A DNA stretch of 64,000 bases from contig OZ004614.1 in assembly GCA_963924565.1 (NCBI GenBank), positions 24,118,001 to 24,182,000 on the forward strand, written 5' to 3'. Below the pieces are notes generated by a model, which did not search any database, had not been told where the DNA came from, and worked only from the letters and a program-made list of their open reading frames with translations. Made by a program: the position numbers and the translations under genes. Positions 1-64,000 of the stretch are shown piece after piece (position 1 is the first letter of the stretch; each line of letters starts with the position of its first letter). Origin of the DNA: Ascidiella aspersa (taxonomy: Eukaryota).

Positions 1-3000
1 AGGCTGGTGATAACCCGAGCAAGTGCATGTCACAGATGTAACAGCGTTGATGTTCAATGTCAGTATTGTAGATGTGAGATCTAATGCAGACGAACCTAAA
101 GTAAAAATGAAGTTGTAAATAATAAACTACCCAACAACTTACACGCAACCTTTTACACACGAACTACTAATTGACAAAAAATCTTCAACAATATACGTAG
201 CGGAAAAGTTCCTTAAGACAACACGTTCCTATGTTTAATTTAAAACTTTGAATACAATATTCTTTATTTCTATATTATTAAATATCTAAAAGTAAATTTA
301 ATTACCAACTAAAAACAAATTCCACGATCGAAACATTTAACATATTTTTATTCAAATTATAATAAAGCGATTTACCGACTGTAAGTTGAACTGTTGTTGA
401 ACCAGAACAAGTCCCAGCACTATTGCTTGCAGTGAACACGACATTTCCGGTATCAGACAAGGCGACAGAGTTGATGACGTAAGTAAAACTCGTTCCAACG
501 AAATTACTTTTAACCGTTGGGTTTGTTCCACCATGAGCAACAACCACGTTAAGAGGTTCGGTGAAAAAGCCAGAGATGGTTCCTGTGAATGTCAAACTGC
601 TTCCCAATGTTGGTGTGCTGGTTGGTGACGTCACAGTTAAGTTGCGAGGAACTGCGTTAAAAAAAATATTCATTTGACAGTGGTTATAAAGTTTCTCTTT
701 AGCATAGTTCTACCGTATTGTTTATTTGTCTTTGTGTGATCTTAAATTAACGAATTTTGCCCTTGTGGAAATCAATGACATACAAAATTGTGAATCTTAA
801 CTACCATCGATGGATAAAATATGCTATCATTTCTAAAACGTATATGTGTACACCAGAGGTTCATAAACATTTTTTTTTGTGCGACACAAGTTTAAATTTT
901 GTTAACACCTCGCGACCCGATTAAGACACGGAAACATAGTATAAATTATATTGATTTTTAGTGAATTTGGTCTTAAACAAGTAATGCCCTGTAATGAACT
1001 ATATTTGTTTTAAATTTATACATGTTGTATTTTAAAGAAAAGACTTGAATATCCCAAAATATTAATGATGCAATAATTCAGTTCAACAGGACAAAACCAA
1101 AGAAGTGTGTTTGATGCAATCATATATAAATTTTTAACAGTCAAATATTTGTCAAATTTAAATTGAATCTGTGCGACCCAATTTTACCCTTGTCGACCCC
1201 TTATGTGGATGAGGGCGTAAAGCAGTGGTCGGCAAACTGAGGGCCGCGGCCGAAATGTGGGCCGAAGAGCCAATTTTAGTGGGCAGCGAGTTACCTATTA
1301 ATAGCTTAGTATTATCCTGTAGTTGTGGGCCGCGTGATAGCCTAGCATTACATTCAATGCACTTTATTTTAAAAGCAAGCAAGGAGCCATGTAATATTTC
1401 ACCTTAAAATCAGAATCCATCACTGTTTTCGTAGTGGTTGCACGTAGTGGGCCTTTAATAGATCTGAATAGACTACTTTAGGCCGCGACAAAAAAAGTTT
1501 GCCGACCACTGATGGCCTAAAGGTTACTTTATTTAGAACCACCGTCGTATAAAGAAATAAATAGTCTTGTTGTTAGTTTTACTTCCGGACAATCTTAAAC
1601 CAAGCTATTCAATAACATTAACCTAATTGAATATGCTGTTGCTTCCAGGAAGTGTTTCAATTGTACAATTGTCTTTCCGGACAAATTTTATTAAACTAAT
1701 TGCTCATCAAAACTGATTTATTGTTTTCAAGCAGTAATATTGTTTGACCGAAGGAGTGAAAAAATTTTTTTTGCAGTAAACTCATTCTGCAGAATATCAG
1801 TGGCTCTCAAAAACCAAAAAAGAGGAATAATAGATACTTTCCCCTTTAGTTTGTAGTTAATCCGATCAGAGCAATTCACCTTGGTATTTGCATATGTAGT
1901 AAAGTGGGTGAGTACACAACGCATCTCCCCACTTCCAAGTGTATGTATAACTGCCTGTTGAACCGGATCGTGTTCCAGTAAACACCATGCAACTTCCACT
2001 ACCTGATGGTCCACTTCCGTATATCCATCCGTTGTATCCCGGTGTTGACCAACTACTGCCTCCTGTTTTAAACGATTTAATGCGACAGTAAACTATTTAA
2101 TATTTCACATGCATGCAAGCATAGGTATCGTTTGCTCCCTGTTTTTCTAAGTTTGTGTTTCTTTTGTTCTTGACAAAAGAGTTATATTTACAAAGAGAAA
2201 ACGTTGACACCCATGAATTCTTATCCCCATCGCTTTCTAGCTTTCTTGTTTTTCTAAGCCAAAATAAAGAAAATAGAAAGACTGAGAAGGAAAACAAAAT
2301 GCCCCCTTTTGAAGGGAGACAGGTTAGCATTAGGATTATCACACTTATTTCTGGAGAATCGTAAGGCCTGACTATCGCGGCCGGATATAACTTTTTTCCT
2401 ACCTCACCAATTAGTTTGTATTAAACGAAAGAAGAATCTATATGTATATTGTTTAATAAAAATTGTCATAAACTTTATGAAATTGTCGTTCAGTTAAATA
2501 GTTATTTTATCTATATTTGGATTTGCATCTGATAACAAAGCGGACAGTAAAAAGCAGGCCCAACTAACTGTTTAAGTTGGAAGTTTCCAGCATTTAGTGC
2601 ATAAACATTCTGAGTGTTATATTGCTTTAAACATAAAGATCAATACAGACAGCGTCGGCAAAACCTTTGTTGATGTACTGCGCCTACGGTATTCTGTTTG
2701 ATGAACCGTCCACAAAGTAAATAAATCAACTATTTTATTCGACATACTTGCCGAAACGTCATTCTGGACTTTTTGTATGCACAACCATATTACGACAAAA
2801 TATATATTTCAACATAATATTTTTTAGCAGCAAGTTTCGCAGTAATTAAACTTATAGTTGTGACGAACTTTAATGACAAGTTATATGTAAAATTTCGCAT
2901 ACTATTAAACAAATAGCCTCACTAGTAGTTAGTTTTGTTTAACATTTCGATATTTACACATTGTACGTTACAGTATTCGGTGTATGTAACCCTTAAAATA

Positions 3001-4017
3001 CGGACTTGATTAGGTTGTTCAGACTTTGGATTTAAAAACAAACAATATTTCACGATTTTATGCAAAACTTATCATCCTTAAATAACATGCCCAACCGATA
3101 AATAGAGTTAAACGTGCAACAATTGTGGGTTAAAGTTTCTTATGGTAACACAATTACCCGAATAGCTTGAAAATGTTGTTCCGTCTGGCCACTTGAAGTC
3201 GTTTCCAGTACGTTCCCCACCGATGAAAGCATCTGACACAAGATTTGTTTTGACACTTACAATAAACAGTCTTAGACACAATGTCGATGTTTGGTATATA
3301 CTTACAGACTTGACTGTCTTGAGGCCACCCGTTTCCAACCTTGTTGCTTGCGAAAGTGCTGAGGTGGTTTTGTGTTGCTTCGTCAGGAACACTTGCCAAG
3401 TTACCACCTCCGGCAATGCAAGCTGCCTTGGCGGTTGGTTGATTTACCTTGCTGCTTGAAAGCACGAAGTTCCTTCCTTTGCATGTTGTAGCGTCTGACA
3501 ACAAGTAAAATGCTCTTCACTTTTTTTCTTACTACAAAAAGGCTTTACACAACAACAAATACACGAAGAGAATCAAAAATGTGATGCCTTTGACAAAATC
3601 CTTATAAAAATGCGCGAATTAAAAACGAACAAACGATATCAAACACAACTAACGCTTAGGCCCAATGGTCGATATAATCCATTATTTTCAAGGGAAAATA
3701 TTGGGTTAATTCAAAGCATTTGAGTTTACAATAGGAGTGCGTATTTATTGCAAAAAGTAATTGTTGCCTTAAAAACAACTGATTGTCATGTAGTGTAGGT
3801 TTAGCATGGCTCGTAAATTTTTCTTGTTCTCAAACCAAACTACCTCCTATATTGGCTTTATTGCAATATATTTCGACAGCATGGAATTTGCAACTGAGAT
3901 GACTGGATATTTGACGAAATAACAAATAAATCTTTGTTTAACACTTAAAAAAAAATATCACTCACCTGTTTTGTCGATACCAACGGCAATTACCAGTATC
4001 AACGATAAGATAAACAT
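1..4017 (-). CDS. Receptor copy A, 5' part (signal peptide, CTLD, Ig1, start of Ig2); runs off the window
   Basis: Exons 4017-3966 (MFILSLILVIAVGIDKT), 3494-3306, 3232-3158, 2062-1880, 651-376, 95-<1. Phases match copies B and C, and sizes match except exons 1 and 4. The upstream ATG of B/C is GTG here, so the second ATG is used. Confidence 0.8.
1223..1511. mobile_element. hAT/Charlie-type MITE in intron 4 of receptor A
   Basis: Perfect TIR CAGTGGTCGGCAAAC / GTTTGCCGACCACTG; shared with copies B and C. Confidence 0.75.
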
Positions 4018-7000
4018 TACGTAAAACACAAGGAAACTGTTTGACGAGAAAGGCTCAATAGTTTAAGCGCTGCTATCCTTGCTGATCCGAAACAAACTAA
4101 CCTTATGAATAAAGGTTGTATGTGGGCCAAGCAAGCCAGCAGGCGAATAACAAAATATGTATACGTATAAGAACGAGGCGTTTAAAATCCTACAGTGTTT
4201 CTAAGTGACTATGACGAAAGCAAAACCTACAAAGAACTGCCTACAGATGTACAGAGGTTTGCCACAGTATTTATGAGATAACTACCCCTCTTACGATTTT
4301 AATATCAGCAACTTATTACATACTACCTTATCAAACTAAAAATGCAGATACACCGTAGGTCAAAAGACTGATGTTTCACCATTGTTTTGGGTGTTTCTGC
4401 ACAAATGGTTAAGGGCCATACCCGCCACAGTAAGGTGGCCTACATACCTATCGTCCTATATAAAATCATTATGCCAACCTGATTGCTAAAAGATGATATC
4501 TATAGCATTAACAGTGGTTGTAGAACTGTTGGTCGTAAAATTTACAGACAAACGTTAATGGAAATATGTAACTTCCCGAAAAACTTTTCACAGCGCGTCG
4601 TATGAGAAACACAAAATCTTATGACGGCCAGGCTAAAATAGGTAGTCAAATGCACACAATATGACGCCATACTACGGACGCTACGAAACGCGTAAGCTTA
4701 CTTAAGAAACCCGTTTTTACGTTGGTAATTGTGCGCAAATGTGCAACTGAAAACGATTTAAAGCAACGGAAAAAACAAATTACTCAATATATTGATGTTC
4801 ATCGAGTTGTGGGTGCACGTTGACCCAAGAAGAGTAAGGCACAACAAACACCTAGCACGTTCGCTCAAAGCACAAAAACGCTCAAAGCACAAAAAACTTG
4901 TAGCGTTTGCTGATGTGTCATTTACGATGCGATGTTTATATTGGCAATAATCGGCTAAACCCGAGATAGTTGTATTACTATACAAAAATGGTGAATCTTG
5001 AGAGATGGAAAACGCCCGTTATACATTTGCTCGAAGCGCAAAATGCATCTATAACAATTTAGTTTGAAAAGTTTTGTTTACAATGAGTGCCACATAACAG
5101 AGGGAGCCTTTTACCTGTTGGCCTAAAGATGCCGTCAGTTATGCGTAAATCATATGAGTGTTCACAAATGTGGTGTATGTTCTCATCAAAGACACAACGG
5201 AAGAGTGTACTTTGTGCTTTGCTGACTTTATATTGAACATTTTCTTAAAATTACAGGAGTTGTCAATGTTTTGTCAAATCAGCACAGAAAACACAAAAAA
5301 GCGCCTTAAGAAAAATAAGCCGCAGGCCGGATTAAATTCCTTGGCGGGCTAGACCCGGCCCACGGCCTATTTTGACATGGTATGCAGTGAGATGAGACTA
5401 AATATAATTACTTGTTTATTATATTACCTTTTATCAGTTAGGTTTTCAAATAGACTCAGGCCTAACAAAACTTCCGATGTCATCTGGTTGATCTCTATTA
5501 GAAACACAAACCGTGGGAACCAGCTTGTGCGCCTTTGTTTGTATTTTTTGTAAGAAATAACATCTTGTTGAACGACGAAGAAAAACATTCGTGATCTACT
5601 ATAAAAACATTTGGCTATAGTCTTGCTGAATCCGTGTGTAGTGTTTCCTTTTATTAAAATATTAGCTACGACTAATTATCGTGCAAGACCTGTTTGCTGA
5701 AATAAATAACGTGCAGACTATTGCTACGCCGTTTACGCAAAACCTAACCTCCTTCTATTCATGCGTTTCAACGGTTAAATCAAAATAAATAAAAAGATAA
5801 GAATGTTGTACTTTATTATATCAACTATAAGATATGTCCGACAATACCGAATCGGTACAAATCCGATATACTATGGTCGGTATCGGTGCCGATCCGCTGC
5901 CAATTAATTTGTGCTTATCAGCATTTTTTCGCGATTAAATGAGTTTACTTCTAACGAAATGTTAGGCTTAAAAAAATCGAAGATAAATAAGCTTCACAAC
6001 GCAGATATGCGCCACTAAAACTAATTTTGCTTAATAACCTCACAGACGATTTTGTTTGGATATCAGAATAAAACATAAAATAATCGGGGGAGACTGCAAA
6101 GGTAAAGTGGCAAAGCTTCGATTGTGAATGCTAATAAATCTAAATTGTCCAACAAAATATTTTATTTTTTATTTTTATTTTTTTATTAAATTTACCGACA
6201 TTCAGATAACCTAGTCAGGAAATCTTAATCTGGACAATAAACTTGCGACTCAGAAAAAAAATATATGCCATCATTGTCATTTATTATTGGTTGTGAAACT
6301 GTGTACAGAAGTAGATTTCCTAATGCATCAAAACAAAAGTTAATCAAATAAGGTACCAGTTTACATAAAGGCTAATAAGAAAACCGACGAGAATATGTGA
6401 ATAAATATGTTTATTTTGGCAGCATTTCCACACACTGTTTTTGCATCATTTAAACCAGGGATGTCCAACATTTTATTATAGTGGGATGTAACAACGAGTT
6501 ACTTTATCAATATAATTTAACTTAAACAAAATCAATCAGTTAGCATAAATATATTGTTGAAACTCGGACAGCAGTAAATTTAAAAAAAAAAAAAAAATTT
6601 GATATAGAAACACTTGAAAACAAGTTGTGTGATTAGTGCAATACTTCGCATAGGTCTGTAACTTATACAATAGTCATACAGAAAACGGTATCAGGGATAC
6701 AAATAGACTTTGCAGGCTTCATTCTGGCATAACGTTAAACATCCCACATATTGTACAAGACAAACACAATGTTCTATATTGGTATGGCATTCCTACAATT
6801 ATAACAGGAGTCTCATTACGTTGGTAGATGTTAGAAGGAGGCGAACTAATTTTAAGTAGGAGGGCGGAATGAATAACATTTTAATATTGTTGTTTTGTTC
6901 ATTTTTGCAACCCGGCCGAACGTAAACAATAGTTTATTATAGGCTGGCTATCAATCACAAAACAACTTCACGAAACAATGCGTGGCATAAAAATACGTGT

Positions 7001-7447
7001 TGTCCTTTCATTATGAAAATACCCATATTCAACAAATATTTTGTGGACTTGGTACCTATTTTTATAAGATAGCTACACCCAAGGTTGTCCCCTGAAATTC
7101 CTCCAGTGTTCGTCACAATAAGATTTTTAATAAAGTAAAAAAGCATGAGCTGTTGAAACATTTTTAATTTGTTAACGCGATAAAGCTGGTTATTATAACT
7201 AAAGGATACCGAGTCTATGGAATCTGGTCAACGTACGCATTTAAGGAATCAACATGCAGCCTATTCTTAAACTTAAGATAAAGTATAGAAACAGAGACTA
7301 TACTTTTGCGTTTAATGAACCACACAAAGTATATTTCGGTTGGCAGCGGGAAATTATTTCTGTAAAGGAAAATTCTCATTGGGTTTCGTAAATTTTTGCA
7401 GAGGTTGCAGGTAACATGAAACATATACTTTACTATAACATTATACG

Positions 7448-7676
7448 CAAGCACTTGTAATACAGAGTTGTGAGTTGTCTTGTCGCTTTGTATTTGTGAA
7501 CGTTGTCTCACACATTTTATCTCCTTTTTTCTTTGTGTCATTGTATTTTGTGTCCTGTTGGCCGTGTGTGTCATTCCCTGATGAAGGCTTTCCGAATAGT
7601 AAGCTGAAACGTTGGTTTAACAATTATATACCAGAAGAACTTATTTTTATTATTATTATTCACAAGCACTTGTAAT
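7448..7676 (+). mobile_element. Penelope-like/retrozyme-type short insertion with hammerhead-like motif
   Basis: CTGATGA-A-GGCTT..AAGCT-GAAAC at 7578-7610; (TAT)n tail; 14-bp direct repeat CAAGCACTTGTAAT at 7448-7461 and 7663-7676. Confidence 0.6.
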
Positions 7677-8725
7677 TACATAAGCGCAGCCGATTACTTT
7701 AACAAGTGTTTAGAATTAGGCGATCAAATTGGAACTTATACATCAGGGGCATGTAAAGGGCCTAATAAATATTATGCAAATTCACTACAGGCAAAAAACA
7801 TTGCACACTGCAACATAAGATAGGTAATAATAAGACTAAATTATTTTTTCCTGAGAAAAAATTTGGAAAATTTCTTGGGAGTTGAAATGGCACAGGCATA
7901 AGTATAAAGTAACAGAAGGTTGCTTCCTTCAAGTCTTTTTGATTCTCCTCGCTTTCAAAGATTTGCTTTTTTGCTTGAGGCTCTGGCGTGAAACGTATTC
8001 GTCATTTTCGCTCCTGCTTTCTGACCAAAAACGAAAAGTATAGGTATAGGTTAAAAACATTGTTGTAATGACTTAAGTCAATGAATTGAATTAAGTGCAC
8101 TTAAGTTTAAATAACTTGGCTTGACTTAAGTCGTTTAGACAAATGCAATGGGTGAAATTAAGTGTTTTTATAACGTCAATCGATCGTTTATATTGAATGT
8201 AATATGCTATGAAATGAAACGTCCAAGATGAAAGATCCACGCTTGATAGAAAATCAAAGGCTGAAGGGATGAACTTTTGCTGCAAATACCAGCAACCTAG
8301 CGTGCCTTTGTCCCCTAAATACAATGCCGCGTGCGAACCAAATTCATAAACTGACGTTTAGCGAAGGAAGTGACATCATAAGTGTGTTATGATTGATCAA
8401 ACAGTAAACTACCCTTTCAATTCTATACGAACATGGTTTTATAGGCTACCGATGGCGGCTGTTTTCCTTTTTTTACTTATATAGCGAGCGCTCGTTTTCA
8501 TCCAATTTATCGCAGGCTTAGACTATCAAAGCCTAATCGGCGTTTTTATTTCAGTTTCCTTTCAATTGAACGCGCTGTCAATTTTTTTTGATTATGGGTA
8601 AGCAATCCAAAGATAAAAATTATTGGGCTGTTGGCCGGCACCAAAACAGCTGATAATTTTGAACAAAGCTGACATTAAGGTCATCTATAGGTAAAATTTC
8701 CAATACAATTATAATGCAACCTATA

Positions 8726-9125
8726 CGAGATAATTTAAACAACTTGCCATATGATACTTTTTAAACTTTTATGTTTTTGCGAAATGTCTCTCCGCAAAAT
8801 AAACTTTTAAAGAAGAATTTTTCATTATGAAAATACCCATATCCAACCAATATTTTGTGGACTAGGTATCTATTTTTATAAGATAGCTACACCCAAGGTT
8901 GTCCCCTGAAATTCCTCCAGTGTTTGTCACGATAAGATTTTTAATGAAGTAAAAAAGCATGAGCTGTTGAAACAATTTTTTATTTGTTAACGCGATAAAG
9001 CTGGTTACTTTAACTAAAGAATACCAAGTCGAGATAATTTAAACAACTTGCCATATGATACTTTTTAAACTTTTATGTTTTTGCGAAATGTCTCTCCGCA
9101 AAATAAACTTTTAAAGAAGAATTTT
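8726..9125 (+). repeat. 96-bp direct repeat flanking a ~208-bp copy of 7008-7214
   Basis: 8726-8821 matches 9030-9125; 8822-9029 is homologous to 7008-7214. Confidence 0.9.
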
Positions 9126-11144
9126 GTTTGAAACTTATAATATGTTTATGTTGTTCTATTGTTATTGGTTTCCTTTTGTTTAACTTGCTTCGCTTAATTG
9201 CACTTCACTTCTTGTTTTATTTCGTTTCTTGCCATTACACCTTTATTTTCGCTCGTAATCACTCATTGTTTTCCACTTTTGTTTCAGCCCTGAAGGGTCG
9301 TTTCTTCGTTTGCAATGCGAACCGTTTTTATAGCACGAGGGCAGTCTTGTTTTAGTTGTGGTGTGAGACGGACACTTTAGGAGCAAGCCAGCTGGCGTTC
9401 GCGCGTTCGCTCAATAAAAGAGCCCACCGTTCAATATTAGGTTTGCTAATTTAGTTGTATGCGTACACCAGATCAGAGACAGGCAGTTAAGCAAGAACAA
9501 AATATGGCTTAAAATTCAGACATGAAGTGACGGATTGAAGAAATGGCATAAGCTTCAATATATTTACTTCCATCATACCGAGAGTTGCAAATCAGAGCGC
9601 AATTGGTTTTTAACCGATCTCACTAATGGCCACAGCAATTGCAAATGTCTTGGGAAGGATGCAAGAATATTTATACCATAGTGCCGTGGTTCTGAACTAG
9701 CGTCCCATCGAACCCTTGGGGTTCGACACAGCTGTTTCAAGGGTTCGGCAAGAACGTCCTCTGAAACTTGGGCTGGTTGTATTAGAAAACACCTTGTATT
9801 TTGAAGTTTCATTTTGAAGACTTACATTGCATAAAAGTCAAAAATATTTATGGAAAAACTTTAGTTTGTTTTTGAGGTTTTCTGCTAAAATCGTGATTTC
9901 CATTCAAGATTACAACGCTTAATTCCTTGATTGTTACAATTTACATTAAGCATCAGGTTAAAGTACAAGGTTATGTATTTGAATCAAATTTTCAATCATA
10001 TATAGTTTACAATTTATTTGAATAACATAAATAGAATAAAGTAACCAACTTAAGCGCCCAGGTTAAATATTTGAAATAAGTTCGTAATACATATTTTACA
10101 AATATCCCTATATTCGAAAGTGCAGACTGATACCAACGTATATTTTTTTATAAATTGACATTTTGCTTAATAATGGAAACAATTGTGTTTCCAGATTATG
10201 AAACACATCACTAAGGCTTAGTAAAATATTCAGCTATTCTATAATTGTTATAAATTTAGCTAAAAGCATCACCAATAACAGTAACGCATAAAGCGGAAAT
10301 TCAAAAGAGATAAATATTTATATTTTGTTAAAAACATCCTTAATATCTGCAACATAAAACTGAAATAGAAAAAAACGTAGAATTATAGCTACAGTGTTTT
10401 TGATTCACACGTTTGCATTAAATTGCTTTTAGCAAAATGTCTATAAATTGGAAAAATAAATTTAGTGCTGGAAATCTAATTTTATATGTTAGTCCCCCTA
10501 ATATGCATATTTTAATTATTTGTCGTTGTTTTTAACACAGTGTACTTTCTTAATAGGTTAATGTTCGGCATGACATTTTGAATTCACGTTCATGCTAACG
10601 CAACTTGTTCCTATAGAATCATAAAGAAACAGACACAAATTCTTTCCAAGTATGATCTTTTATTTACTTTCCATCCCGGCGAAAGACAAGCCTAAAAATC
10701 AAGGTTTGTAATCAAATGTCTTCAATTGTATATTTATACAACTCTACATAATAGCCCATCTAGGATTATTAAATGGGAATAGGAATTTTAGTTATTACCT
10801 AATTCAAATTTGACACAAAGTCCAAAACCATTCGTTTAACGTCGGCGCAGAACAGAAATTATGTTTTTTTATCAAAATTAATTTTTAAACAATTAGGACA
10901 ATTTTTTTAAATGTCCCTGAAGCACTCGCCTCAATTGCATAAGATAACGTTTAAAATTTGTCTGATCCTGGTTTTATTTGGATTTCAATTTTAGAGTTTC
11001 ATTGTTGATTAGTGAACTTGGTTAAGCGAATTGTAAAAAAATACTGTTTTTGTTTATTTAGCTTTAGTTACAGTTGAGAAAAAGTTCAAATTTAAGTTTT
11101 GCCACTGTCCCCATAAAAAATATTTTATTTTGTTGTTACCGCTT

Positions 11145-12381
11145 TCAAGCCTCTGGATTCAATACAACTTCATCTGCATCGAAGTCTTCGAAAGCTAAAA
11201 ACAATAATATTGCACTTCGCGGTTAGTTTGATTAAAACTTTTATCCAAAAGAAATGGCTGATGATTAGCATTATAAACATTAAATTAAAATAACCAGAAT
11301 AGGTATACTCTAGTACACATATAAATTATTTTAATTAATCACTCTTTAAAAAAAAGCAAAACTCATATGCTACCTTCAAGATTTTGCCTTTCATCCCTGA
11401 AAAAAATATAGTGTTATTACAATTGATTTGTAACAAATTAATTAAAATAACGATTGTGTATTTTATTACTACAACTAGGATTGTCGGATGCATTTTATTA
11501 TGATGCAGATGCCAAATAATTTGGACAAAAAGTATTGCAATTAAATAGCGATAATGACGTCATTTCTATGCTTATACAAGCAAATTTGATGAAATGTTTT
11601 ATTGTTTGAAATTTGCTTTAATGTTACCAAGTTTAAATACATAGAGTTGTTAATCTCTTGTTTTTTGATAAATGCATCATAAAATGTAGAAATGACTTGA
11701 TTGGAATGCAAATTATTGGTAAAATCGTTACAATAATTTGGTATCGGATCGGTACCGATACCGACCTAGTATCGGGCAACTACCGATACTACCACTGGGC
11801 ATCGGGGATCGGCTTTCATCCGATATTATCAAACATCCTTAATTACTACAGTGCATAGAAGCACACCTTACTCCACTGCATAGCGGTGGTACCAGAGTTG
11901 GATCAATTGTAATTTGTAATTGATGTAATTAATTATAGGTTTTAATGTAATTGTAATTATAACGTAATTGTGGCACTTTCGTTCTGTGTAATTCTAATTG
12001 CAATGGTAATTTGCTAAAATTTTGGCTCAATCAATTGATATTGAGAAAATTGAAGTTCCAATGCCGAAAATTGTAATTGATGTAATTAATTACAGTTCTA
12101 ATGTAATGATAATCGTAATGTAATTGAAACATTTAAGGGAGTAATTGTAATTGCAATTGAACTGAATCTATGTAATTGATCCAACTTTTTTGGTAAAATA
12201 ACATACAACTAAAATACCCTCCGTTGCCAATATAAGTTGGTTATTGCACTTACCCGCACCACGTTCCAGTGCACCATCTCCTTCTTCTACCTCCGAAAAC
12301 CCTCCGTCTTCTACCCGCCTCTGTCGCCGACAGCAGCAGACAAGTCATCAAAAGCACGACCAAAAGCAGCCTAGAGTTCAT
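11145..12381 (-). CDS. Secreted Arg-rich peptide precursor, copy 1 (putative antimicrobial peptide), 66 aa
   Basis: Exons 12381-12254, 11396-11374, 11194-11145 give MNSRLLLVVLLMTCLLLSATEA-GRRRRVFGGRRRRWCTGTWCG-DERQNLEAFEDFDADEVVLNPEA*. Signal peptide, cationic core and anionic propiece; canonical splice sites; AATAAA just after the stop. Confidence 0.82.
11476..11842. mobile_element. ATCGGT-repeat MITE in intron 1 of peptide gene 1 (paralog ~41670-42032)
   Basis: TAGGATTGTCGGAT...ATCAAACATCCT ends; clustered GGTATCGG/CCGATACC repeats; related pieces at ~5830-5900 and ~35375-35450. Confidence 0.5.
11893..12192. mobile_element. GTAATT-repeat MITE in intron 1 of peptide gene 1 (paralog ~42082-42377)
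   Basis: Ends AGTTGGATCAATT / AATTGATCCAACT; dense TGTAAT repeats. Confidence 0.6.
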
Positions 12382-12778
12382 TGTGAGTTGCACTAAGTTT
12401 ACACAAACTGAAAAGTAAGATAACTTGGTTAACAGTGTACGGATAAGCCGATTGCGGCGAAATCCTTTGCACGAATTCAGTCAACATTTTCTGGCTCAGT
12501 GCATTTCTACTGTCGCTGCACAAGCTTTCCAAATAAACCATATAATTCAAACTTTTCTTAGGTTGATCACTAAATAATGAATAAAAAAATATCGTTGGAA
12601 GCCGCAGATTTCCGATTACAGTTCGATGTAATGCGCCAAAGAGAGAATATAACTTTCGACAGTCGCAATATATTTGCAGAAATATCCTAAACGACGCATA
12701 GAATCTGAAGGCTGCTCGCGTTCTTTGCGTATAACGTGAACAACAATTTAGAACCAATTCACTAATGCACTGTCTATA

Positions 12779-13095
12779 GGTCTAAGCATTAGCTCGGTGA
12801 CACACACTTAAGAAGTTGCATAGCGCGCCGTGTGGCAAGAATGTTCCCATAAACGCAAGTCACAATCTTTATTAGAGATTTCCTTCCGTTCCAGGCCCGA
12901 CCAAACGTGTTATGACGCGTAATCATCACCAGAATTACATCCGTATTTCCTTCCTTTTTCACAGCTTTATCCATCACATACGCTTGCAATGTTGTCTCTT
13001 AGAGCAAAACTTATCAATCTACATAAGTTTTAAGTTTTTGCTAAGTTTTTGCTCAGGGTGCAAGCTATTCTCTCATCATTCCGTTTCATAGCTTT
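12779..13095 (-). pseudogene. Locally amplified ~300-bp segment, possibly a decayed C-type lectin exon (also ~14092-14470, 16320-16490, 42995-43335, 45110-45280)
   Basis: Composite translation of the copies across stops and frameshifts: KTYVD..KFC ... HVWLGLE ... CDLRLWEHPCHTARYATSYVCTE. Confidence 0.35.
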
Positions 13096-16000
13096 CAACC
13101 CGTGTCATAGCACCGAATTTTCATTCATTCCTGTAAAAAAAACATTGTAATTTTTCCACTTGGTAGATGACACCGAATGCTGGTAATACAATCGATGTAA
13201 TACAACGCTGGTTTCAGCGATCCATACATCTCACCTTACAATGCATTGTAAAAAAAGACTAATATAAGGAAAAACTTGCGGATATAAATAACACTTCGTG
13301 ATTACATAGTTTTAGCGTTTGAGGGCGCATACAAGTGTAAAGACTAGTCTCAAATGGGGTTGCTCGGTGTCTCTTCTCATGTCATATCCCGATAGCTTCC
13401 CACGTCCCTTACACGTTCCTTTCATACATCTGACTACAATGATGCGGGCCACTAAACCACTCTTTCTTATACGATGGTTGAATTCTAGACAGTCACCTTA
13501 CATCGTTAATATTGCGGGATAAGTATATTCACCAATAAATTGTCGCGCACAATACAAAATAAACGGTTATTCAATCGACTCACGAAGAAAACATTGGGCA
13601 GGGTTGTTGAACATTGTGGCGTGTTGTACAATCGCTATTGGTAATACATTTGAATAATGCATGCCCGATTAGAGGTTACATTTAGAAGGATGAGTAATAA
13701 TTCCTGATTAGAAGTATTTTGTTCGATGTCTGGTATTAAAAATGGGACACTACTCAAAATGTCACGCCAAAACTTACAATAAAAATGCCTAGCGAACAAA
13801 CAAATATAATTCATATTCAAGTCAAACTAGCAAAGTTATGTGATTGTTTTTCTTTATATTTTTGAGAGTCGGCTTGGTGTCTTCGCTCTAAGCGAAAATA
13901 CAGAAAGCAATACTGAAGATTGTCGAATTCGGTGCTAGCGATAGATGCTTAGATTTAATTTGATGAGAAGGTTTAAACTTGATTAAGCTACACATATGCA
14001 AAAAACTTTTGTTCCCGGTAACAGTGGAATATTTATTGGGAGATCTAAGGTTGAAGTTTACAAGGCCTTGTGGGTCCAAAAGATTTTACAAGTCTAAACA
14101 TTAGCTCGGTACACACATAAGAAGTTGCTTAGCGTGCCGTATGGCAGGGTAACAGGAAGAAGGTTATACAATGCCGCCATTTCATTAATATGCCGCTTTC
14201 ACACAGGAAAAAATTTCTACGCATGCCGTATGGCAAGGATGTTCCCACAAACGCAAGTCACAATCTTTATTAGTGATTTATTTTCCTTCTAGGCCTAACC
14301 AAACATGTTATGACGCATAATAATCACCAGAATCACATTCGCATTTCCTTCCTGTTTCACAGCTTTATCCAGCACATACGCTTGCAATGTTGTCCCAAAT
14401 CTTATCAATCTACATAAGTTTTTGCTAAGGGTGTAGGCTATTCTCTCATCATTCCGTTCCATAGCTAACATCAGTATTGCAAACAAGTCATTTGAAATGA
14501 CTTAAATCCCACTCAAGTCATTTGTACAACAACTAAGTCCAAGTAAAGTCATTTTTATTGAATAACAAGTCAAGTAGCAGTCTAAATCATTAATTGCCAA
14601 AGTCAAGTCCCAGTCAAATAATAATTGTAGCAATTCAAGTCAAGAAATATTGCCTCAAAACTCAGTCGAGCCAAATAGTTACAAACCAGTTAGTAAATAT
14701 TACAAACCCATGACTTTCACAAATTAAGTTCCAAAATAATCAACTCACACAACGTGAAGTACAGAAATCATTGAAAGTCAGTACAATAGCTGACGAGAAC
14801 TGTTCCTAGGCGGTGCGGGGATATTAAACAGACACAGAAAATGTACTAGTGCCATCTATTTCTTTACTCAGTTAAATGTGAAACTATACCTTACATTTAG
14901 TAATGTGTTACTATGTTATCAGTTACTTGTATAAAAATATGTATAATGTGTTGTTTACTCAAGCAATTCTAGAAGGGATGCGATAATTGTTTGGTGATTT
15001 GAATATCGCGTTTGTTGTGGTTGTACAGTAAGCAATTCATATTTTTAACAGGTTACGGGTTTGTCTGACGTTGGACTCAGCTTAATTTGGCGTTTAGTGC
15101 AAAGGTTTAGCAATTTTCACTTTTTTTCACTACATTTGGTATAAACATCCGGAATCCTACACGGACATCGTTCAACAAACAACAATATTTTGACAGTGAT
15201 GGAGGCGAACGGCTAATAGCTTCTTACAATGTGTTTAACCACGAAATACTTGGCAAAGTTCGCAAAATATTGCTTTTATTGCATCAGTTTAACAGTACGC
15301 ATTTTTGTTTTTTTCAATGAGGATTTTTCTCACGTTTGACGCAGTTTAGCACCGGGATTACGTATTTGCTTAAATATGACGCTATCAAGCAAGTCTAAAC
15401 ATTTGCTGCTACAACCTAAAGTTTTACGTCCGTGAGTTATTCTCAGTTGAAAAATGTTACGGGGTTTTCGTTACTAGATGAGTGACATTCTTACACAAGT
15501 GATGTGTGATATAGTCAATTATTTAGTCATACCATCGCAAAAACATCACGCAATATTGTTCATTTCCAAACATTTATAGGGCAATAACCTGCGTGACCGT
15601 AAAAACTCCAGTACATTTGCCTTGGTAAAAATAAAATTTCATGTTGCAAAATTTCTACTTTTATGTTTAATAGCTTTGTGCAGTTTGTTTAACCACGTAA
15701 ATGGAGCCTACGTTCGCAAAATATTGCGTTTATTGCAGTGTGTTCCTTAACATTCTTTCATGAGGCATTAGGGCACTTACACAGAATACGTACAGCAACC
15801 CTTAACGAGTATAACCTACACAACGTTTGGCCGGGGTTTGCTATATATCACTTTTATTGCAGCGGTTTGAACACCAAGCAAATTTGCATTTTAAACAAGA
15901 TTTTTTTTTCGTTGGATGCAGAATGGTACCTACCGGGATTACGTATTTGCTTAAATTTCGCGCAATTTGAACAATTGGTGCTACGGCTTTTTTACGTTTG

Positions 16001-16170
16001 TTAGTCATTTTTGATCGACATATGTCACCGGTTTTCGGTCAATAAATATGCGAGACGTGTTTGGCCAAGGTTGTGTGTTTAGCAGCTCCATTTTAAAAAA
16101 CAAACAACGCTGCAATTTGGTTTGATGTTAAATATATTTTTTAATTATCGGTTATAACATGCGGCTTCAT

Positions 16171-16273
16171 GAAGAAGGTTATACAATGCTGGTAACAGGA
16201 AGAAGGTTATACAATGCTGGTAACAGGAAGAAGGTTATACAATGCTGGTAACAGGAAGAAGGTTATACAATGC
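16171..16273 (+). repeat. 28-bp minisatellite, ~3.7 copies
   Basis: GAAGAAGGTTATACAATGCTGGTAACAG repeated; single copy at the paralogous site ~44845. Confidence 0.95.
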
Positions 16274-19065
16274 CGCCATTCCTTTAATATGCCGCTTTCA
16301 CACAGGAAAAAAAGTTTCTTAGCTTGCCGTATGGCAAGGATGTTCCCATAAACGCAAGTCACAATCTTTATTAGTGATTTATTTTCCTTCTAGGCTTAAC
16401 CAAACATGTTATGACGCATAATAATCACCAAAATTACATCCGCATTTCCTTCCTTTTTTACAACTTATCCAACCCATACGCTTGCATGGAACAAATGTTG
16501 ACTACTGGCTTTCTTGTCTCATTCATTTGTTTTTATAGCTGACATCAGTGTTGTAAACAAGTCATTTGAAATGACTTAAATCCACTCAAGTCAAGTCAAA
16601 TCCCAGTCCAGGTCATCAGTTGCCAAATCTTAATTGGAGCAAGTCACGTCATTTAGCTCAAAAAAGAAATCAAATAAATAAAAAGCGTTGATTTAAGCCT
16701 ATACAAAAGTCATCGACTAACGTCTGCGCAATCATGGCTGACATTTGTCATATTTTCTCCGGCAACAAACTTAATTTGCTGAAATGTGTACAAAGCAACA
16801 GCAGTCATCAAATGTCTCAGCGTTACGTAAAATACCGATGAAAAAATTGTTTTCTTGAACGTGAACCCGCACCATGAGTAAAAAGCACTTACTATGACTA
16901 GTTTAACAAAACATTACATTTTGTTAATTAATTTTGGCTTTTCCCAATTTATCCGGATTGATTATAATGACGTGTTTGACGATTTTTTTTGGATCTTCCA
17001 ATAATATAGAAATCCTACATAAACATTAGGTGCACATATGGAATGAAACACGTCGCTTTGTCTTCGGACATTTAAGTTATTTCTGAAAAGGGCTAGGACC
17101 GAGTTACCAAAAAAAGTCATTACAACCAATTTAGTTCTACTTCCTCAAACTGCGTTTGAACTAAAATCTTTGGGCGATTTGTATATTAAGACAATCCTCG
17201 AAGGTATAGAATAGAAAGAGTATTATGTTTTTAAGATATTGGGCAACATTGTAATGAATTGCTCTATTCTCGTTGACAGACTTCAAACCTCGAATACCCC
17301 TTATGTTGCCTAGCACGCTGTGGAAATCAAAAGACAAAAATTAATCGTCTTATGACCAACCGCTTAACGAAAACTGCCATACTGTCTTAAACAACACAGC
17401 TTCCGTAGCTTCCGTTAAGATTTCGTCTATACGTTGTTCATCGCATTATCCCAGTATTATCAGATCGTGATCGTTTGTTTCAAAGAAATTTTTAGAACAA
17501 ATTCGGAAGAAGAATCAATTCCCACTCCAAATCAAGCGATTTTAATTAAACTGAAAACGACCATGTTAATAGTGGAACCCAAGCAGGCTTGGACAACTTT
17601 AAGCAATTCTAGTTATTTCATTAAATGAATTCAGAGCAAAATACGGCTAATTTTAATTTTAATCTAGTTTGTGACTTGCTTGTGTGCTCTAATTCTAGTT
17701 CTATTTTAATTCGGATTTTCATAAAAATGCCACTTTGTCCAACGGCATTTTTATTCTCCCAGTTGAAACCAAGAATTTTAATTTATTACTCATCGGTCGG
17801 CACAACTTTTTTGTGATTTTATAGTGTGAAAAGTATGCTAAAACATTTTTATAAAAATTAGCACACAAATATTTACCCATTCGCATTTATTATGAGATTA
17901 ATTGGCGAATTAGATATAATTTATTGTCCATAAATAAACATAATGGGGGCTTTAAAGTGCGAATGTCACGCCAAAACTCACGAAGAAAATATTTAGCGAA
18001 AACACAAATGTAATTCACGTACAAGTCAACTTAGCAGTGTTTTACGATTGTTTTCATATTTTTGGAGCCAGCCTGTTGACTTGGTTCTACACGAAAATAC
18101 AGGAAGCAATACTGTAGCCTGTCGATTTAGTTACTAACGCTACTTGGCGATGGGTATTTAATAACACAGAGCCGTCATGGTTAGCTACTGCGATTTCCCA
18201 AATGGCTAACCCGAGTGGAATATTATACACATGTGTAAAATGCTTTAAGTTATAATGCCCTATGATTGCGGAGAACGTTAACTTGTGAAATAAAAAACAA
18301 AGCAAAATGGAAGAAAGGACTTTGATTTCAGCATGCACAAAAACTAAAAGTTACGCTTAAAGGATATGTTAACGACAGTCGCAAATAAGAAAAATATAAT
18401 GTGCACTTACGACGTAGCAATGGAGAGTTTAATTTCAATAAACTCGTAATATAACTTGAACAACACAATAATAAAGATATTTTGTTTGTTTAGCACAAAG
18501 TTCACGGAAACCCCAGAAAACATTTTGCGACCCACAGCTTGGCAACCACTACATTAAAGAGTTGCAAGAATTCAACGCTTTCCGTGTTATTCGTTTTCTG
18601 CTCAAGTAAGTTTGAAAAATTTGTTCTGAACTGCATTTTGTTTGCATGAAAATCAATATGTTTAAACAAATCATTTATCCTCCATTTGACCTTATGCGTT
18701 GGTTGACCATTGCAAAAATGATTCACGCTGGGGCGAACCATTGACCACAGTTTAAGAAATACAGCGTTATATCACGTAAGTCAGACTACAAGAAAATGTC
18801 ATATTGGAATCATGGAATATTTACCATGGGGTGACATTGTGAACATCAAAACAGACAATCTATAGTGTTTTAATGCAATTTGTTAACTTCCTACTTTCTT
18901 GTTTTTAATATTTCAAGTTTTTTTGTTTTGTTTCTAGTTTATCTTAATTCTTTGAGGACCAAAAAGGTGCCATGCATAGTATGACTTTTTGCTCAGTGTG
19001 AACTCAAAAACTGTCCACACTGCACAATATCCAAATGCGTTTGTTAAATTAATTTTGTAAAAACC

Positions 19066-22000
19066 CTAATAAGCTCTTTCGTACACTGATTGGCCAGCAG
19101 CAGCGTTACCAATTCCAAACTGCTCGTATGCTGTGTCTTCACTTGCAGCAATCCTTGAGACGTTGTAAGCTTGACCAGGCGACTCGCCATTGGCTGATAC
19201 GTAGGCAACAGGAATGACGTAATCACTGTCGTCAGACGGATGGTTGTTGACGTCATAGCTGGGATGAGCAGCAAAGCTAGTGTTGACGTAGTTGTTGCAT
19301 TGTCCTCGAGATTGATCTTCAGCGTTGATGGACTTAGGGTCGTGACCTAGAATTAAATAAAGCGTTGAAAAAAAATATAAAATATTCTTAGGCACAAAAT
19401 TTTATTTATACACATGAAAATTCTTCAAATGACAAGACATATTTTGTTAATATCAGACACCAAGGTGTTCACAGTATATTTACCTGCTGTGGTTGGAGAA
19501 CGATTGTCACTTTTCCGTTTTTCGAGTTTCGCCAAGATTTGGTTTCTGAATGAAAAAAGCGCAAATATATTCACTTATATATTTGACAAAAACACAAATA
19601 TATTTCACAAAATGGCTGTCGGGGCTTTATAATACCCACCTCTTGATGTAAACAAGGACGGCCACTCCAATTAGTATTATTACTGCACAAGAAACTCCTA
19701 TTGGTGTAGCAACGTTGAGACTAGAAACAGACTGGTTTTCTGAAAATAAAATACTGTTCGCTATCCTGTTTGTATATTTGTGTTTAAAAGTCTTAACTTA
19801 AGATGTGATTAAAATTTTCAGTATACGCGAAATTCGAAGCAGCTTAACAAAAGAGCTTAAAAGTTGTGCATTACGTATAGGATAAATATAACAATAAAGT
19901 TGCCTTGTTTAAATATAGATTTACAAATCAACATCTACACTTTTTTATATGTGCCAGTATTTAATAAAAACATTGTGGAGTCTAGCATGATTTACTGTAA
20001 AGCATTTAAATGAAGTTTTATAGTCACCTATTGGCAAGTAACATACGCCATTCGATGGAAGAATTGTATTTCTGCACAATGGCGTAATTGGGTGAAAATC
20101 TGTCGTCACCGTGTCTCCCTCGTTTAACGTGACGTTATGAGTCAGTGTAATGAAAGGCGTCAGTGTTACTTCGGAGGTTGTGGTTTTTTGTTTTTTTTTT
20201 TTGCTTTTTTGTTGTTTTTGCTGGTTCTCTTAATTTTTAGCTACATACAAACGAAGATTTATGAATAACATAAATGTGAAAATCAATGCAAATGACATAC
20301 CTTTGCACTTGTTATAACTGAAACAGACGAAGTTGGAATTGTGATTTTGATTTGGCAGATTTTGTTTTGAAGGGTAAGTTTAGAAACGATTCCTGCAAAA
20401 ACGTTTGAAGTTGATCCAGAAACAGTTGGGGTTTGGGGGACTTTCCAAATCTCAGGAAACAGCTTGATCTAAATTATATTGTTTTAATTCGAAAATGTAA
20501 ACCAAAGAATCCTAACTATTTTTTTAAAAAAATAACGAAAATTAATGTTTTTGAACTTACTTGAATCTTGTAATCTTCATTACCAACCTGGGTCGGAAAT
20601 TCTGTGGAGTAAGCATAGTTTGCAGAAGCCGTCGTTTTGTAATTTTTCGCGATGTTAGTAAGCTTGTCATAACTTTGTGCAATCAGCTGAAAGTTGAAAT
20701 TCCTGGAATATTTTGTTTCGTCAATCCACTTCACAGTTATTTTGTCGTGGTGGCATTTGGTAGCTTCAGTAAAACGAACAACTAAAACATAAAAAATACA
20801 ATTATTGTTACAGAAAACCATTATGATAATGGAAACGGAAAAATCTGTAATTTCTGTTTATTTTGTTAGAACTAGAATATTACATTATACGTACTGGGAA
20901 AAACACAGAGAGTGGTTAACAGGAAGTTGCAATTCTTGATTTGTGATGTTCCGTTAACAAATGAAGGGCATTTGTCCGTTGCTAAAGTTGCATTCTCAGT
21001 ACCTGTGGTAAAGAAAAGTTGCAATTAATTTAGCCTTTATTTACTAAAATAGATATTTCTGGTAAAATTACTTTGTGTCCAAGCTGTAACCTTTGTAAGA
21101 GAGCTTCCTTTAAGATATTCCGACGACGGTAACTTGCCTCCGTGGTTCTTACAGTGGAGTTTGGCGTCCGTGTATTTTCTGCTTGTGTTATAGCTGACGG
21201 AAAACTGTCCATTGTCGAACCGCAAATCTGTGAAAACCGAATTTTTTAGGTTTGTGTAAAATACTCGCTTGTATGGGTTAGAATTTAGTTGTAAACACGG
21301 TCGCACTTGCGCTTTCTCGCTGTTTATAATAAACCAGAGTGGCCTTACATACCCAGCATATTGTTTTAAACTATTATTTGTTCATTTTTTGCGGACCTAA
21401 AAGGATAACTCATACAAAATGTCGTGCGAAATTCATATAATTGTATATTTTCTCCGTGTACAGTTTTTTGGGTGTAAACTCACCGTTACAATATTGCAAT
21501 GTTACACAAAACAACACTGAGGAATTACAAACGTTGCATAGGCCACAAAAAAGTGTTGTTACACAGAAAATAAAATCCATTAATTACCTTGGTTAATCAT
21601 CGGAAAAATATTCTCTGTAGCACCGACTTCATTTCGTGCCGAACACTTAACAGTTGCGTTGGCGCCAAATACCGCGGAAGCTTCTATTGTTAGTTGTGAC
21701 GTCACTGTGTTGATTGTACCGTGGATTGTGACGTAGGTTGGTGACGCGTTGCTGTTGATTGTGACGTTTTGGTCGTTGATGGTCCAGTGAAAAGAGGTCG
21801 ACTGGTCGGCGGCAAACGTACAATTCAACGACTGTGATTGGCTGAATTCTGCAGCTGGTGATGACGCGTTAAGAAACCTTGGGGCAACTGAAATGTTCAA
21901 AAATCGCAACCTTATTAAAAAAATTAAACCAGCAGGTGTGTCAAACATTTGCCCAAACATGCATTCACAATCTGGGCCCCGAAGGTCGCCGGTTCGAACC

Positions 22001-25000
22001 CCCGATTCCCTGGCTTAGCAGGCGTTGAGTAACTTAGGTTTAGCTTCAAATAAACAAAGTTGCAAATTTAGTTAAGCTAAAAACATATGTCTAAGCAGGA
22101 ACTTCACGGCATGAAGAGAAAACATATGTTGATGAAATAAATTATATTTTATTTCTACAATAATGTAAAGGATTTACAATTGAAATATATTCGGTCATAT
22201 AAAATATTTTCATGTAGCAAATCGCTATTGATCCGTAAGCATTAAAATGTAGTGTCACCATGGCTTGGAATATTTATTTAAACGGGTCTTTATACATTGT
22301 TTCTTCAACAAAGTGTAAACCATTAATATATTGTTGTTATGTTTGTTTGGGCTCTTACCTCTCACAACTAATGTTTTTGTTATTGCGGTTAGTATGCCGT
22401 CGCCCACTCTGTTGCTTGCATGGCAAACGTAATATCCACCGTCCGCTGGTGAGTAAGTTTCTTGGAAAGTGATAACAGCCACAGTCTTGTAGATCATCTC
22501 ATGAAGTATAGTCTGATAAACTTTAGCACTACTGCTTGTCGATACATTTTGTGAAGCTCTGTAAGTGAATTCAAAATATGCACACGATTGACTTATGAAG
22601 TGGATAGACGTGTTCAGAAGTTGAGAACATCATAATTGTAACATTCCACACGTGCTCTTTCGACACCAGAACCGTATAAAGCACAATACCAAGAGGAATA
22701 CTTTGGCCGAGAAGCACTTAATTTTATTGAGTCATTTCAGGATTTTAGGCATCAACCAAAATGTATTAAAATCGTGTTTTTTTACAGTTCTTACAAACAG
22801 TGCTGTGGAGTCGGGGCCGGACTCGGGACTCGAGTAAGATTATACTTGCTAGCTCATTTGCAAGTTTGAAACCGATAAAGCCGTACACTGGAAACTGTAA
22901 GGGCGGAAAAGCATAGAGCGGAACATATTAAAACCACAGTATGTGGGTTGGTGGTACGCATGACTCTCCTTTGAAAATTGATGCATATCTACATTATTTT
23001 AAATATGGGGAGGGTGAATACATGTTTGTGCCGGTCACAGTACCGGATGGATTCGGTTAATTTGGCCGGAGTCGAATTTGGGACGCGGACTTTGCTTCTT
23101 TCAAACCATAGTAAAAATGATTTTAAATCTCTTTCACATCATCAATTGCTTAATTTTAATTTATATATAGCGCCTGCATAAAACACGGCATTTTTGCTCA
23201 CTTTGTCCAATAAACATCTGGCGCTGGAAAGCCGTATGATGTACAGTTGATTTGTTGCTGTTGTCCGTCATTTAAGGTAGTTGTTGAGGACGAAAGAGAT
23301 ATGTTGGCCTTCACTAAAATCGTAATAAATCCTATTAGCAAGAGCAACATTTCGTCTTGCTACTGTGCCCCAATTATAACGCATACCTTGCAGTTGAAAT
23401 GTGGTTTGAACAGCATTAGCGTTGTCTTTGTTGTTGCTTGCTGTGCATTTGTAAACCCCAACTTTCTCGATGCTAGCTGCCTTAAATTGGAGACGACCAA
23501 TCTGCTTATTATGTGTAGTGATGGTTGTTATTTGAGATACTTGAGATGCCGTATTGGAGCCGACGGTTTGATCGTTTCTGTAAAAAGTATATAATTACAA
23601 CTTTTGCAACAATAATATTTTATTTTGGAACACTATATATATACGGATCTGTTCATAAGTTTAATGGTGAAAATAACGGCCCAAATTGACGTAAAAAGCG
23701 ACATGCTTTATTTTGCAAACGTTTGGAAAAATTGCTCATGCCATCATCAGTGATAAGAAGGCCACATCAGTTACAACCGTTACGGTATTGTAATAAAGAA
23801 GAAGCTACGACTAAAGTGCATATAAACGGGTGTAACTGATGTTGTCTTCATATCACTGATGATGGCATGAGCATTTGCCGAAACGTTTGAACAATAAAGT
23901 ATGTAGTTTTTTACGCCTATTTGGGCCGTTATTTTCACCATTAATATTTTAGTTAAATATGTCATTACCTGCTCCAGGTAACTGTTGGTTGGCGCCATCC
24001 ATACGACACGCAATCCACGTGGAAACTAGCTGGAAATGCTGGAATCTTCCACGGCGATGACGGGGAAAGTGAAATGTTAGGTCGAACTAAAAATGTTTTA
24101 AATGTTTAAATTACCAATACTTTAATATTTTCAACTGCGAAATTCGGTGCAATAATTATGAATGCGCCAACAACAAAACAACAGTAGATTTATGTATAAA
24201 ATTAGTTCACAACATGTATTAAAAAATAACAACTTTGTGTTTAATACGTTTTTGTGTTAACAACTGCAATGTAGTACACCATGATGAAACGGTAAAGTAA
24301 AATTATTCTAAAGTTTAAACATTAGTAATGCAAATAAAAAAATAACCGTTCGTTTCGTACTTTTTTAGGGTTAACGATTTTACACTTTTTAAAACAATGC
24401 TAGAATGAAGTATATACAATGTTTTTTGGTATTCAGTATTTTCAGTACGATTACTCACTTAACAGTTCCAGAATAGTAAACTTCTCTTTTTCTCCGTTTT
24501 GGGCGGTGCAATTATATCTTCCTCCCACTTCTAACATAGCAATTGGAATGTGGAGTGTTGCAGTTGATTTGTATTTAGTAACTTCAGTCAAATTAGTTTG
24601 ATAATTCGGATCGTTGTTGTTGGAAGAAACCCCCACATCGTTTGTTCTAAATTTATTAGCGTCGATATATTTAGTTTCATTGAGACACCGACACTAATAA
24701 ACTGAAGACCCACCTCTTCCAAAATACGTTGGGCGTGGGATAACCATAACTGGTGCAGATTGATGTGATAGATTTAGCGCTGTAGTTTGCTGTGATTTGG
24801 CTCGGTGTTGATAATGTCATGTTCGGTTGCACTGCAAAGTTGTTAACAGATGATTTGACAAAAAACAAATGACATGCGTAAAACTAAAGATTTTCTTCAA
24901 TATAGTATAGTTTTGAGAAATGAAACTATATAGTATCATTGGTTTAAGCAGAATGTGTTTTCAACATTGCATCTTTTATATAGGGCTTTCATCAAAGTAG

Positions 25001-28000
25001 TTGTTGAGCCCAACATTGTTTGCGTGCGTTTGATTTGTATTCACAAAACCAATTTCTCTTTTTTTGGATTGAAGTGCGAAGAAAATCTATGTTTTGTTAA
25101 TTAACTCACTACGTGAAAACCACTACGACAGCAGATCCAGAAATTGTGTTTAGGGGAATGTAAAAAAATCACACAAATCTACGTCTTAAAACAATTTATC
25201 CTAAAAAGCTGTTATTTTGAGTGCGTATAAGGAGCTTTAATCCAGCCTAATCGCGTTTAACACGAAATATGTCGTCAACTCGTCAATGGTTTTAAAATGG
25301 TAAAACGTCAAATAAAAGGATATTTAACCCATGAAACACATCAAATGCATTGAAATATTTGTCAAAATAACGCCATTTATAGTCTACTCTAACTTCACAA
25401 AAATTAGACTTTGTAGCGTTCATAAGTTACAAGGCGTTATTTGCCGTAGTAAGCATATGCTCATGCGCTGAATAGCTTATGGGCCGCGGCCAACAGTTTG
25501 CCCACCACTGGCTTAAAACCTTTATATAATCGTTATAAATTGCGTAATAAAAGTACGACCTTTACCTGTAACAGTTAACGTTTTTGTTTGTTGACCTCCA
25601 GCTGAGTTTGCTGCAACTTTGCAAACGTAGCTTCCACCATCAAAAACGCTTACAAACCTGATGTGAAGGGTTCGCTTCACGTAGTATCCACTTGAATATT
25701 TTGATTGGTAAACGTGGCGGGTTGTGTCGGTAGAAACTAAAGAACCGCCCCTAAATGAAAATATAATATATAAAATTATTGTTAAGAAAGTAACTAAACC
25801 CTAAACTGGATTGACAAACGTACTTTGTCAACTATTGACGGTGCTACACGCAAAAGTGTCGAACTTTCAAAATCCCAGGGCATTTTTTTCTCACCAATTA
25901 AACATAATTTTTAATGAAAAAGTAAAAAAAGCTTTTTCGTAAAGAAAATATAGTTTGGGATTCAATGGGCTTGGCCTACGTTGTTATTCAGGAAATGTAT
26001 TGAACAAATTTGGTGAAATAAAACTAAGCTACATGAGGTAATTTCGCACACTAATTGCCCGCATAACTTGGTCAAATTTTCGAGCGTTTAGACGCACTGT
26101 TCTAAATGCAGAGCGTCGAAAAACGCCCTGCACACCCACGTATGTGGCGCCTATGGCTGCACGCACTATTTTTGGGACAAACGTTTAAAAACCTAAAATA
26201 ACAAAATGATATGCAGTTAAATAAACTTTTGGCAGTATAAGTTAATATATGAGTCAATCCCAAACGTGACAGGTAACCAATCTTTAAATTCTAATATAAT
26301 ATATAAAATTAATGTTGAGAAGGTAAACATAACCTTAAACTGAATAAACAAACGTACTATATCAACAATAGAGGATGCTATCCTTAAAGGGTTTGAACTC
26401 TTGTGTTGAAATCATGAACTAAGTTTGTCCACTAATTGCTGGTAACTTGACCAGATCACAAGGCGTTTTGAAGTCCTGCCAGAAATTCAGAGCGTCGAAA
26501 AACGCCCTGCATACCCATGTATGGCGCCTATGGCTGCACGCACCATTTTAGTAGAAACGTTTAAAGACATAAAATAACAAAAGTATACGCAGTTAAACAA
26601 ACTTTTGGCAGTATTAGTTGATATGTGTGTCAATCCCAAACATACAATATAGTTTTCCATAAATAATCTGCAGCAACAGGCTAAACCAACCTCATCCAAT
26701 CAACGTGTGGTTTTGGATTTCCTCTCGATTCGCAAATAACTTGTTGTGTTGTTCCATGCGCAAGGTCAATAGCGGTGGGAGAAATTGCTATTGTTGACGT
26801 TACTAAAACCGGAAAATAATAATAGGAGGGCCAATAAGTGAGGTTAGGCGGCGTTAAAGCAACATTTATAACGATGCCCAAGAAAATACATATAAAACGT
26901 GACCGCTTAAAAATACATTTAAAATATACCTATCAGTTTGTCGCTCACATATTAAAGTAAATTATAAAGCAATAAAGGTAAGCTATGCGATACATTACCT
27001 GCGGCTTCTTCAGTGGATAACCAGTACTTTGCACTTGGAACTGTCAAGGCGATATTGGTATTATAGTATAGGAGGTCTCTAACTTACTAAGCTTATCGAA
27101 ATTGGAACAACTATATGGTATTTTATATGTATTTTATTTCACTCTACATAAAATTTCTGGTTTCTACTTACCACGGATAGTAAGAGTTTTATTTTTCACG
27201 CCACTTCCAGCCCAGTTGGTCGTTCTACATTCGTACAATCCCCCGTTTCCAGCGTCGTAGTTGATTCTGATGTAAAGAGCAGAGTTGCCAGTTGATCGTC
27301 CGCTTGTTGTGGTTGGTGCTTGGTAAACTACAGTTGATGAACTGAAAGATATCTCAGCATCGTTCCTTGAAAGTATATGGACGTAAAATAGTAATCAATT
27401 TGTTGTCTGCAATGAATTGCGCCTATGTTAAAACTGTTCTTCAATTTTAGATATATTCTTTGTTCTGTCATTAGTTTAATTTATTTTTCGTTTAATAAGG
27501 CGAGGTTTTCTTTTATTCTAAATGCTTTTGTTTTCCAAAATATTTCACGTTTTTGTTTTTCTGTTTGACTAATTTATATTTTAGTTGATAAGTTCCAAAT
27601 GCTTAGACTTCACAAAATCTCCCTAATTTCACACAAAGTAAGGTATGTTTATGAAAATGGCGAAACAATATTATTTTGATTTTAATTATTCATTTAAATT
27701 GGTATGGTAAAAAATTACCAACAACATGAAAGTTAAAAGTTTAATTAGACATACGGTTAAAACAGGTCTTTATTTTAACCCCATGTTTAATTTTAAAGAA
27801 CATCAAATCGAAAAAGTCAGATAGAAACCCATCCTACCTGAACCACTTGCACTGAGGTTGGTGATACCCCGAACAAGTGCATGTCACAGAAGTAACTGCG
27901 TTGATACTAACTGTCAGTGATGTAGATGTGAGATGCAATGCAGAGGAACCTAACAGCAAAAATAAATTGTAAACAAGAAACTACCCAACAACTTACACGG

Positions 28001-31000
28001 AACCTATTACATACCAACTACTGATTCACAAAAAAAATCTTTAGTAATAAGCATCGGAAAAGTTCTTTACGGGCCAACTCAAATTTATTTCATAACTTTG
28101 AATACTATATTGTTTATTTTCATAATTTCGAATATGATTCTATTTTAGTTGAACCTAATGAGAAAAATGTTCGCCGACATTATAATCTATAAGTCAATTT
28201 AAAAGATGTTGCAAGGACTTTTCAAAACTTTCTTGCATACCAAAGTTTGTAAACCAGTGGCATCATTTTTCCATGATTTTTAGAAATCTGTTTTAGGTGG
28301 GCGTTTATTTGACTTATCAAAAAGCTAAATTTATTACCAACTACAATCTTGATCGTGGCAACGGAAGTACAAGTTCCAGTACTATTGCTTAAAGTGAACA
28401 CGAAATCTCCGTTGTGTGACAAGGTGACGGGGTTGATGACGTAAGTAAAGCTCGTCCCAACGAAATTACTTATCACGTTGGTGTTTGTTCCACCATGAGA
28501 AACAACCACGTTAAGAGGTTCGGTGAAAAAGCCAGAGATGGTTCCTGTGAATGTCAAACTGCTTCCCAATATTGGTGTGCTGGTTGATGACGTCACATTA
28601 AAGTTGCGGGAAACTGTGTTAAAAATCCAGCATTTCATCATAACAGCATTATTCACTTTCTTTTGATTATAAAATTTCTCTTTTAGCTTAGTTCTGCCGT
28701 AATGTTTGTTTTTATTTGTATGATCTTAAATTTACGAATTGAATGTTTATCAAAGGTGCTGTAAAACTTAAATCCATATTGATCCTTGCAGAATCAATGG
28801 CATACAAAATTGTGAATCTTAACTACCATCGCTGGATAAAGTATGGTACCACTTCTAAAACCGTCTATGTTACACATCACTGGTTCGTAAACTTCTATAT
28901 GCGCGACATAAATTTATATTTTGTGAACACCTCGCGACCCGATTAAGACACGGAAACATAGTATAAATTATATTGATTTTTAGTGAATTTGGTCTTAAAC
29001 AAGTAATGCCCTGTAATGAACTATAATTTTTTTCAATTTATACATGGTTTATTAAAGGAAGACACTTGAATATCCCAATATATTAATGATGCAATAATTC
29101 AATTCAACAGGACAAAACCAAAGAAGTGTGTTTGATGCAATCATATATAAATTTTTAACAGTCAAATATTTGTCAAATTTAAATTGAATCTGTGCGACCC
29201 AATTTTACCCTTAGCGACCCTTATGTGGATGAGGGCCTAAAGCAGGGGTCCGCAAACTGAGGGCCGCGCTCGAAATGCGGGCCGAAGAGCCATTTTTAGT
29301 GGGCAGCAAGTTACCTATTAATAGCTTAGTGTTATCCTGTAGTTGTGGGCCGCGTGATAGCATGACATTCATTGCACGTTATTTTAAAAGCAAGCAAGGA
29401 GCTATGTAATATTTCACCTTAAAATCAGAATTCACCTCTGTTTTCGTAGTGGTTTTACGTAGTGGGTCTTCAATAGATCTGAATAGACTACTTGGGGCAG
29501 CGACAAAAAAAGTTTGCCGACCACGATGGCCTAAAGGCTACTTTATTTAGAACCACCGTCGTATAAATAAATAAATAGTCTTGCAGAACGGTTAGTTTAT
29601 TACTTCCAGGCCATCTTTAAGCTAGTCAATAACTTTAAACTAATTAAATATTCTGTTGCTTTCAGAGTGTTTCAATTGTACAATTGTCTTTCCGGACAAA
29701 TTTTATTAAACTAATTGCTCATCAAAACTGTTTTATTGTTTTCAAGCAGTAATGATGCTAAATTAAACACCGAACGAAGGTGGAGTAAAACAGTTTTTTT
29801 TGCAGTAAACACATCACGCAGAATATTAGAAGCTCTCAAATTCTAAAAGAGAGGTGCAACACATACTTTCCTTAGTTTGTAGTTATTCCGATCAGAGCAA
29901 TTCACCTTGGTTTTCACAAATGTAGTAGAATGTTCCATCGCACATCGCATCTCCCCACTTCCAAATGTAAGTATAAGGTGAGCTATATCGCGTCCCAGTT
30001 AACACCATACATATTCCGGGGCCTGACGGTCCAGTTCCACTAGCCCATCCGTTGTATCCCGGTGTTGACCAACTACTGCCTCCTGTTTTTAAATATTTAA
30101 TGCCACAGTAAATTATTTCATATTTCGTACATGTGCAAACATATAAGTATCGTTTGAAACCTGTTTGTCTAAATTTTTGTTTCTTTTATTTTTGACAGAA
30201 TTATGTTCACAAAAAGAAACCGTTGACACCCATGAGTTCATACCATGACCACTCTATTATTTGACTAAACTTAATAGAATGCCTGAGGAGGAGAACAAAT
30301 CATACTATTAAAGAGCGACAGGTTATCAGGAATCACTACACTTTGTTTTGGAAATAAAACGAAAATAAATCCTACTTGATCTGGGCGTCGTAGCCAGCAC
30401 TTATCGCGTCTGAAGAGCGGCAAAAATTCGCTTCTCTCCATATGCTGCTACCTACTTCTGTATCGTTCTGGTCCAAGAACAAAGCCCTGTGTGGTGTGAC
30501 TATCCTGACTTTCGAGAGCCGAATATAATTTTTTCATACTTCAATAATTTAGTTTTTGTTAAACAAAAAAAACTATATCTATACTACGAGATGTTGATGT
30601 TAAAAATGAATAAAAATATATTCGAAACGTTTAAAATGATACCTACTTCAGTATGGGCTTTGATATTCTTATTACGTCTTACTACAACCTCCAACCATTA
30701 TGCTCCAAAGTATATCTATACTATTTCATGAAAATTGTAAAAAGACGCGGACAGAGATTTGGTAAACCATGGGTTACGCAAGGCCGGCTCAACTAACTTT
30801 TTAGATTGGAAACTTACAGCATTAGATGCATATAAGTTCTGAGTATCATATTGCTTTAAACATAAAGACCAAAACGCACAGCGTCGGCAAAGCCTTTGTT
30901 GATGTATACTACGCCTACGGTATTCTGTATAGTGAACCGGGAACACACAATAAGACCTAAAAAGCAACAATACCAAAAGCAGAAAAAATCTATAAAACCA

Positions 31001-34000
31001 TACTATTAAGACCAACGACATTACATAACCAAATACGCAATAATATCCAGTACAGCTTAAAATCAAAATTGTCTGAATAAAACCTAAATTCATCGGAATA
31101 AGTCCCAAAATCATCGGAATGAGGCTTAAATTCTTCGCAATAAGGCCTAAATTTATCGGAATAAGTCATAAATTCATCGGAAGGTGGCCTAAATTTATCG
31201 GAATAAGTTGTACAGGGGTGGGTTTTGGGGTTAGTTAAAGTGTTGTTTAAGCCTGCTTCTGACCTTTTAGGTCTTATTCCGATTTAGACGGTACTAATAC
31301 CACAAGTTATTAGTCCTATTTTGGTCTAATTCCGAATTGTGTTTTATTTTGACGTTGGTGTTGTTCTTATCTCGGTCTTATGGCTGGAGTCCAATGAACC
31401 ATTCATACAGTAAATAAATCAACGATTTTTTTCGACATACTTCTTTTACTGAAACGTCATTCCGGACTTTTTGTATGCACAACCATATTATATCATAATA
31501 TATATTTCAACATAGGCTAATATATTTTAGCATGCAAATTTCGCTGTAATTAAACTCATAGTTTCGACGACCTTAAAAGAAAAGTTATGTGAACTTTCGC
31601 ATAATATTAATCAGAATAGCTCCCCTGGTATTTATTTTTGTTCGACGTTTCGATATTTTACACATTGTAGGCCTACGTTACAATATTCGGTTTATTTAAC
31701 CCTTAAAATACAGACTTCAGCAGGTTATCCAAACTCTAGATTTAAAAAAAAACAATATTTCACGATTTTTTGCAAAACTCATCATTCTTGAATAACATGC
31801 TCAACTGATAAGTAAAGTTTAAGCGTGCAACAATTTTGGGTTTGACTTTCTTATGGTAAAAATATTACCTGAATAGCTTGAAAATGTCGTTCCGTCTGGC
31901 CACTTAAAGTCGTTTCCAGTTCGTTCCCCACCGATGAAAGCATCTGACACAAATATTTGTTTTAACACTTGCAACAAACAATTTAGGCACAATGTCGATG
32001 TTTGGTATATACTTACAAACGTTTGAACCTCTAGTCCACCCGTTTCCAACCTTGTTGCTTGCGAGAGTACTCAGGTGGTTTTGTGTTGCTTCGTCAGGAA
32101 TACTTGCCAAGTTACCACCTCCACTAATGCAAGCTGACTTGGCGGTTGCTTGATTTACCTTGCTACTTGAAAGAACAAAGTTCCTTCCCTTGCATGTTGT
32201 AGCGTCTAAAGCAATACAGCAGTGGTCGGCAAACGTTTTTCAGTGTAATCACGCGCAGCGCGAAATAAATGAGTTTTGTGTTTCAAGTTGGCAAGACTTC
32301 CATTGAAAGGAAACGTGAAGCTTGAGGCAATTAAATAGATTCGAATATTGGTTTCGTTACCACCCCCAGCAATGCAAGCTGACTTGGCGGTGGCTTAAGC
32401 TACTTTGCTGTTTGAAAGCACAGAGTTTATTCCCTTGCATGCTGTAGCGCCTATAACGACACCTAAATGCTCTAAACAACAACTAACAATCACTATTATT
32501 TGACGTAGTAAGCAAGTAGTGAGGGATTGCGGCAGACTCTGACACGGGCCACATTATCATGTAAAACCGGAAACTGTCTGCGTGCCGCTTCCATCGCGGG
32601 CCGGTTCTGTTTTTTCTAGCCCAGTGGTTCTCAAAGTTTTTTCATATTCCTCCAAATTTTCACAGTGTATGGATATAATGAGCAAGGTGCATTTTTTTAT
32701 TTATCTAAGAGATAAAAGTGAACATTACAAAAGCAGGGTACAATTGAAAAACAATACAAAAATGCGAAGTACAATTTTACCGAACGAAATTTACATTACG
32801 TATTAACAAAGTGTTTTAATCAAGTAGACGTGAGCCAAGTGGCTCCCTTTGAGAACCACTGTTCTAGCTGGGTTTGCGTTAATTTCTTCAACCGAATCTA
32901 ACTATATATAGAACGTTTTAACCAAAATTAAGTTCGACGATTGTCAAAAATGTGATGCCATTTGACAAAACCATCAACAAAATGCGCGAAATACAAAAAT
33001 CGAACCACAGACATTATCACTAAATGCCCTAATATTCCAACCTTAACAACACTAGCCCCAAACAAGAACAAACAACCCAATGCCAAAACAGCGGCGCCCC
33101 AACGCCTCCGAACTAAAGCTCGAAACGTCGACACCAAAACATCTGATGCAGATCGATGACCCCCGATCGTCCTGTGGGGCACGAGTTTAGTTGTTCAACT
33201 TATAATACTTTATTCAACCGCATTGCGTTCTAATTGACGCTTTCGTTCTGAACTCCAACTTCAAGGTGCGTATCTAACTCGCAAGCCGCCACAAGACGTT
33301 CTGGTGATTAGAATTGTATTCGTTGATGAACGAACAACCAGTTTTAAATTATGTTAACAGCACCAGTCGATAGCTAAGAAAAGTTAGTTTTCAAGCTGAT
33401 AGCGGTCTTAAGGACCAACAGACAATCCAATGCTGACCGCAGTGATTATAATAGCATTTAACACTTTGCTGAGAGTTAGCGTTGCTTCCAAATAATACTG
33501 ACACTTAAGCAGAAACATCATAAACATACGGTAAACACAAAAACTCTTAGTCGGTAATAAATCATGCCTTCTATACTGTCCCTTACCCCTTGTTCTACAG
33601 TTTCAGGCGACATTTTGCCTATTTAGGCCGTATTCCGATGAATTTAAGCTTATTCCGTGGGGTTCATGTCTTTTTGAGACAATTTAGATCTTATTCTGTC
33701 ACTGATATTACTGCGTATTTGGCTTTATAATGTTTCTGGTCTTGATACTAGGGCACTGCAGATTAATCTTCTTTAGATATTGCTACATTGTAAGTCCATA
33801 CTCCTGACACCTCCAAGAAAGTCACGGCACACCTGGCATGGGCACACCGGTTGCGGAGCACTACGATAGACCAGTGTTTTCCGTGGGGGAAAATTACACC
33901 AGTTTAAAGCATTTATAGTTTTTATGAAGAGTGCGTATTTTTCACAGCCATATAGTGTCGCCAAAATTATTTGATTGTCATGTTGGTTTAGCATGGGGCG

Positions 34001-34437
34001 TAGCCTACCTTTTTTGTTGCATACCAAATCAATTTATTTCGATTACATGAATTTGTATCGTAATAAACATCAAATGTTTAGTTCACTCTGTATTAAACTT
34101 GGAACTGTGATAAATGATAACTTATTAAAATAATAATTTAAACCGAGTGTTGCTAATCCAGCAGTATTACATAAACAATCGACGTTTCGACTTCCTATAC
34201 AGAACGCCTTCATCAGGATACTGACATATCACGCAAAACAGATTCCTTACAAAAAACGTCGATTGATTATATATTACTGCTAGATGAGCAACAATTTATA
34301 TAGGCATGGCAGCAATAGCTTATTTCAATAATTTAAACGTTGTTCAAAACTTAGAAAACACAATAATACAAACCTGTTTTGTCGATTCCAACGGCCGTTA
34401 ACCATATCAAAGATAAGACAAACATCGGGTAAAACAT
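19066..34437 (-). CDS. Receptor copy B: same 24-exon CTLD-Ig receptor, with an apparent frameshift in exon 21 (truncated/secreted allele, pseudogene or homopolymer error)
   Basis: Exons 34437-34374, 32205-32017, 31943-31869, 30082-29906, 28613-28338, 27949-27838, 27365-27172, 26802-26691, 25750-25566, 24831-24714, 24646-24459, 24086-23969, 23577-23387, 23313-23202, 22558-22359, 21887-21588, 21227-21072, 21002-20895, 20781-20561, 20468-20301, 20240-20028, 19739-19640, 19545-19484, 19346-19066. All are colinear with copy C. Exon 21 is 213 nt versus 190 nt in C, giving TAA at 20168-20166. Confidence 0.8.
21975..22040 (+). mobile_element. Possible tRNA-derived SINE remnant (paralog ~50810-50865)
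   Basis: B-box GGTTCGAACCC in a GC-rich island; no cloverleaf. Confidence 0.4.
23661..23944. mobile_element. Near-palindromic MITE in intron 12 of receptor B
   Basis: ~120-bp imperfect inverted arms (TTAATGGTGAAAATAACGGCCCAAAT...ATTTGGGCCGTTATTTTCACCATTAA) with TTAA at both ends; the intron is only 62 nt in copy C. Confidence 0.8.
29243..29525. mobile_element. hAT-type MITE in intron 4 of receptor B (paralogous to 1223-1511)
   Basis: Degenerate TIRs; GCCTAAAG on both flanks. Confidence 0.7.
30939..31392. mobile_element. Non-autonomous DNA element in intron 3 of receptor B
   Basis: Absent at this site in A and C; TSD AGTGAACC / AATGAACC; internal repeats of CCTAAATTCATCGGAATAAG. Confidence 0.65.
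32356..32450 (-). pseudogene. Decayed partial duplicate of CTLD exon 2 in intron 1 of receptor B
   Basis: After acceptor gttatag it reads GATACKGINSVLSNSKVA*ATAKSACIAGGGN: an in-frame TAA, then truncation. Confidence 0.8.
32622..32861. mobile_element. hAT-type MITE
   Basis: TIR CAGTGGTTCTCAAAG / CTTTGAGAACCACTG; TSD TTCTAGCC / TTCTAGCT. Confidence 0.8.
34148..34293 (-). mobile_element. Hammerhead-like (Penelope-type) motif with 40-bp inverted repeat, intron 1 of receptor B
   Basis: Minus strand CTGATGA-A-GGCGTTC..GAAGTC-GAAACGTCGA (core 34216-34184); arms 34148-34187 and 34254-34293. Confidence 0.55.
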
Positions 34438-36963
34438 GAAGGAATTTTTTAAAGAGAAAACTTGAATTCTTTAAGCGCCGCTATCCTTGCTGATCCGAAA
34501 CAAACTAAACTTCTGACTATCGGTTAAGTGGGCCAAGCATATAGCAGGTGAGGATACGTAGGTGGAGTTTTAAAGTGTTTGGTATGACTCGAACAAAACC
34601 GAAGAACGGCGCCTACCAAGTATTTGCCCCTCATATCGTTTTAATATCATTAACTTATTATGACTTATTATAGGCCTACATATTAAGTAAGGTCTATAAT
34701 CGTATACACAACTATGGTGCGGATGTAATAGCTAATAATCAAATGTGATACCTATAGCCAGGGTCCAGCCATACAGACCCATTTACGTAACTAAAGTGGA
34801 TACTGTGCAGTTCACTCATAGGAGTGTCGTATAATTTTTCACTTAAAAATACATGGTCAAAAAATGTTTCACAATATGCTATTACACTTTTACCAAATAG
34901 CAGTTTGTGTTCTTATTAGTTACGAAAGCTGGTAATGCGCATGCGCACGTCGGACGTGGAACTCGAATAGTCTTAACTCCGCAGCCCTTCTTCTAGAATT
35001 ATATAGTAATTGTCGAACTGTTAGTCGCTAAAAGCGTTCTGAAGGATGGCCATTTAATAAATGGGAACAAATTTAGAGGCTAAACTGGATGAAAATATTT
35101 AACTTCCTAGCAAAAAGAATTAACGCAACATCAGGTTGATTTGCTTATGCGCAATTATTTCTTCAAAAATGAAATACCATTGGAATGAACAATAAAGCAC
35201 GTGTGTGAATCGCAACGTAATAAACTACGGTAATTAACGTGCAATGCAACGCCTTGATGGCTGAAATCAATAAAGTACAATTAACTGTTTACGTAAAGCC
35301 TAATCTGCTCCTACCGTGCGTTAAAATATGCAAAAAATAAAAATAAAATGTTTCTCTTCATTACAACAACTACAAGATGTCCGATAATATCGAATCGGAA
35401 CCGATAGTATCGGCACAAGTCCGATATACTCTGGGTGATATCGGTGCCGAATGTTTGCATATTAGCATTTTTTGTGATCAAATTACTCTTCTAATTAGAA
35501 GTAAATTTTGACGCAATGTTAGCCTACCAAAAAATAAAAGATAAGTAAGCTTCCTAACGCAGATATGCGTCACTAAAACAGATTTTACTTCACCACCTGA
35601 CAAATGTTTTCGACTGGTTATCGGAATAAAACGTAAAATATCGAACATCCTACATACCACGGTATCAACGAGTTACTTTATCAATATAATTTAACTAAAA
35701 CAAAATCAATCAGTTAGCATAAATCAATTGTTGGAAATAGAACAGCAGTAAATTAAAACAAAACAAAAATAAATAGTTTCGATATAGCAACATTAAAATT
35801 TGTAAAAAAGTTGTGTCATCAGTTGGCATCAAGAATTTGTTAAAACTAGGAACAGCAGCGAGTTAAAACCAAAAACAAACAAATAAATTCGATATAGGAA
35901 CATTAAAATGTGGGAAAAAACGCATATAAGTTGTTTCATTGGTATATTACTTCACATAGGTCTGTGGCTTACAAAATAGTCGAAAGAAAACGGTATCAGG
36001 GATACAAATAGACTTTGCAGGCTTCATTCTGGCATAATGTTACACATCCCACATATTGTACAAGACAAACACATTGTTCTATATTGGTATAGAATTCCTA
36101 TAATTGTAACGGGAGTCTCAGTACGTCGGCGGATATCAGAAGGAGTGGAGCTAATTTTAAATAGGAAGGCGGAATGAATAACATTTTAAATATTGTTGTT
36201 TTGTTTATTTTTGCAACCCGGCCGAATGTAAACAATAGTTTTATTATAGACTAGCTATCAATCACAAAACAACTTCATAAAACACGTACAGTAGGTAAAA
36301 GAAGAAAATAACTAAAACGTCTCAAAAGCCAAAAATTCCAAATAGTACACATTAAATCAGTTAACATTGAATAGTACACACTGAATTAGTTAAGATTGCT
36401 CCAAAATCCCCCAAATATTTCTTGATCAGATAATTACACTTTCATTTACGGTCACTGGTTGGGTCGCAGTAAAAAGGCTATAAATGATTTGACCTAATCT
36501 ACAGTTATTTTAGAAATACCTTAACTGAGGCTTAAGCCATTTCATTTTGCCGTATTTACAACACTGTAAGTTATTTTATAAAAAATATTTTAACAACGAA
36601 GTGTTATACCTTATGTGGCACCGCCATACAGGTTTTTTTTAAGGTTTGATTTGGGTGACCGCTAAGTAGTTTTAAGATCCCGCAAGTGTTTCATTTAAAT
36701 ACCAAAAAAGTTGCAAGTCCAAAATTTGGGAAACCGCTGGAGAAATTTGAAAAACACCTCAAAAACCAAAACCACCTTAAAAAAAACACTGCGCCATACG
36801 TCGTAAAGGCAAATATAGTGCTAATATTGTGAGTTCGAAAAGTTGCGAAGGCCTATAGCGAAATAGGGGATTAAAACGACTATTGGTGGAGGTAGGCTTA
36901 ACAAATAAAATAATTGAATAAGTGTATCCCATCAATATATGGTGGACTTGATGTCTGTTAAAT

Positions 36964-37463
36964 CAGAGTTTTCAAACTTTTTGGACCACGGACCACTATT
37001 TGTGAATCTGTTTTTTCGCGGACCGCAATACAAAGCAATAAATTGTTAAAACCGATTTTATTTACAAAACTGACAACATCAATGGGACGGATGGCGTTGC
37101 TTCTTTCTGCATAATCATCAATTCTCGGAGTTCTTTGTGAAAGGCAAATTCGTAAGTCTGAGTCCACGGAAAGTCTGGACTTGCATTTTTTACAAATGGC
37201 GATATTAATATATTATTACGTCATAGACGAGGAATACGAGAATTTTTCGTAAACAACTTTTTAACTGCAATGAAGGCGCAACAAGTAACATTTACGATGC
37301 TGGATAGCAAAAGCTTTCGAAATCTTTAAGTTGTGAATAACTGCGGCAATTATCTTTGAAATGGTACGTACTGTACAACGTATATGTGTGACTTTTTAAT
37401 TTCTTGTCATATCGCCACAGACCACCTGTGCAGTCGTCGCGGACCACAGTTTGGGAAACCCTG
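36964..37463. mobile_element. hAT-type MITE
   Basis: CAGAGTTTTCAAACT..GGACCAC / GGACCACAGTTTGGGAAACCCTG; TSD TGTTAAAT, with the right copy displaced by the next element. Confidence 0.7.
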
Positions 37464-37467
37464 TGTT

Positions 37468-38629
37468 CAGGGGCGCCCGCAGAAAATTTTCCACGAATTT
37501 TCAACTTTGGGAATTCTCCTGTTTTTCGTCTGTCGTTAATGAATAATGACGTCATAAAACAGTGACAGTATGACGTCATAGAATGGTGATTGCAAGACGT
37601 CATAAACAAACTAATCAGAAACAGCCGAATACGTTCAGTAAAAGCGAGCACGTGCGTCGTCGACAATCCTGTCAGGCGCCAGCTGCGAAACCACAGTGTA
37701 CAATCGTTAACTTTAGGTGAAAAAATAAACCAAGACCGTAAAATATGTGTGATTAATTGTGGTAGAATCATAAATAATTGGACTATCAGCAGCGCAGTTT
37801 TCAAGTTCCATGAACGGAACTAGCGCTAAATTACAAGCACGCCTTTTTCACCACTTGCAATACTAAACGAAGATAGTTTTTCTCAGGTGTTATCATGCGA
37901 CGTTTAGCGCAACAATTGCGCGAGCTGTGTGCCAAGTGAGCTCAATTACAAGCTGTGGTTGAGGGGGAAAATTGTCTCCATTGCACACTTAGCACGTGGT
38001 CTTAGAGAGTATGCTTACAGAGCATAATTTTGCGCTAACCATCATTACATAAAAGTGGAGACTTTGAAACGCGCGCGACAGTCATCATTATAACTCCTTT
38101 AAAAATCTGCTTCAGTTAAACAAATGTCGATGTTACACCAACATCGGATATTAGCGCATAGACCGAACAGCGAGGAACATCAATATACTGCGCCTAACTT
38201 GACGTTTTATAGAAAGAAAAAAAGAAGGTTTGACTTAGCGTTGTCAGTTGTCGAATACACGCTTGCTAATTAGTCAACCTAAACAAATAACTAAAGAGAA
38301 AGGAAGACGAAAAACGGCGTTTTGCGCTCGATTTTGGTTTTGTAATAAATTAAGGCGCGTGATAGAATTACTGAAAAAGCACGCCGCTTCTAGCAGTTTG
38401 TTAAACCATGACAAAAACGAACAAAAATCGATAATATCACTTACAAAAAGAGGGGGTAATAACTCCCGCCCCCCTGGATGCGCCACTGGTGGCGATGTAT
38501 GATAATTTAACCTTCATAAGTGATAGGCCTACATATTGCACTTACAAATAATACTAACAATCGCATTATGAAATTCCAGGGGGGAGGGGGCAAGTGCCCC
38601 CCCTTTCCCATCCGTGCGGGCGCCCATTG
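37468..38629. mobile_element. Non-autonomous DNA element inserted at the end of the preceding MITE
   Basis: TIR CAGGGGCGCCCGCA / TGCGGGCGCCCATTG; flanking duplication CTGTGTT. Confidence 0.7.
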
Positions 38630-38942
38630 CTGTGTTAAATAACTATTACTATACAAATCATTTGTTAATGCACTTAAACTAATGTTGTTGAACACTTACC
38701 ACGAGGGAACGTAAACACAAATTCAAAACAAACTCTAGGCAAATGTAACGGTTAAATCAGCGTATCTGCGAAACAGGCGTAATAAGGAAGTATTTTAGAT
38801 AAGAAAAAAAACAACAACACTGAGTGCAATCAGTTCTACATCAATGAGCATTATAAGTCATACTATTTATCCAATGGGGTCGCCGACTTAACAGTAAAGT
38901 TTTAAACATGTTTCAAATGTAACACTAATTTTGTTTAATGTA

Positions 38943-38962
38943 ATATATATATATATATATAT
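38943..38962 (+). repeat. (AT)n microsatellite
   Basis: About 10 AT units. Confidence 0.9.
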
Positions 38963-40346
38963 TTCGTCACGTATTTACGAATAATTATTATTTTTGTTAT
39001 GTATCATTTTTCACCTTCGTTTTTTGTAAAAATGCTTAACTCGAATTGAATCACAGCCGGGGGGCAGCTGACCAGATGAATTAACAGTCTTTCGCCGCCC
39101 CCTGAGAACTACGAACTCGTCGTTTTTTTATTTAATTTTTTGCATGTACTTAATCTATCTATCTTCCTTTTGCTAAATTTGTTTCGATTTGCTTCACTTC
39201 TTGTCTTAGTTCGTTTCTTGCCGTGAAATGGTAATCACTCATTGTTTTACACTTTTGTTTTGGTCCTGAAGGAACATTTCTTCGTTTGAATTGTAAAATC
39301 CTGTAAACCTATAGCACGAGGTCAGTCTTGTTTTAGTTGTGTTGTGAGATGGACACTATTTTAGGAGCAAGCCAGCTAGCGTTTCGGCCTAGTTTCGCTT
39401 AAAAAAGAGCCCAGCGTTGGCGTTTGCGCCGCGTAGCCTTTGTCCAATAATAAAGTTAGTTAATTTAGTTGTATGCGTATACACGAGGTCAGTCTTGTTC
39501 TTGTTGTGTTGTGAGATGGACGCTAATTTAGGAGCAAGCCAGCTAGCGTTAGCGCGTTCGCTCAATAAAAGAGCCAGCGTTCAATAATAAAGTTTGCTAA
39601 TTTAGTTGTATGCGTACACGAGGTCAGCGAAAGGCCGTTAAGCAGGAACAAAATATAGCTTAAAATTCAGACATGAAGTGATGGATTGAAGAAATGACAT
39701 GAGATGCAATATGATTACTTCCGTCATACCAAGAATTGTAAATTAAGGCGCAATTGGTTTTTAACCCATCTCACTGATGCTAATGGCAGTTGCAAATGTC
39801 TTGCGTCCGTTGCTCAAATATTTACACCATAGGGCGAAAAACTATGCGAATCGCATTAAAATACTTAGGCTGGTTGTGTTAGAAAACTCCTTCTATATTA
39901 CAGTTTAATTTTTACTTTCACAAAGCTTAATTCCTTAATTGTTACTATTTACATCACTTTAATGTACAGGGTTATGTATATTAATCTGATTTGGATTCAT
40001 AGTTTACCATTTATTTGAATAACATGAATAGGATGAAGTAAATAACTTAAGCACCCAGGATAAATACTGAAATTAAAATCGAAATATTTATTTACAAATA
40101 TCCCTATTTTAGAAAGTTCGAAAATTTATTTTTTTATTGTTTAACTTTTTGCCTGTTTCCAGATTTTAATACAAATTACTAAGGCTTAGTAAAATATTGA
40201 GCTATTCTATAATCGTTAGAAGTAAACATTTCTCTAAATCCAATACCAGTAACGTATAAAGCGGAAATTCAAAACAGATAAATATTTATATATTTAAAAG
40301 CATCCCTAATATCTGTAAAAAAAAATGGAATAGAAAACACGTAGAA

Positions 40347-40574
40347 ATATAGCTACAGTATATAAACTGTTGCTACCAGGCATGGTAATATAAATAAAAA
40401 AACAGCTCTGTTGCTTGCGTTTATTTCTGCTTTTTTCCTTTTTTTTGCTTTCCATTTATTGTACGAGCGTTCATTGTCATTCGCCCTGACGAAGGCGACT
40501 AGCATAGGTTGCCGAAACGTTAGTTAACAATTACAATTAACAGAGGAGCTGTTTTTGATTTATATAGCTACAGT
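40347..40574 (+). mobile_element. Penelope-like short insertion with hammerhead-like motif and inverted 5' end
   Basis: CTGACGA-A-GGCGAC..GTTGCC-GAAAC at 40486-40518; 13-bp direct repeat ATATAGCTACAGT; empty site at ~10385 in unit 1; the 5' segment is an inverted copy of the 3' end. Confidence 0.62.
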
Positions 40575-41340
40575 GTTTACAAACTTTGATTTAAACGCTT
40601 ACGATAAAATTGCTTTCAGCAAAATGTCTATAAATTGAAAAAAACAAACAAACTTACTGCTGGAAATCTAATTTTATATGTTAGACCCCCTAAGATGCCA
40701 GGATATTTTTTGATTATTTGTTTGTTTTTTAACGCAGTGAACTTTATTAAAAGGTTAATGTTCGGCATGTTATTCTGAATTGACGTTCTTGCTAACGCAA
40801 CTTGTTCCTATAGAATCATAAAGAAACAAATACAAATTCTTTTCAAGTATGATCTTTTATTTACTTTCCATTCCGGCGAAAGACAAGCCTAAAAATAAAG
40901 TTTTGTAATCAAATGTCTTCAATTATATAGTTATACAACACTTATAATAGCCCATATAGGATTATATAATGGGAATAGGAATTTTAGTTATTACCTAATT
41001 CAAATTTAACACAAAGTCCAAAAACCATACGTTTAACGTCGGCGCAGAACAGAAATTACGTTTTTTTATCAAAATTAATTTTTAAACAATTAGGACAATT
41101 TTTTTGAATGTCCCTGAAGCACTCGCCTCAATTGCATCAGATAACGTTTAAAAATTGTCTGATCCTGGTTTTACTTGGATTTCAATTTTAGAGTTTCATT
41201 GTTGATTAGTGAACTTGGTTAAGCGAATTGTAAAAAAATACTGTTTTGTTTATTTAGCTTTAGTTACAGATGAGAAAAAGTTCAAATTTAAGTTTTGTTA
41301 GTGTCCCCATAAAAAATATTTTATTTTGTTGTTACCGCTT

Positions 41341-42566
41341 TCAAGCCTCTGGATTCCATCCAACTTCATCTGCATCGAAGTTTTCCAAACCTAAAAACAA
41401 AAATAACGCACTTCCTGTTATTTTAATTAAATATTTTATCCAAAAGGAATGGCTTATGATATTAGCATTATAAACATTAAATTAAAATAACCAGAATAGG
41501 TACTCTAGTACACATATAAATTATTTTTATCAATCATTAATTTAGGAAAAGCAATATTCGTGCAATACCTTCGAGATTTTGACTTTGATCCCTGAAAAAA
41601 ATATAGTGTTATTACAATTTGAAAGTAACAAATAAATTAAAATAACGATTGTGTATTTTATTACTACAACTAGGATTGTCGGATACACTTTATTATGATG
41701 CAGATACCAAATAATTTGGACAAAAAGTATTGCGATTAGCTATAATGACGTCATTTCTATGCTTATACAAGCAAATTTGATGAAATGTTTTCTTTTTTGA
41801 AATTTGCTTTAGTGCTAGGAAGTTTAAATACATAGAGTTATTAATTTCTTGTTTTTTGATAAATGCATCATACAATGTAGAAATGACTTGATTGGAATGC
41901 AAATCATTGCTAAAATCGTTACAATAATTTGTTATCGGATCGGCACCGATACCGACCTAGTATCGGACAGCTACCGATACTACCAGTTGGTATCGGGTAT
42001 CGGCTTTCATCCGATATTATCAAACATCCTAATTACTACAGTGCATAGAAGCACACCTTATTCCACTGCATCGCGTTGGTACCAGAGTTGGATCAATTGT
42101 AATTTGTAATTGTAATTGATATAATTAATTATAGGTTTTAATGTAATTGTTATTGCAACGTAATTGTGGCACTTTAATTCTGTGTAATTCTAATTTTAAA
42201 GGTAATTTGCTAAAATTTTGGCTCAATACATGGATTTTGAGAAAATTGAAGTTGCAATGCCGAAAATTGTAATTGATGTAATTAATTAAATGTTAATCGT
42301 AATGTAATTGAAACATTTAAGGGAGTAATTGTAATTGCAATTGAAATGAATCATTGAAATTGACCCAACTTTGATTGGTAAAATTATATACAACTAAAAT
42401 ACCCTCGGTTGCTAATATAACTTGGTTATTTCACTTACCTGCACCACGTTCCAGTGCACCATCTCCTTCTTCTACCTCCGAAAACCCTCCGTCTTCTACC
42501 CGCCTCTGTCGCCGACAGCAGCAGACAAGTCATCAAAAGCACGACCAAAAGCAGCCTAGAGTTCAT
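41341..42566 (-). CDS. Secreted Arg-rich peptide precursor, copy 2 (putative antimicrobial peptide), 66 aa
   Basis: Exons 42566-42439, 41591-41569, 41390-41341 give MNSRLLLVVLLMTCLLLSATEA-GRRRRVFGGRRRRWCTGTWCR-DQSQNLEGLENFDADEVGWNPEA*. Exon sizes are identical to copy 1. Confidence 0.82.
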
Positions 42567-45500
42567 TGTGAGTTGCAGTGAATTAACACAAACTGAAAAG
42601 AAAGGACTTAAGTATGACAAATCAACGATACAGTCGTTACGGATGAGTCGATAGCGGCGAAATCCTCTGCACGAATTCAGTCAACATTTTCTGGGTGAGT
42701 ACCACTCAGTGCATTTCTACTGCCGCTACTTACCACAAACTTTACAAATAAACCATTTAATTCAAAATTTTCTTAGGTTTATCACGGAATTAATGAATAA
42801 AAAATATCGTTGGAAGCCGCAGATTTCCGATTACAGTTCGACTTAATGCGCCAAAGAGAGAATATAACTTTCGACAGTCGCAATATATTTGCAGTAATTT
42901 CCTAAACGACGCATTGAATCTGAAGGCTGCTCGCGTTCTTTGCGTATAACGTGAACAACAGTTAGACAACTAATTCACTAATGTACTGTCTATAGGTCTA
43001 AGCATTACCTCGGTGACTTAAGAAGTTGCATAGCGTGCCGTAAGGCAAGAATGTTCACATAAACGCAAATCACAATCTTTATTAGAGATTTCTTTTCCTT
43101 CTAGGCCTAACCAAACGTGTTGTGACGCATAATAATCAGCAAAATTACATAAAAAAAAGCAAACAAAAAAGTGTTATGCTGCTTAATAATCTCCAGAATT
43201 ACATCCGTATTTCCTTCCTTTTTCACAGCTTTATTTAGCACATACGCTTTTCATGATGTCCCTTGGTGAAAATGCTGACAATCCACATAAGTTTGGGGTG
43301 TAGAGCTTTTCTCTCCTGAATCCGTTTTATAGCTAACATCAGTATTGTCAACAGTAAACAAATCACAAAATGTACTACTGCAATCTATTTCTTTGCTCAG
43401 TTAAATGTGAAACTAACTCACATTTTGGTATTGTATTATTGTGTTATCAGTAACTTGTATACAAATACAATTACAATTTTTTGTTTACTTAAGCAATTCT
43501 AGAAAGGGGTGCGAGAGGTGGTTTGTGATTTGAAAGGGGTGCAGCAAGGAAAACGGTTAGGATTCACTGTTTTGAACCATCCACGAAGCTATCCAGTAGC
43601 AACAATATAGTGCATTGTTGTAGATATTGGGCGACGATGTAATACATTGCGCTACAGTCGATTACAGACTTATAATCCTTTCGTTGTTCAGCTCGCCAAA
43701 ATGTGGTAATCACAAGATAAAATAAATCGTTTTATGACCAACCTAAGAAAACTGCCATACGGTTTTAAACAACAGAGCTTCCGATGCTTCCGTTAAGATT
43801 TCGTCCATACGTTGTTTGTCGCATTATTCCACTAATGTCAGATGGTGAGGTATTTTAAAAAACTTTTTGGAATAAAATTTGTTAGAAGAAATAACACTCA
43901 CCCCTTCATTGCATCAGTTTAACAGTACGCATTTGTATTTTCAATGAGGAGTTTTCTGACGTTTGACGCAGTTTAGCACTGGGATCACGTATATCGCGCT
44001 ACCAAGCAGGTCTAAACAATTGCTGCTACAACCTAAAGTTTTACGTCTGAAAGTTATTCTCAATTGACAAATGTTACGGGGTTTCGTTGCCTAAAAGATG
44101 TATAATATGCTTATCCCAGTGATGTGTGATATAGTTGATTATTTTATCGTGCCATTTTGAAAACATCACGCAGCATTGTACTTTGTCTGCATGTTAAATA
44201 CAAATGGCGCGCGTGCAACTTCTCGCAAGACCTCATGACGTATATTAAAACGTTTCCAAGCATTTATAGGGCAAAAACCTGCGTGACTGTAAAATCCATT
44301 GCCTTGGTAAAAATAGAATTTCATGTGGAAAAATTTCTACTTTTATGTTTAATAGCTTTTTGCAGTTTGTTTAACCACGTAAATGGAGCCTAAGTTCGCA
44401 AAACATTGCGTTTATTGCAGTGTTTTCATTAACATTTTTTCATGAGGGCACTTACACAGAATACGTACAGCAACCCTAACCGAGTATAAACTACACAAAG
44501 TTTGGACTAAGTTTGCTAAATATCACGTTTATTGCAGCGGTTTGAACACTAAGCAAATTTACTTTTCAAACAAGATTTTTTTAATTGGATGCAGAATGGT
44601 ACCTGCCGGGATTACGTATTTGCTTAAATTTCGCGCAATTTGAACAATTGGTGCTACAACGTTTTCACGTTTGTTAGTCATTTTTGATCGACATATGTCA
44701 CGGATGTTCGGTCAATAAATTTGCGAGACGTGTTTAGCCAAGGTTGTGTGTTTAGCAGCTCCTTTTAAAAAACACACAACGTTGCAATTTGGTTTGATGT
44801 CAAATATATATTTTTAAATTATCGGGAATAACATGCGGCTTCAGGAAGAAGGTTATACAATGCTGGTAACACGTGATTAGAGATTAAATGATCAAAGTGC
44901 GGTCGCGTCTTTCCTTTAGTGACCTGTGTCAGACACGAAACTGCTTTTTATACGTTAATTTTTCTTTTTTACTCTGTTTTAACCAAATTAAAAAAGCAAT
45001 GGTAATTTACCGAGACCAAGAGTTAGATCTTTAGAAACACGCAGATAAGTCACATAATTAAACACGCCATTCCATTAATATGCCGCTTTACACGGAGAAA
45101 AAGTTTGTTAGCATGCCGTATGGCAAGGATGTTTCTTATAAACGCAAGTCACCATCTTTATTAGAGACTTCTTTCCTTTCTATGCCTGACCAAACGTGTT
45201 ATGCTGCTTAATATCACCAGCATCACATCCGTACTTCCTTTCCTTTCTACCGCTTCACCCAACCCAATACGCTTGCATGGAACAAATGTTGACTACTGGC
45301 TTTCTTGTCTCATTCATTTGTTTTTATAGCTGACATCAGTGTCGCAAACAAGTCATTTGAAATGACTTAAGACCACTCAAGTCAAGTCAACTCCCAGTCC
45401 AGGTCATCAGTTGCCCTAATTGGAGCAAAGTCACGTCATTAAACTTAATTGGAGCAAGTCACGTCATTTGGCTCGAAAACCCAAGTCAAATAAAATAAAT

Positions 45501-47911
45501 GAAAAGCGTTGATTTAAGCCTATACAAAAGTCATCGACTAAAGTCAGCGCAATACTGGCTGACATTTGTCATATTGTCTCCGGCGACAAACTTCATTTGC
45601 TGAAATGTATACAAAGCAACAGCAGTCATAAAATGTCTCAGCGTTACGTCAATTACCGATGAAAAAATTGTTTTCTGTGAACCCGCACCATGAGTAAAAA
45701 ACCCACTCACTATGACTAGTTTAACAAAACATTAAATTTTGTTAATTCATTTTTGGCTTTCCCCCATTTATCGGCCTCGATTATAATGGTGTGTTTGACG
45801 ATTTCTTTAGGATCTTCCAATACTATAGAAGTCCTACATAAAAATTAGGTGCACATATGGAATGAAACACGTCGCTTCGTCTTCGGACATTTAAGTTATT
45901 TTAGCAAAGGGCTTAGGCTGCACGGAGTTGGCAAAATAATTAATTACAACCAATTTAGTTCTACTGCCTCAAACTACTTTCGAACTAAAATATTTTGGCG
46001 ATTTGTGTATTAAGACAATCCTCGAAGGTATAGAATAGAAAGAGTATAATGTTTTTACGATATTGGACGACATTGTAACATATTGCGCTATTCTCGTTGA
46101 TAGACTTCAAACATTAAATACACCTTATGTTGCCATAGCACTCTGTGGAATCAAGCGACAAAAATTAATCGTTTTATGACCAACCTCTTAACGAAAACTG
46201 CCATACTGTTTTAAACAACACAGCTTCCGTAGCTTCCGTTAAGATTTCGCCCATATGTTGTGCATCGCATTTTCCCAGTATTATCAGATCGTGTTCGTTT
46301 GTTTCAAAGAAGTTTTTAGAACAAATTCGGAAGAAGAATCAATTCCCACTCCAAATCAAGCGATTTTAATTAAACTGAAAACGACCATGTTAATAGTGGC
46401 ACCCAAGCAGGCTTGGACAACTATAAATAATTCTAGTTATCTTATTGAATTAATTCAGAGCAAAATGCGGCTAATTTTAATTCTAATCTAATTTGTAAAT
46501 TGCTGGTGTGCTTAATTCTAGTTCTATTTTCATTCGGATTTTCATAAAAATGCCACTTTGTCCAACGGCATTTATATTCTCCCAGTTGAAACTAAGAATT
46601 TTAATTTAATACTCTTTGGGTGGCACAATTTTTTGTGATTTTATAATGTGAAAAGTATGATAAAACATCATTATAAAAATTTGCACACAAATATTTACCC
46701 ATTCGCATTTATTATGAGAATAATTAGCGAATGAGATATAATTTATTGTCGATAAATAAACGTAATGGGGGCCTTAAAGTGTGGGACACGACACGAAAAG
46801 TCACGCCAAAATTGACGATAAAAATATATAGCGAAAACACAAATGTAATTCACGTACAAGTCAACTTAGCAACGTTTTATGATTGTTTTCATATTTTGGG
46901 AGCCAGCCTGTTGACTTGGTTCTACACGAAACTGCAGGAAGCAATAGATTGTTAGTAACGCTACTTCTCCGTTAGTAACGCTACTTGGCGATCGGGTATT
47001 TAATAACACGGAGCCGTTATGGTTAGCTACTGCGATTTCCCGAATGGCTAACCCGAGTGGAATAATATACACATGTGGAAAATGCATTTAAGTTGTAATG
47101 CCCTTTAATTGCGCGAAGAATGTTAACTTGCAAAATAATAAAAAACATGACATAATGGAAGAAACGACTTTGATTTAAGCATACACAAGTACTGGAAGTT
47201 ATGGTTTTAAGGATTCAATAACGACAGTCGCATAAAGAAAAATATAATGTGCACTTACGACGTAGCAATGTAGAGTTTAATTTCCATAAACTCGTAATAG
47301 AACTTGAACAACACAATAATAAAGATATTTTGTTTGTTTAGAACAAAGTTCACGGAAACCCCAGAAAACATCTTGCGACCCACGTGTTGGGAACCACTGT
47401 GTTAAAGAGTTGCAAGAATTCAACGCTTTCCGTGTTATTCGTTTTCTGCTCAAGTAAGTTTGAAAAATTTATTCTGATCTGTATTTTGAATGCATGAAAA
47501 TCAATATGTTTAAACAAATCATTTATCCTCCATTTAACCCTATGTGTTGGTTCACTATTGAAAAAATTATTCACGCTGGGGCGAACCATTGGCCAGTTTA
47601 AGAAATACAGCGTTATATCACGTAAGTCAGACTACAGGAACATATCATATTTGGAATCATGGAATATTTACCATGGGGTGACATTGTGAAAATCAAAACA
47701 GACAATCTATAGTGCTTTAATGCAATTTGTTAACTTCCTTCTTTCTTGTTTTTAATATTTCAAGTTTTTTTGTTTGTTTTTAGTTTATCTTAATTCTTTG
47801 AGGACCAAAAAGGTGCCATGCATAGTATGACTTTTTGCTCAGTGTGAACTAAAAAACTGTCCACACTGCACAATATCCAAATGCGTTTGTTAAATTAATT
47901 GTGTAAAAACC

Positions 47912-50900
47912 CTAGTAAGCTCTCTCGTACACTGATTGGCCAACAGCAGCGTTACCAATCCCAAACTGCTCGTATGCTGTGTCTTCACTTGCAGCAATCC
48001 TTGAGACGTTGTAAGCTTGACCAGGCGACTCGCCATTGGCTGATACGTAGGCAACAGGAATGACGTAATCACTGTCGTCAGATGGATGGTTGGTGACGTC
48101 ATAGCTGGGATGAGCAGCAAAGCTAGTGTTGACGTAGTTGTTGCATTGTCCTCGAGATTGATCTTCAGCGTTGATGGACTTAGGGTCGTGACCTAGAAAA
48201 AAATTAAGCGTTGAAAAAAATATAAAATATTCTTAGGCACAAAATTCTATTTTATACACATGAATATTCTTCAAATGACAAGATATATTTTGTTAATATC
48301 AGACACCAAGGTGTTCACAGTATATTTACCTGCTTGGGGTGGAGAACGATTGTCACTTTTCCGTTTTTCAAGCTTTGTCAAAATTTGGTTTCTGAATGAA
48401 AAAAGCGCAAATATATTCACTTATATATTTGACAAAAACACAAATATATTTCACAAAATGGCTGTCGGGTCATACAATACCCACCTCTTGATGTAAACAA
48501 GAATGGCCACTCCAATTAGTATTATTACTGCACAAGAAACTCCGATTGGGGTAGCGACGCTGAGACTAGAAACAGACTGATTTTCTGAAAATAAAATACT
48601 GTTCGCTAGCCTGTTAGTATATTTATGTTTAAAAGTTTTAACTTAAGTTGTGATTCAAATTTTGATTATACGCGAAATTTGGGGCAACTTAACAAAAGAG
48701 CTTATAGTTGTACATTACGTAAAAGCTGAATATAACAATGAAGTTGCATTGCGTAATTATTGATTTACAAATCAACATCTACACTTTTATATGTGCCAGC
48801 ATTTATTAAAAACATTGTGGAGTCTAGCATGATTTACTGTAAAGCATTTAAATGAAGTTTTATAGTCACCTATTGGCAGGTAACATACGCCATTCGATGG
48901 AAGAATTGTATTTCTGCACAATGACGTAATTAGGTGAAAATCTGACGTCACCGTGTCTCCCTCATTCAACGTGACGTCATGAGTCAGTGTAGATGAAGGC
49001 GTCAGTGTTATTTCGTAAGTTGTAGTTTTGTTGTTTTTGCTGGTTCTTTTAATTTTCAGCTACATACAAACAAAGATTTCAGAAAAATATACTTGGGTGA
49101 ATCAGTAATGCAAATGACATACCTTTGCACTTGTGATAACTGAAACAGACGAAGTTGGAATTGTGATTTTAATTTGGCAGATTTTGTTTTGAAGGGTAAG
49201 TTTAGAAGCGATTGCTGCAAACACGTTTGAAGTTGATCCAGAAACCATTGGGGTTTGGGGGACTTTCCAAATTTCAGGAAACATCTTGATCTAAATTATA
49301 TTATTTTAACTATTATAAAGTTTTTTGATTTTTGAAACAATGCAACACACAGTGTCGTAATTAGTTGGCTAAAAAAAGAACGAAAATGAATGGTGTTAAA
49401 CTTACTTGAATCTTGTAATCTTCATTACCAGGCAGGTTTCGAAATTCCGTGGAGTGAAAATAGTTTTTAGAAGCCGTCGTTTTGTAATTTTTTACGATGT
49501 TAATTGATTTGTCGGAACTTTGTGCAGTCAGCTGAAATTTGAAATCCCTGGAATATTTTGTTTCATCAATCCACTTCACAATTATTTTGTCGCTATGGCA
49601 CCGAGTAGCTTCAGTAAAACGAACAACTGAAACATAAAAAAGAGAATAATTGTTTCAGCAAACAGTTATGAAAATGGAAATGCAAAAAACAGTAATTTCC
49701 GTTTATTTTGTAAACTAGATTATTACATTATGCTTACTGGCAAAAACACAGAGAGTGGTTGACAGGAAGTTGCAATTCTTGATTTGTGATGTTCCATTCG
49801 CAAATGAAGGGCATTTGTCAGCATCTAAAGTTGCATTCTCAGTACCTGAGTTAAAAATAAGCAATTAATTGAGGTTCATTTACTAAAGTCAAACAATTTG
49901 GTTAAATTACTTTGGGTCCAAACCGCCAATTTTGAAAGCGAGCTTCCGTTAAGATATTCCGACGACGGTAACTTGCCTCCGTGGTTCTTACAGTGTAGTG
50001 AGCCATCCGAGTATTTTCTACTCGTGTTATAGCTGACGTAAAACAGTCCATTGTCGAACCGCAAATCTGTGAAAACCGAATTTTTTAGGTTTGTGTAAAA
50101 TACTCGCTTGTATGGGTTAGAATTTAATTGTAAACACGGTCGCACTTGCGCTTTCTCGCTGTTTATAATAAACCAGAGTGGCCTTACATATACCCAGCAT
50201 ATTGTTTTAAACTATTATTTGTTGATTTTTTGCGTACCTAAAAGGATAAATACGAAATCGTGCGAAATTCCTATAATTGTATAATTTCTCCGTGTACAGT
50301 TTTTTGGGTGTAAACTCACCGTTACAATATTGCAATGTTACAACAAAAAATACTGAGGAATCACAAACGTTGCATAGGCCACAAAAAAGTGTTGTTACAC
50401 AGAAAATAAAATATATTTATTACCTTGGTTAATCATAGCAAAAATATTCTCTGTAGTACCGACTTCATTTTGTGCCGAACACTTTACAGTCGCGTTGGCG
50501 CCAAATATCGCGGAAGCTTCTATTGTTAGTGACGTCACTGTGTCGAGGGACCTGTGGATTGTGACGTAGGTTGGCGACGCGACGCTGTTGATTGTAACGT
50601 TTTGGTCGTTGATTGTCCAATGAAAGGTTGTCGACTGGTCGGCGGCAAACGTACAATTCAACGTCTGTGATTGGCTGAATTCTGCACCTGGTGATGACGC
50701 GTTAAGAAACCTTGGGGCAACTGAAATGTTCAAAAATCGCAACCTTATTAAAAAAAAATTAAACCAGCAGGTGTGTCAAACATTTGCTCAAACATACATT
50801 CATAATCTGGGCCCCAAAGGTCGCCGGTTAGAACCTACGAGTCCCTGGCGTTAAGTTACTTAAGTTTAGCTTGAAATAAAAAAAAATAAACAACAAATAG

Positions 50901-53900
50901 TATAGCTATGAAAACACATCTAAGGAGGAACTTCTCAACATGAAGGGAAAACATATGTTGATGAAATAAATTATTGAATTTAGATTTTTTTCAAGAATAA
51001 CGTAAAGGATTCACAATAGAAATATATCAGGTCATTGAAAAATATTTTTCTGTAGCAAATTGTTAACAATCCGTAGTCATTAAAATGTAGTGTAGCAATG
51101 GCGTAAAATATTTGTTAAATGGGGCTTTATACTTTGTTTATTCATTCAACAAGGTTTACCCATAATGATATATATTTGATATATTTGTATCAATCTTACC
51201 TCTAACTAGCAGTGTCTTTTCTACTGGGGTTATTATGCCGTCGCCCACTCTGTTGCTTGCATGACAAACGTAACTTCCACCGTCCGCTGGTGAATAAGTT
51301 GATTTAAATGTGATGACAGCAACAGTCTTGTAGATCATCTCATGAAATACTCTCTGATATACTTTAGCATCACTGCTTGTCGATACATTTTGTAAAGCTC
51401 TGTAGGAGAATTAAACATTACACACGCCCACGGCATATATAGTTGACAATGCTCAGTAATATAATCAATAGTCCAAAGCCATAGCTGTGAAGTCGGTTAA
51501 AGAAACGAGTCTGACTCGCTTGTCCCGAGTTCGACCCCGGCCTAATGTGCAATTTCGTCGAGTCCCGTGTCCGACTCCCACTGGAGCATTTCTTTTATTT
51601 GAGAACATTTGGTGGATATTCAGCAGTTCACTATATGTCATGAAATTCTTCCACCCACAATACATTATTGGAAGTTCTTCCACCATATACTATCCCACCT
51701 TTACAATTTATAGTTGCGGCCTTAACCGTTTGGAAATTTAGTAAAACGAATGCGCACGTCGGACTCGGCACTCTGGTAGTTGTAGGTAGTCTTATCGAGT
51801 TCTTTTTTGAAATTGTTTTTGAATTTAAGATTTTTTATTAAGCAGAACTTAACTTTTAAAATAGTCATTAGACGTTTTCAAGCATCAAACAAAATGTTTT
51901 AAATCATCTTGTTTACTTTAGAAGCAGTCCTGTGGAGTCGGGACTCGGGACTCGTTTAAGACTACTTCCTAGTCCAACGTACGCCTGCTCATTTGCACGT
52001 TTGTAATCGATAAGGCCGTAGACTGGAAATTGTAAAGGTGCAATAGCATAGAGTGGAATATTTTCCCACCACAGTGTGTGGGTCTATTGTTCGCATGACA
52101 ACTTTTCAAAGATAGCTGTATAAATGAATATGCACATAATTTGATTACGGGGAGGGTGGGATGCATGTTTGTGGAGTAGGAGCCGTATACAGGACTCAGA
52201 GTCTAATTTCGACTCGGACTCTGGTTCTTTTAAACCGTTTTAAAGGTCCTTCTTACAATAATTAAATATATTTTAACCTGTTTTTACTTTATAAATTGTG
52301 TTTTTAACTTATGTATGTCGTCTGCGCAAAGTTAGTTATTTTTTCCCACTTTGTCCAGTAAACATCTGGTGTTGGAAAGCCGTATGATGTACAATTGATT
52401 TGTTGCTGTTGACCGTCATTTAAGGAAGTTGTTGAGGACAAAAGATATATGTTGGCCTTCACTAAAAACATGATGAATCCAGTTAACGAGTATAACTTTT
52501 CGTCTTGCTACTGTGTCTTAACTTGAAACGCATACCTTGCAGTTGAAAGGTGGTTTGAACAGCATTAGCGTTATCGTTGTTGTTGCTTGCTGTGCATTTG
52601 TAAACCCCAACTTGCTCGATGCTTGCTGCGTTAAACTGGAGACGAGCAACCTGTTGGTTATGTGTAATGCTGTTTGTTGTTTGATATACTTGAGATGCCG
52701 TATTGGAGCTGACGGTTTCAGCGTTTCTGTAAAAAACAAATAGTTACAATTTTTGCAACAATAATATATTAGTTAAATATAATATGACCTGCTCCAGGTG
52801 ACTGTTGGGGTCCGCCATCCATAAGACACGCAATCCACATGGAAACTAGCTGGAAACATTGGGATCTTCCAAGGTGATGATGGGGAAAGTGAAACGTTGG
52901 CTCTAACTGAAAATATTTCAAATGTTTAACTTGCCGATACTTGGAACATTGTCAACTGCGAACTTCGATGAAATGATTAATGTTTGAACTAAACAGTTGA
53001 TTTATAAACATCACAACAGGCATTAACGAATAACAGTTTGGTGTTTAATACGTTTTCACATCAATAATATAATCAATCAATAACTGTAATGCAGTATATC
53101 ATAATGCTACAGCAAAAACATTTTTAAGCTGTAAAGATTGTTATGCAAATAGCTTCTCACTTTTTCTACTGCTTACGATTTTTACACTTACGAAGTATGC
53201 CATGAATACAGTATTTCTTGGTATTTAATATCAGTACGGTATGATGACTTACTTAACATTTCCAGAACAGTAAACTTCACTTTTCCTCCGTTTTGGGCGG
53301 TGCAAATATAACGTCCTACCACTTCTAACATTGCAACTGGAATGTGGAGTGTTGCGGTTGATTTGTATTTCGCAACTTCAGTCAAATTAGTTTGATAATA
53401 CGGATCGTTGTTGTTGGAGGAAACAATCGCACCGCTTGTTCTAAATTTAATTGTGTCCGTAAATTTAGTTACATTAATACAGACCAACACTTCAGTTTGA
53501 TAGAGGACTAACAAACCGAAACCAACCTCTTCCAATATACGTTGGGCGTGGGATAACCATAACTGGTGCAGCTTGATGTAATCGATTTATCGCCATAATT
53601 CGCGGTGATTACGTTCGATTTTGATAATGTCATGTTCGGTTGCACTGCAAAATGGTTTACAGAGGATTTGACAAAAAACAAATGACATGCGTAAAACTCA
53701 AGATTTTCTTTAAATATGGTATAATAATTATAAACCAGGATGTCTTTTCAACATTGCATCTATTACAGGACTTTTATCAATATAATTGTTGAGCCCATGT
53801 ATCCACAAAGCCTATTCTCTATTTTTGGATCCAATTTTTTAAATAAGAATAATCGTAGGGTAAACCAGTCGTCGGCAAACGTTATTTATCGCGACCAAAG

Positions 53901-56900
53901 GTGCTCTTTCACGAGCTATTCAAGGCCCACTACGTGAAACCACTACGACAACAGTGGTGGATCTAGAATTTTGTTAAGAAGTGCGTAGTATAGATTTAAG
54001 CACGAGATAAAGAAACATTTACACTCATAAATTTGTCTAAGGGTACAAATATAAAGGAACAAATCCATAGCCTTGTGGCCCTATAATGCAAAAATAAGTC
54101 TAAATGAAACTCTTGGCCACGCCATGATTGAAATGAATTAATATGGATGTACGGTATACGGCTATCACGCAGCCCACAACTACATGATAATTTTAAATAA
54201 TAAACGGTTGGTCGCGCTCCACTAAATATTGCTCGAAGATCCACTTAGTCTGCGGCCAACAGTCTGTCTCCAACTGACTTAAAACCTTAATTGTTATAAA
54301 TTGCGCAATATAAATCAGCCCTTTACCTGTAACAGTTAAGGTTCGTGTTTGTTCGCCTACGATCCAGTTTGCCGCAACTTTACAAACGTAGCTTCCACCA
54401 TCATGAACGTTAACAAGCCTGAAGTGTAGGGTTCGTCTCACGTGATATCCACTTGAAGATGTTGATTGGTAAACGTGGCGGGTTGTGTCCGTAGATACTA
54501 AAGAGCTCCCTCTGAACCAAAGTAAAATAATTATGTTATATTGCCATTGAGAAAGCAAACATACCCTTAAATTGGATACAATAACGTACTGTATCAGCTT
54601 TGGAGGGTGCTACACGCAAATGTGTCGATTTTTTTTTAAATTTTAGGTCGTTTTGTTTAAGCAAAAATAACATTATCGTGAAATTAAAAGATATAGTTAT
54701 GGGGTTCACTGGCCTTGTGCCTTCATGCTAATAAGTTTAAAACACTTTTAGTGAAATGAAACTGAGCTGCATGAATTCATTTCGCACACTAATTGCGCGC
54801 GTAACTTGGTCCAATTCCCGAGCGTTTTTTTTCCTGATATAAATGTAGACCTCGAAAAACGCTGCACACACCCACGTTTCCCTTTGGCAACAGTACACGC
54901 GCTATATTCTGAGAGAACAAAACGTCTTGAGACCTAATCTAACGGTTATTCGCGGTCAAATGGACTTTTGGCAGTATTATTTAATATATATGTCAATCCC
55001 AAACATACAATATAGTTTTCCATTATAGATGAACTGCAGCAATCATGTTAAACCAACCTCATCCAATCAACTTGTGGTATAGGGTTTCCTCTCGATTCGC
55101 AAATAACTTGTTGTGTTGTTCCATGCGCAAGGTTAATAGCGGTGGGTGAAATTGCTATCGTTGCCGTTACTGAAACCGGAAAATGATAAGTTGAAGGCCA
55201 CTAAGTGAGGTTAGTCGATGTTACAAAGGGAAATTTGTAAAGAGGCCCAAGACAATGCACATATAAAACGTGGTTGCTATAACAGAAAGTTAAATTCTAC
55301 CTATCAGCTTGTCGCTCACATATAACTGTACATTTTAAACCAAAAAGGGCAAAATATTCGATACATTACCTGCGGCTTCTTCAGTGGATGAACAGTACTT
55401 TGCACTTAGAAGTTCTAAGTTAGAACTGTCAAGGCGTTATAGGTAATGTAGTATCGGAGGCTTCTATTGTAGTGAGATTATCGAATATCAGCAACTGTAT
55501 GGTATTTAATTTGTATTTCATTTCACTCTACAAAAAATTGCTAGTTTCTACTTACCACGAATAGTAAGAGTCTTGCTTTTCACGTCACTTCCAGCCCAGT
55601 TGGTCGTCCTACATTCGTACAAACCCCCGTTCCCAGCGTCGTTGTTGATTCTAATGTGAAGATCAGAGTTGCCAGTTGATCCTCCGCTTGTTGTGGTTGA
55701 TACTTGATGAACTAAACTTGATGAACTGGAAGAAACCTCCGCGTTGTTCCTTGAAAGTATAAGGACGTACAATAATGAGCACTTTTTTATGTTTATTTTT
55801 TGATGAATTGCGCCTATGGTAAAACTGTTTCTTTTTTTGCCTATGGTATACAGTTTAATTTATAATATATATTTTGGTATTTCATTAGTTTGTTTTATTA
55901 TTCGTTTTATAGGACGAGGTTGTCTTCTGAAAATTAACATTATTGTTTTTCACTATTATGTAGATGTAGGCTTTGTAGGACATATTTTGATTTTCCAAAA
56001 TATTTAACCTTTGTTTTTTCTTGTTTAACTTAAAGTTGATAGTTCCAAATACTCGGACTTGAAAAGGTATCCCTAATCTCACACAAAAAGAAATATTGTT
56101 TATAAAAATACTTTTACATTAATAATTATTTTCATTTTAATTACTTATTTAAATTGGAATGGTAAAAACACCAACAATTAAAAGGAAGATTTGTTGGTCA
56201 TACCGTTACAACATGCTCAATTGCATGTGTTTAAAAACCTTCAAAACAAAACGAAGTCACATATAATGCCTACCCTACCTGAACCATCTGCACTGAGGCT
56301 GGTAATACCCCGAGCATGTGCATCTCACAGATGTCATTGAGTTTATGCTCATTACCAGTGTTGTAGATGTGAGATGCAATGCAGAGGAACCTAAAGCAAA
56401 AATAAATTGCAAACAGGAAACTACCCAACAACTTACACGGAATCTATTACACACCAACTATACTGATTAACAAATGCGTGCCTATAAAGATTATATTGTA
56501 ACTTTGAGTACAGAATAGCTTATTTTAGTTTTTTTAAATATGCCATAATTATATAAATTTTATTACCAACTACAAGCTTGACTGAAGCCACAATAGAACA
56601 GCTTCCAGCATTATTGCTTGCAGTGAACACGAAATCTCCGTTGTGTGACAAGGCGACAGGATTGATGACGTAAGTAAAGCTCGTTCCAACGAAATTACTT
56701 TCAACGTTGGTGTTTGTTCCACCATGAGCAACAACCACTTTCAGAGGTTCGTTGTAAAAGCCAGAGATGGTTCCTGTAAATGTCAAACTGCTTCCCAATG
56801 TTGGTGTGCTGGTTGATGACGTCACAGTCAAGTTGCGGGGAACTGCGTCGTTTAAATAGTATTTCATCATAATAAAGTTTCTCTTTACCATAATTTTTGT

Positions 56901-59900
56901 TTTTATTTTCTATGATATGGAATTGACGAACAGAATGTATTTTAAATGGACTGTAAAACTCAGGGCAATCCAAATTTGCCCTTGCAGAATCGATGGCATT
57001 CGAAAAATGAATCTTAACTACCATCGCTTCAAAAAACGTCTATATCATACATCAGAGGTTCCCAAACTGTTTAACGTGCGACATAAATTTAAATTTAGGG
57101 AACACCCGAGACCCAATTAAGACACGGAAACATACTATAAATTATACTGATTTACATTGAATTTGGTCTAAAACAAATATTTCCCTTTAATGAACAATAA
57201 CGGTATTTCAATACATACATGATTTATTAAAGAAAGAGACTTGAATACCCCAAAACTATTAATGATGCAACAATTCAGTTCATAAAGACGAAACCAAAGA
57301 AGTGTGTTTAATGCAATTATATATAAATTTACAACAGTCAAATATTTGTCAAATTTAAATTGAACCTGCGCGACCCAAATTTACCCTTAGCGACCCTTCT
57401 ATTTGGATGAGGGCCGAAAGCAGTGGTCGGCAAACTGTGTGCCGCGCTCGAAATGCGGGCCGAAGAGCCATTTATAGTCGGCCGCGAGTTACCTATTAAT
57501 AGCTTAGTGTTATCATGTAGTCGTGGGCAGCGTGATAGCCGTACATTCATTGTACTTTATTTTAAAAGTCGATGTGTCATAGAATTTTTAAATTGGCTCA
57601 GCTTGAAAAGGCCCACGTACCAAATGTGATCCTGTGAGCCTGTGGATTGTGTCAAACTATATTTTTTGTCAACTTTAACTATATGTAAACCCAAAATTTT
57701 TCGCGCATCGCGCGTATATCCTTCGTTCTGTAGCAGGGGCGGTCAACTTCTCCAGTCGGCGGGCCCGATGTGGGAAACTGAAGTACTTGGCGGGCCGGAT
57801 TCCTGATCGATATATTAATACTACTGCCATGACCTACATGTTTTGTCGCATGATGGCGGCTAATGTTCTGCTCTTTAAACACGACAATACTTTCATTGCC
57901 CTGCAAACAACTAATATTTTATTGCTGACTTGAAAAGGAACTTCGGCATCCAATATTTATTAAACTTTACGTTTCTCGGCACAATCCAAGGAATAATATT
58001 GATTTAAACTCTAAATCTAAATTTGGAACACAATAAGATCTAAAAATCAACAATACCTAAGGCAGAAAATCAATAATACCATAGTATTAACACCAACGAC
58101 ATAATAAAGCCAAACACGCAGTAATATCTACGACAGAATAATAACTACATCGTCTAAATAAGATACCAATCTGTCGAAGTAAGTCCTAAATTCTTTGGAA
58201 CAAGGCCTCTATGACCAAAATCACGCCTTAAACTGTGGGAGAAGGTATGGGACGATGGGGGCCATGGAATTGGCCGTTTTGGTTTTAAATTTTGGGCGCC
58301 CTGGTTTGAAGCCCCTGTTTTGACACCTGATTATCTGGCCCTGTTTGGGGTAATTGGTGGCTGGTGGGTAATGAGTGGGGTTAGAAAATGGGTTAGGGTT
58401 GAAATTATTAGTGGAGTTAGTGATGTACTTAGGGGTGAGGTTTGGGGTTAGGTAAAATGTTTTATAGGCCTGATTTAGGTATTATTCCGACGGGTTTATG
58501 ACTTATTCCGATTTAGACGGTTATAGGACTATTTGATATTAATACTATTTTGGTCTTATTCCGTACCGGTAATGTGTGCTATAGTTTTATTTCCGAACTG
58601 TGTGATATTGATGTTGTTCTTATTTCGATGTTATGGCTTGAGTCCTCTAATTTTAACCCAAAACAAAACCTAAAGAATAACTAACAATCATTATTATTTG
58701 ACGTAGTAAGAAAGTAATTGGGGATTGCGGTAAACTGTGGCCGCGGGTCCCATTATCATGTAAAACCGGAAACTGCGGGCTTCTCAAAATCCTATCGCGG
58801 GCCTGATCCGGCCCGCGGGCCGTATGTTGGCCGCCCCTGTTCTATAGTATGTTTTTCATAAGGCATGGCATTGTTTTTGCAATCAAGACGCTGTGTACTA
58901 TTTCACCTTAAAATCGAATATCCTGAATCCGCCACTGTTTTCATAGTGGTTTTATGTCGTAAGCCGTTAATAGCTCTGAAAACAGTACTTTGGGCCGTTA
59001 CAAAAAAATTTGCCGACCGCTGGACTAAAGGCTACTTTATTTAGAACCACTGTCGAATACAGAAATAATTAGTTTGCAAGCCGTCAGCATATTCTTCCGG
59101 ACCATCTTAAATCAAGCTAGTCAATAACTTTAAACTAAATGAATATGTTGCTGCTCCCAGCCACTGTTTCAATTCTACAATTGTCATTTCGGCAAAATTT
59201 AATTAAAGTTTTATTAATTTCTCATCAAAACTGTTTTATTATTTTCCAGTAGTAATGTTGTTAAATTACACTCACAAATTCCAAAATAGATTGTGTAACA
59301 GATACTTTTCTTTCAAGTTTGTACAGTTAGACCGATCAGACCAATTCACCTTGATATTCGCATATGTAGTACAATATTCCAGTGCACAACGCATCTCCCC
59401 ACTTCCAAGTGTAAGTAAAACTGCCTGATGAGCCGGATCGTGTTCCAGCAAACACCATACAAGTTCCACTGCCTGAAGGTCCACTTCCACTTGTCCATCC
59501 ATTGTATCCCGTTGTTGACCAAATGCTGCCTGATTAAACGAGTTGTGTTTGTTTTGTTTTTGACAGAATAATGTTTTCAAAGAGAAAACGTTGACACCCA
59601 TGAACTCTTATCACAATGACTTTGTTAGTTTGCTAAGCCAAAATAAACACAATTGAAAGAAAAGCAAATTCCCCTTTTGCAGAGCGACAGGTAGCATTAG
59701 GATTATCACACTTTTTTCTGGAGAACTGTAATGCCTGACTTTTGCGGCCGGGCATGATTTTTTCATACCTCATAAAATAGTTTATGTTAAACGAAGAATC
59801 TATATGTATATTATTTAATACAAATTCTCGAACTTTATAAAATTTTCGTTCAGTTTAATAATTCTTTCATCTATAATAGTTCGGATTTGCATCTGACAAC

Positions 59901-62900
59901 ATCTAAAGCGTTTTTTCACTCTATTTTCGCAAAAAAGACGCACACAGTAAACGCCGGCCCAACTAACTTTTTAAGTTGGAAGTTTCTAGCATTTGGTGCA
60001 TGAAAATTATGAGGGTCACATTGCTTAAAACATAAAGATCAATACAGACAGCGTCGGCAAAGCCTTTTGTTGATGTATGCCTACGGTATCCTGTATAATG
60101 AACCGCCCACATAACAGTAAATAAATCAACTATTTTATTAGACGTACTTCTTTTACCGAAACGTTGTTTCAGACCTTGGCTATGCACAACCAATCAACCA
60201 TATTACATCGAAATATATATTTCAACAAATTATTTTTGGTATACAAATTTCCCCGTAATAAAACTGATAGTTGTGACGACCTATGATTTGTTATATGTAG
60301 GGCCGAAAAAGTCAATAAAGTTAAATTTTTTTATGGACCTCCTCTGTCAACAAATCAAAGAATAAAGTTGTTTTTAGCACCTAGGGAACTGTTTCTAAGA
60401 AGTTTATAGGTCAAAATAAAGTTAAAATTTACAATAAAGTTGAATTTTTTTAATAAAGTCAAAATTTGTCAAATTATGGCTTTTGACAAAGTTTTTGTGT
60501 TTCTTTAGAGTAAATTTTGTAAAAATCGTCGTGGAAGCATTGTAAATCAGGAACTGCGACACAGATAAACCATATTAACCCATAAAAGCAAGAAAAATGA
60601 CCCAATGCCCACTTGGATCAGCAGTGAATTTTATTGCAAATTGTCCTTTTTTATTTATTGTTACGTATTTAAATAATTCTTATAAACACTTCATCTTCAT
60701 AAACGTGGTCTTTTCGAAGGTCAACAGTTTGGATCTTAGGAATAGCCTACTGACATTCTGTTATACAGTGGTTCCCAACGCATGAGTCGCGACCCAAAGT
60801 TGGGTCGCCTGATTATTTTTTGGGCCGCTTGTTTTTCAGGCATATTGTGTCTTAGGCGGAAAAATAACAGTAAAAAAATTGAAACGTGAAGAGACCACAT
60901 CACTGGAAATTATAAACACAACATTTGATAACTAAACAGCGAAACCGGCTGGAAGATAAAGCTGACATGCGTGACTGAGAGCAAGCGAGTACAACTATCT
61001 CATTAGTGATTTGATAAACATATTATTTTTGGAAAAAGTAACTGCTTTTGTAGTACAGTTTGTTTGCAACGCAATCTTGTATGATATTACGACAATTTGC
61101 TTGGGTCTCAAGAGTTTGTCAAATTAGTTTTTTTTTCAAAATGGGTCGCCTTGAAAACGTGTTGGGAACCACTGCTGTAATACCAAAATGCATAAGAAAG
61201 CTAAATCTATCGCAAAAAATCCCGTCGCACTTTATATAATCCATAAAACACCTTTAATTTTTGACAAAATTTACGTTTGGGTCTGAAATTTACAAAATAT
61301 TATTTTGGCTAACTGGCATTAATTCAAAAAAGAACTGTGGCCTCTACAAACAAGCAATTTTGTTAGGTTGAAATAAAGTTAAAATTTGACAATAAAGTTA
61401 AAAAAAATAAAAAAAAAATAAAATGGCCCTAGTTATGTGTAAACGTTTTGCTATAGGTATAATATTACCCAGAATAACTTCCCTGGTAATTATTTTTGTT
61501 CAGGGTTTTTGACACAAACTGCTACATATTTAAGTAGGCTACCGGTATTGAAAGTTTTTCACCCTTACAAAGGCGACCTGAATAGGTAGGTTGTCCAAAC
61601 TTTGAATATCAAAAATGTTTACCAGATAAGCTATTTTGGAGACCTTAAGTAATATGTGCACATTATGTAAAACAATATTTCACGATTTTATTTAAAATTC
61701 ATTAATCTTGAATAACATGCTCAACCGATAAGTAAGTTAAACGTGCAACAATTCTAGGTTGATTTCTTTTGGCAAGACAATTACCAGATTTTGTTGAAAA
61801 TATTGTTCCATCTGGCCACTTAAAGTTGTTTTCAGCACGTTCCCCACCGATGTAAGCATCTGGCACAAATATTTGTTCTAACACTTGCAATAAACAATGT
61901 AGGCATAATGTCGATGTTTGTTATATACTTACAGACTTCGCTACCTCCAGTCCACCCGTTTCCAACCTTGTTGCTTGCGAGAGTGCTGAGATGTTTTTGT
62001 GTTGCTTCGTCAGGAATACTTGCCAAGTTACCACCTCCAGCAATGCAAGCTGACTTGACGTTGGCTTGATATGCCTTGCTGCTTGAAAGCACGAAGTTTT
62101 TTCCCTTGCATGTTGTAGCGCCTATAACAGCACATTATGCTCTACGCTGGATTTGAGTTCATTTTTCCAAACAAATCGAATTGTATATAGAAGGTTTTAA
62201 CCAAAATTAAATTCGACGATTGTCAAAAATGTGATGCCATTTGACAAAACCTTCAATAAAATGCGCGAAATACAAAAATCGAACCACATGTATTTCAATT
62301 AATACAACTACAGCATATTGACCAATAAACAATTGCACCGCAACCTCTTTTCACTTGCGGCAAACCAACAGAACTATAAAAATTCGACGGCACACCTTTA
62401 TAAAAAAAACAAATATCCTAGGCTGCTCAAAAAAAGTAGCTAGTTATGATTAAAGGCGCAGGAAATTTGACGTTTTACATTATTTTTATAAATCCTCAAT
62501 ATGACCTAAGGCTTATACGAAATTGTACCCCTTGTTATCCCGGACAAGGAATTTATGAGGGCTTTTATAGCATATTCGAAAAACGCCCCTGACAATTCAG
62601 CTTACGTTTTGACAATTATTTTTGGAGCAGCAGCCAAGATTTATTTCATCAAATAGAAATGCCAATAGAGTTGAAAAACAATTGCTGCATATTTATACTC
62701 CTGACACCTGGCATGGGCTCACTGGTTGCGGAGCACTACGATAAACAAGTGACTTCCGCATGGAAAAAATGCACCAATTTGAAGCATTTTTTGTTTTTTA
62801 TGAAGAGTGCGTGTTTTTCGGAGATAAATAGTGTCGTCTATGAAACTGCTGATTATCATGTTGGTTTAGCATGGTCGTATGCTTTTTTCTTGCATACCAA

Positions 62901-63323
62901 ACAAACTTTTCGATTACATGAATTTGTATCACGATAAACCAAAATATGTTTAGTTCACTCTGTATTGAACTTGCAAGTTGCAACTGTGACAAATGAATAC
63001 TTATTAAAATAATAATTTAAATCGAGTGTTGCTTATTAAGCAGTATTACATAAACAATCGACGTTTCGACTTCCTATACAGAACGTCTTCATCAGGATAC
63101 TGACATATCACGCAAAACAGATTCCTTACAAAAAACGTCGATTGATTATATATTACTGCTAGATGAGCAACAATTTATATATTAGGCATGGCAGCAATAG
63201 CTTATTTCAATAAATTAAACGTTGTTGAAAACTTTGGTAGAAAATACAATAATACAAACCTGTTTTGTCGATTCCAACGGCCGTTACCAATATCAAAGAT
63301 AAGATAAACATCGGGTAAAACAT
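47912..63323 (-). CDS. Receptor copy C (intact, ~1298 aa): SP-CTLD-7xIg-CTLD-like-FN3-like-TM-Tyr-rich tail
   Basis: 24 GT-AG exons with continuous phase: 63323-63260, 62121-61933, 61859-61785, 59529-59350, 56842-56567, 56390-56279, 55749-55556, 55169-55058, 54511-54327, 53644-53527, 53440-53253, 52906-52789, 52726-52536, 52461-52350, 51399-51200, 50720-50424, 50066-49911, 49845-49738, 49626-49406, 49290-49123, 49059-48870, 48584-48485, 48391-48330, 48192-47912 (3897 nt). Signal peptide MFYPMFILSLILVTAVG; CTLD motifs C..GGNLASI, YIGG, FKWPDG, WKWGDALC..YYICE; Ig motifs such as C.S.G.P.P.V.W and DGGSYVC; TM IGVSCAVIILIGVAILVYI followed by KRR. Confidence 0.85.
57734..58839. mobile_element. Nested hAT-type MITE
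   Basis: TIR CAGGGGCGGTCAAC / GTTGGCCGCCCCTG; TSD TTCTGTAG / TTCTATAG. Confidence 0.75.
58025..58645. mobile_element. Innermost non-autonomous DNA element (GG...CC ends; family also at 30939-31392)
   Basis: Starts GGAACACAATAAGA, ends TTATGGCTTGAGTCC; subterminal repeats; similar to 30939-31392. Confidence 0.6.
60298..61431. mobile_element. TAGGG-ended hAT-like element in intron 3 of receptor C
   Basis: TAGGGCC...GGCCCTA; TSD GTTATATG / GTTATGTG; AATAAAGT subterminal repeats; absent in A and B. Confidence 0.75.
60766..61174. mobile_element. Nested hAT/Charlie-type MITE
   Basis: TIR CAGTGGTTCCCAAC / GTTGGGAACCACTG; TSD CTGTTATA / CTGTAATA. Confidence 0.8.
63027..63172 (-). mobile_element. 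Hammerhead-like (Penelope-type) motif with inverted repeat, intron 1 of receptor C
   Basis: Paralog of 34148-34293; CTGATGAAGACGTTC..GAAGTCGAAAC starting at 63095. Confidence 0.55.
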
Positions 63324-64000
63324 GGAGGAAACTTTTCGATGAGAAAGCTTCAACTCTTTAAGTCCTGGCAGCTCCGAAACAAACTAAACTTCTGACCATC
63401 AGTTAATTTGGGCAAAGCATATAGCAGGTGGTGATACGTAGGTGGACAAACAGGCGTTTTAAATATAAGTGTTTTAAAGTGTCTTGTATGACTCGAACAA
63501 AACCGAAGAACGGCGTTTACCAAGTATTTGCCCCTCGTATAATTTTAATATCAGTTACTTATTATGACTTATTATACATATAAAGTAAGGGTATTGTAGC
63601 GCACGGCTGTTTACCGACTAAGAGATTTTGTGTTTATTGTGCAATTTACGCTGTAACGGCTTATGCCCCAGATTTGTTGTTTACTCGCACCAAAGTGTAA
63701 ATGCTAAATGTGCTGTTCTGCGATTATCTCGGCGGCAGTTTGATTGTCTGTGGCTACTTAAGGTTGCTATCCGCTTGTAAACAGGACCTCTTCTCAGTTA
63801 ACGTGTTGTGCGGTTGACAGCGCTGTGCTGTTCACAGCATAATTTTGTTCCAACTTCATTAATTTAGTTTTTGTTAATCAAAGAAACGATATGTATATTA
63901 TTTAATAAAAAATGTCATGAACTTTATGAAATTGTCGTTCAGTTTAATAGTTTCTTTTAAATAGTTTGAATTTGTGTTCGACACTGGTACAACCGTTTAA

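Follow-up and report, generated by a model that had tools for sequence, protein, structure and literature searches.

Ciona antimicrobial precursors consist of a signal peptide, a cationic region, and an anionic proregion, and several of them carry RRR(R) blocks (Ohtsuka & Inagaki 2020, PMC7387483). For two Arg-block peptides, KH.C1.640 and KH.C7.94, the MICs lie at 3-6 uM, and KH.C1.640 is induced by LPS in haemocytes; haemocyte expression together with antimicrobial activity has been reported for both of these peptides and for the Ci-MAM/Ci-PAP families (PMC7387483). An uncharacterized candidate segment from Ciona intestinalis, KH.S1007.2, begins FGRRRRVPGRRRRWW and passes through N-E-R into an acidic part, and a synthetic 23-mer, which lacks a Cys loop and extends into that acidic sequence, was inactive or weakly active against E. 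coli (PMC7387483). Because the screen that produced these candidates excluded cysteine by design, loop-bearing relatives would have gone unreported (PMC7387483). As for processing, one peptide of Ciona haemocytes is known to be cut free between Gly and Asp, with amidation to follow (PMC10888236). The gene that we describe here had been likened in the earlier note to ascidian antimicrobial precursors for its order of signal, cationic core, and anionic tail, and it and its genomic relatives do fit that layout as documented for Ciona (PMC7387483).

Two copies of a three-exon gene

By the window we mean the whole 64,000-nt stretch of Ascidiella aspersa DNA that was analyzed (C8:24118001-24182000). 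The features of the two peptide genes within it are as follows, in window positions.

12462..12501, minus strand: conserved 40-nt block, -120 to -81 from the ATG, with 3% divergence among five copies versus 9-20% in adjoining sequence
12408..12409, minus strand: acceptor-like AG after the pyrimidine run TCTTACTTTTCAG, 26 nt upstream of the ATG
12381..12254, minus strand: copy 1 exon 1, 128 nt, beginning with ATG and ending in GG followed by GTAAGT, phase 2
12316..12381, minus strand: first part of copy 1 exon 1, the start codon and 22-aa signal peptide, as read from the sequence
12256..12315, minus strand: second part of copy 1 exon 1, the 20-aa core GRRRRVFGGRRRRWCTGTWC, identical in five loci
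12254..12255, minus strand: final GG of copy 1 exon 1 (phase 2), with the donor GTAAGT at 12253..12248
11397..12253, minus strand: copy 1 intron 1, 857 nt, from its splice sites
11890..12190, no strand assigned: dispersed, MITE-like repeat of ~300 bp in intron 1, from the genome search
11374..11396, minus strand: copy 1 exon 2, 23 nt, with acceptor TTTTTTTCAG and donor GTAGCA; finishes the junction Gly and continues as DERQNLE
11195..11373, minus strand: copy 1 intron 2, 179 nt, from its splice sites
11145..11194, minus strand: copy 1 exon 3, 50 nt, acidic end of the tail, with TGA at 11147..11145
11124..11129, minus strand: copy 1 AATAAA polyadenylation signal, 16 nt past the stop
42439..42566, minus strand: copy 2 exon 1, with signal and core the same as in copy 1 and junction codon AGG (Arg)
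41569..41591, minus strand: copy 2 exon 2, 23 nt, from the three-exon model
41341..41390, minus strand: copy 2 exon 3, 50 nt including the stop, with AATAAA at 41325..41320

The stretch at 12381..11145, in which the earlier note had seen an Arg-rich precursor hidden in three small exons, is confirmed as a real three-exon gene. Exons of 128, 23, and 50 nt with canonical splice sites, joined and translated by script, give a frame of 201 nt that encodes 66 aa with zero internal stops, and the splice sites, frame, stop, and AATAAA all lie where that model requires. The precursor comprises a 22-aa signal, the 20-aa core, and a 24-aa acidic tail. We called the signal peptide by reading its n-, h-, and c-regions off the sequence: a short basic n-region (MNSR) is followed by a 13-residue Leu/Val-rich h-region and by SATEA, in which positions -3 and -1 are occupied by small residues. 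The core holds two GRRRR blocks and a W-C-x3-W-C motif, with eight Arg, a charge of +8, and two Cys spaced C-x4-C. The signal, the two blocks, the Trp/Cys motif, and the acidic C-terminal piece that had been described are all present on the minus strand, and the remark that the ORF track mostly missed them was fair, as the ORF list at a minimum of 20 aa contains only the 47-aa exon-1 frame of copy 1.

Copy 2 (42566..41341) is identical to copy 1 in signal and core and differs from it at 8 of 24 tail residues, which bears out the claim of a constant core and a variable propiece; the codon at the exon junction encodes Gly in copy 1 and Arg in copy 2. In every copy a TAA follows the junction codon directly and in frame (12250-12255 and 42435-42441), a consequence of the phase-2 intron beginning with GTAAGT, so that unspliced RNA would encode the signal, the core, and one residue without the acidic tail.

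Upstream of the coding sequence, the AG at 12408..12409 recurs in each of the 11 C8 exon-1 modules and has an analogous site in a paralog on C7; it is possibly the acceptor of a 5′-UTR intron or of spliced-leader trans-splicing, its use at present being a prediction. The 40-nt block at 12462..12501 is a possible regulatory element or transcript start region. A promoter scan of the C8 copies found no NF-kB-like consensus within 900 nt upstream and no proximal TATA box, a result that we regard as uninformative.

The window is made of tandem repeat units of ~29-30 kb, three of which are seen, and each contains one large minus-strand receptor gene with only weak Ig matches. Each of the two units that lie fully within the window carries one peptide gene, so that peptide genes and Ig-type receptor genes are interleaved, and the ORFs between them have no Pfam domains besides weak Ig matches. 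The third unit (~56.5 kb onward) lacks a copy of the peptide gene at the expected distance, and the next copy on the chromosome lies 75 kb further. An assembly artefact of unmerged haplotypes was rejected, as the units are only 77-90% identical to each other and the copies are spread over 430 kb.

Family, constraint, and relatives

Searching the whole genome (308.6 Mb, 75 contigs) with DNA and protein queries located nine loci on C8, in the interval from 24.03 to 24.46 Mb, that together hold 11 exon-1 copies; it also brought up a weak match on C2 and, on C7, a diverged paralog. Five of the C8 loci encode the identical 20-mer, and the loops elsewhere read CIGIYC, CIGTWC, or CIGGYC in place of CTGTWC; across the family, cores have 18-21 residues, two Arg blocks, and, at their end, a Cys-x4-Cys loop that includes Trp or Tyr. 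Nine of nine C8 loci keep the AG/GT sites, the frame, the stop, a 23-nt exon 2, and a 50-nt exon 3. One exon-1 copy is broken, the loop Trp codon that is TGG in intact relatives having become TGA. The C7 paralog, with core KSRRRAFGGRRRNGCNQRVYRWC and synonymous sites that are saturated relative to the C8 genes, retains the phase-2 junction at GTAAGT, an exon 2 that is likewise 23 nt long and reads GDEAREAQ, and a short exon 3 that is acidic and contains a stop. With five copies of identical core, divergent loops, and one exon broken by a stop, the family shows a birth-and-death pattern, and we conclude that it is a genuine multi-copy gene family of an ascidian, whose members encode small prepropeptides predicted to be secreted.

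Two C8 loci, L010 (C8:24062493-24065567) and L006 (C8:24097033-24100163), each have two exon-1 modules, 560 bp apart, that share one exon 2-3 set. Every module is complete, with leader, core, donor, and a separate acceptor-like site upstream; the cores are unlike each other, one being of the ...LCIGTWC type and the other of a shorter ...GCIGGYC type, and it is the upstream module of L006 that has the TGA in the loop. These double modules could be alternative first coding exons or a half-decayed duplication.

The five copies with identical cores differ pairwise by a mean of 1.4% in exon 1, as against 6.3% in intron 1, 9.9% in intron 2, 8-10% upstream, and 6-9% in exons 2-3. Exon 1 is the least diverged 128-nt interval of the 2-kb five-copy alignment (0 of 1615 other intervals are as low), at a level 4-7 times below its flanks. 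The drop coincides exactly with the edges of exon 1, which speaks for purifying selection; for the same reason, broad gene conversion was rejected as the source of the identical cores. The 36-nt core pattern has two exact matches in the window against zero expected, and this excess, the nine loci with a paralog on another chromosome, and the exon-1 divergence minimum together set the gene model above chance. Across the nine loci, no indel falls in the 73 columns of exons 2-3, where about 4 would be expected, versus 25 events in 428 adjacent non-coding columns. Between copies E and D, 0 of 66 nt have changed in the signal and 8 changes have occurred in the core, 7.5 of them non-synonymous, so that between subtypes the signal is the more conserved of the two; with numbers this small, we do not claim positive selection.

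The ~300-bp repeat of intron 1 returned 363 first-look candidates genome-wide, and the 40 that were scored are 79-94% identical and lie on many chromosomes. It is present in intron 1 of the five identical-core copies and absent from the short-intron copies D and G, so that its insertion predates amplification of the identical-core subtype.

In all ten gene models, a core of +7 to +9 is paired with a tail of -6 to -9, which leaves a net charge of -1 to +2. The tail changes in sequence at about the intron (neutral) rate while its acidity stays, a pattern that fits a neutralizing propiece and not a second bioactive product. The border between core and tail is the exon-1/exon-2 junction. The residue at the junction may be Gly, Arg, Glu, or Trp, and the first full codon of exon 2 is Asp, invariant in the nine C8 loci and the C7 paralog.

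The weak match on C2 (L020) proved to be a gene with a signal, a triple Arg block, acidic exons, and the same phase-2 junction. With its exon 1, 55 matches were obtained on at least six chromosomes, among them tandem clusters that encode R12 heads, Arg/Tyr/Trp-rich cores, and a C-x5-C loop. The C8 genes have the marks of this poly-Arg secreted-peptide superfamily, namely an MN- leader, Arg blocks after the signal, a phase-2 intron past the core, and acidic downstream exons. They share with L020-L034 a leader of the form MN..L..LL...LLL..T-D/E-A with Arg blocks right behind it, and with L020, the one member modeled, the phase-2 intron right after the core and the acidic exons downstream. Similarity between the two groups is weak (E 0.001-0.2), and most superfamily members have no Cys, one Cys, or a C-x5-C pair; the 23-nt exon 2 and the tail of the C8 family are peculiar to it. 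Common descent is nonetheless likely, and from these comparisons the C8 family is, as we interpret it, a Cys-loop branch of a superfamily of at least 50 predicted secreted poly-Arg peptide genes. To call it possibly a new family, as the earlier note did, was therefore an overstatement, given this superfamily and the published Ciona counterparts.

Large sister clusters lie at C7:11.22-11.33 Mb (L032-L034), C3:2.0-2.36 Mb (L031), and C2:26.55-26.60 and 27.47 Mb (L024-L030). Their leaders, MNKL..FALLF..LLL..DA, are followed by R5-R12 runs, by Arg/Tyr/Trp-rich cores, or by R12 and a 34-residue cationic peptide with C-x5-C, and three of the C2 copies have a TAG immediately after the leader.

Searches for homologues were run exon by exon and not with the joined 66-aa model. 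A word-index protein search found no relatives for copy 1 exon 1 or for the C7 paralog, and a profile of the nine exon-1 translations found none among 1.84 billion proteins, its only match (P0001) being rejected as an unrelated 595-aa repetitive protein. No homologue was returned by a sequence search of the PDB, the best ESM Atlas score was 0.76, which is not meaningful, and no Pfam family exceeded its cutoff. Membership in the Pfam families Toddler, GPR15L, and IgaA was rejected, as all three matches are sub-threshold and probably driven by the leader and basic residues; Toddler and GPR15L are both small, basic, secreted ligands, and the resemblance to GPR15L is that of the C7 paralog (L018), at 16.4 bits. 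Literature string searches for the loop and block motifs retrieved no papers, and Pfam and protein searches found no sequence similarity to Ci-MAM, Ci-PAP, styelin, or clavanin. After these searches of protein collections, the one sign of possible conservation beyond the source genome is the short Ciona motif of KH.S1007.2.

Proposed function and its alternatives

We propose, with a probability of about one half, that the family encodes a charge-masked host-defense propeptide. The signal peptide would be removed after TEA, and the two Cys would close a six-residue ring. In storage, the acidic tail would hold the polycation harmless and soluble until it is cut off at the exon-1/exon-2 junction, just ahead of the invariant Asp. 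Where the junction residue is Gly, it would then become a C-terminal amide, and where it is Arg, trimming would remove it, so that genes ending in WCTGTWC would give one and the same 20-mer either way. The freed Arg/Trp-rich, cyclic-tailed peptide would most likely bind and disturb anionic microbial surfaces as a host-defense peptide, and the family was probably amplified for dosage and diversified among paralogs. Two properties of the core temper this proposal. With only four or five hydrophobic residues, it may be weak at seawater salt concentrations, and RRRR is an ideal furin-type site, which might put the survival of an intact core in doubt. The proposal is weakened further by the absent or low activity of KH.S1007.2, its closest look-alike in print, against E. 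coli, by the lack of an NF-kB-like consensus upstream, and by the failure of the protein searches to find relatives.

A secreted polycation whose task is something other than killing microbes is unlikely, and it could take several forms: a masked oligo-arginine, entering foreign animal cells or killing them as a cytotoxic or allorecognition effector, a peptide that binds sulfated glycans or nucleic acids, whether in the tunic or in the granules of blood cells, a partner in charge-driven condensates or adhesives, or a convertase inhibitor of the polyarginine type. Cell-penetrating oligo-arginines have a composition like the 8 Arg in 20 residues of the core, polyarginines inhibit furin, and engineered "activatable" cell-penetrating peptides join a polycation to a matched polyanion, much as the core is joined to its tail here. 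Such a role would also suit the co-amplification of the peptide genes with Ig-type receptor genes, the combination of Arg with Tyr or Trp in superfamily members, and the weakness of the closest Ciona look-alike, KH.S1007.2, as an antibacterial. However, antimicrobial activity is clear for other Arg-block Ciona peptides that share this layout.

We judge it quite unlikely that the precursor is a prohormone in which the RRRR blocks are convertase sites and the products, a tripeptide amide from x-F-G-G and a cyclic heptapeptide (e.g., WCTGTWC, with or without the acidic tail), act as signals. Elements of such a precursor can be recognized: R-R-R-R agrees with the furin/PC consensus, Gly ahead of basic residues is a classic amidation signal, and F-G-G followed by Arg is retained even in the diverged C7 paralog. 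The C-x4-C ring of the family has the size of those in oxytocin/vasopressin, urotensin II, and ELABELA, exon 1 has a sub-threshold Pfam match to Toddler/ELABELA (PF22050; E 0.046, 14.5 bits versus a gathering cutoff of 27), and members of the Ci-MAM family have RRRRW-NE at their cationic/anionic border. Yet the B1b/C1b form is wholly without the x-F-G piece between the basic sites, and the loop, the supposed hormone, is the part that varies most between paralogs. Five identical tandem copies with birth-and-death turnover would be unusual among hormone genes, and both the number of Arg and the matching charge of the tail are conserved beyond the needs of cleavage sites. Moreover, related superfamily genes would give inter-block pieces of two or three residues only; because the spacers are merely FG or CIG, the Arg blocks of those genes cannot serve for cleavage alone.

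Another speculation, which we regard as very doubtful, sees in the product a natural masked oligo-arginine that enters or kills cells. Such a polycation would be inactivated by its charge-matched polyanionic tail, armed by one cut before the invariant Asp, and used by blood cells against foreign cells or microbes, with variety supplied by swapped exon-1 modules, as at the two loci that have two signal-and-core exons and one tail.

That the copies are not working genes, being either untranscribed or decaying relics of the ~30-kb segmental duplications or alternative leader exons of the neighboring receptor gene, is highly improbable: the lack of homologues in large protein collections, the stop in one exon-1 copy, and the C8 copies' want of a proximal TATA box would agree with it, but divergence falls sharply at the edges of exon 1, to a level 4-7 times lower than in the flanks, the nine loci have intact frames, splice sites, and stops with zero indels in exons 2-3, the same build stands on another chromosome (C7), and the stop followed by AATAAA after exon 3 marks both window copies as self-contained units.

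If the core of the proposed host-defense propeptide is active, a disulfide-looped Arg/Trp-rich type would join the short list of tunicate defense peptides, and in a very compact design, a 20-mer with a single small ring and eight Arg. As a natural experiment, the family moreover places several loop variants on one scaffold with core and propiece exactly charge-matched, and such variants would be useful for studies of polycation storage and for peptide design. Co-amplification with Ig-type receptor genes marks a fast-evolving, probably immune, cluster in a close relative of vertebrates.

Comparison with described peptides

In the window core and in KH.S1007.2, a nearly identical double Arg block, G-RRRR-V-x-G-RRRR-W, leads into N/D-E-R and then into acidic sequence, and both belong to the secreted class of signal, cationic, and anionic parts. 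KH.S1007.2 has no Cys loop, and it aligns with the window core and junction if the loop is taken as an insertion, a homology that we infer from a short, low-complexity motif. Since this Ciona look-alike has already been published, the existence of the present family is only moderately surprising.

KH.C1.640, KH.C7.94, Ci-MAM, and Ci-PAP resemble the C8 family in layout, in repeated RRR(R) blocks, and in acidic residues at the presumed cleavage border. They are, however, linear and helical, with no disulfide and no detected sequence similarity to the C8 genes, and they do not form a nine-locus tandem array with receptor genes. The two conserved Cys likewise place the C8 core outside the LCAMP class, which is defined by a linear, cysteine-free amphipathic helix.

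Cationic defense peptides with a single disulfide include the frog "Rana box" peptides, bactenecin, thanatin, and arenicin. Like these, the C8 core is cationic with one small predicted ring near its C-terminus, and the horseshoe-crab tachyplesin precursor, with its signal, mature peptide, and acidic C-terminal extension, offers a parallel for the tail. This is analogy only, as there is no sequence relation and the ring size, the Arg-block design, and the processing border all differ. Toddler/ELABELA is likewise a small, secreted, basic peptide with di- and tetra-basic motifs and a C-x4-C pair; its sub-threshold match covers only the leader and first Arg block of the window gene, which in contrast to it has no receptor-binding C-terminus, carries an acidic tail, and stands in a multi-copy array. 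What is new in the C8 family, as far as its genes can be read, is a tandemly amplified form, with a predicted disulfide loop, of a kind of cationic/anionic precursor already described in ascidians.

What the first reader, a model, noticed from the sequence alone, without database searches (positions are those of the whole stretch)
29906..30082. Hypervariable ligand-binding loops in the N-terminal CTLD versus a near-invariant signalling tail
Seen: exon 4 reads WIYGSGPSGSGSCMVFTGTRSGSTGSYTYTWKWGDALCTHPLYYICK in A, WASGTGPSGPGICMVLTGTRYSSPYTYIWKWGDAMCDGTFYYICE in B, and WTSGSGPSGSGTCMVFAGTRSGSSGSFTYTWKWGDALCTGILYYICE in C. By hand count B differs from A and from C by ~17-18 substitutions plus in-frame indels per ~60 aa, sparing Cys/Trp. 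The end of exon 2 also varies (WPQDSQ / WTRGSN / WTGGSE). By contrast the last exon differs at 2 of ~93 aa between B and C, and the adjacent intron 4 has ~100-bp identical runs between A and B. Inference: diversifying selection on the binding face.
Basis: partly seen in the sequence, partly recalled or inferred. Interest (0 to 1): 0.78.

Follow-up and report, generated by a model that had tools for sequence, protein, structure and literature searches.

The report
Sea-squirt lectin receptor exon: mosaic divergence
The flagged exon encodes the likely binding half of a lectin-type domain in a large tandem receptor family; its contrast with the near-identical tail mostly reflects DNA copying between neighbouring genes, with only a few binding-site residues showing adaptive change.

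Summary
Window 29906-30082 (minus strand) is exactly exon 4 of gene B. The three peptides, the 17-18 substitutions plus in-frame indels, the variable end of exon 2, the 2-of-91 difference in the last exon and the ~100-nt identical intron runs all check out.

- Whole-exon dN/dS of exon 4 is 0.27-0.40, the same as the rest of the ectodomain (0.41).
- Exon 4 differs more because both dS and dN are about twice as high.
- The "invariant" tail has dS about 0.05-0.06, with equally similar intron and 3' flank. Its dN/dS over 11 array genes (about 0.46) is no lower than exon 4's.
- For the pair B/L031 the gradient is reversed.

Site models on 31 paralogs still find about 5% of exon-4 codons with omega about 3 (M1a-M2a 2ΔlnL 25.7). 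One site is robust: the residue before the third Cys, "WGDA-x-C". Four more are suggestive. They flank the EPN- and WND-equivalent positions of the lectin fold.

No 3D mapping, allele data or RNA evidence could be obtained.

The parts
29906..30082 (-). Gene B exon 4: C-terminal half of the N-terminal C-type-lectin-like domain (long-loop region, beta3 to beta5)
   Evidence: Splice sites and frame. Weak PDB CTLD hits. The exon-4 profile aligns to the C-terminal half of a Lectin_C protein with hhalign probability 94.6%, E 6.8e-8.
1880..2062 (-). Gene A exon 4 (60 full codons)
59350..59529 (-). Gene C exon 4 (59 full codons)
32017..32205 (-). Gene B exon 2: N-terminal half of the CTLD, ending in the variable WTRGSN segment
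   Evidence: Pfam Lectin_C positions 2-38, E 0.0074, below the cut-off. The exon-2 profile hits CTLDs of FcRY, PLA2R, DEC-205 and MMR at E 5.7e-8 to 1.1e-3.
31869..31943 (-). Gene B exon 3 (AFIGGERTGNDFKWPDGTTFSSYS; WIGL-like and W-x-DG motifs)
   Evidence: M0 omega 0.33 with no positive class.
3306..3494 (-). Gene A exon 2
3158..3232 (-). Gene A exon 3
61933..62121 (-). Gene C exon 2
61785..61859 (-). Gene C exon 3
29943..29945 (-). Gene B codon 46 of exon 4 (Met; alignment column 49, 'WGDA-x-C'): the one robustly positively selected site
   Evidence: NEB posterior 1.00 under M2a and M8. Site test p 8.2e-6 with alpha 0.01, beta 4. Top site in both subsets. Codons are xxG with the third base kept.
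30042..30044 (-). Gene B codon 13 of exon 4 (Ala; alignment column 13, residue after YNGW): suggestive positively selected site
   Evidence: Posterior 1.00. Site test p 0.051. 9 different residues plus a gap; codons mostly xxA.
28338..28613 (-). Gene B exon 5 (first Ig-like exon), used as control
   Evidence: M0 omega 0.587; M1a-M2a 2ΔlnL 7.3.
19069..19346 (-). Gene B last exon (Tyr-rich cytoplasmic tail plus stop codon)
   Evidence: 11 array copies are 92-100% identical.
47915..48192 (-). Gene C last exon
29150..30830 (-). About 1.7-kb block around B exon 4 that is 3-6% diverged from paralog L031, in a background of 0-2 mismatches per 150 nt
28900..29750 (-). Part of B intron 4 that is 87-99% identical to copy A (identical runs of 110 and 100 nt), next to the 79-82% identical exon 4
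34372..34437 (-). Candidate exon 1 of gene B (MFYPMFVLSLIWLTAVG..., signal-peptide-like; ATG at 34437; the 3' end is not determined)
   Evidence: The counterpart in C starts at 63323.

Best explanation
Exon 4 encodes the loop-bearing C-terminal half of the N-terminal C-type-lectin-like domain. The domain belongs to a type-I receptor from a family with at least 51 exon-4 copies in this genome, 18 of them in this minus-strand array.

The family evolves by tandem duplication plus patchy gene conversion. The 3' ends (from roughly exon 16 onward, including TM and tail) have been homogenised across the array, so the tail looks invariant. The block holding exon 4 has the oldest divergence of the five exons compared across the array, at synonymous and non-synonymous sites alike. 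Averaged over the exon, selection is purifying or neutral: about 62% of codons at omega about 0.15 and about 33% at omega 1.

On top of this mosaic, a handful of codons change amino acid faster than silent sites:
- the residue before the third Cys (WGDA-x-C), which is robust;
- the residue after the YNGW Trp, the third position of the EPN-equivalent 'GPS', and two residues after the third Cys, which are suggestive.

By motif alignment these sit around the canonical CTLD binding site. I infer focal diversification of ligand specificity among paralogs. The loops are not hypervariable as a whole, and the gradient is not driven by selection.

Shown: exon structure, counts, dN/dS, intron divergence, mosaic blocks, site-model statistics. 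Inferred: ligand binding at these residues, conversion as the homogenising mechanism, signalling role of the tail.
For: - Exon limits and peptides.
- Family size: 51 hits, 47 without internal stops.
- Pairwise exon 4 dS 0.38-0.70, dN 0.12-0.19, omega 0.27-0.35.
- B versus C by exon: exon 4 dS 0.52, dN 0.21, omega 0.40; ectodomain without exon 4 dS 0.247, dN 0.101, omega 0.41; last exon dS 0.051, dN 0.009.
- B versus C non-coding: intron JC distances run from 0.435 (intron 3) to 0.045 (intron 22); 3' flank p 0.047.
- 55 pairs of 11 genes: tail dS 0.063, dN 0.029; exon 4 dS 0.445, dN 0.151; exon 2 0.246/0.115; exon 5 0.171/0.112.
- Mosaic blocks: B-L031, A-B; L034 and L035 are identical in exons 2-5 but differ at 6 tail residues.
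- Site models, exon 4, 31 paralogs: M1a-M2a 2ΔlnL 25.66, M7-M8 28.80, M8a-M8 15.08; 5% of sites at omega 3.1-3.3.
- Site test with site-specific synonymous rates: site 49 p 8e-6, site 51 p 0.0098, site 20 p 0.037, site 13 p 0.051, site 53 p 0.06.
- Subsets keep the signal. PHI finds no within-exon recombination in exon 4, p 0.41.
- All 12 null simulations gave a 2ΔlnL below the observed value.
- Motif mapping GPS = EPS/EPN and WGD = WND by hhalign to a Lectin_C protein.
Against: - The codon models are my own implementation. Branch-length proportions were fixed from IQ-TREE M0, I used NEB rather than BEB, and each tree came from a single 177-nt exon.
- One of 12 null replicates gave 2ΔlnL 8.98, so the 17-gene local subset result (9.83) is not safe on its own.
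- After Bonferroni correction over 62 codons only site 49 survives.
- The sequences are paralogs that exchange DNA. Exons 2 and 5 show within-exon recombination (PHI p 0.015 and 0.006), which can inflate such tests.
- Exon 5 (Ig) also shows a weak positive class and a higher mean omega, so the signal is not exclusive to the lectin domain.
- At the end of exon 2, sites 66 and 69 have high synonymous rates too, with no beta above alpha.
- No 3D model, no allele data and no RNA evidence were obtained.
- Only 33 of the 51 exon-4 hits were analysed.
Confidence: 0.6

Rival explanations
1. Pervasive diversifying selection makes the ligand-binding loops of the N-terminal CTLD hypervariable, while strong purifying selection keeps the signalling tail invariant. 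On this view the 5'-to-3' gradient is a selection gradient.
For: - Exon 4 has the highest dN of the exons compared (0.151 against 0.112-0.115).
- 11 of 59 exon-4 columns carry 6 or more residues.
- The LRTs for a positive class are significant.
- In the A-B pair exon 4 is more diverged than adjacent intron 4.
Against: - Whole-exon omega is 0.27-0.40, equal to the rest of the ectodomain.
- dS rises with dN: exon 4 dS 0.445 against 0.063 in the tail.
- Tail omega (about 0.46) is not lower than that of exon 4.
- Introns and the 3' flank show the same gradient.
- The gradient is reversed for B-L031.
- Only about 5% of codons fall in the omega>1 class.
Confidence: 0.12
2. No adaptive component at all. 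The lectin domain evolves under relaxed constraint, and the apparent omega>1 sites are artefacts of conversion among paralogs, a short alignment, indel-prone Gly/Ser-rich loops and approximate model fitting.
For: - A third of exon-4 codons fit omega = 1.
- Mosaic conversion is evident.
- One null replicate reached 2ΔlnL 8.98.
- Only one site passes multiple-test correction.
- Control exons 2 and 5 also give nominally significant LRTs, and they do show recombination.
Against: - Site 49 has 10 residues encoded by xxG codons with the third base kept and alpha about 0, p 8e-6.
- Site 13 shows the same pattern with xxA codons.
- PHI for exon 4 is not significant.
- The signal persists in two subsets.
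- The observed LRT (25.7) is nearly three times the largest of the 12 null values.
Confidence: 0.22
3. A mutational cause. The Gly/Ser-rich, low-complexity coding stretches of exon 4 (GSGPSGSG, TRSGSPGS) undergo slippage or locally raised mutation. That would give in-frame indels and raised divergence at all site classes without any selection for diversity.
For: - Indels fall in the G/S-rich stretches.
- dS of exon 4 is the highest of the exons.
- 7 of the 9 B-L031 mismatches in exon 4 cluster within 31 nt of the GPSG region.
Against: - The raised divergence extends about 1 kb into the flanking introns as a block with sharp edges. This fits tract boundaries better than a coding-sequence hotspot.
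- The strongest sites (49, 13) are not in the repeats and keep their third base.
Confidence: 0.06

Closest known systems
Rodent Ly49/KLRA and other NK-complex C-type-lectin-like receptor clusters
   Same: Large tandem arrays of CTLD receptors that evolve by duplication and gene conversion, with exchange of signalling ends and rapid change in the ligand-contact part. This is recalled knowledge; from the papers PMC2213150, PMC2910302 and PMC5350243 I saw only the search listing and the abstract starts. Here there are 18 genes in the array, a homogenised tail and focal omega>1 sites near the CTLD binding site.
   Different: Ly49 receptors are type-II proteins with a single C-terminal CTLD. Here the gene has a signal-peptide exon, an N-terminal CTLD, many Ig-type exons, a second CTLD-like part and a TM exon near the 3' end, making it type I. 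No sequence relationship beyond the CTLD fold was found.
Botryllus Fester family / Fester co-receptors (PMC12582321; passages read via find)
   Same: Tunicate germline-encoded receptor families in clusters, with ectodomain diversity and conserved tyrosine signalling motifs on partner chains.
   Different: FF and FcoR are Ig plus Sushi proteins. The paper's only mention of a C-type lectin refers to Ly49 (1 occurrence). Their diversity is allelic and haplotypic, whereas here only paralogs could be compared. Allorecognition is untested here.
CTLDs of the mannose-receptor family (FcRY, PLA2R, DEC-205, MMR) and lithostathine/REG
   Same: These are the nearest solved sequences. The exon-2 profile hits them at E 5.7e-8 to 1.1e-3. 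Exon 4 hits lithostathine at E 0.02.
   Different: The similarity is only fold-level and per half-domain, and the domain architecture differs. The EPN and WND Ca2+/sugar motifs are replaced by GPS and WGD.
Concerted evolution of multigene families (for example KIR/LILR) with mosaic conversion tracts
   Same: Neighbouring paralogs share near-identical segments that include introns, with sharp block edges and pair-specific patterns.
   Different: No formal tract or donor inference was done here. The block containing exon 4 appears to be the least homogenised part, and the reason for that is open.

Membership tests
C-type lectin-like domain superfamily (Pfam Lectin_C, PF00059) | Match to the family model above its curated cut-off | tested here: inconclusive
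Searched exon by exon only. Exon 2 scores 17.4 bits against a cut-off of 22.6 (E 0.0074, model positions 2-38); exons 3 and 4 have no hit.
C-type lectin-like domain superfamily (Pfam Lectin_C, PF00059) | Four framework cysteines C1-C4 (alpha1, beta3, after beta4, beta5) | tested here: met
   C25 of exon 2 is invariant in 24 of 24 sequences. C24, C47 and C55 of exon 4 are invariant in 25 of 25. Their spacing matches a Lectin_C protein. One paralog outside that alignment, L041, has Tyr at C3.
C-type lectin-like domain superfamily (Pfam Lectin_C, PF00059) | Profile-level similarity of both halves to recognised CTLDs | tested here: met
   The exon-2 profile hits PDB CTLDs at E 5.7e-8. The exon-4 profile aligns to P0005 (Pfam Lectin_C E 5.9e-36, 2 stretches) with hhalign probability 94.6%, E 6.8e-8. 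However, the exon-4 profile found nothing in PDB at E <= 0.01.
Ca2+-dependent carbohydrate-recognition domain (classical C-type lectin) | EPN or QPD motif in the long-loop region | tested here: not met
   The aligned position reads G-P-S. P18 is invariant and G17 is conserved in 90% or more.
Ca2+-dependent carbohydrate-recognition domain (classical C-type lectin) | WND motif in beta4 | tested here: not met
   It reads W-G-D in most paralogs (also WGN, WQD, WHD, WED, WGA, WGG).
Receptor family under diversifying selection at the binding site | Site-class LRTs reject neutral models, with omega>1 sites identified | tested here: met
   Exon 4: M1a-M2a 25.66, M7-M8 28.80, M8a-M8 15.08. Site 49 p 8e-6. 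The analysis is approximate and home-made, and the null check had only 12 replicates.
Receptor family under diversifying selection at the binding site | Whole-domain or whole-exon dN/dS at or above 1, or above the rest of the protein | tested here: not met
   Omega is 0.27-0.40 for exon 4 against 0.41 for the rest of the ectodomain. M0 omega is 0.50 against 0.59 for Ig exon 5.
Receptor family under diversifying selection at the binding site | Selected sites cluster on one surface of the fold | not testable with these tools
   This needs a model of the spliced domain, which was left out. Only linear mapping next to the EPN and WND positions was possible.
Concerted evolution / gene conversion of the 3' end | Low dS together with equally low divergence of adjacent non-coding DNA, and pair-specific mosaic blocks | tested here: met
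   Tail dS 0.063; flank p 0.03-0.08 for most pairs. B-C intron 22 JC 0.045 and 3' flank p 0.047. Mosaic blocks. GENECONV-type tract tests were not run.
NK-complex Ly49/KLR-type receptors | Type-II membrane topology with a single C-terminal CTLD | tested here: not met
   There is a signal-peptide-like exon 1 upstream, the CTLD lies in exons 2-4, and the TM exon is near the 3' end.

The most novel reading that the evidence does not exclude
The exon-4 block is actively kept out of the homogenisation that sweeps the rest of these genes. Selection would then maintain at least 18 different binding specificities, set largely by a few residues around the former Ca2+ site of the lectin fold, on a shared, conversion-homogenised signalling tail. 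That would make this array a germline-encoded recognition repertoire in a sea squirt, built on a CTLD-Ig type-I scaffold and convergent with Ly49/KIR-type systems.
Probability: 0.3. Interest if true: 0.6.

Novelty: new member of a known kind. Interest (0 to 1): 0.4.

Why it matters
If the focal signal holds, it marks which residues of a lineage-specific chordate receptor family set ligand specificity. It would also give a concrete case of binding-site diversity being kept while signalling ends are homogenised, outside vertebrates and on a different scaffold.

As it stands, the main value is corrective. The striking 'variable tip / invariant tail' contrast is mostly a conversion and duplication mosaic, so it should not be cited as evidence of selection. 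Four literature searches found no paper describing this family.

Tried and rejected
Database searches
- The 1.84-billion-protein library searched with B exon 4 gave 16 hits. The best was E 1.7e-9, on repetitive PKD/Ig-type proteins, and there was no orthologue. No full-length database protein was therefore available for a fold.
- The exon-4 profile against PDB found nothing at E <= 0.01.
- Pfam on single exons stayed below the cut-off.

Codon-model work
I replaced it with a nucleotide tree plus codon branch lengths.
- The first grid run gave NaN because of zero rates. I repeated it with a minimum rate of 0.01.
- The first B-C exon table had three exon starts off by 1-2 nt, corrected.

Reads
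- Only Logan contigs of 3 runs from one study exist, and no run is recorded as RNA.
- 19 of the 33 'other letters' rows fall at the known B-L031 mismatch positions. I treated these as paralog cross-mapping, not alleles. Inside exon 4 only positions 29923 and 29934 differ, and both match L031.

Considered and rejected
- That A, B and C are each other's closest relatives: B's nearest exon 4 is L031, 98.5 kb away.
- That the end of exon 2 is positively selected: its synonymous rate is high too.

Left out
All codon analyses were run per exon.
- No paper supplements were consulted.
- Tunicate identity rests on earlier scan notes plus one weak check of my own: a GH6 hit of 28.1 bits, just above the 27-bit cut-off. 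That a GH6 domain marks tunicates among animals is recalled.
Full report
WHAT IS THERE

The window has 35% GC and no N. It holds three tandem segmental copies spaced 28-30 kb apart. Each copy carries a multi-exon receptor gene on the minus strand. Gene A has only its 5' exons inside the window; genes B and C are complete.

The finding's coordinates, 29906-30082, are exactly exon 4 of gene B. The exon is 177 nt, with an AG acceptor, a GT donor, phase 1 at both ends and 58 whole codons. Exons 2, 3 and 4 together encode one C-type-lectin-like domain that follows a signal-peptide-like exon 1 (ATG at 34437 in B and 63323 in C). Downstream come Ig-type exons split in two, a second lectin-like part, a TM exon and a Tyr-rich last exon.

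I searched the gene model exon by exon only. I left out joining exons 2-4 into one domain for Pfam, folding or fold search.

IS IT A LECTIN DOMAIN?

Each exon alone gives weak evidence:
- Exon 2 matches Pfam Lectin_C positions 2-38 at 17.4 bits, below the 22.6 cut-off. Exons 3 and 4 have no Pfam hit.
- Exon 4 hits lithostathine and other CTLDs in PDB at E 0.02 to 1.

Profiles built from paralogs do better:
- The exon-2 profile hits CTLDs of FcRY, PLA2R, DEC-205 and the mannose receptor at E 5.7e-8 to 1.1e-3.
- The exon-4 profile aligns to the C-terminal half of a database protein that Pfam calls Lectin_C (E 5.9e-36), with hhalign probability 94.6% and E 6.8e-8.
- The exon-4 profile found nothing in PDB at E <= 0.01.

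The four framework Cys are invariant in the paralogs aligned; L041, not in that set, has Tyr at the third. The hhalign alignment puts 'G-P-S' at the EPN position and 'W-G-D' at WND, so the classical Ca2+/sugar site is not kept. That the EPN and WND residues form the primary binding site of classical C-type lectins is recalled knowledge.

THE OBSERVATION

The exon is not unusually variable on average, though. Column entropy is 0.80 bits, against 0.84 for Ig exon 5 and 0.76 for exon 2.

FAMILY

A six-frame search of the window's own genome (308.6 Mb, 75 contigs) with B exon 4 gives 51 matches. Of these, 47 have no internal stop, and 18 lie in this minus-strand array at C8 24.01-24.56 Mb. B's closest exon 4 is neither A nor C (about 68-70% identity). 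It is a gene 98.5 kb away, L031, at 95%.

No close relative exists among 1.84 billion representative proteins; the best E-value was 1.7e-9, on unrelated repeat proteins.

I analysed exon 4 from 33 of the 51 hits, which is 31 sequences after dropping two exact duplicates (L035 and L029). Smaller sets were available for the other exons: exon 2 from 28 genes, exon 3 from 27 and exon 5 from 20. A row was dropped where an exon lay outside the fetched stretch or lacked clean splice borders.

WHOLE-EXON RATES

Nei-Gojobori estimates for exon 4:

| Pair | dS | dN | omega |
|---|---|---|---|
| A-B | 0.70 | 0.19 | 0.27 |
| A-C | 0.38 | 0.12 | 0.32 |
| B-C | 0.47 | 0.17 | 0.35 |

B versus C along the whole gene, over 22 exon blocks:

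| Region | dS | dN | omega |
|---|---|---|---|
| Exon 4 | 0.52 | 0.21 | 0.40 |
| Ectodomain without exon 4 | 0.247 | 0.101 | 0.41 |
| TM plus cytoplasmic exons | 0.12 | 0.025 | 0.21 |
| Last exon | 0.051 | 0.009 | - |

The last exon has only 3 silent and 2 replacement differences. Exon 4 therefore differs more because it is about twice as diverged at both kinds of site. Selection on it is not different in kind from the rest of the ectodomain.

THE GRADIENT IS IN NEUTRAL DNA TOO

For B versus C, intron distances (JC) are 0.435 for intron 3, 0.175 for intron 4 and 0.2-0.4 through the middle of the gene. They drop to 0.041 (intron 16), 0.044 (intron 21) and 0.045 (intron 22), and the 3' flank has p 0.047.

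The tail exon has 11 copies in the array at 92-100% amino-acid identity; the other 15 matches are 44-59%. Averages over 55 pairs of those 11 genes:

| Segment | dS | dN | omega |
|---|---|---|---|
| Tail exon | 0.063 | 0.029 | about 0.46 |
| Exon 4 | 0.445 | 0.151 | 0.34 |
| Exon 2 | 0.246 | 0.115 | 0.47 |
| Exon 5 | 0.171 | 0.112 | 0.65 |

The 640 nt flanking the tail exon have p 0.03-0.08 in most pairs. The tail is 'invariant' because the DNA is young or homogenised, not because it is more constrained.

The pattern is also pair-specific:
- B and L031 have dS 0 in exons 2, 3 and 5, 0.134 in exon 4 and 0.096 in the tail.
- L034 and L035 are identical in exons 2-5 but differ at 6 tail residues. 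Tails were assigned to genes by their 10-14 kb distance.

MOSAIC BLOCKS AROUND EXON 4

- B versus L031 shows 0-2 mismatches per 150 nt almost everywhere. From about 30830 to 29150 it shows 4-10 per 150 nt in most windows. That block includes exon 4 (9 mismatches in 177 nt) and both flanking introns.
- A versus B is 87-99% identical through most of intron 4, with identical runs of 110 and 100 nt. Identity is only 74-82% across exon 4 and the first ~100 nt of intron 4. It is 84% in the ~100 nt of intron 3 next to the exon and 44-72% in most windows further upstream.

Exon 4 therefore sits in a block with its own, older history. Its raised divergence is shared with adjacent intron and is not specific to the exon.

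SITE-LEVEL TESTS

I wrote a codon-likelihood engine. Its M0 log-likelihood of -2535.930 reproduces IQ-TREE's -2535.9296. Topology and relative branch lengths were fixed from IQ-TREE. Kappa, a length scale and the class parameters were optimised.

Exon 4, 31 paralogs, 62 columns:
- M0 omega is 0.50.
- M2a fits 62% of sites at omega 0.155, 33% at 1 and 4.8% at 3.35.
- LRTs: M1a-M2a 2ΔlnL 25.66 (p 2.7e-6), M7-M8 28.80, M8a-M8 15.08.
- Posteriors: 1.00 for columns 13 and 49, and 0.83-0.91 for column 20.

A grid test that lets each site have its own synonymous rate gives the following:

| Column | p |
|---|---|
| 49 | 8.2e-6 (alpha 0.01, beta 4) |
| 51 | 0.0098 |
| 20 | 0.037 |
| 13 | 0.051 |
| 53 | 0.06 |

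In the same test 19 of 62 sites are under purifying selection at p < 0.1. Only column 49 survives a 62-fold correction. At column 49 the codons are ATG, TTG, ACG, GCG, GGG, TCG, AAG, CAG and a few others, so the third base is mostly kept. Column 13 is mostly xxA.

Robustness:
- 17 local genes: 2ΔlnL 9.83.
- 26 genes without the long branches and the Cys-less paralog: 2ΔlnL 16.84.
- Column 49 is on top in both subsets.
- PHI shows no within-exon recombination in exon 4 (p 0.41), but does in exon 2 (p 0.015) and exon 5 (p 0.006).
- Twelve simulations under the fitted M1a gave 2ΔlnL 0-1.64 in 11 replicates and 8.98 in one. The observed 25.7 stands out, but nominal p-values near 0.01 from this procedure are not trustworthy.

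Controls:
- Exon 5 has M0 omega 0.587 and 2ΔlnL 7.3.
- Exon 2 has omega 0.652 and 2ΔlnL 17.5. However, its end-of-exon sites 66 and 69 also have high synonymous rates, and the exon recombines.
- Exon 3 has omega 0.33 and no positive class.

WHERE THE SITES LIE

By the hhalign alignment:
- Column 13 is the residue after the conserved loop Trp.
- Column 20 is the third position of the EPN-equivalent.
- Column 49 is two residues after 'WGD' and immediately before the third Cys.
- Columns 51 and 53 follow that Cys.

In classical lectins these flank the primary binding site (recalled). Clustering in 3D could not be tested.

READS

Only assembled contigs of three runs from one study hold the stretch, and none is recorded as RNA. 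Laid on 28200-32300, 19 of the 33 differing positions coincide with B-L031 mismatch positions. I read these as paralog cross-mapping. Nothing can be said about alleles or expression.

VERDICT

The selection reading of the gradient is not supported, because the gradient is a conversion and duplication mosaic. Diversifying selection is supported only for one codon robustly, and for about four more suggestively, near the canonical lectin binding site.

The most novel reading still open is that the exon-4 block is shielded from homogenisation in order to keep different specificities.

Four full-text searches found no description of this family. For the Botryllus receptor paper I read passages only. 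For the NK-receptor papers I saw the listing and abstract starts only.

Noticed in passing
window 32209-32553 (minus strand): There is a degenerate second copy of the start of exon 2, including the end of the preceding intron (...GVVIGATACKGINSVLSNSKVA*ATAKSACIAGGGNE...), with an in-frame stop. It lies just upstream of the real exon 2 of gene B. A second exon-2-like hit is also seen in L031 and L040 (L022 covers the same gene as L040).
   Followed up: partly
window 30529-30802 and 30940-31487 (intron 3 of gene B): Summed contig depth is 10^4 to 10^5, against about 10^2 elsewhere, with many loose ends at 30709-30713, 30938-30939 and 31392. This suggests high-copy repeats inside intron 3. The length of intron 3 varies greatly among paralogs.
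   Followed up: no
window about 57570-58868 (intron 4 of gene C): An insertion of about 1.3 kb is present in C but absent from A and B.
   Followed up: no
L041 (G000:C8 about 24406362), exon 4: This paralog has Tyr in place of the third framework Cys (WGDASYFASL). The frame is open, so it may be a decaying gene or a variant fold.
   Followed up: no
L034/L035 with tails L053/L059: Two neighbouring genes are identical in exons 2-5 but differ at 6 of 91 residues in the tail exon. Each tail is identical to that of a different third gene (L041 and L043). This is direct evidence of exchange of 3' ends. Tails were assigned to genes by distance only.
   Followed up: partly
window 19072-19344 (tail exon of B): All 8 tyrosines of the 91-residue tail are kept in all 11 array copies (NNYVNT, PSYD/NV, SDYVIPVAYVSA, QAYN/SV, TAYEQF, SVYERA). 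I saw no canonical ITIM or ITAM by eye, and the motif reading was not tested.
   Followed up: no
G000:C5:19613851-19614090: A single Glyco_hydro_6 match (28.1 bits, cut-off 27, E 2.2e-4) with none in the 14 control genomes. This is consistent with the cellulose-synthase gene known from tunicates (recalled), and so with the earlier notes' guess of a sea squirt.
   Followed up: partly
window 21588-21900 versus 50424-50730 and onward to the 3' end: B-C identity jumps to 93-99% from about exon 16 to beyond the stop codon. It is interrupted by less similar patches (exons 17-19 have dS 0.16-0.31), so the homogenised 3' region is itself patchy.
   Followed up: partly

Follow-up and report, generated by a model that had tools for sequence, protein, structure and literature searches.

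The question raised by this locus is what kind of receptor is encoded by a gene that joins a lectin-like head to an array of Ig-like domains and a tyrosine-rich tail, and whether its family serves in recognition. Such answers as there are on the building of specific recognition come from one species, by way of Fester and FcoR of Botryllus. The window analysed here is the whole 64,000-nt stretch of contig C8 (24118001-24182000), which contains no N, and the gene under study (gene A) lies on its minus strand between 63323 and 47912.

Structure of gene A

Gene A is confirmed, at the level of its genomic sequence, as an intact multi-exon gene with 23 GT-AG exons, matching phases at every border and no internal stop. 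It runs from an ATG at 63323-63321 to a TAG at 47914-47912, the same two ends as in the first-pass annotation, which had described a complete phase-consistent frame of 24 exons; the frame has stood while the exon count falls to 23. The coding sequence of 3,729 nt specifies 1,242 aa, with the set, order and splice sites of the 23 exons common to paralog B and 10 further genes of the array. The features are as follows, all on the minus strand.

63260..63323, minus: gene A exon 1, ATG and signal peptide, donor phase 1; hydrophobic N-terminus (KD 2.4); GT donor kept in 11 paralogs
61933..62121, minus: exon 2, N-terminal part of CTLD1; Pfam Lectin_C E=0.05; GTAAGT donor in all copies
61785..61859, minus: exon 3, middle of CTLD1, WIGL-like YIGG, FKWPDG; AG/GT kept in 11-12 of 12 paralogs
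59350..59529, minus: exon 4, C-terminal part of CTLD1, GPS for EPN, WGD for WND
56567..56842, minus: exon 5, Ig-like domain 1 without the Cys pair; Pfam Ig_3 E=0.007
56279..56390, minus: exon 6, N-half of Ig2, 36 aa; Cys and Trp pattern; splice sites 12/12; no Pfam match
55556..55749, minus: exon 7, C-half of Ig2 (YEC); Pfam Ig_2 E=0.003
55058..55169, minus: exon 8, N-half of Ig3; Pfam Ig_3/I-set positions 3-36, E=0.01
54327..54511, minus: exon 9, C-half of Ig3; Pfam I-set positions 34-89, E=0.003
53527..53644, minus: exon 10, N-half of Ig4; Pfam Ig_3 positions 2-36, E=0.002
53253..53440, minus: exon 11, C-half of Ig4; Pfam ig/I-set positions 42-82, E=0.004-0.008; TTTAG acceptor in all copies
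52789..52906, minus: exon 12, N-half of Ig5; Cys and Trp pattern; splice sites 12/12; no Pfam match
52536..52726, minus: exon 13, C-half of Ig5; Pfam I-set positions 46-83, E=5e-4
52350..52461, minus: exon 14, N-half of Ig6; Pfam Ig_3 positions 8-36, E=0.001
51200..51399, minus: exon 15, C-half of Ig6; YVC motif; Pfam Ig_2/I-set E=0.08
50424..50720, minus: exon 16, Ig7, whole domain; Pfam Ig_3 E=5e-4, I-set E=0.001
49911..50066, minus: exon 17, N-part of the compact CTLD2; profile and hhalign matches to CTLDs
49738..49845, minus: exon 18, C-part of CTLD2, three Cys, no long loop; from sequence reading and conserved splice sites; no Pfam match
49406..49626, minus: exon 19, FN3 strands A-F; AF2 fold, Pfam fn3 in some copies
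48870..49059, minus: exon 20, end of FN3 and membrane-proximal stalk of ~40 aa, two conserved Cys; kept in 12 paralogs; no family match
48485..48584, minus: exon 21, transmembrane helix, no charged residue; KD 3.15 over 15 aa
48330..48391, minus: exon 22, basic juxtamembrane piece; from distant-paralog conservation and the phase requirement; kept in 12 copies
47912..48192, minus: exon 23, 92-aa Tyr-rich tail and TAG; 8 Tyr; YVN, DYVIPVAYV, TAYEQF, SVYERAY
19066..34437, minus: paralog B, complete 23-exon gene, 1,242 aa, open frame; per-exon identity to A 66-97%
1..4029, minus: paralog C, exons 1-5 and part of exon 6; remainder before the window start
32344..32457, minus: extra partial copy of exon 2 in intron 1 of B; 68% identity over 38 aa, 85% nt identity

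Beyond the window the full gene of paralog C is intact and specifies 1,233 aa (loci L005/L006). The extra copy of exon 2 in intron 1 of B is either a pseudo-exon or an alternative exon.

Two details of the model were revised. A model of 22 exons with a short last exon starting from 48104 was dropped because NYVNTSFAA, which lies upstream of the 48104 acceptor, persists in relatives whose tails are 57% identical, and it was this conservation that led to exon 22 (48391-48330) and a longer exon 23. A donor for exon 2 at 61945 was rejected because 4 of 12 paralogs have no GT there, with GTAAGT 12 nt downstream kept in all copies. Expression of the window genes was near zero in the sole RNA run examined, in which 9 reads mapped to 47800-53790 with no splice joint reported among them; these few reads fall in exon 23 and have the orientation expected for minus-strand RNA.

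Domains of the ectodomain and tail

Domains were assigned exon by exon, with single exons or single-exon family profiles as queries for both the domain searches and the folds, and the single-exon scores lie below Pfam gathering thresholds with most PDB profile E-values modest. The predicted protein comprises a signal peptide, a CTLD, seven Ig-like domains, a compact second CTLD, an FN3 domain, a transmembrane helix and a tail of ~115 aa with 8 Tyr, bearing out the order CTLD-7xIg-CTLD-FN3-TM and the Tyr-rich tail proposed in the first-pass annotation. A Pfam scan of exons 2-20 gave no match to a Sushi domain.

The first CTLD (CTLD1) matches CTLD profiles in its N-terminal as well as its C-terminal half. 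The top PDB matches of a profile of 15 copies of exon 2 were all C-type lectin domains (PLA2R at 3e-7, codakine and MRC2), the Pfam Lectin_C match at E=0.05 being below the gathering score, while the exon 4 profile aligned with mosquito C-type lectins over the stretch from WND to the final Cys (E 0.06-0.4). The four core Cys, one in the alpha-1 region of exon 2 and three in exon 4, are invariant or almost so in the 15 copies, with YIGG in exon 3 as the WIGL-like motif. At the outset it had been noted that GPS replaces EPN and WGD replaces WND, and canonical Ca2+ and sugar binding had been doubted, and the alignment of exon 4 from 15 copies agrees, containing neither an EPN/QPD triplet nor WND. 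The P and the W are invariant, only the Asp of the ligand set is kept, and WHD, WGN and WGA occur as variants of WGD. CTLD1 is without four of the five Ca2+/sugar ligands and would be a doubtful binder of the canonical kind.

The second CTLD (CTLD2) is recognized through exon 17, the profile of which matched the lectin-like domain of intimin (7e-4), bitiscetin, DEC-205 and snake lectins and aligned in register with exon 2 of CTLD1 in hhalign (E=4e-5, probability 69%); exon 18 alone gave no match. Ig1 (exon 5) was folded by AF2 as a seven-strand sandwich (pLDDT 92), its best PDB folds being Ig V domains and JAM at TM 0.55-0.70. In the ten exons of Ig2-Ig6, three of five N-halves match the first half of an Ig profile and all five C-halves match the second half. 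Profile and fold together place these domains in the Ig superfamily, with all single-exon scores below gathering cut-offs, while the Ig7 exon profile gave no match against PDB sequences. For FN3, the AF2 model of exon 19 (pLDDT 88) found nearly all its top PDB folds among FN3 domains (TM ~0.6, E 0.03-0.1) and Pfam fn3 was matched in 3 of 10 family copies of the exon (best E=2.5e-4), with no match of the exon profile against PDB sequences.

In the tail, exon 23 of 11 array copies is 92-100% identical to that of A. As the low pS of this exon (0.067) shows, much of the near-identity is due to gene conversion and not to constraint alone. The motifs YVN and DYVIPV are conserved, even in relatives whose tails are just 57% identical, and in one copy the DYV(T/I)PVAYV unit is tandemly repeated, with four units in the translated frame and three YVxP by pattern. 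A pattern scan of the tails of A, B and ten array copies found YxN and YxxP only and no canonical ITIM, ITSM or ITAM, and neither gene A nor gene B has a charged residue in the transmembrane helix. Two sites with the ITIM pattern occur in the tail of a distant relative at 25.2 Mb.

The array and its phosphatase-bearing siblings

The genes of the window belong to a 570-kb array on contig C8 in which all genes lie on one strand. Twelve genes with Tyr-rich tails, eight of them intact, are interleaved with four siblings that carry a classical PTP domain; in the remaining four Tyr-tail copies the frame is stopped or broken or an exon is missing. Genome-wide the family amounts to at least 51 CTLD1 exon copies, at least 24 tail exons and at least 24 CTLD2 exons. 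The two further tandem paralogs reported in the first-pass annotation are therefore present, B complete and C partial, in a family much larger than three. Other clusters contain copies with one and the same TGA.

The PTP domains were located as PF00102 exons at 24.199, 24.349, 24.426 and 24.496 Mb of C8, within the array and in its orientation, and the family heads upstream of them lack a tail-exon match; no PF00102 was found in the window itself among the 150 matches listed of 156. The extracellular exon plan of these siblings is that of the Tyr-tail genes, and between the first of them and the Tyr-tail genes the DNA from promoter to exon 2, intron 1 included, is 87-95% identical. The siblings end in PTP domains with the catalytic motifs WPD and HCSAGAGRTG intact, and in the one mapped in full (P1) the WPD loop and VHC/SAGAGRTG are both intact. 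The best PDB matches of the P1 PTP exon were RPTP epsilon, alpha, sigma and LAR, at 4e-15 and weaker. Comparison of the gene structures shows A and B to be a phosphatase-less branch of a family with PTP-ending siblings.

Since the PTP domain of the interleaved siblings is classical and looks active, the nearest relatives are receptor tyrosine phosphatases (RPTPs) and not KIR or Siglec. The first-pass annotation had likened the locus to a KIR/Siglec-style cluster, of which the tandem, diversifying family has survived, whereas kinship now points to RPTPs and no canonical ITIM, ITSM or ITAM accompanies it. No RPTP known to us combines an N-terminal CTLD and seven Ig-like domains with another CTLD, and a literature search found no paper on a CTLD-Ig RPTP or on the present receptor family. 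RPTPs, among them LAR/PTP sigma and the single-domain R3 type PTPRB/J, are, like A and B, membrane proteins of type I that contain Ig and FN3 domains and, like the array siblings, carry a classical PTP domain that includes WPD and HCSAGxGRTG; they differ in that A and B have no PTP domain and in being conserved single genes rather than a large tandem family. R3 RPTPs also bear YxN tyrosine motifs (PMC5336234).

Outside the genome no relatives were found by searches with the Ig7 and Ig1 exons in libraries whose tunicate coverage is uncertain, a result that says little on other ascidians. The Ig7 exon gave 5 phmmer matches among 1.84 billion representatives, three of which were checked and belonged one each to bacterial repeat-protein families, to a putative Ig domain and to no Pfam family; the Ig1 exon gave no match in a word-index search.

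Array copies evidently exchange tracts of 2-3 kb. Gene A is a mosaic of such tracts that are ~100% identical to other array members, with 48.9-51.9 kb matching gene C at 99.6-100% identity and 55.4-57.4 kb matching gene g11, which lies 300 kb off, at 99.4-100%. Tracts with 100% identity could in principle be chimeras of the assembly. As judged from pN/pS, which ranges from 0.11 to 0.67 across all 23 exons, every exon is under purifying selection, and positive selection at the level of whole exons was rejected with no exon above 1. In windows of ten codons pN/pS exceeded 1 in 13 of 212, all in the ectodomain, these being descriptive counts confounded by gene conversion.

Candidate role and competing explanations

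The reading that we hold somewhat the more probable takes A and B as intact genes of a lineage-specific tandem family of type-I receptors, a phosphatase-less branch paired in recognition with the PTP-bearing siblings. In such a system the ectodomain would bind a protein or an atypical glycan ligand and the tail would be phosphorylated by a Src-type kinase, going on to recruit SH2 adaptors, of the Grb2 type at YVN and of the Crk/Nck/PLC-gamma type at YVIP as far as such short motifs can suggest. The PTP-bearing siblings, meeting the same kind of ligand, would counteract the tail signal, and the two kinds of gene together would form paired receptors serving cell-cell or self/non-self recognition. 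For the family a part in immunity or allorecognition may be envisaged. The fuller proposal, put forward only tentatively, is a germline paired-receptor system in a non-vertebrate chordate in which a diversifying lectin-Ig head is joined, from gene to gene of the array, either to a phosphotyrosine-docking tail or to an active PTP, with variation supplied by tract exchange. If true, this would be an undescribed build of activating and inhibitory recognition, for example in self/non-self or microbial discrimination. With at least 50 genes that share a head and carry, within one array, one or other of two opposing tyrosine-signalling ends, the family would offer a second candidate, structurally different from that of Botryllus, and a natural example of receptor phosphatases yielding phosphatase-less signalling receptors.

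Among known paired systems the clusters of KIR, Ly49, Siglec and SIRP are likewise tandem genes on one strand in which ectodomains of similar kind are coupled to cytoplasmic modules of opposite effect, and they too show tract exchange and contain pseudogenes. A and B differ from them in having no sequence relationship, no ITIM or ITAM and no charged transmembrane residue, and the opposing arm in the array is a covalently attached phosphatase in place of a phosphatase-recruiting ITIM.

It is rather unlikely, though the strongest of the competing explanations, that these genes are developmental adhesion or guidance receptors of the contactin/LAR-RPTP kind, neural or epithelial, that were multiplied in this lineage and have no part in immunity or self/non-self recognition. 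Insect Contactin is encoded by a single-copy gene and has 6 Ig and 4 FN3 domains. Its plan of CTLD, then Ig, then FN3 domains (PMC8006247, Table 1) is shared by A and B and speaks for such an origin, as do the two-exon Ig domains, the FN3 domain and the PTP siblings, which recall LAR-type RPTPs, the appearance of RPTP sigma and LAR among the best matches of the sibling PTP exon, and selection that is purifying overall. Against it, Contactin is a GPI-linked septate-junction protein, whereas A and B have seven Ig-like domains, a second CTLD, a single FN3 and a transmembrane helix with a Tyr-rich tail. The tandem arrays, the pseudogenes, the tract exchange and the ectodomain patches of excess amino-acid change are also unlike conserved single-copy adhesion genes. 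Since there are at least 51 copies gene A is not a one-to-one ortholog of contactin or of another conserved adhesion molecule.

That the array is a polymorphic locus for gamete or colony allorecognition, governing self-sterility or fusion and rejection, is improbable. Clustered, diversifying genes with tyrosine-signalling tails are found at the Fester and FcoR loci of Botryllus schlosseri, an ascidian, where the receptors vary in copy number and Fester has Ig-like and Sushi domains while FcoR is an Ig superfamily protein with an ITIM or hemITAM (PMC12582321), and gene conversion would supply variants here. Fester and FcoR have no CTLD, seven-Ig array or PTP siblings, all of which are present in this family, its architecture being unlike every known ascidian allorecognition gene, and RNA was near zero in the one run. 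A putative C-type lectin of Botryllus in which an I-type Ig domain comes after the CTLD (Pancer et al., 1997, as described in PMC7916673 and PMC5465252) likewise combines tunicate CTLD and Ig domains, but going by those descriptions it is small and soluble with one Ig domain.

Very improbable is that the array is largely decaying duplicated DNA with non-functional window genes, as the four broken Tyr-tail copies, the TGA shared by copies in other clusters and the near absence of RNA might suggest, since eight copies, A and B among them, have 3.7-kb frames open over 23 exons with all splice sites and pN/pS is below 1 in every exon.

Gene structure and extracellular domains

The window is AT-rich (GC ~35%) and contains zero N. 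Its minus-strand open segments at 63.4-47.9 kb read as a signal peptide followed by lectin-like pieces, a series of half-Ig segments (C...W, Y.C), a hydrophobic helix and finally an end rich in tyrosine; these pieces are found again, their order unchanged, at 34.5-19.1 kb, and partly at 4.0-0 kb. Splice sites were placed using phase, AG/GT and conservation in 12 paralogs from the same contig (C8), with frames and split codons verified for each exon. The resulting gene A model comprises 23 exons, every one GT-AG, with a CDS of 3,729 nt encoding 1,242 aa and the following ends:

63323, minus strand: ATG of gene A (exon model)
47914-47912, minus strand: TAG of gene A (exon model)

The first-pass annotation had described a complete, phase-consistent ORF of 24 exons; completeness and phase hold, while the count is revised to the 23 exons modelled, no 24th having been found. 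Gene B (34437-19066, minus strand) contains all 23 of these exons and is equal in length to gene A. The GT first chosen as the exon 2 donor was replaced by a GTAAGT kept in all copies (exon end 61933). Likewise, a shorter last exon was replaced by a longer one and a preceding 62-nt juxtamembrane exon, because NYVNTSFAA, located upstream of the first acceptor, is kept in relatives with tails only ~57% identical.

Domain tests were run on single exons, with all scores modest and under Pfam gathering thresholds. For exon 2 of the first C-type-lectin-like domain (CTLD1), the leading PDB hits of a profile built from 15 copies were all C-type lectin domains, with PLA2R and FcRY at 2-3e-7 followed by codakine, MRC2, CD93, DC-SIGN and CD69. 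The exon 4 profile aligned W-G-D...C...YICE to the WND...C...FICE of mosquito C-type lectins (E 0.06-0.4). In keeping with the earlier doubt about sugar binding by the N-terminal CTLD, exon 4 carries GPS in place of EPN and WGD in place of WND and keeps one of the five Ca2+-site ligands, the Asp, such that on these motifs canonical Ca2+/sugar binding by CTLD1 is unlikely. Ig1 (exon 5) lacks a Cys pair, its predicted fold being a seven-strand sandwich (pLDDT 92) with Ig V domains and JAM as best PDB matches. Ig2-Ig6 each span two exons. Of the five N-half exons, three match Pfam Ig profile positions 2-36, with no Pfam hit for exons 6 and 12; the five C-half exons all have matches lying inside positions 32-89 (E 5e-4 to 0.08). 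Ig7 is a single exon (Pfam Ig_3, E=5e-4). The exon 17 profile of CTLD2 matches intimin's compact lectin-like domain (7e-4) as well as true C-type lectins, and hhalign places it in register with exon 2 of CTLD1 (E=4e-5). As exon 18 is short, CTLD2 is without the long loop region. Exon 19 has a predicted fold (pLDDT 88) for which nearly all top structural matches are FN3 domains, with a Pfam fn3 match in 3/10 family copies, and exon 21 encodes a clean TM helix containing zero charged residues. The support lies in the mutual consistency of the single-exon matches, and within the reach of exon-by-exon testing the CTLD-7xIg-CTLD-FN3-TM architecture with a Tyr-rich tail, as originally proposed, is real.

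Tyrosine tails and phosphatase endings

Exons 22-23 encode ~115 cytoplasmic residues, eight of them tyrosines. In the tails of A, B and ten other array copies, scanning for motif patterns detected no ITIM, ITSM or ITAM; it found one YVN (Grb2-type YxN) and one YVIP (YxxP). YVNT, DYVIPVAYV, TAYEQF/L and SVYE are retained in relatives with 57% tail identity, and a relative at 25.2 Mb has two ITIM-pattern sites. In the array copy g0, the tail exon (L019:300-1160, C8 about 23997900-23998760, minus strand) has four copies of the acidic DYV(T/I)PVAYV in tandem in the translated frame. The exon 13-19 block of g0 is duplicated, and its exon 1 was undetectable.

Four more family heads in the array have no tail exon, and downstream of each, on the same strand, are PF00102 (tyrosine phosphatase, PTP) exons. 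One was mapped:

24.199-24.230 Mb (C8), minus strand: PTP-ending sibling P1 (exon mapping)

Identity of P1 to A is 77-86% in exons 1-5 and 32-74% in exons 6-16, with weak but significant matches for exons 17, 19 and 20, after which the PTP exons follow. The WPD loop is intact and the catalytic motif, VHC/SAGAGRTG, is split at the stroke by a phase-2 intron, with RPTP epsilon, alpha, sigma and LAR as the best PDB matches of the catalytic-motif exon. From its upstream region through exon 1 and intron 1 to exon 2, P1 shares 87-95% nt identity with genes of the tyrosine-tail type, the other introns of P1 being unalignable. In this array, genes that end in a phosphatase are interleaved with genes that end in a tyrosine tail, the heads of the two kinds being similar; this is the new element here. 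A cluster at C8 8.24-8.48 Mb consists of PTP-type members. Tandem PTP-domain exons with dozens of PF00102 matches also occur on contig C6 (~29.0-32.6 Mb and 7.22-7.32 Mb); no CTLD1 exon matches were found near these regions, which are a separate large tyrosine phosphatase gene expansion.

Relation to known receptors and expression

CTLD, Ig and FN3 domains also occur together in insect Contactin, which unlike the present genes is GPI-linked (PMC8006247). The R3 RPTPs combine FN3 repeats with a single PTP domain and YxN sites (PMC5336234). In Botryllus (PMC12582321), Fester proteins combine an Ig-like domain with a Sushi domain, and the FcoR proteins belong to the Ig superfamily and carry ITIM or hemITAM motifs. 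A soluble lectin of small size and with a single Ig domain was also described from Botryllus in 1997 (cited in PMC7916673). The literature search found no paper on an RPTP with the ectodomain seen here, nor on the present family. An immune or allorecognition role of these candidate receptors is plausible, with a developmental adhesion role as the main rival.

In one RNA run with the same species label, of which ~6% was read, nine reads fell on 47800-53790, with no splice joints reported among them. They map to the tail exon and the surroundings of exon 19, in the orientation expected for minus-strand RNA, except for a few of opposite orientation on an intronic repeat at 51.6-52.0 kb. Transcription in this sample is at most faint.

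The array and exchange between copies

The tandem paralog family recognized in the window proved far larger than was visible there. A whole-genome search (308.6 Mb, 75 contigs) gave at least 51 matches for CTLD1 exon 4, 24 for the tail exon and 24 for the CTLD2 exon, most of them clustered on C8. The window lies inside an array at C8 24.00-24.56 Mb in which all genes are on the minus strand; 11 tail exons (that of A included) are 92-100% identical to A's, with a twelfth more distant. Frames are open in 8/12 of the tyrosine-tail genes, the remaining four carrying a stop or a broken exon or lacking exon 1. Pooled pairwise pN/pS was 0.11-0.67 across all 23 exons, which argues that they are coding and constrained. 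Amino-acid divergence peaks in CTLD1 exon 4 and Ig2 (pN 0.13) and reaches its minimum in the TM and tail (0.02-0.04). The minimum of pS also falls in the tail (0.067), whose uniformity is thus partly due to homogenisation. Ten-codon windows with pN/pS >1 (13/212) were all in the ectodomain, a count made without significance test and confounded by conversion.

A and B share 72-89% DNA identity, introns included, and from their sequences the copies in the window are gene duplicates of ~29 kb each including spacer. Over 48.9-51.9 kb (exons 15-20 and introns), gene A shares 99.6-100% identity with gene C, the paralog whose 5' part lies at 4029-1 (minus strand), and over 55.4-57.4 kb (exons 5-7 and introns) it shares 99.4-100% with g11, a copy 300 kb distant; for the remainder, identity to any copy does not exceed 98% and is mostly 70-93%. 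Judged by these alignments, gene A is a mosaic.

Within the 13-kb A-B spacer (34600-47800) there was no notable tandem repeat, and the sole ORF of at least 90 aa was a 170-aa TTG ORF (37292-37804, minus strand). A low-GC dip at 40-42 kb is also present at 10-12 kb and therefore belongs to the 29-kb repeat unit. The intronic segment at 51600-52200 had a DNA-run word depth of >1,300 compared to ~400 elsewhere, with the opposite-orientation RNA reads showing loose ends at 51750, and is probably a multi-copy transposable element in the intron that separates exon 14 from exon 15. Intron 1 of B contains, upstream of its real exon 2, a partial extra exon 2 (CTLD1 N-part; 32344-32457, minus strand; 68% aa over 38 residues, 85% nt) that may represent a pseudo-exon or alternative exon. 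Elsewhere in the array, g6 and g7 (L007-L010, C8 24244200-24283900) are neighbouring near-identical duplicates ~23 kb apart, both with an in-frame stop in exon 9 by exon check. Three CTLD1 exon copies at C8 25324387, 25349773 and 25375131 (minus strand), ~25 kb apart with equal scores and one TGA each, look like a pseudogene duplicated after breaking.
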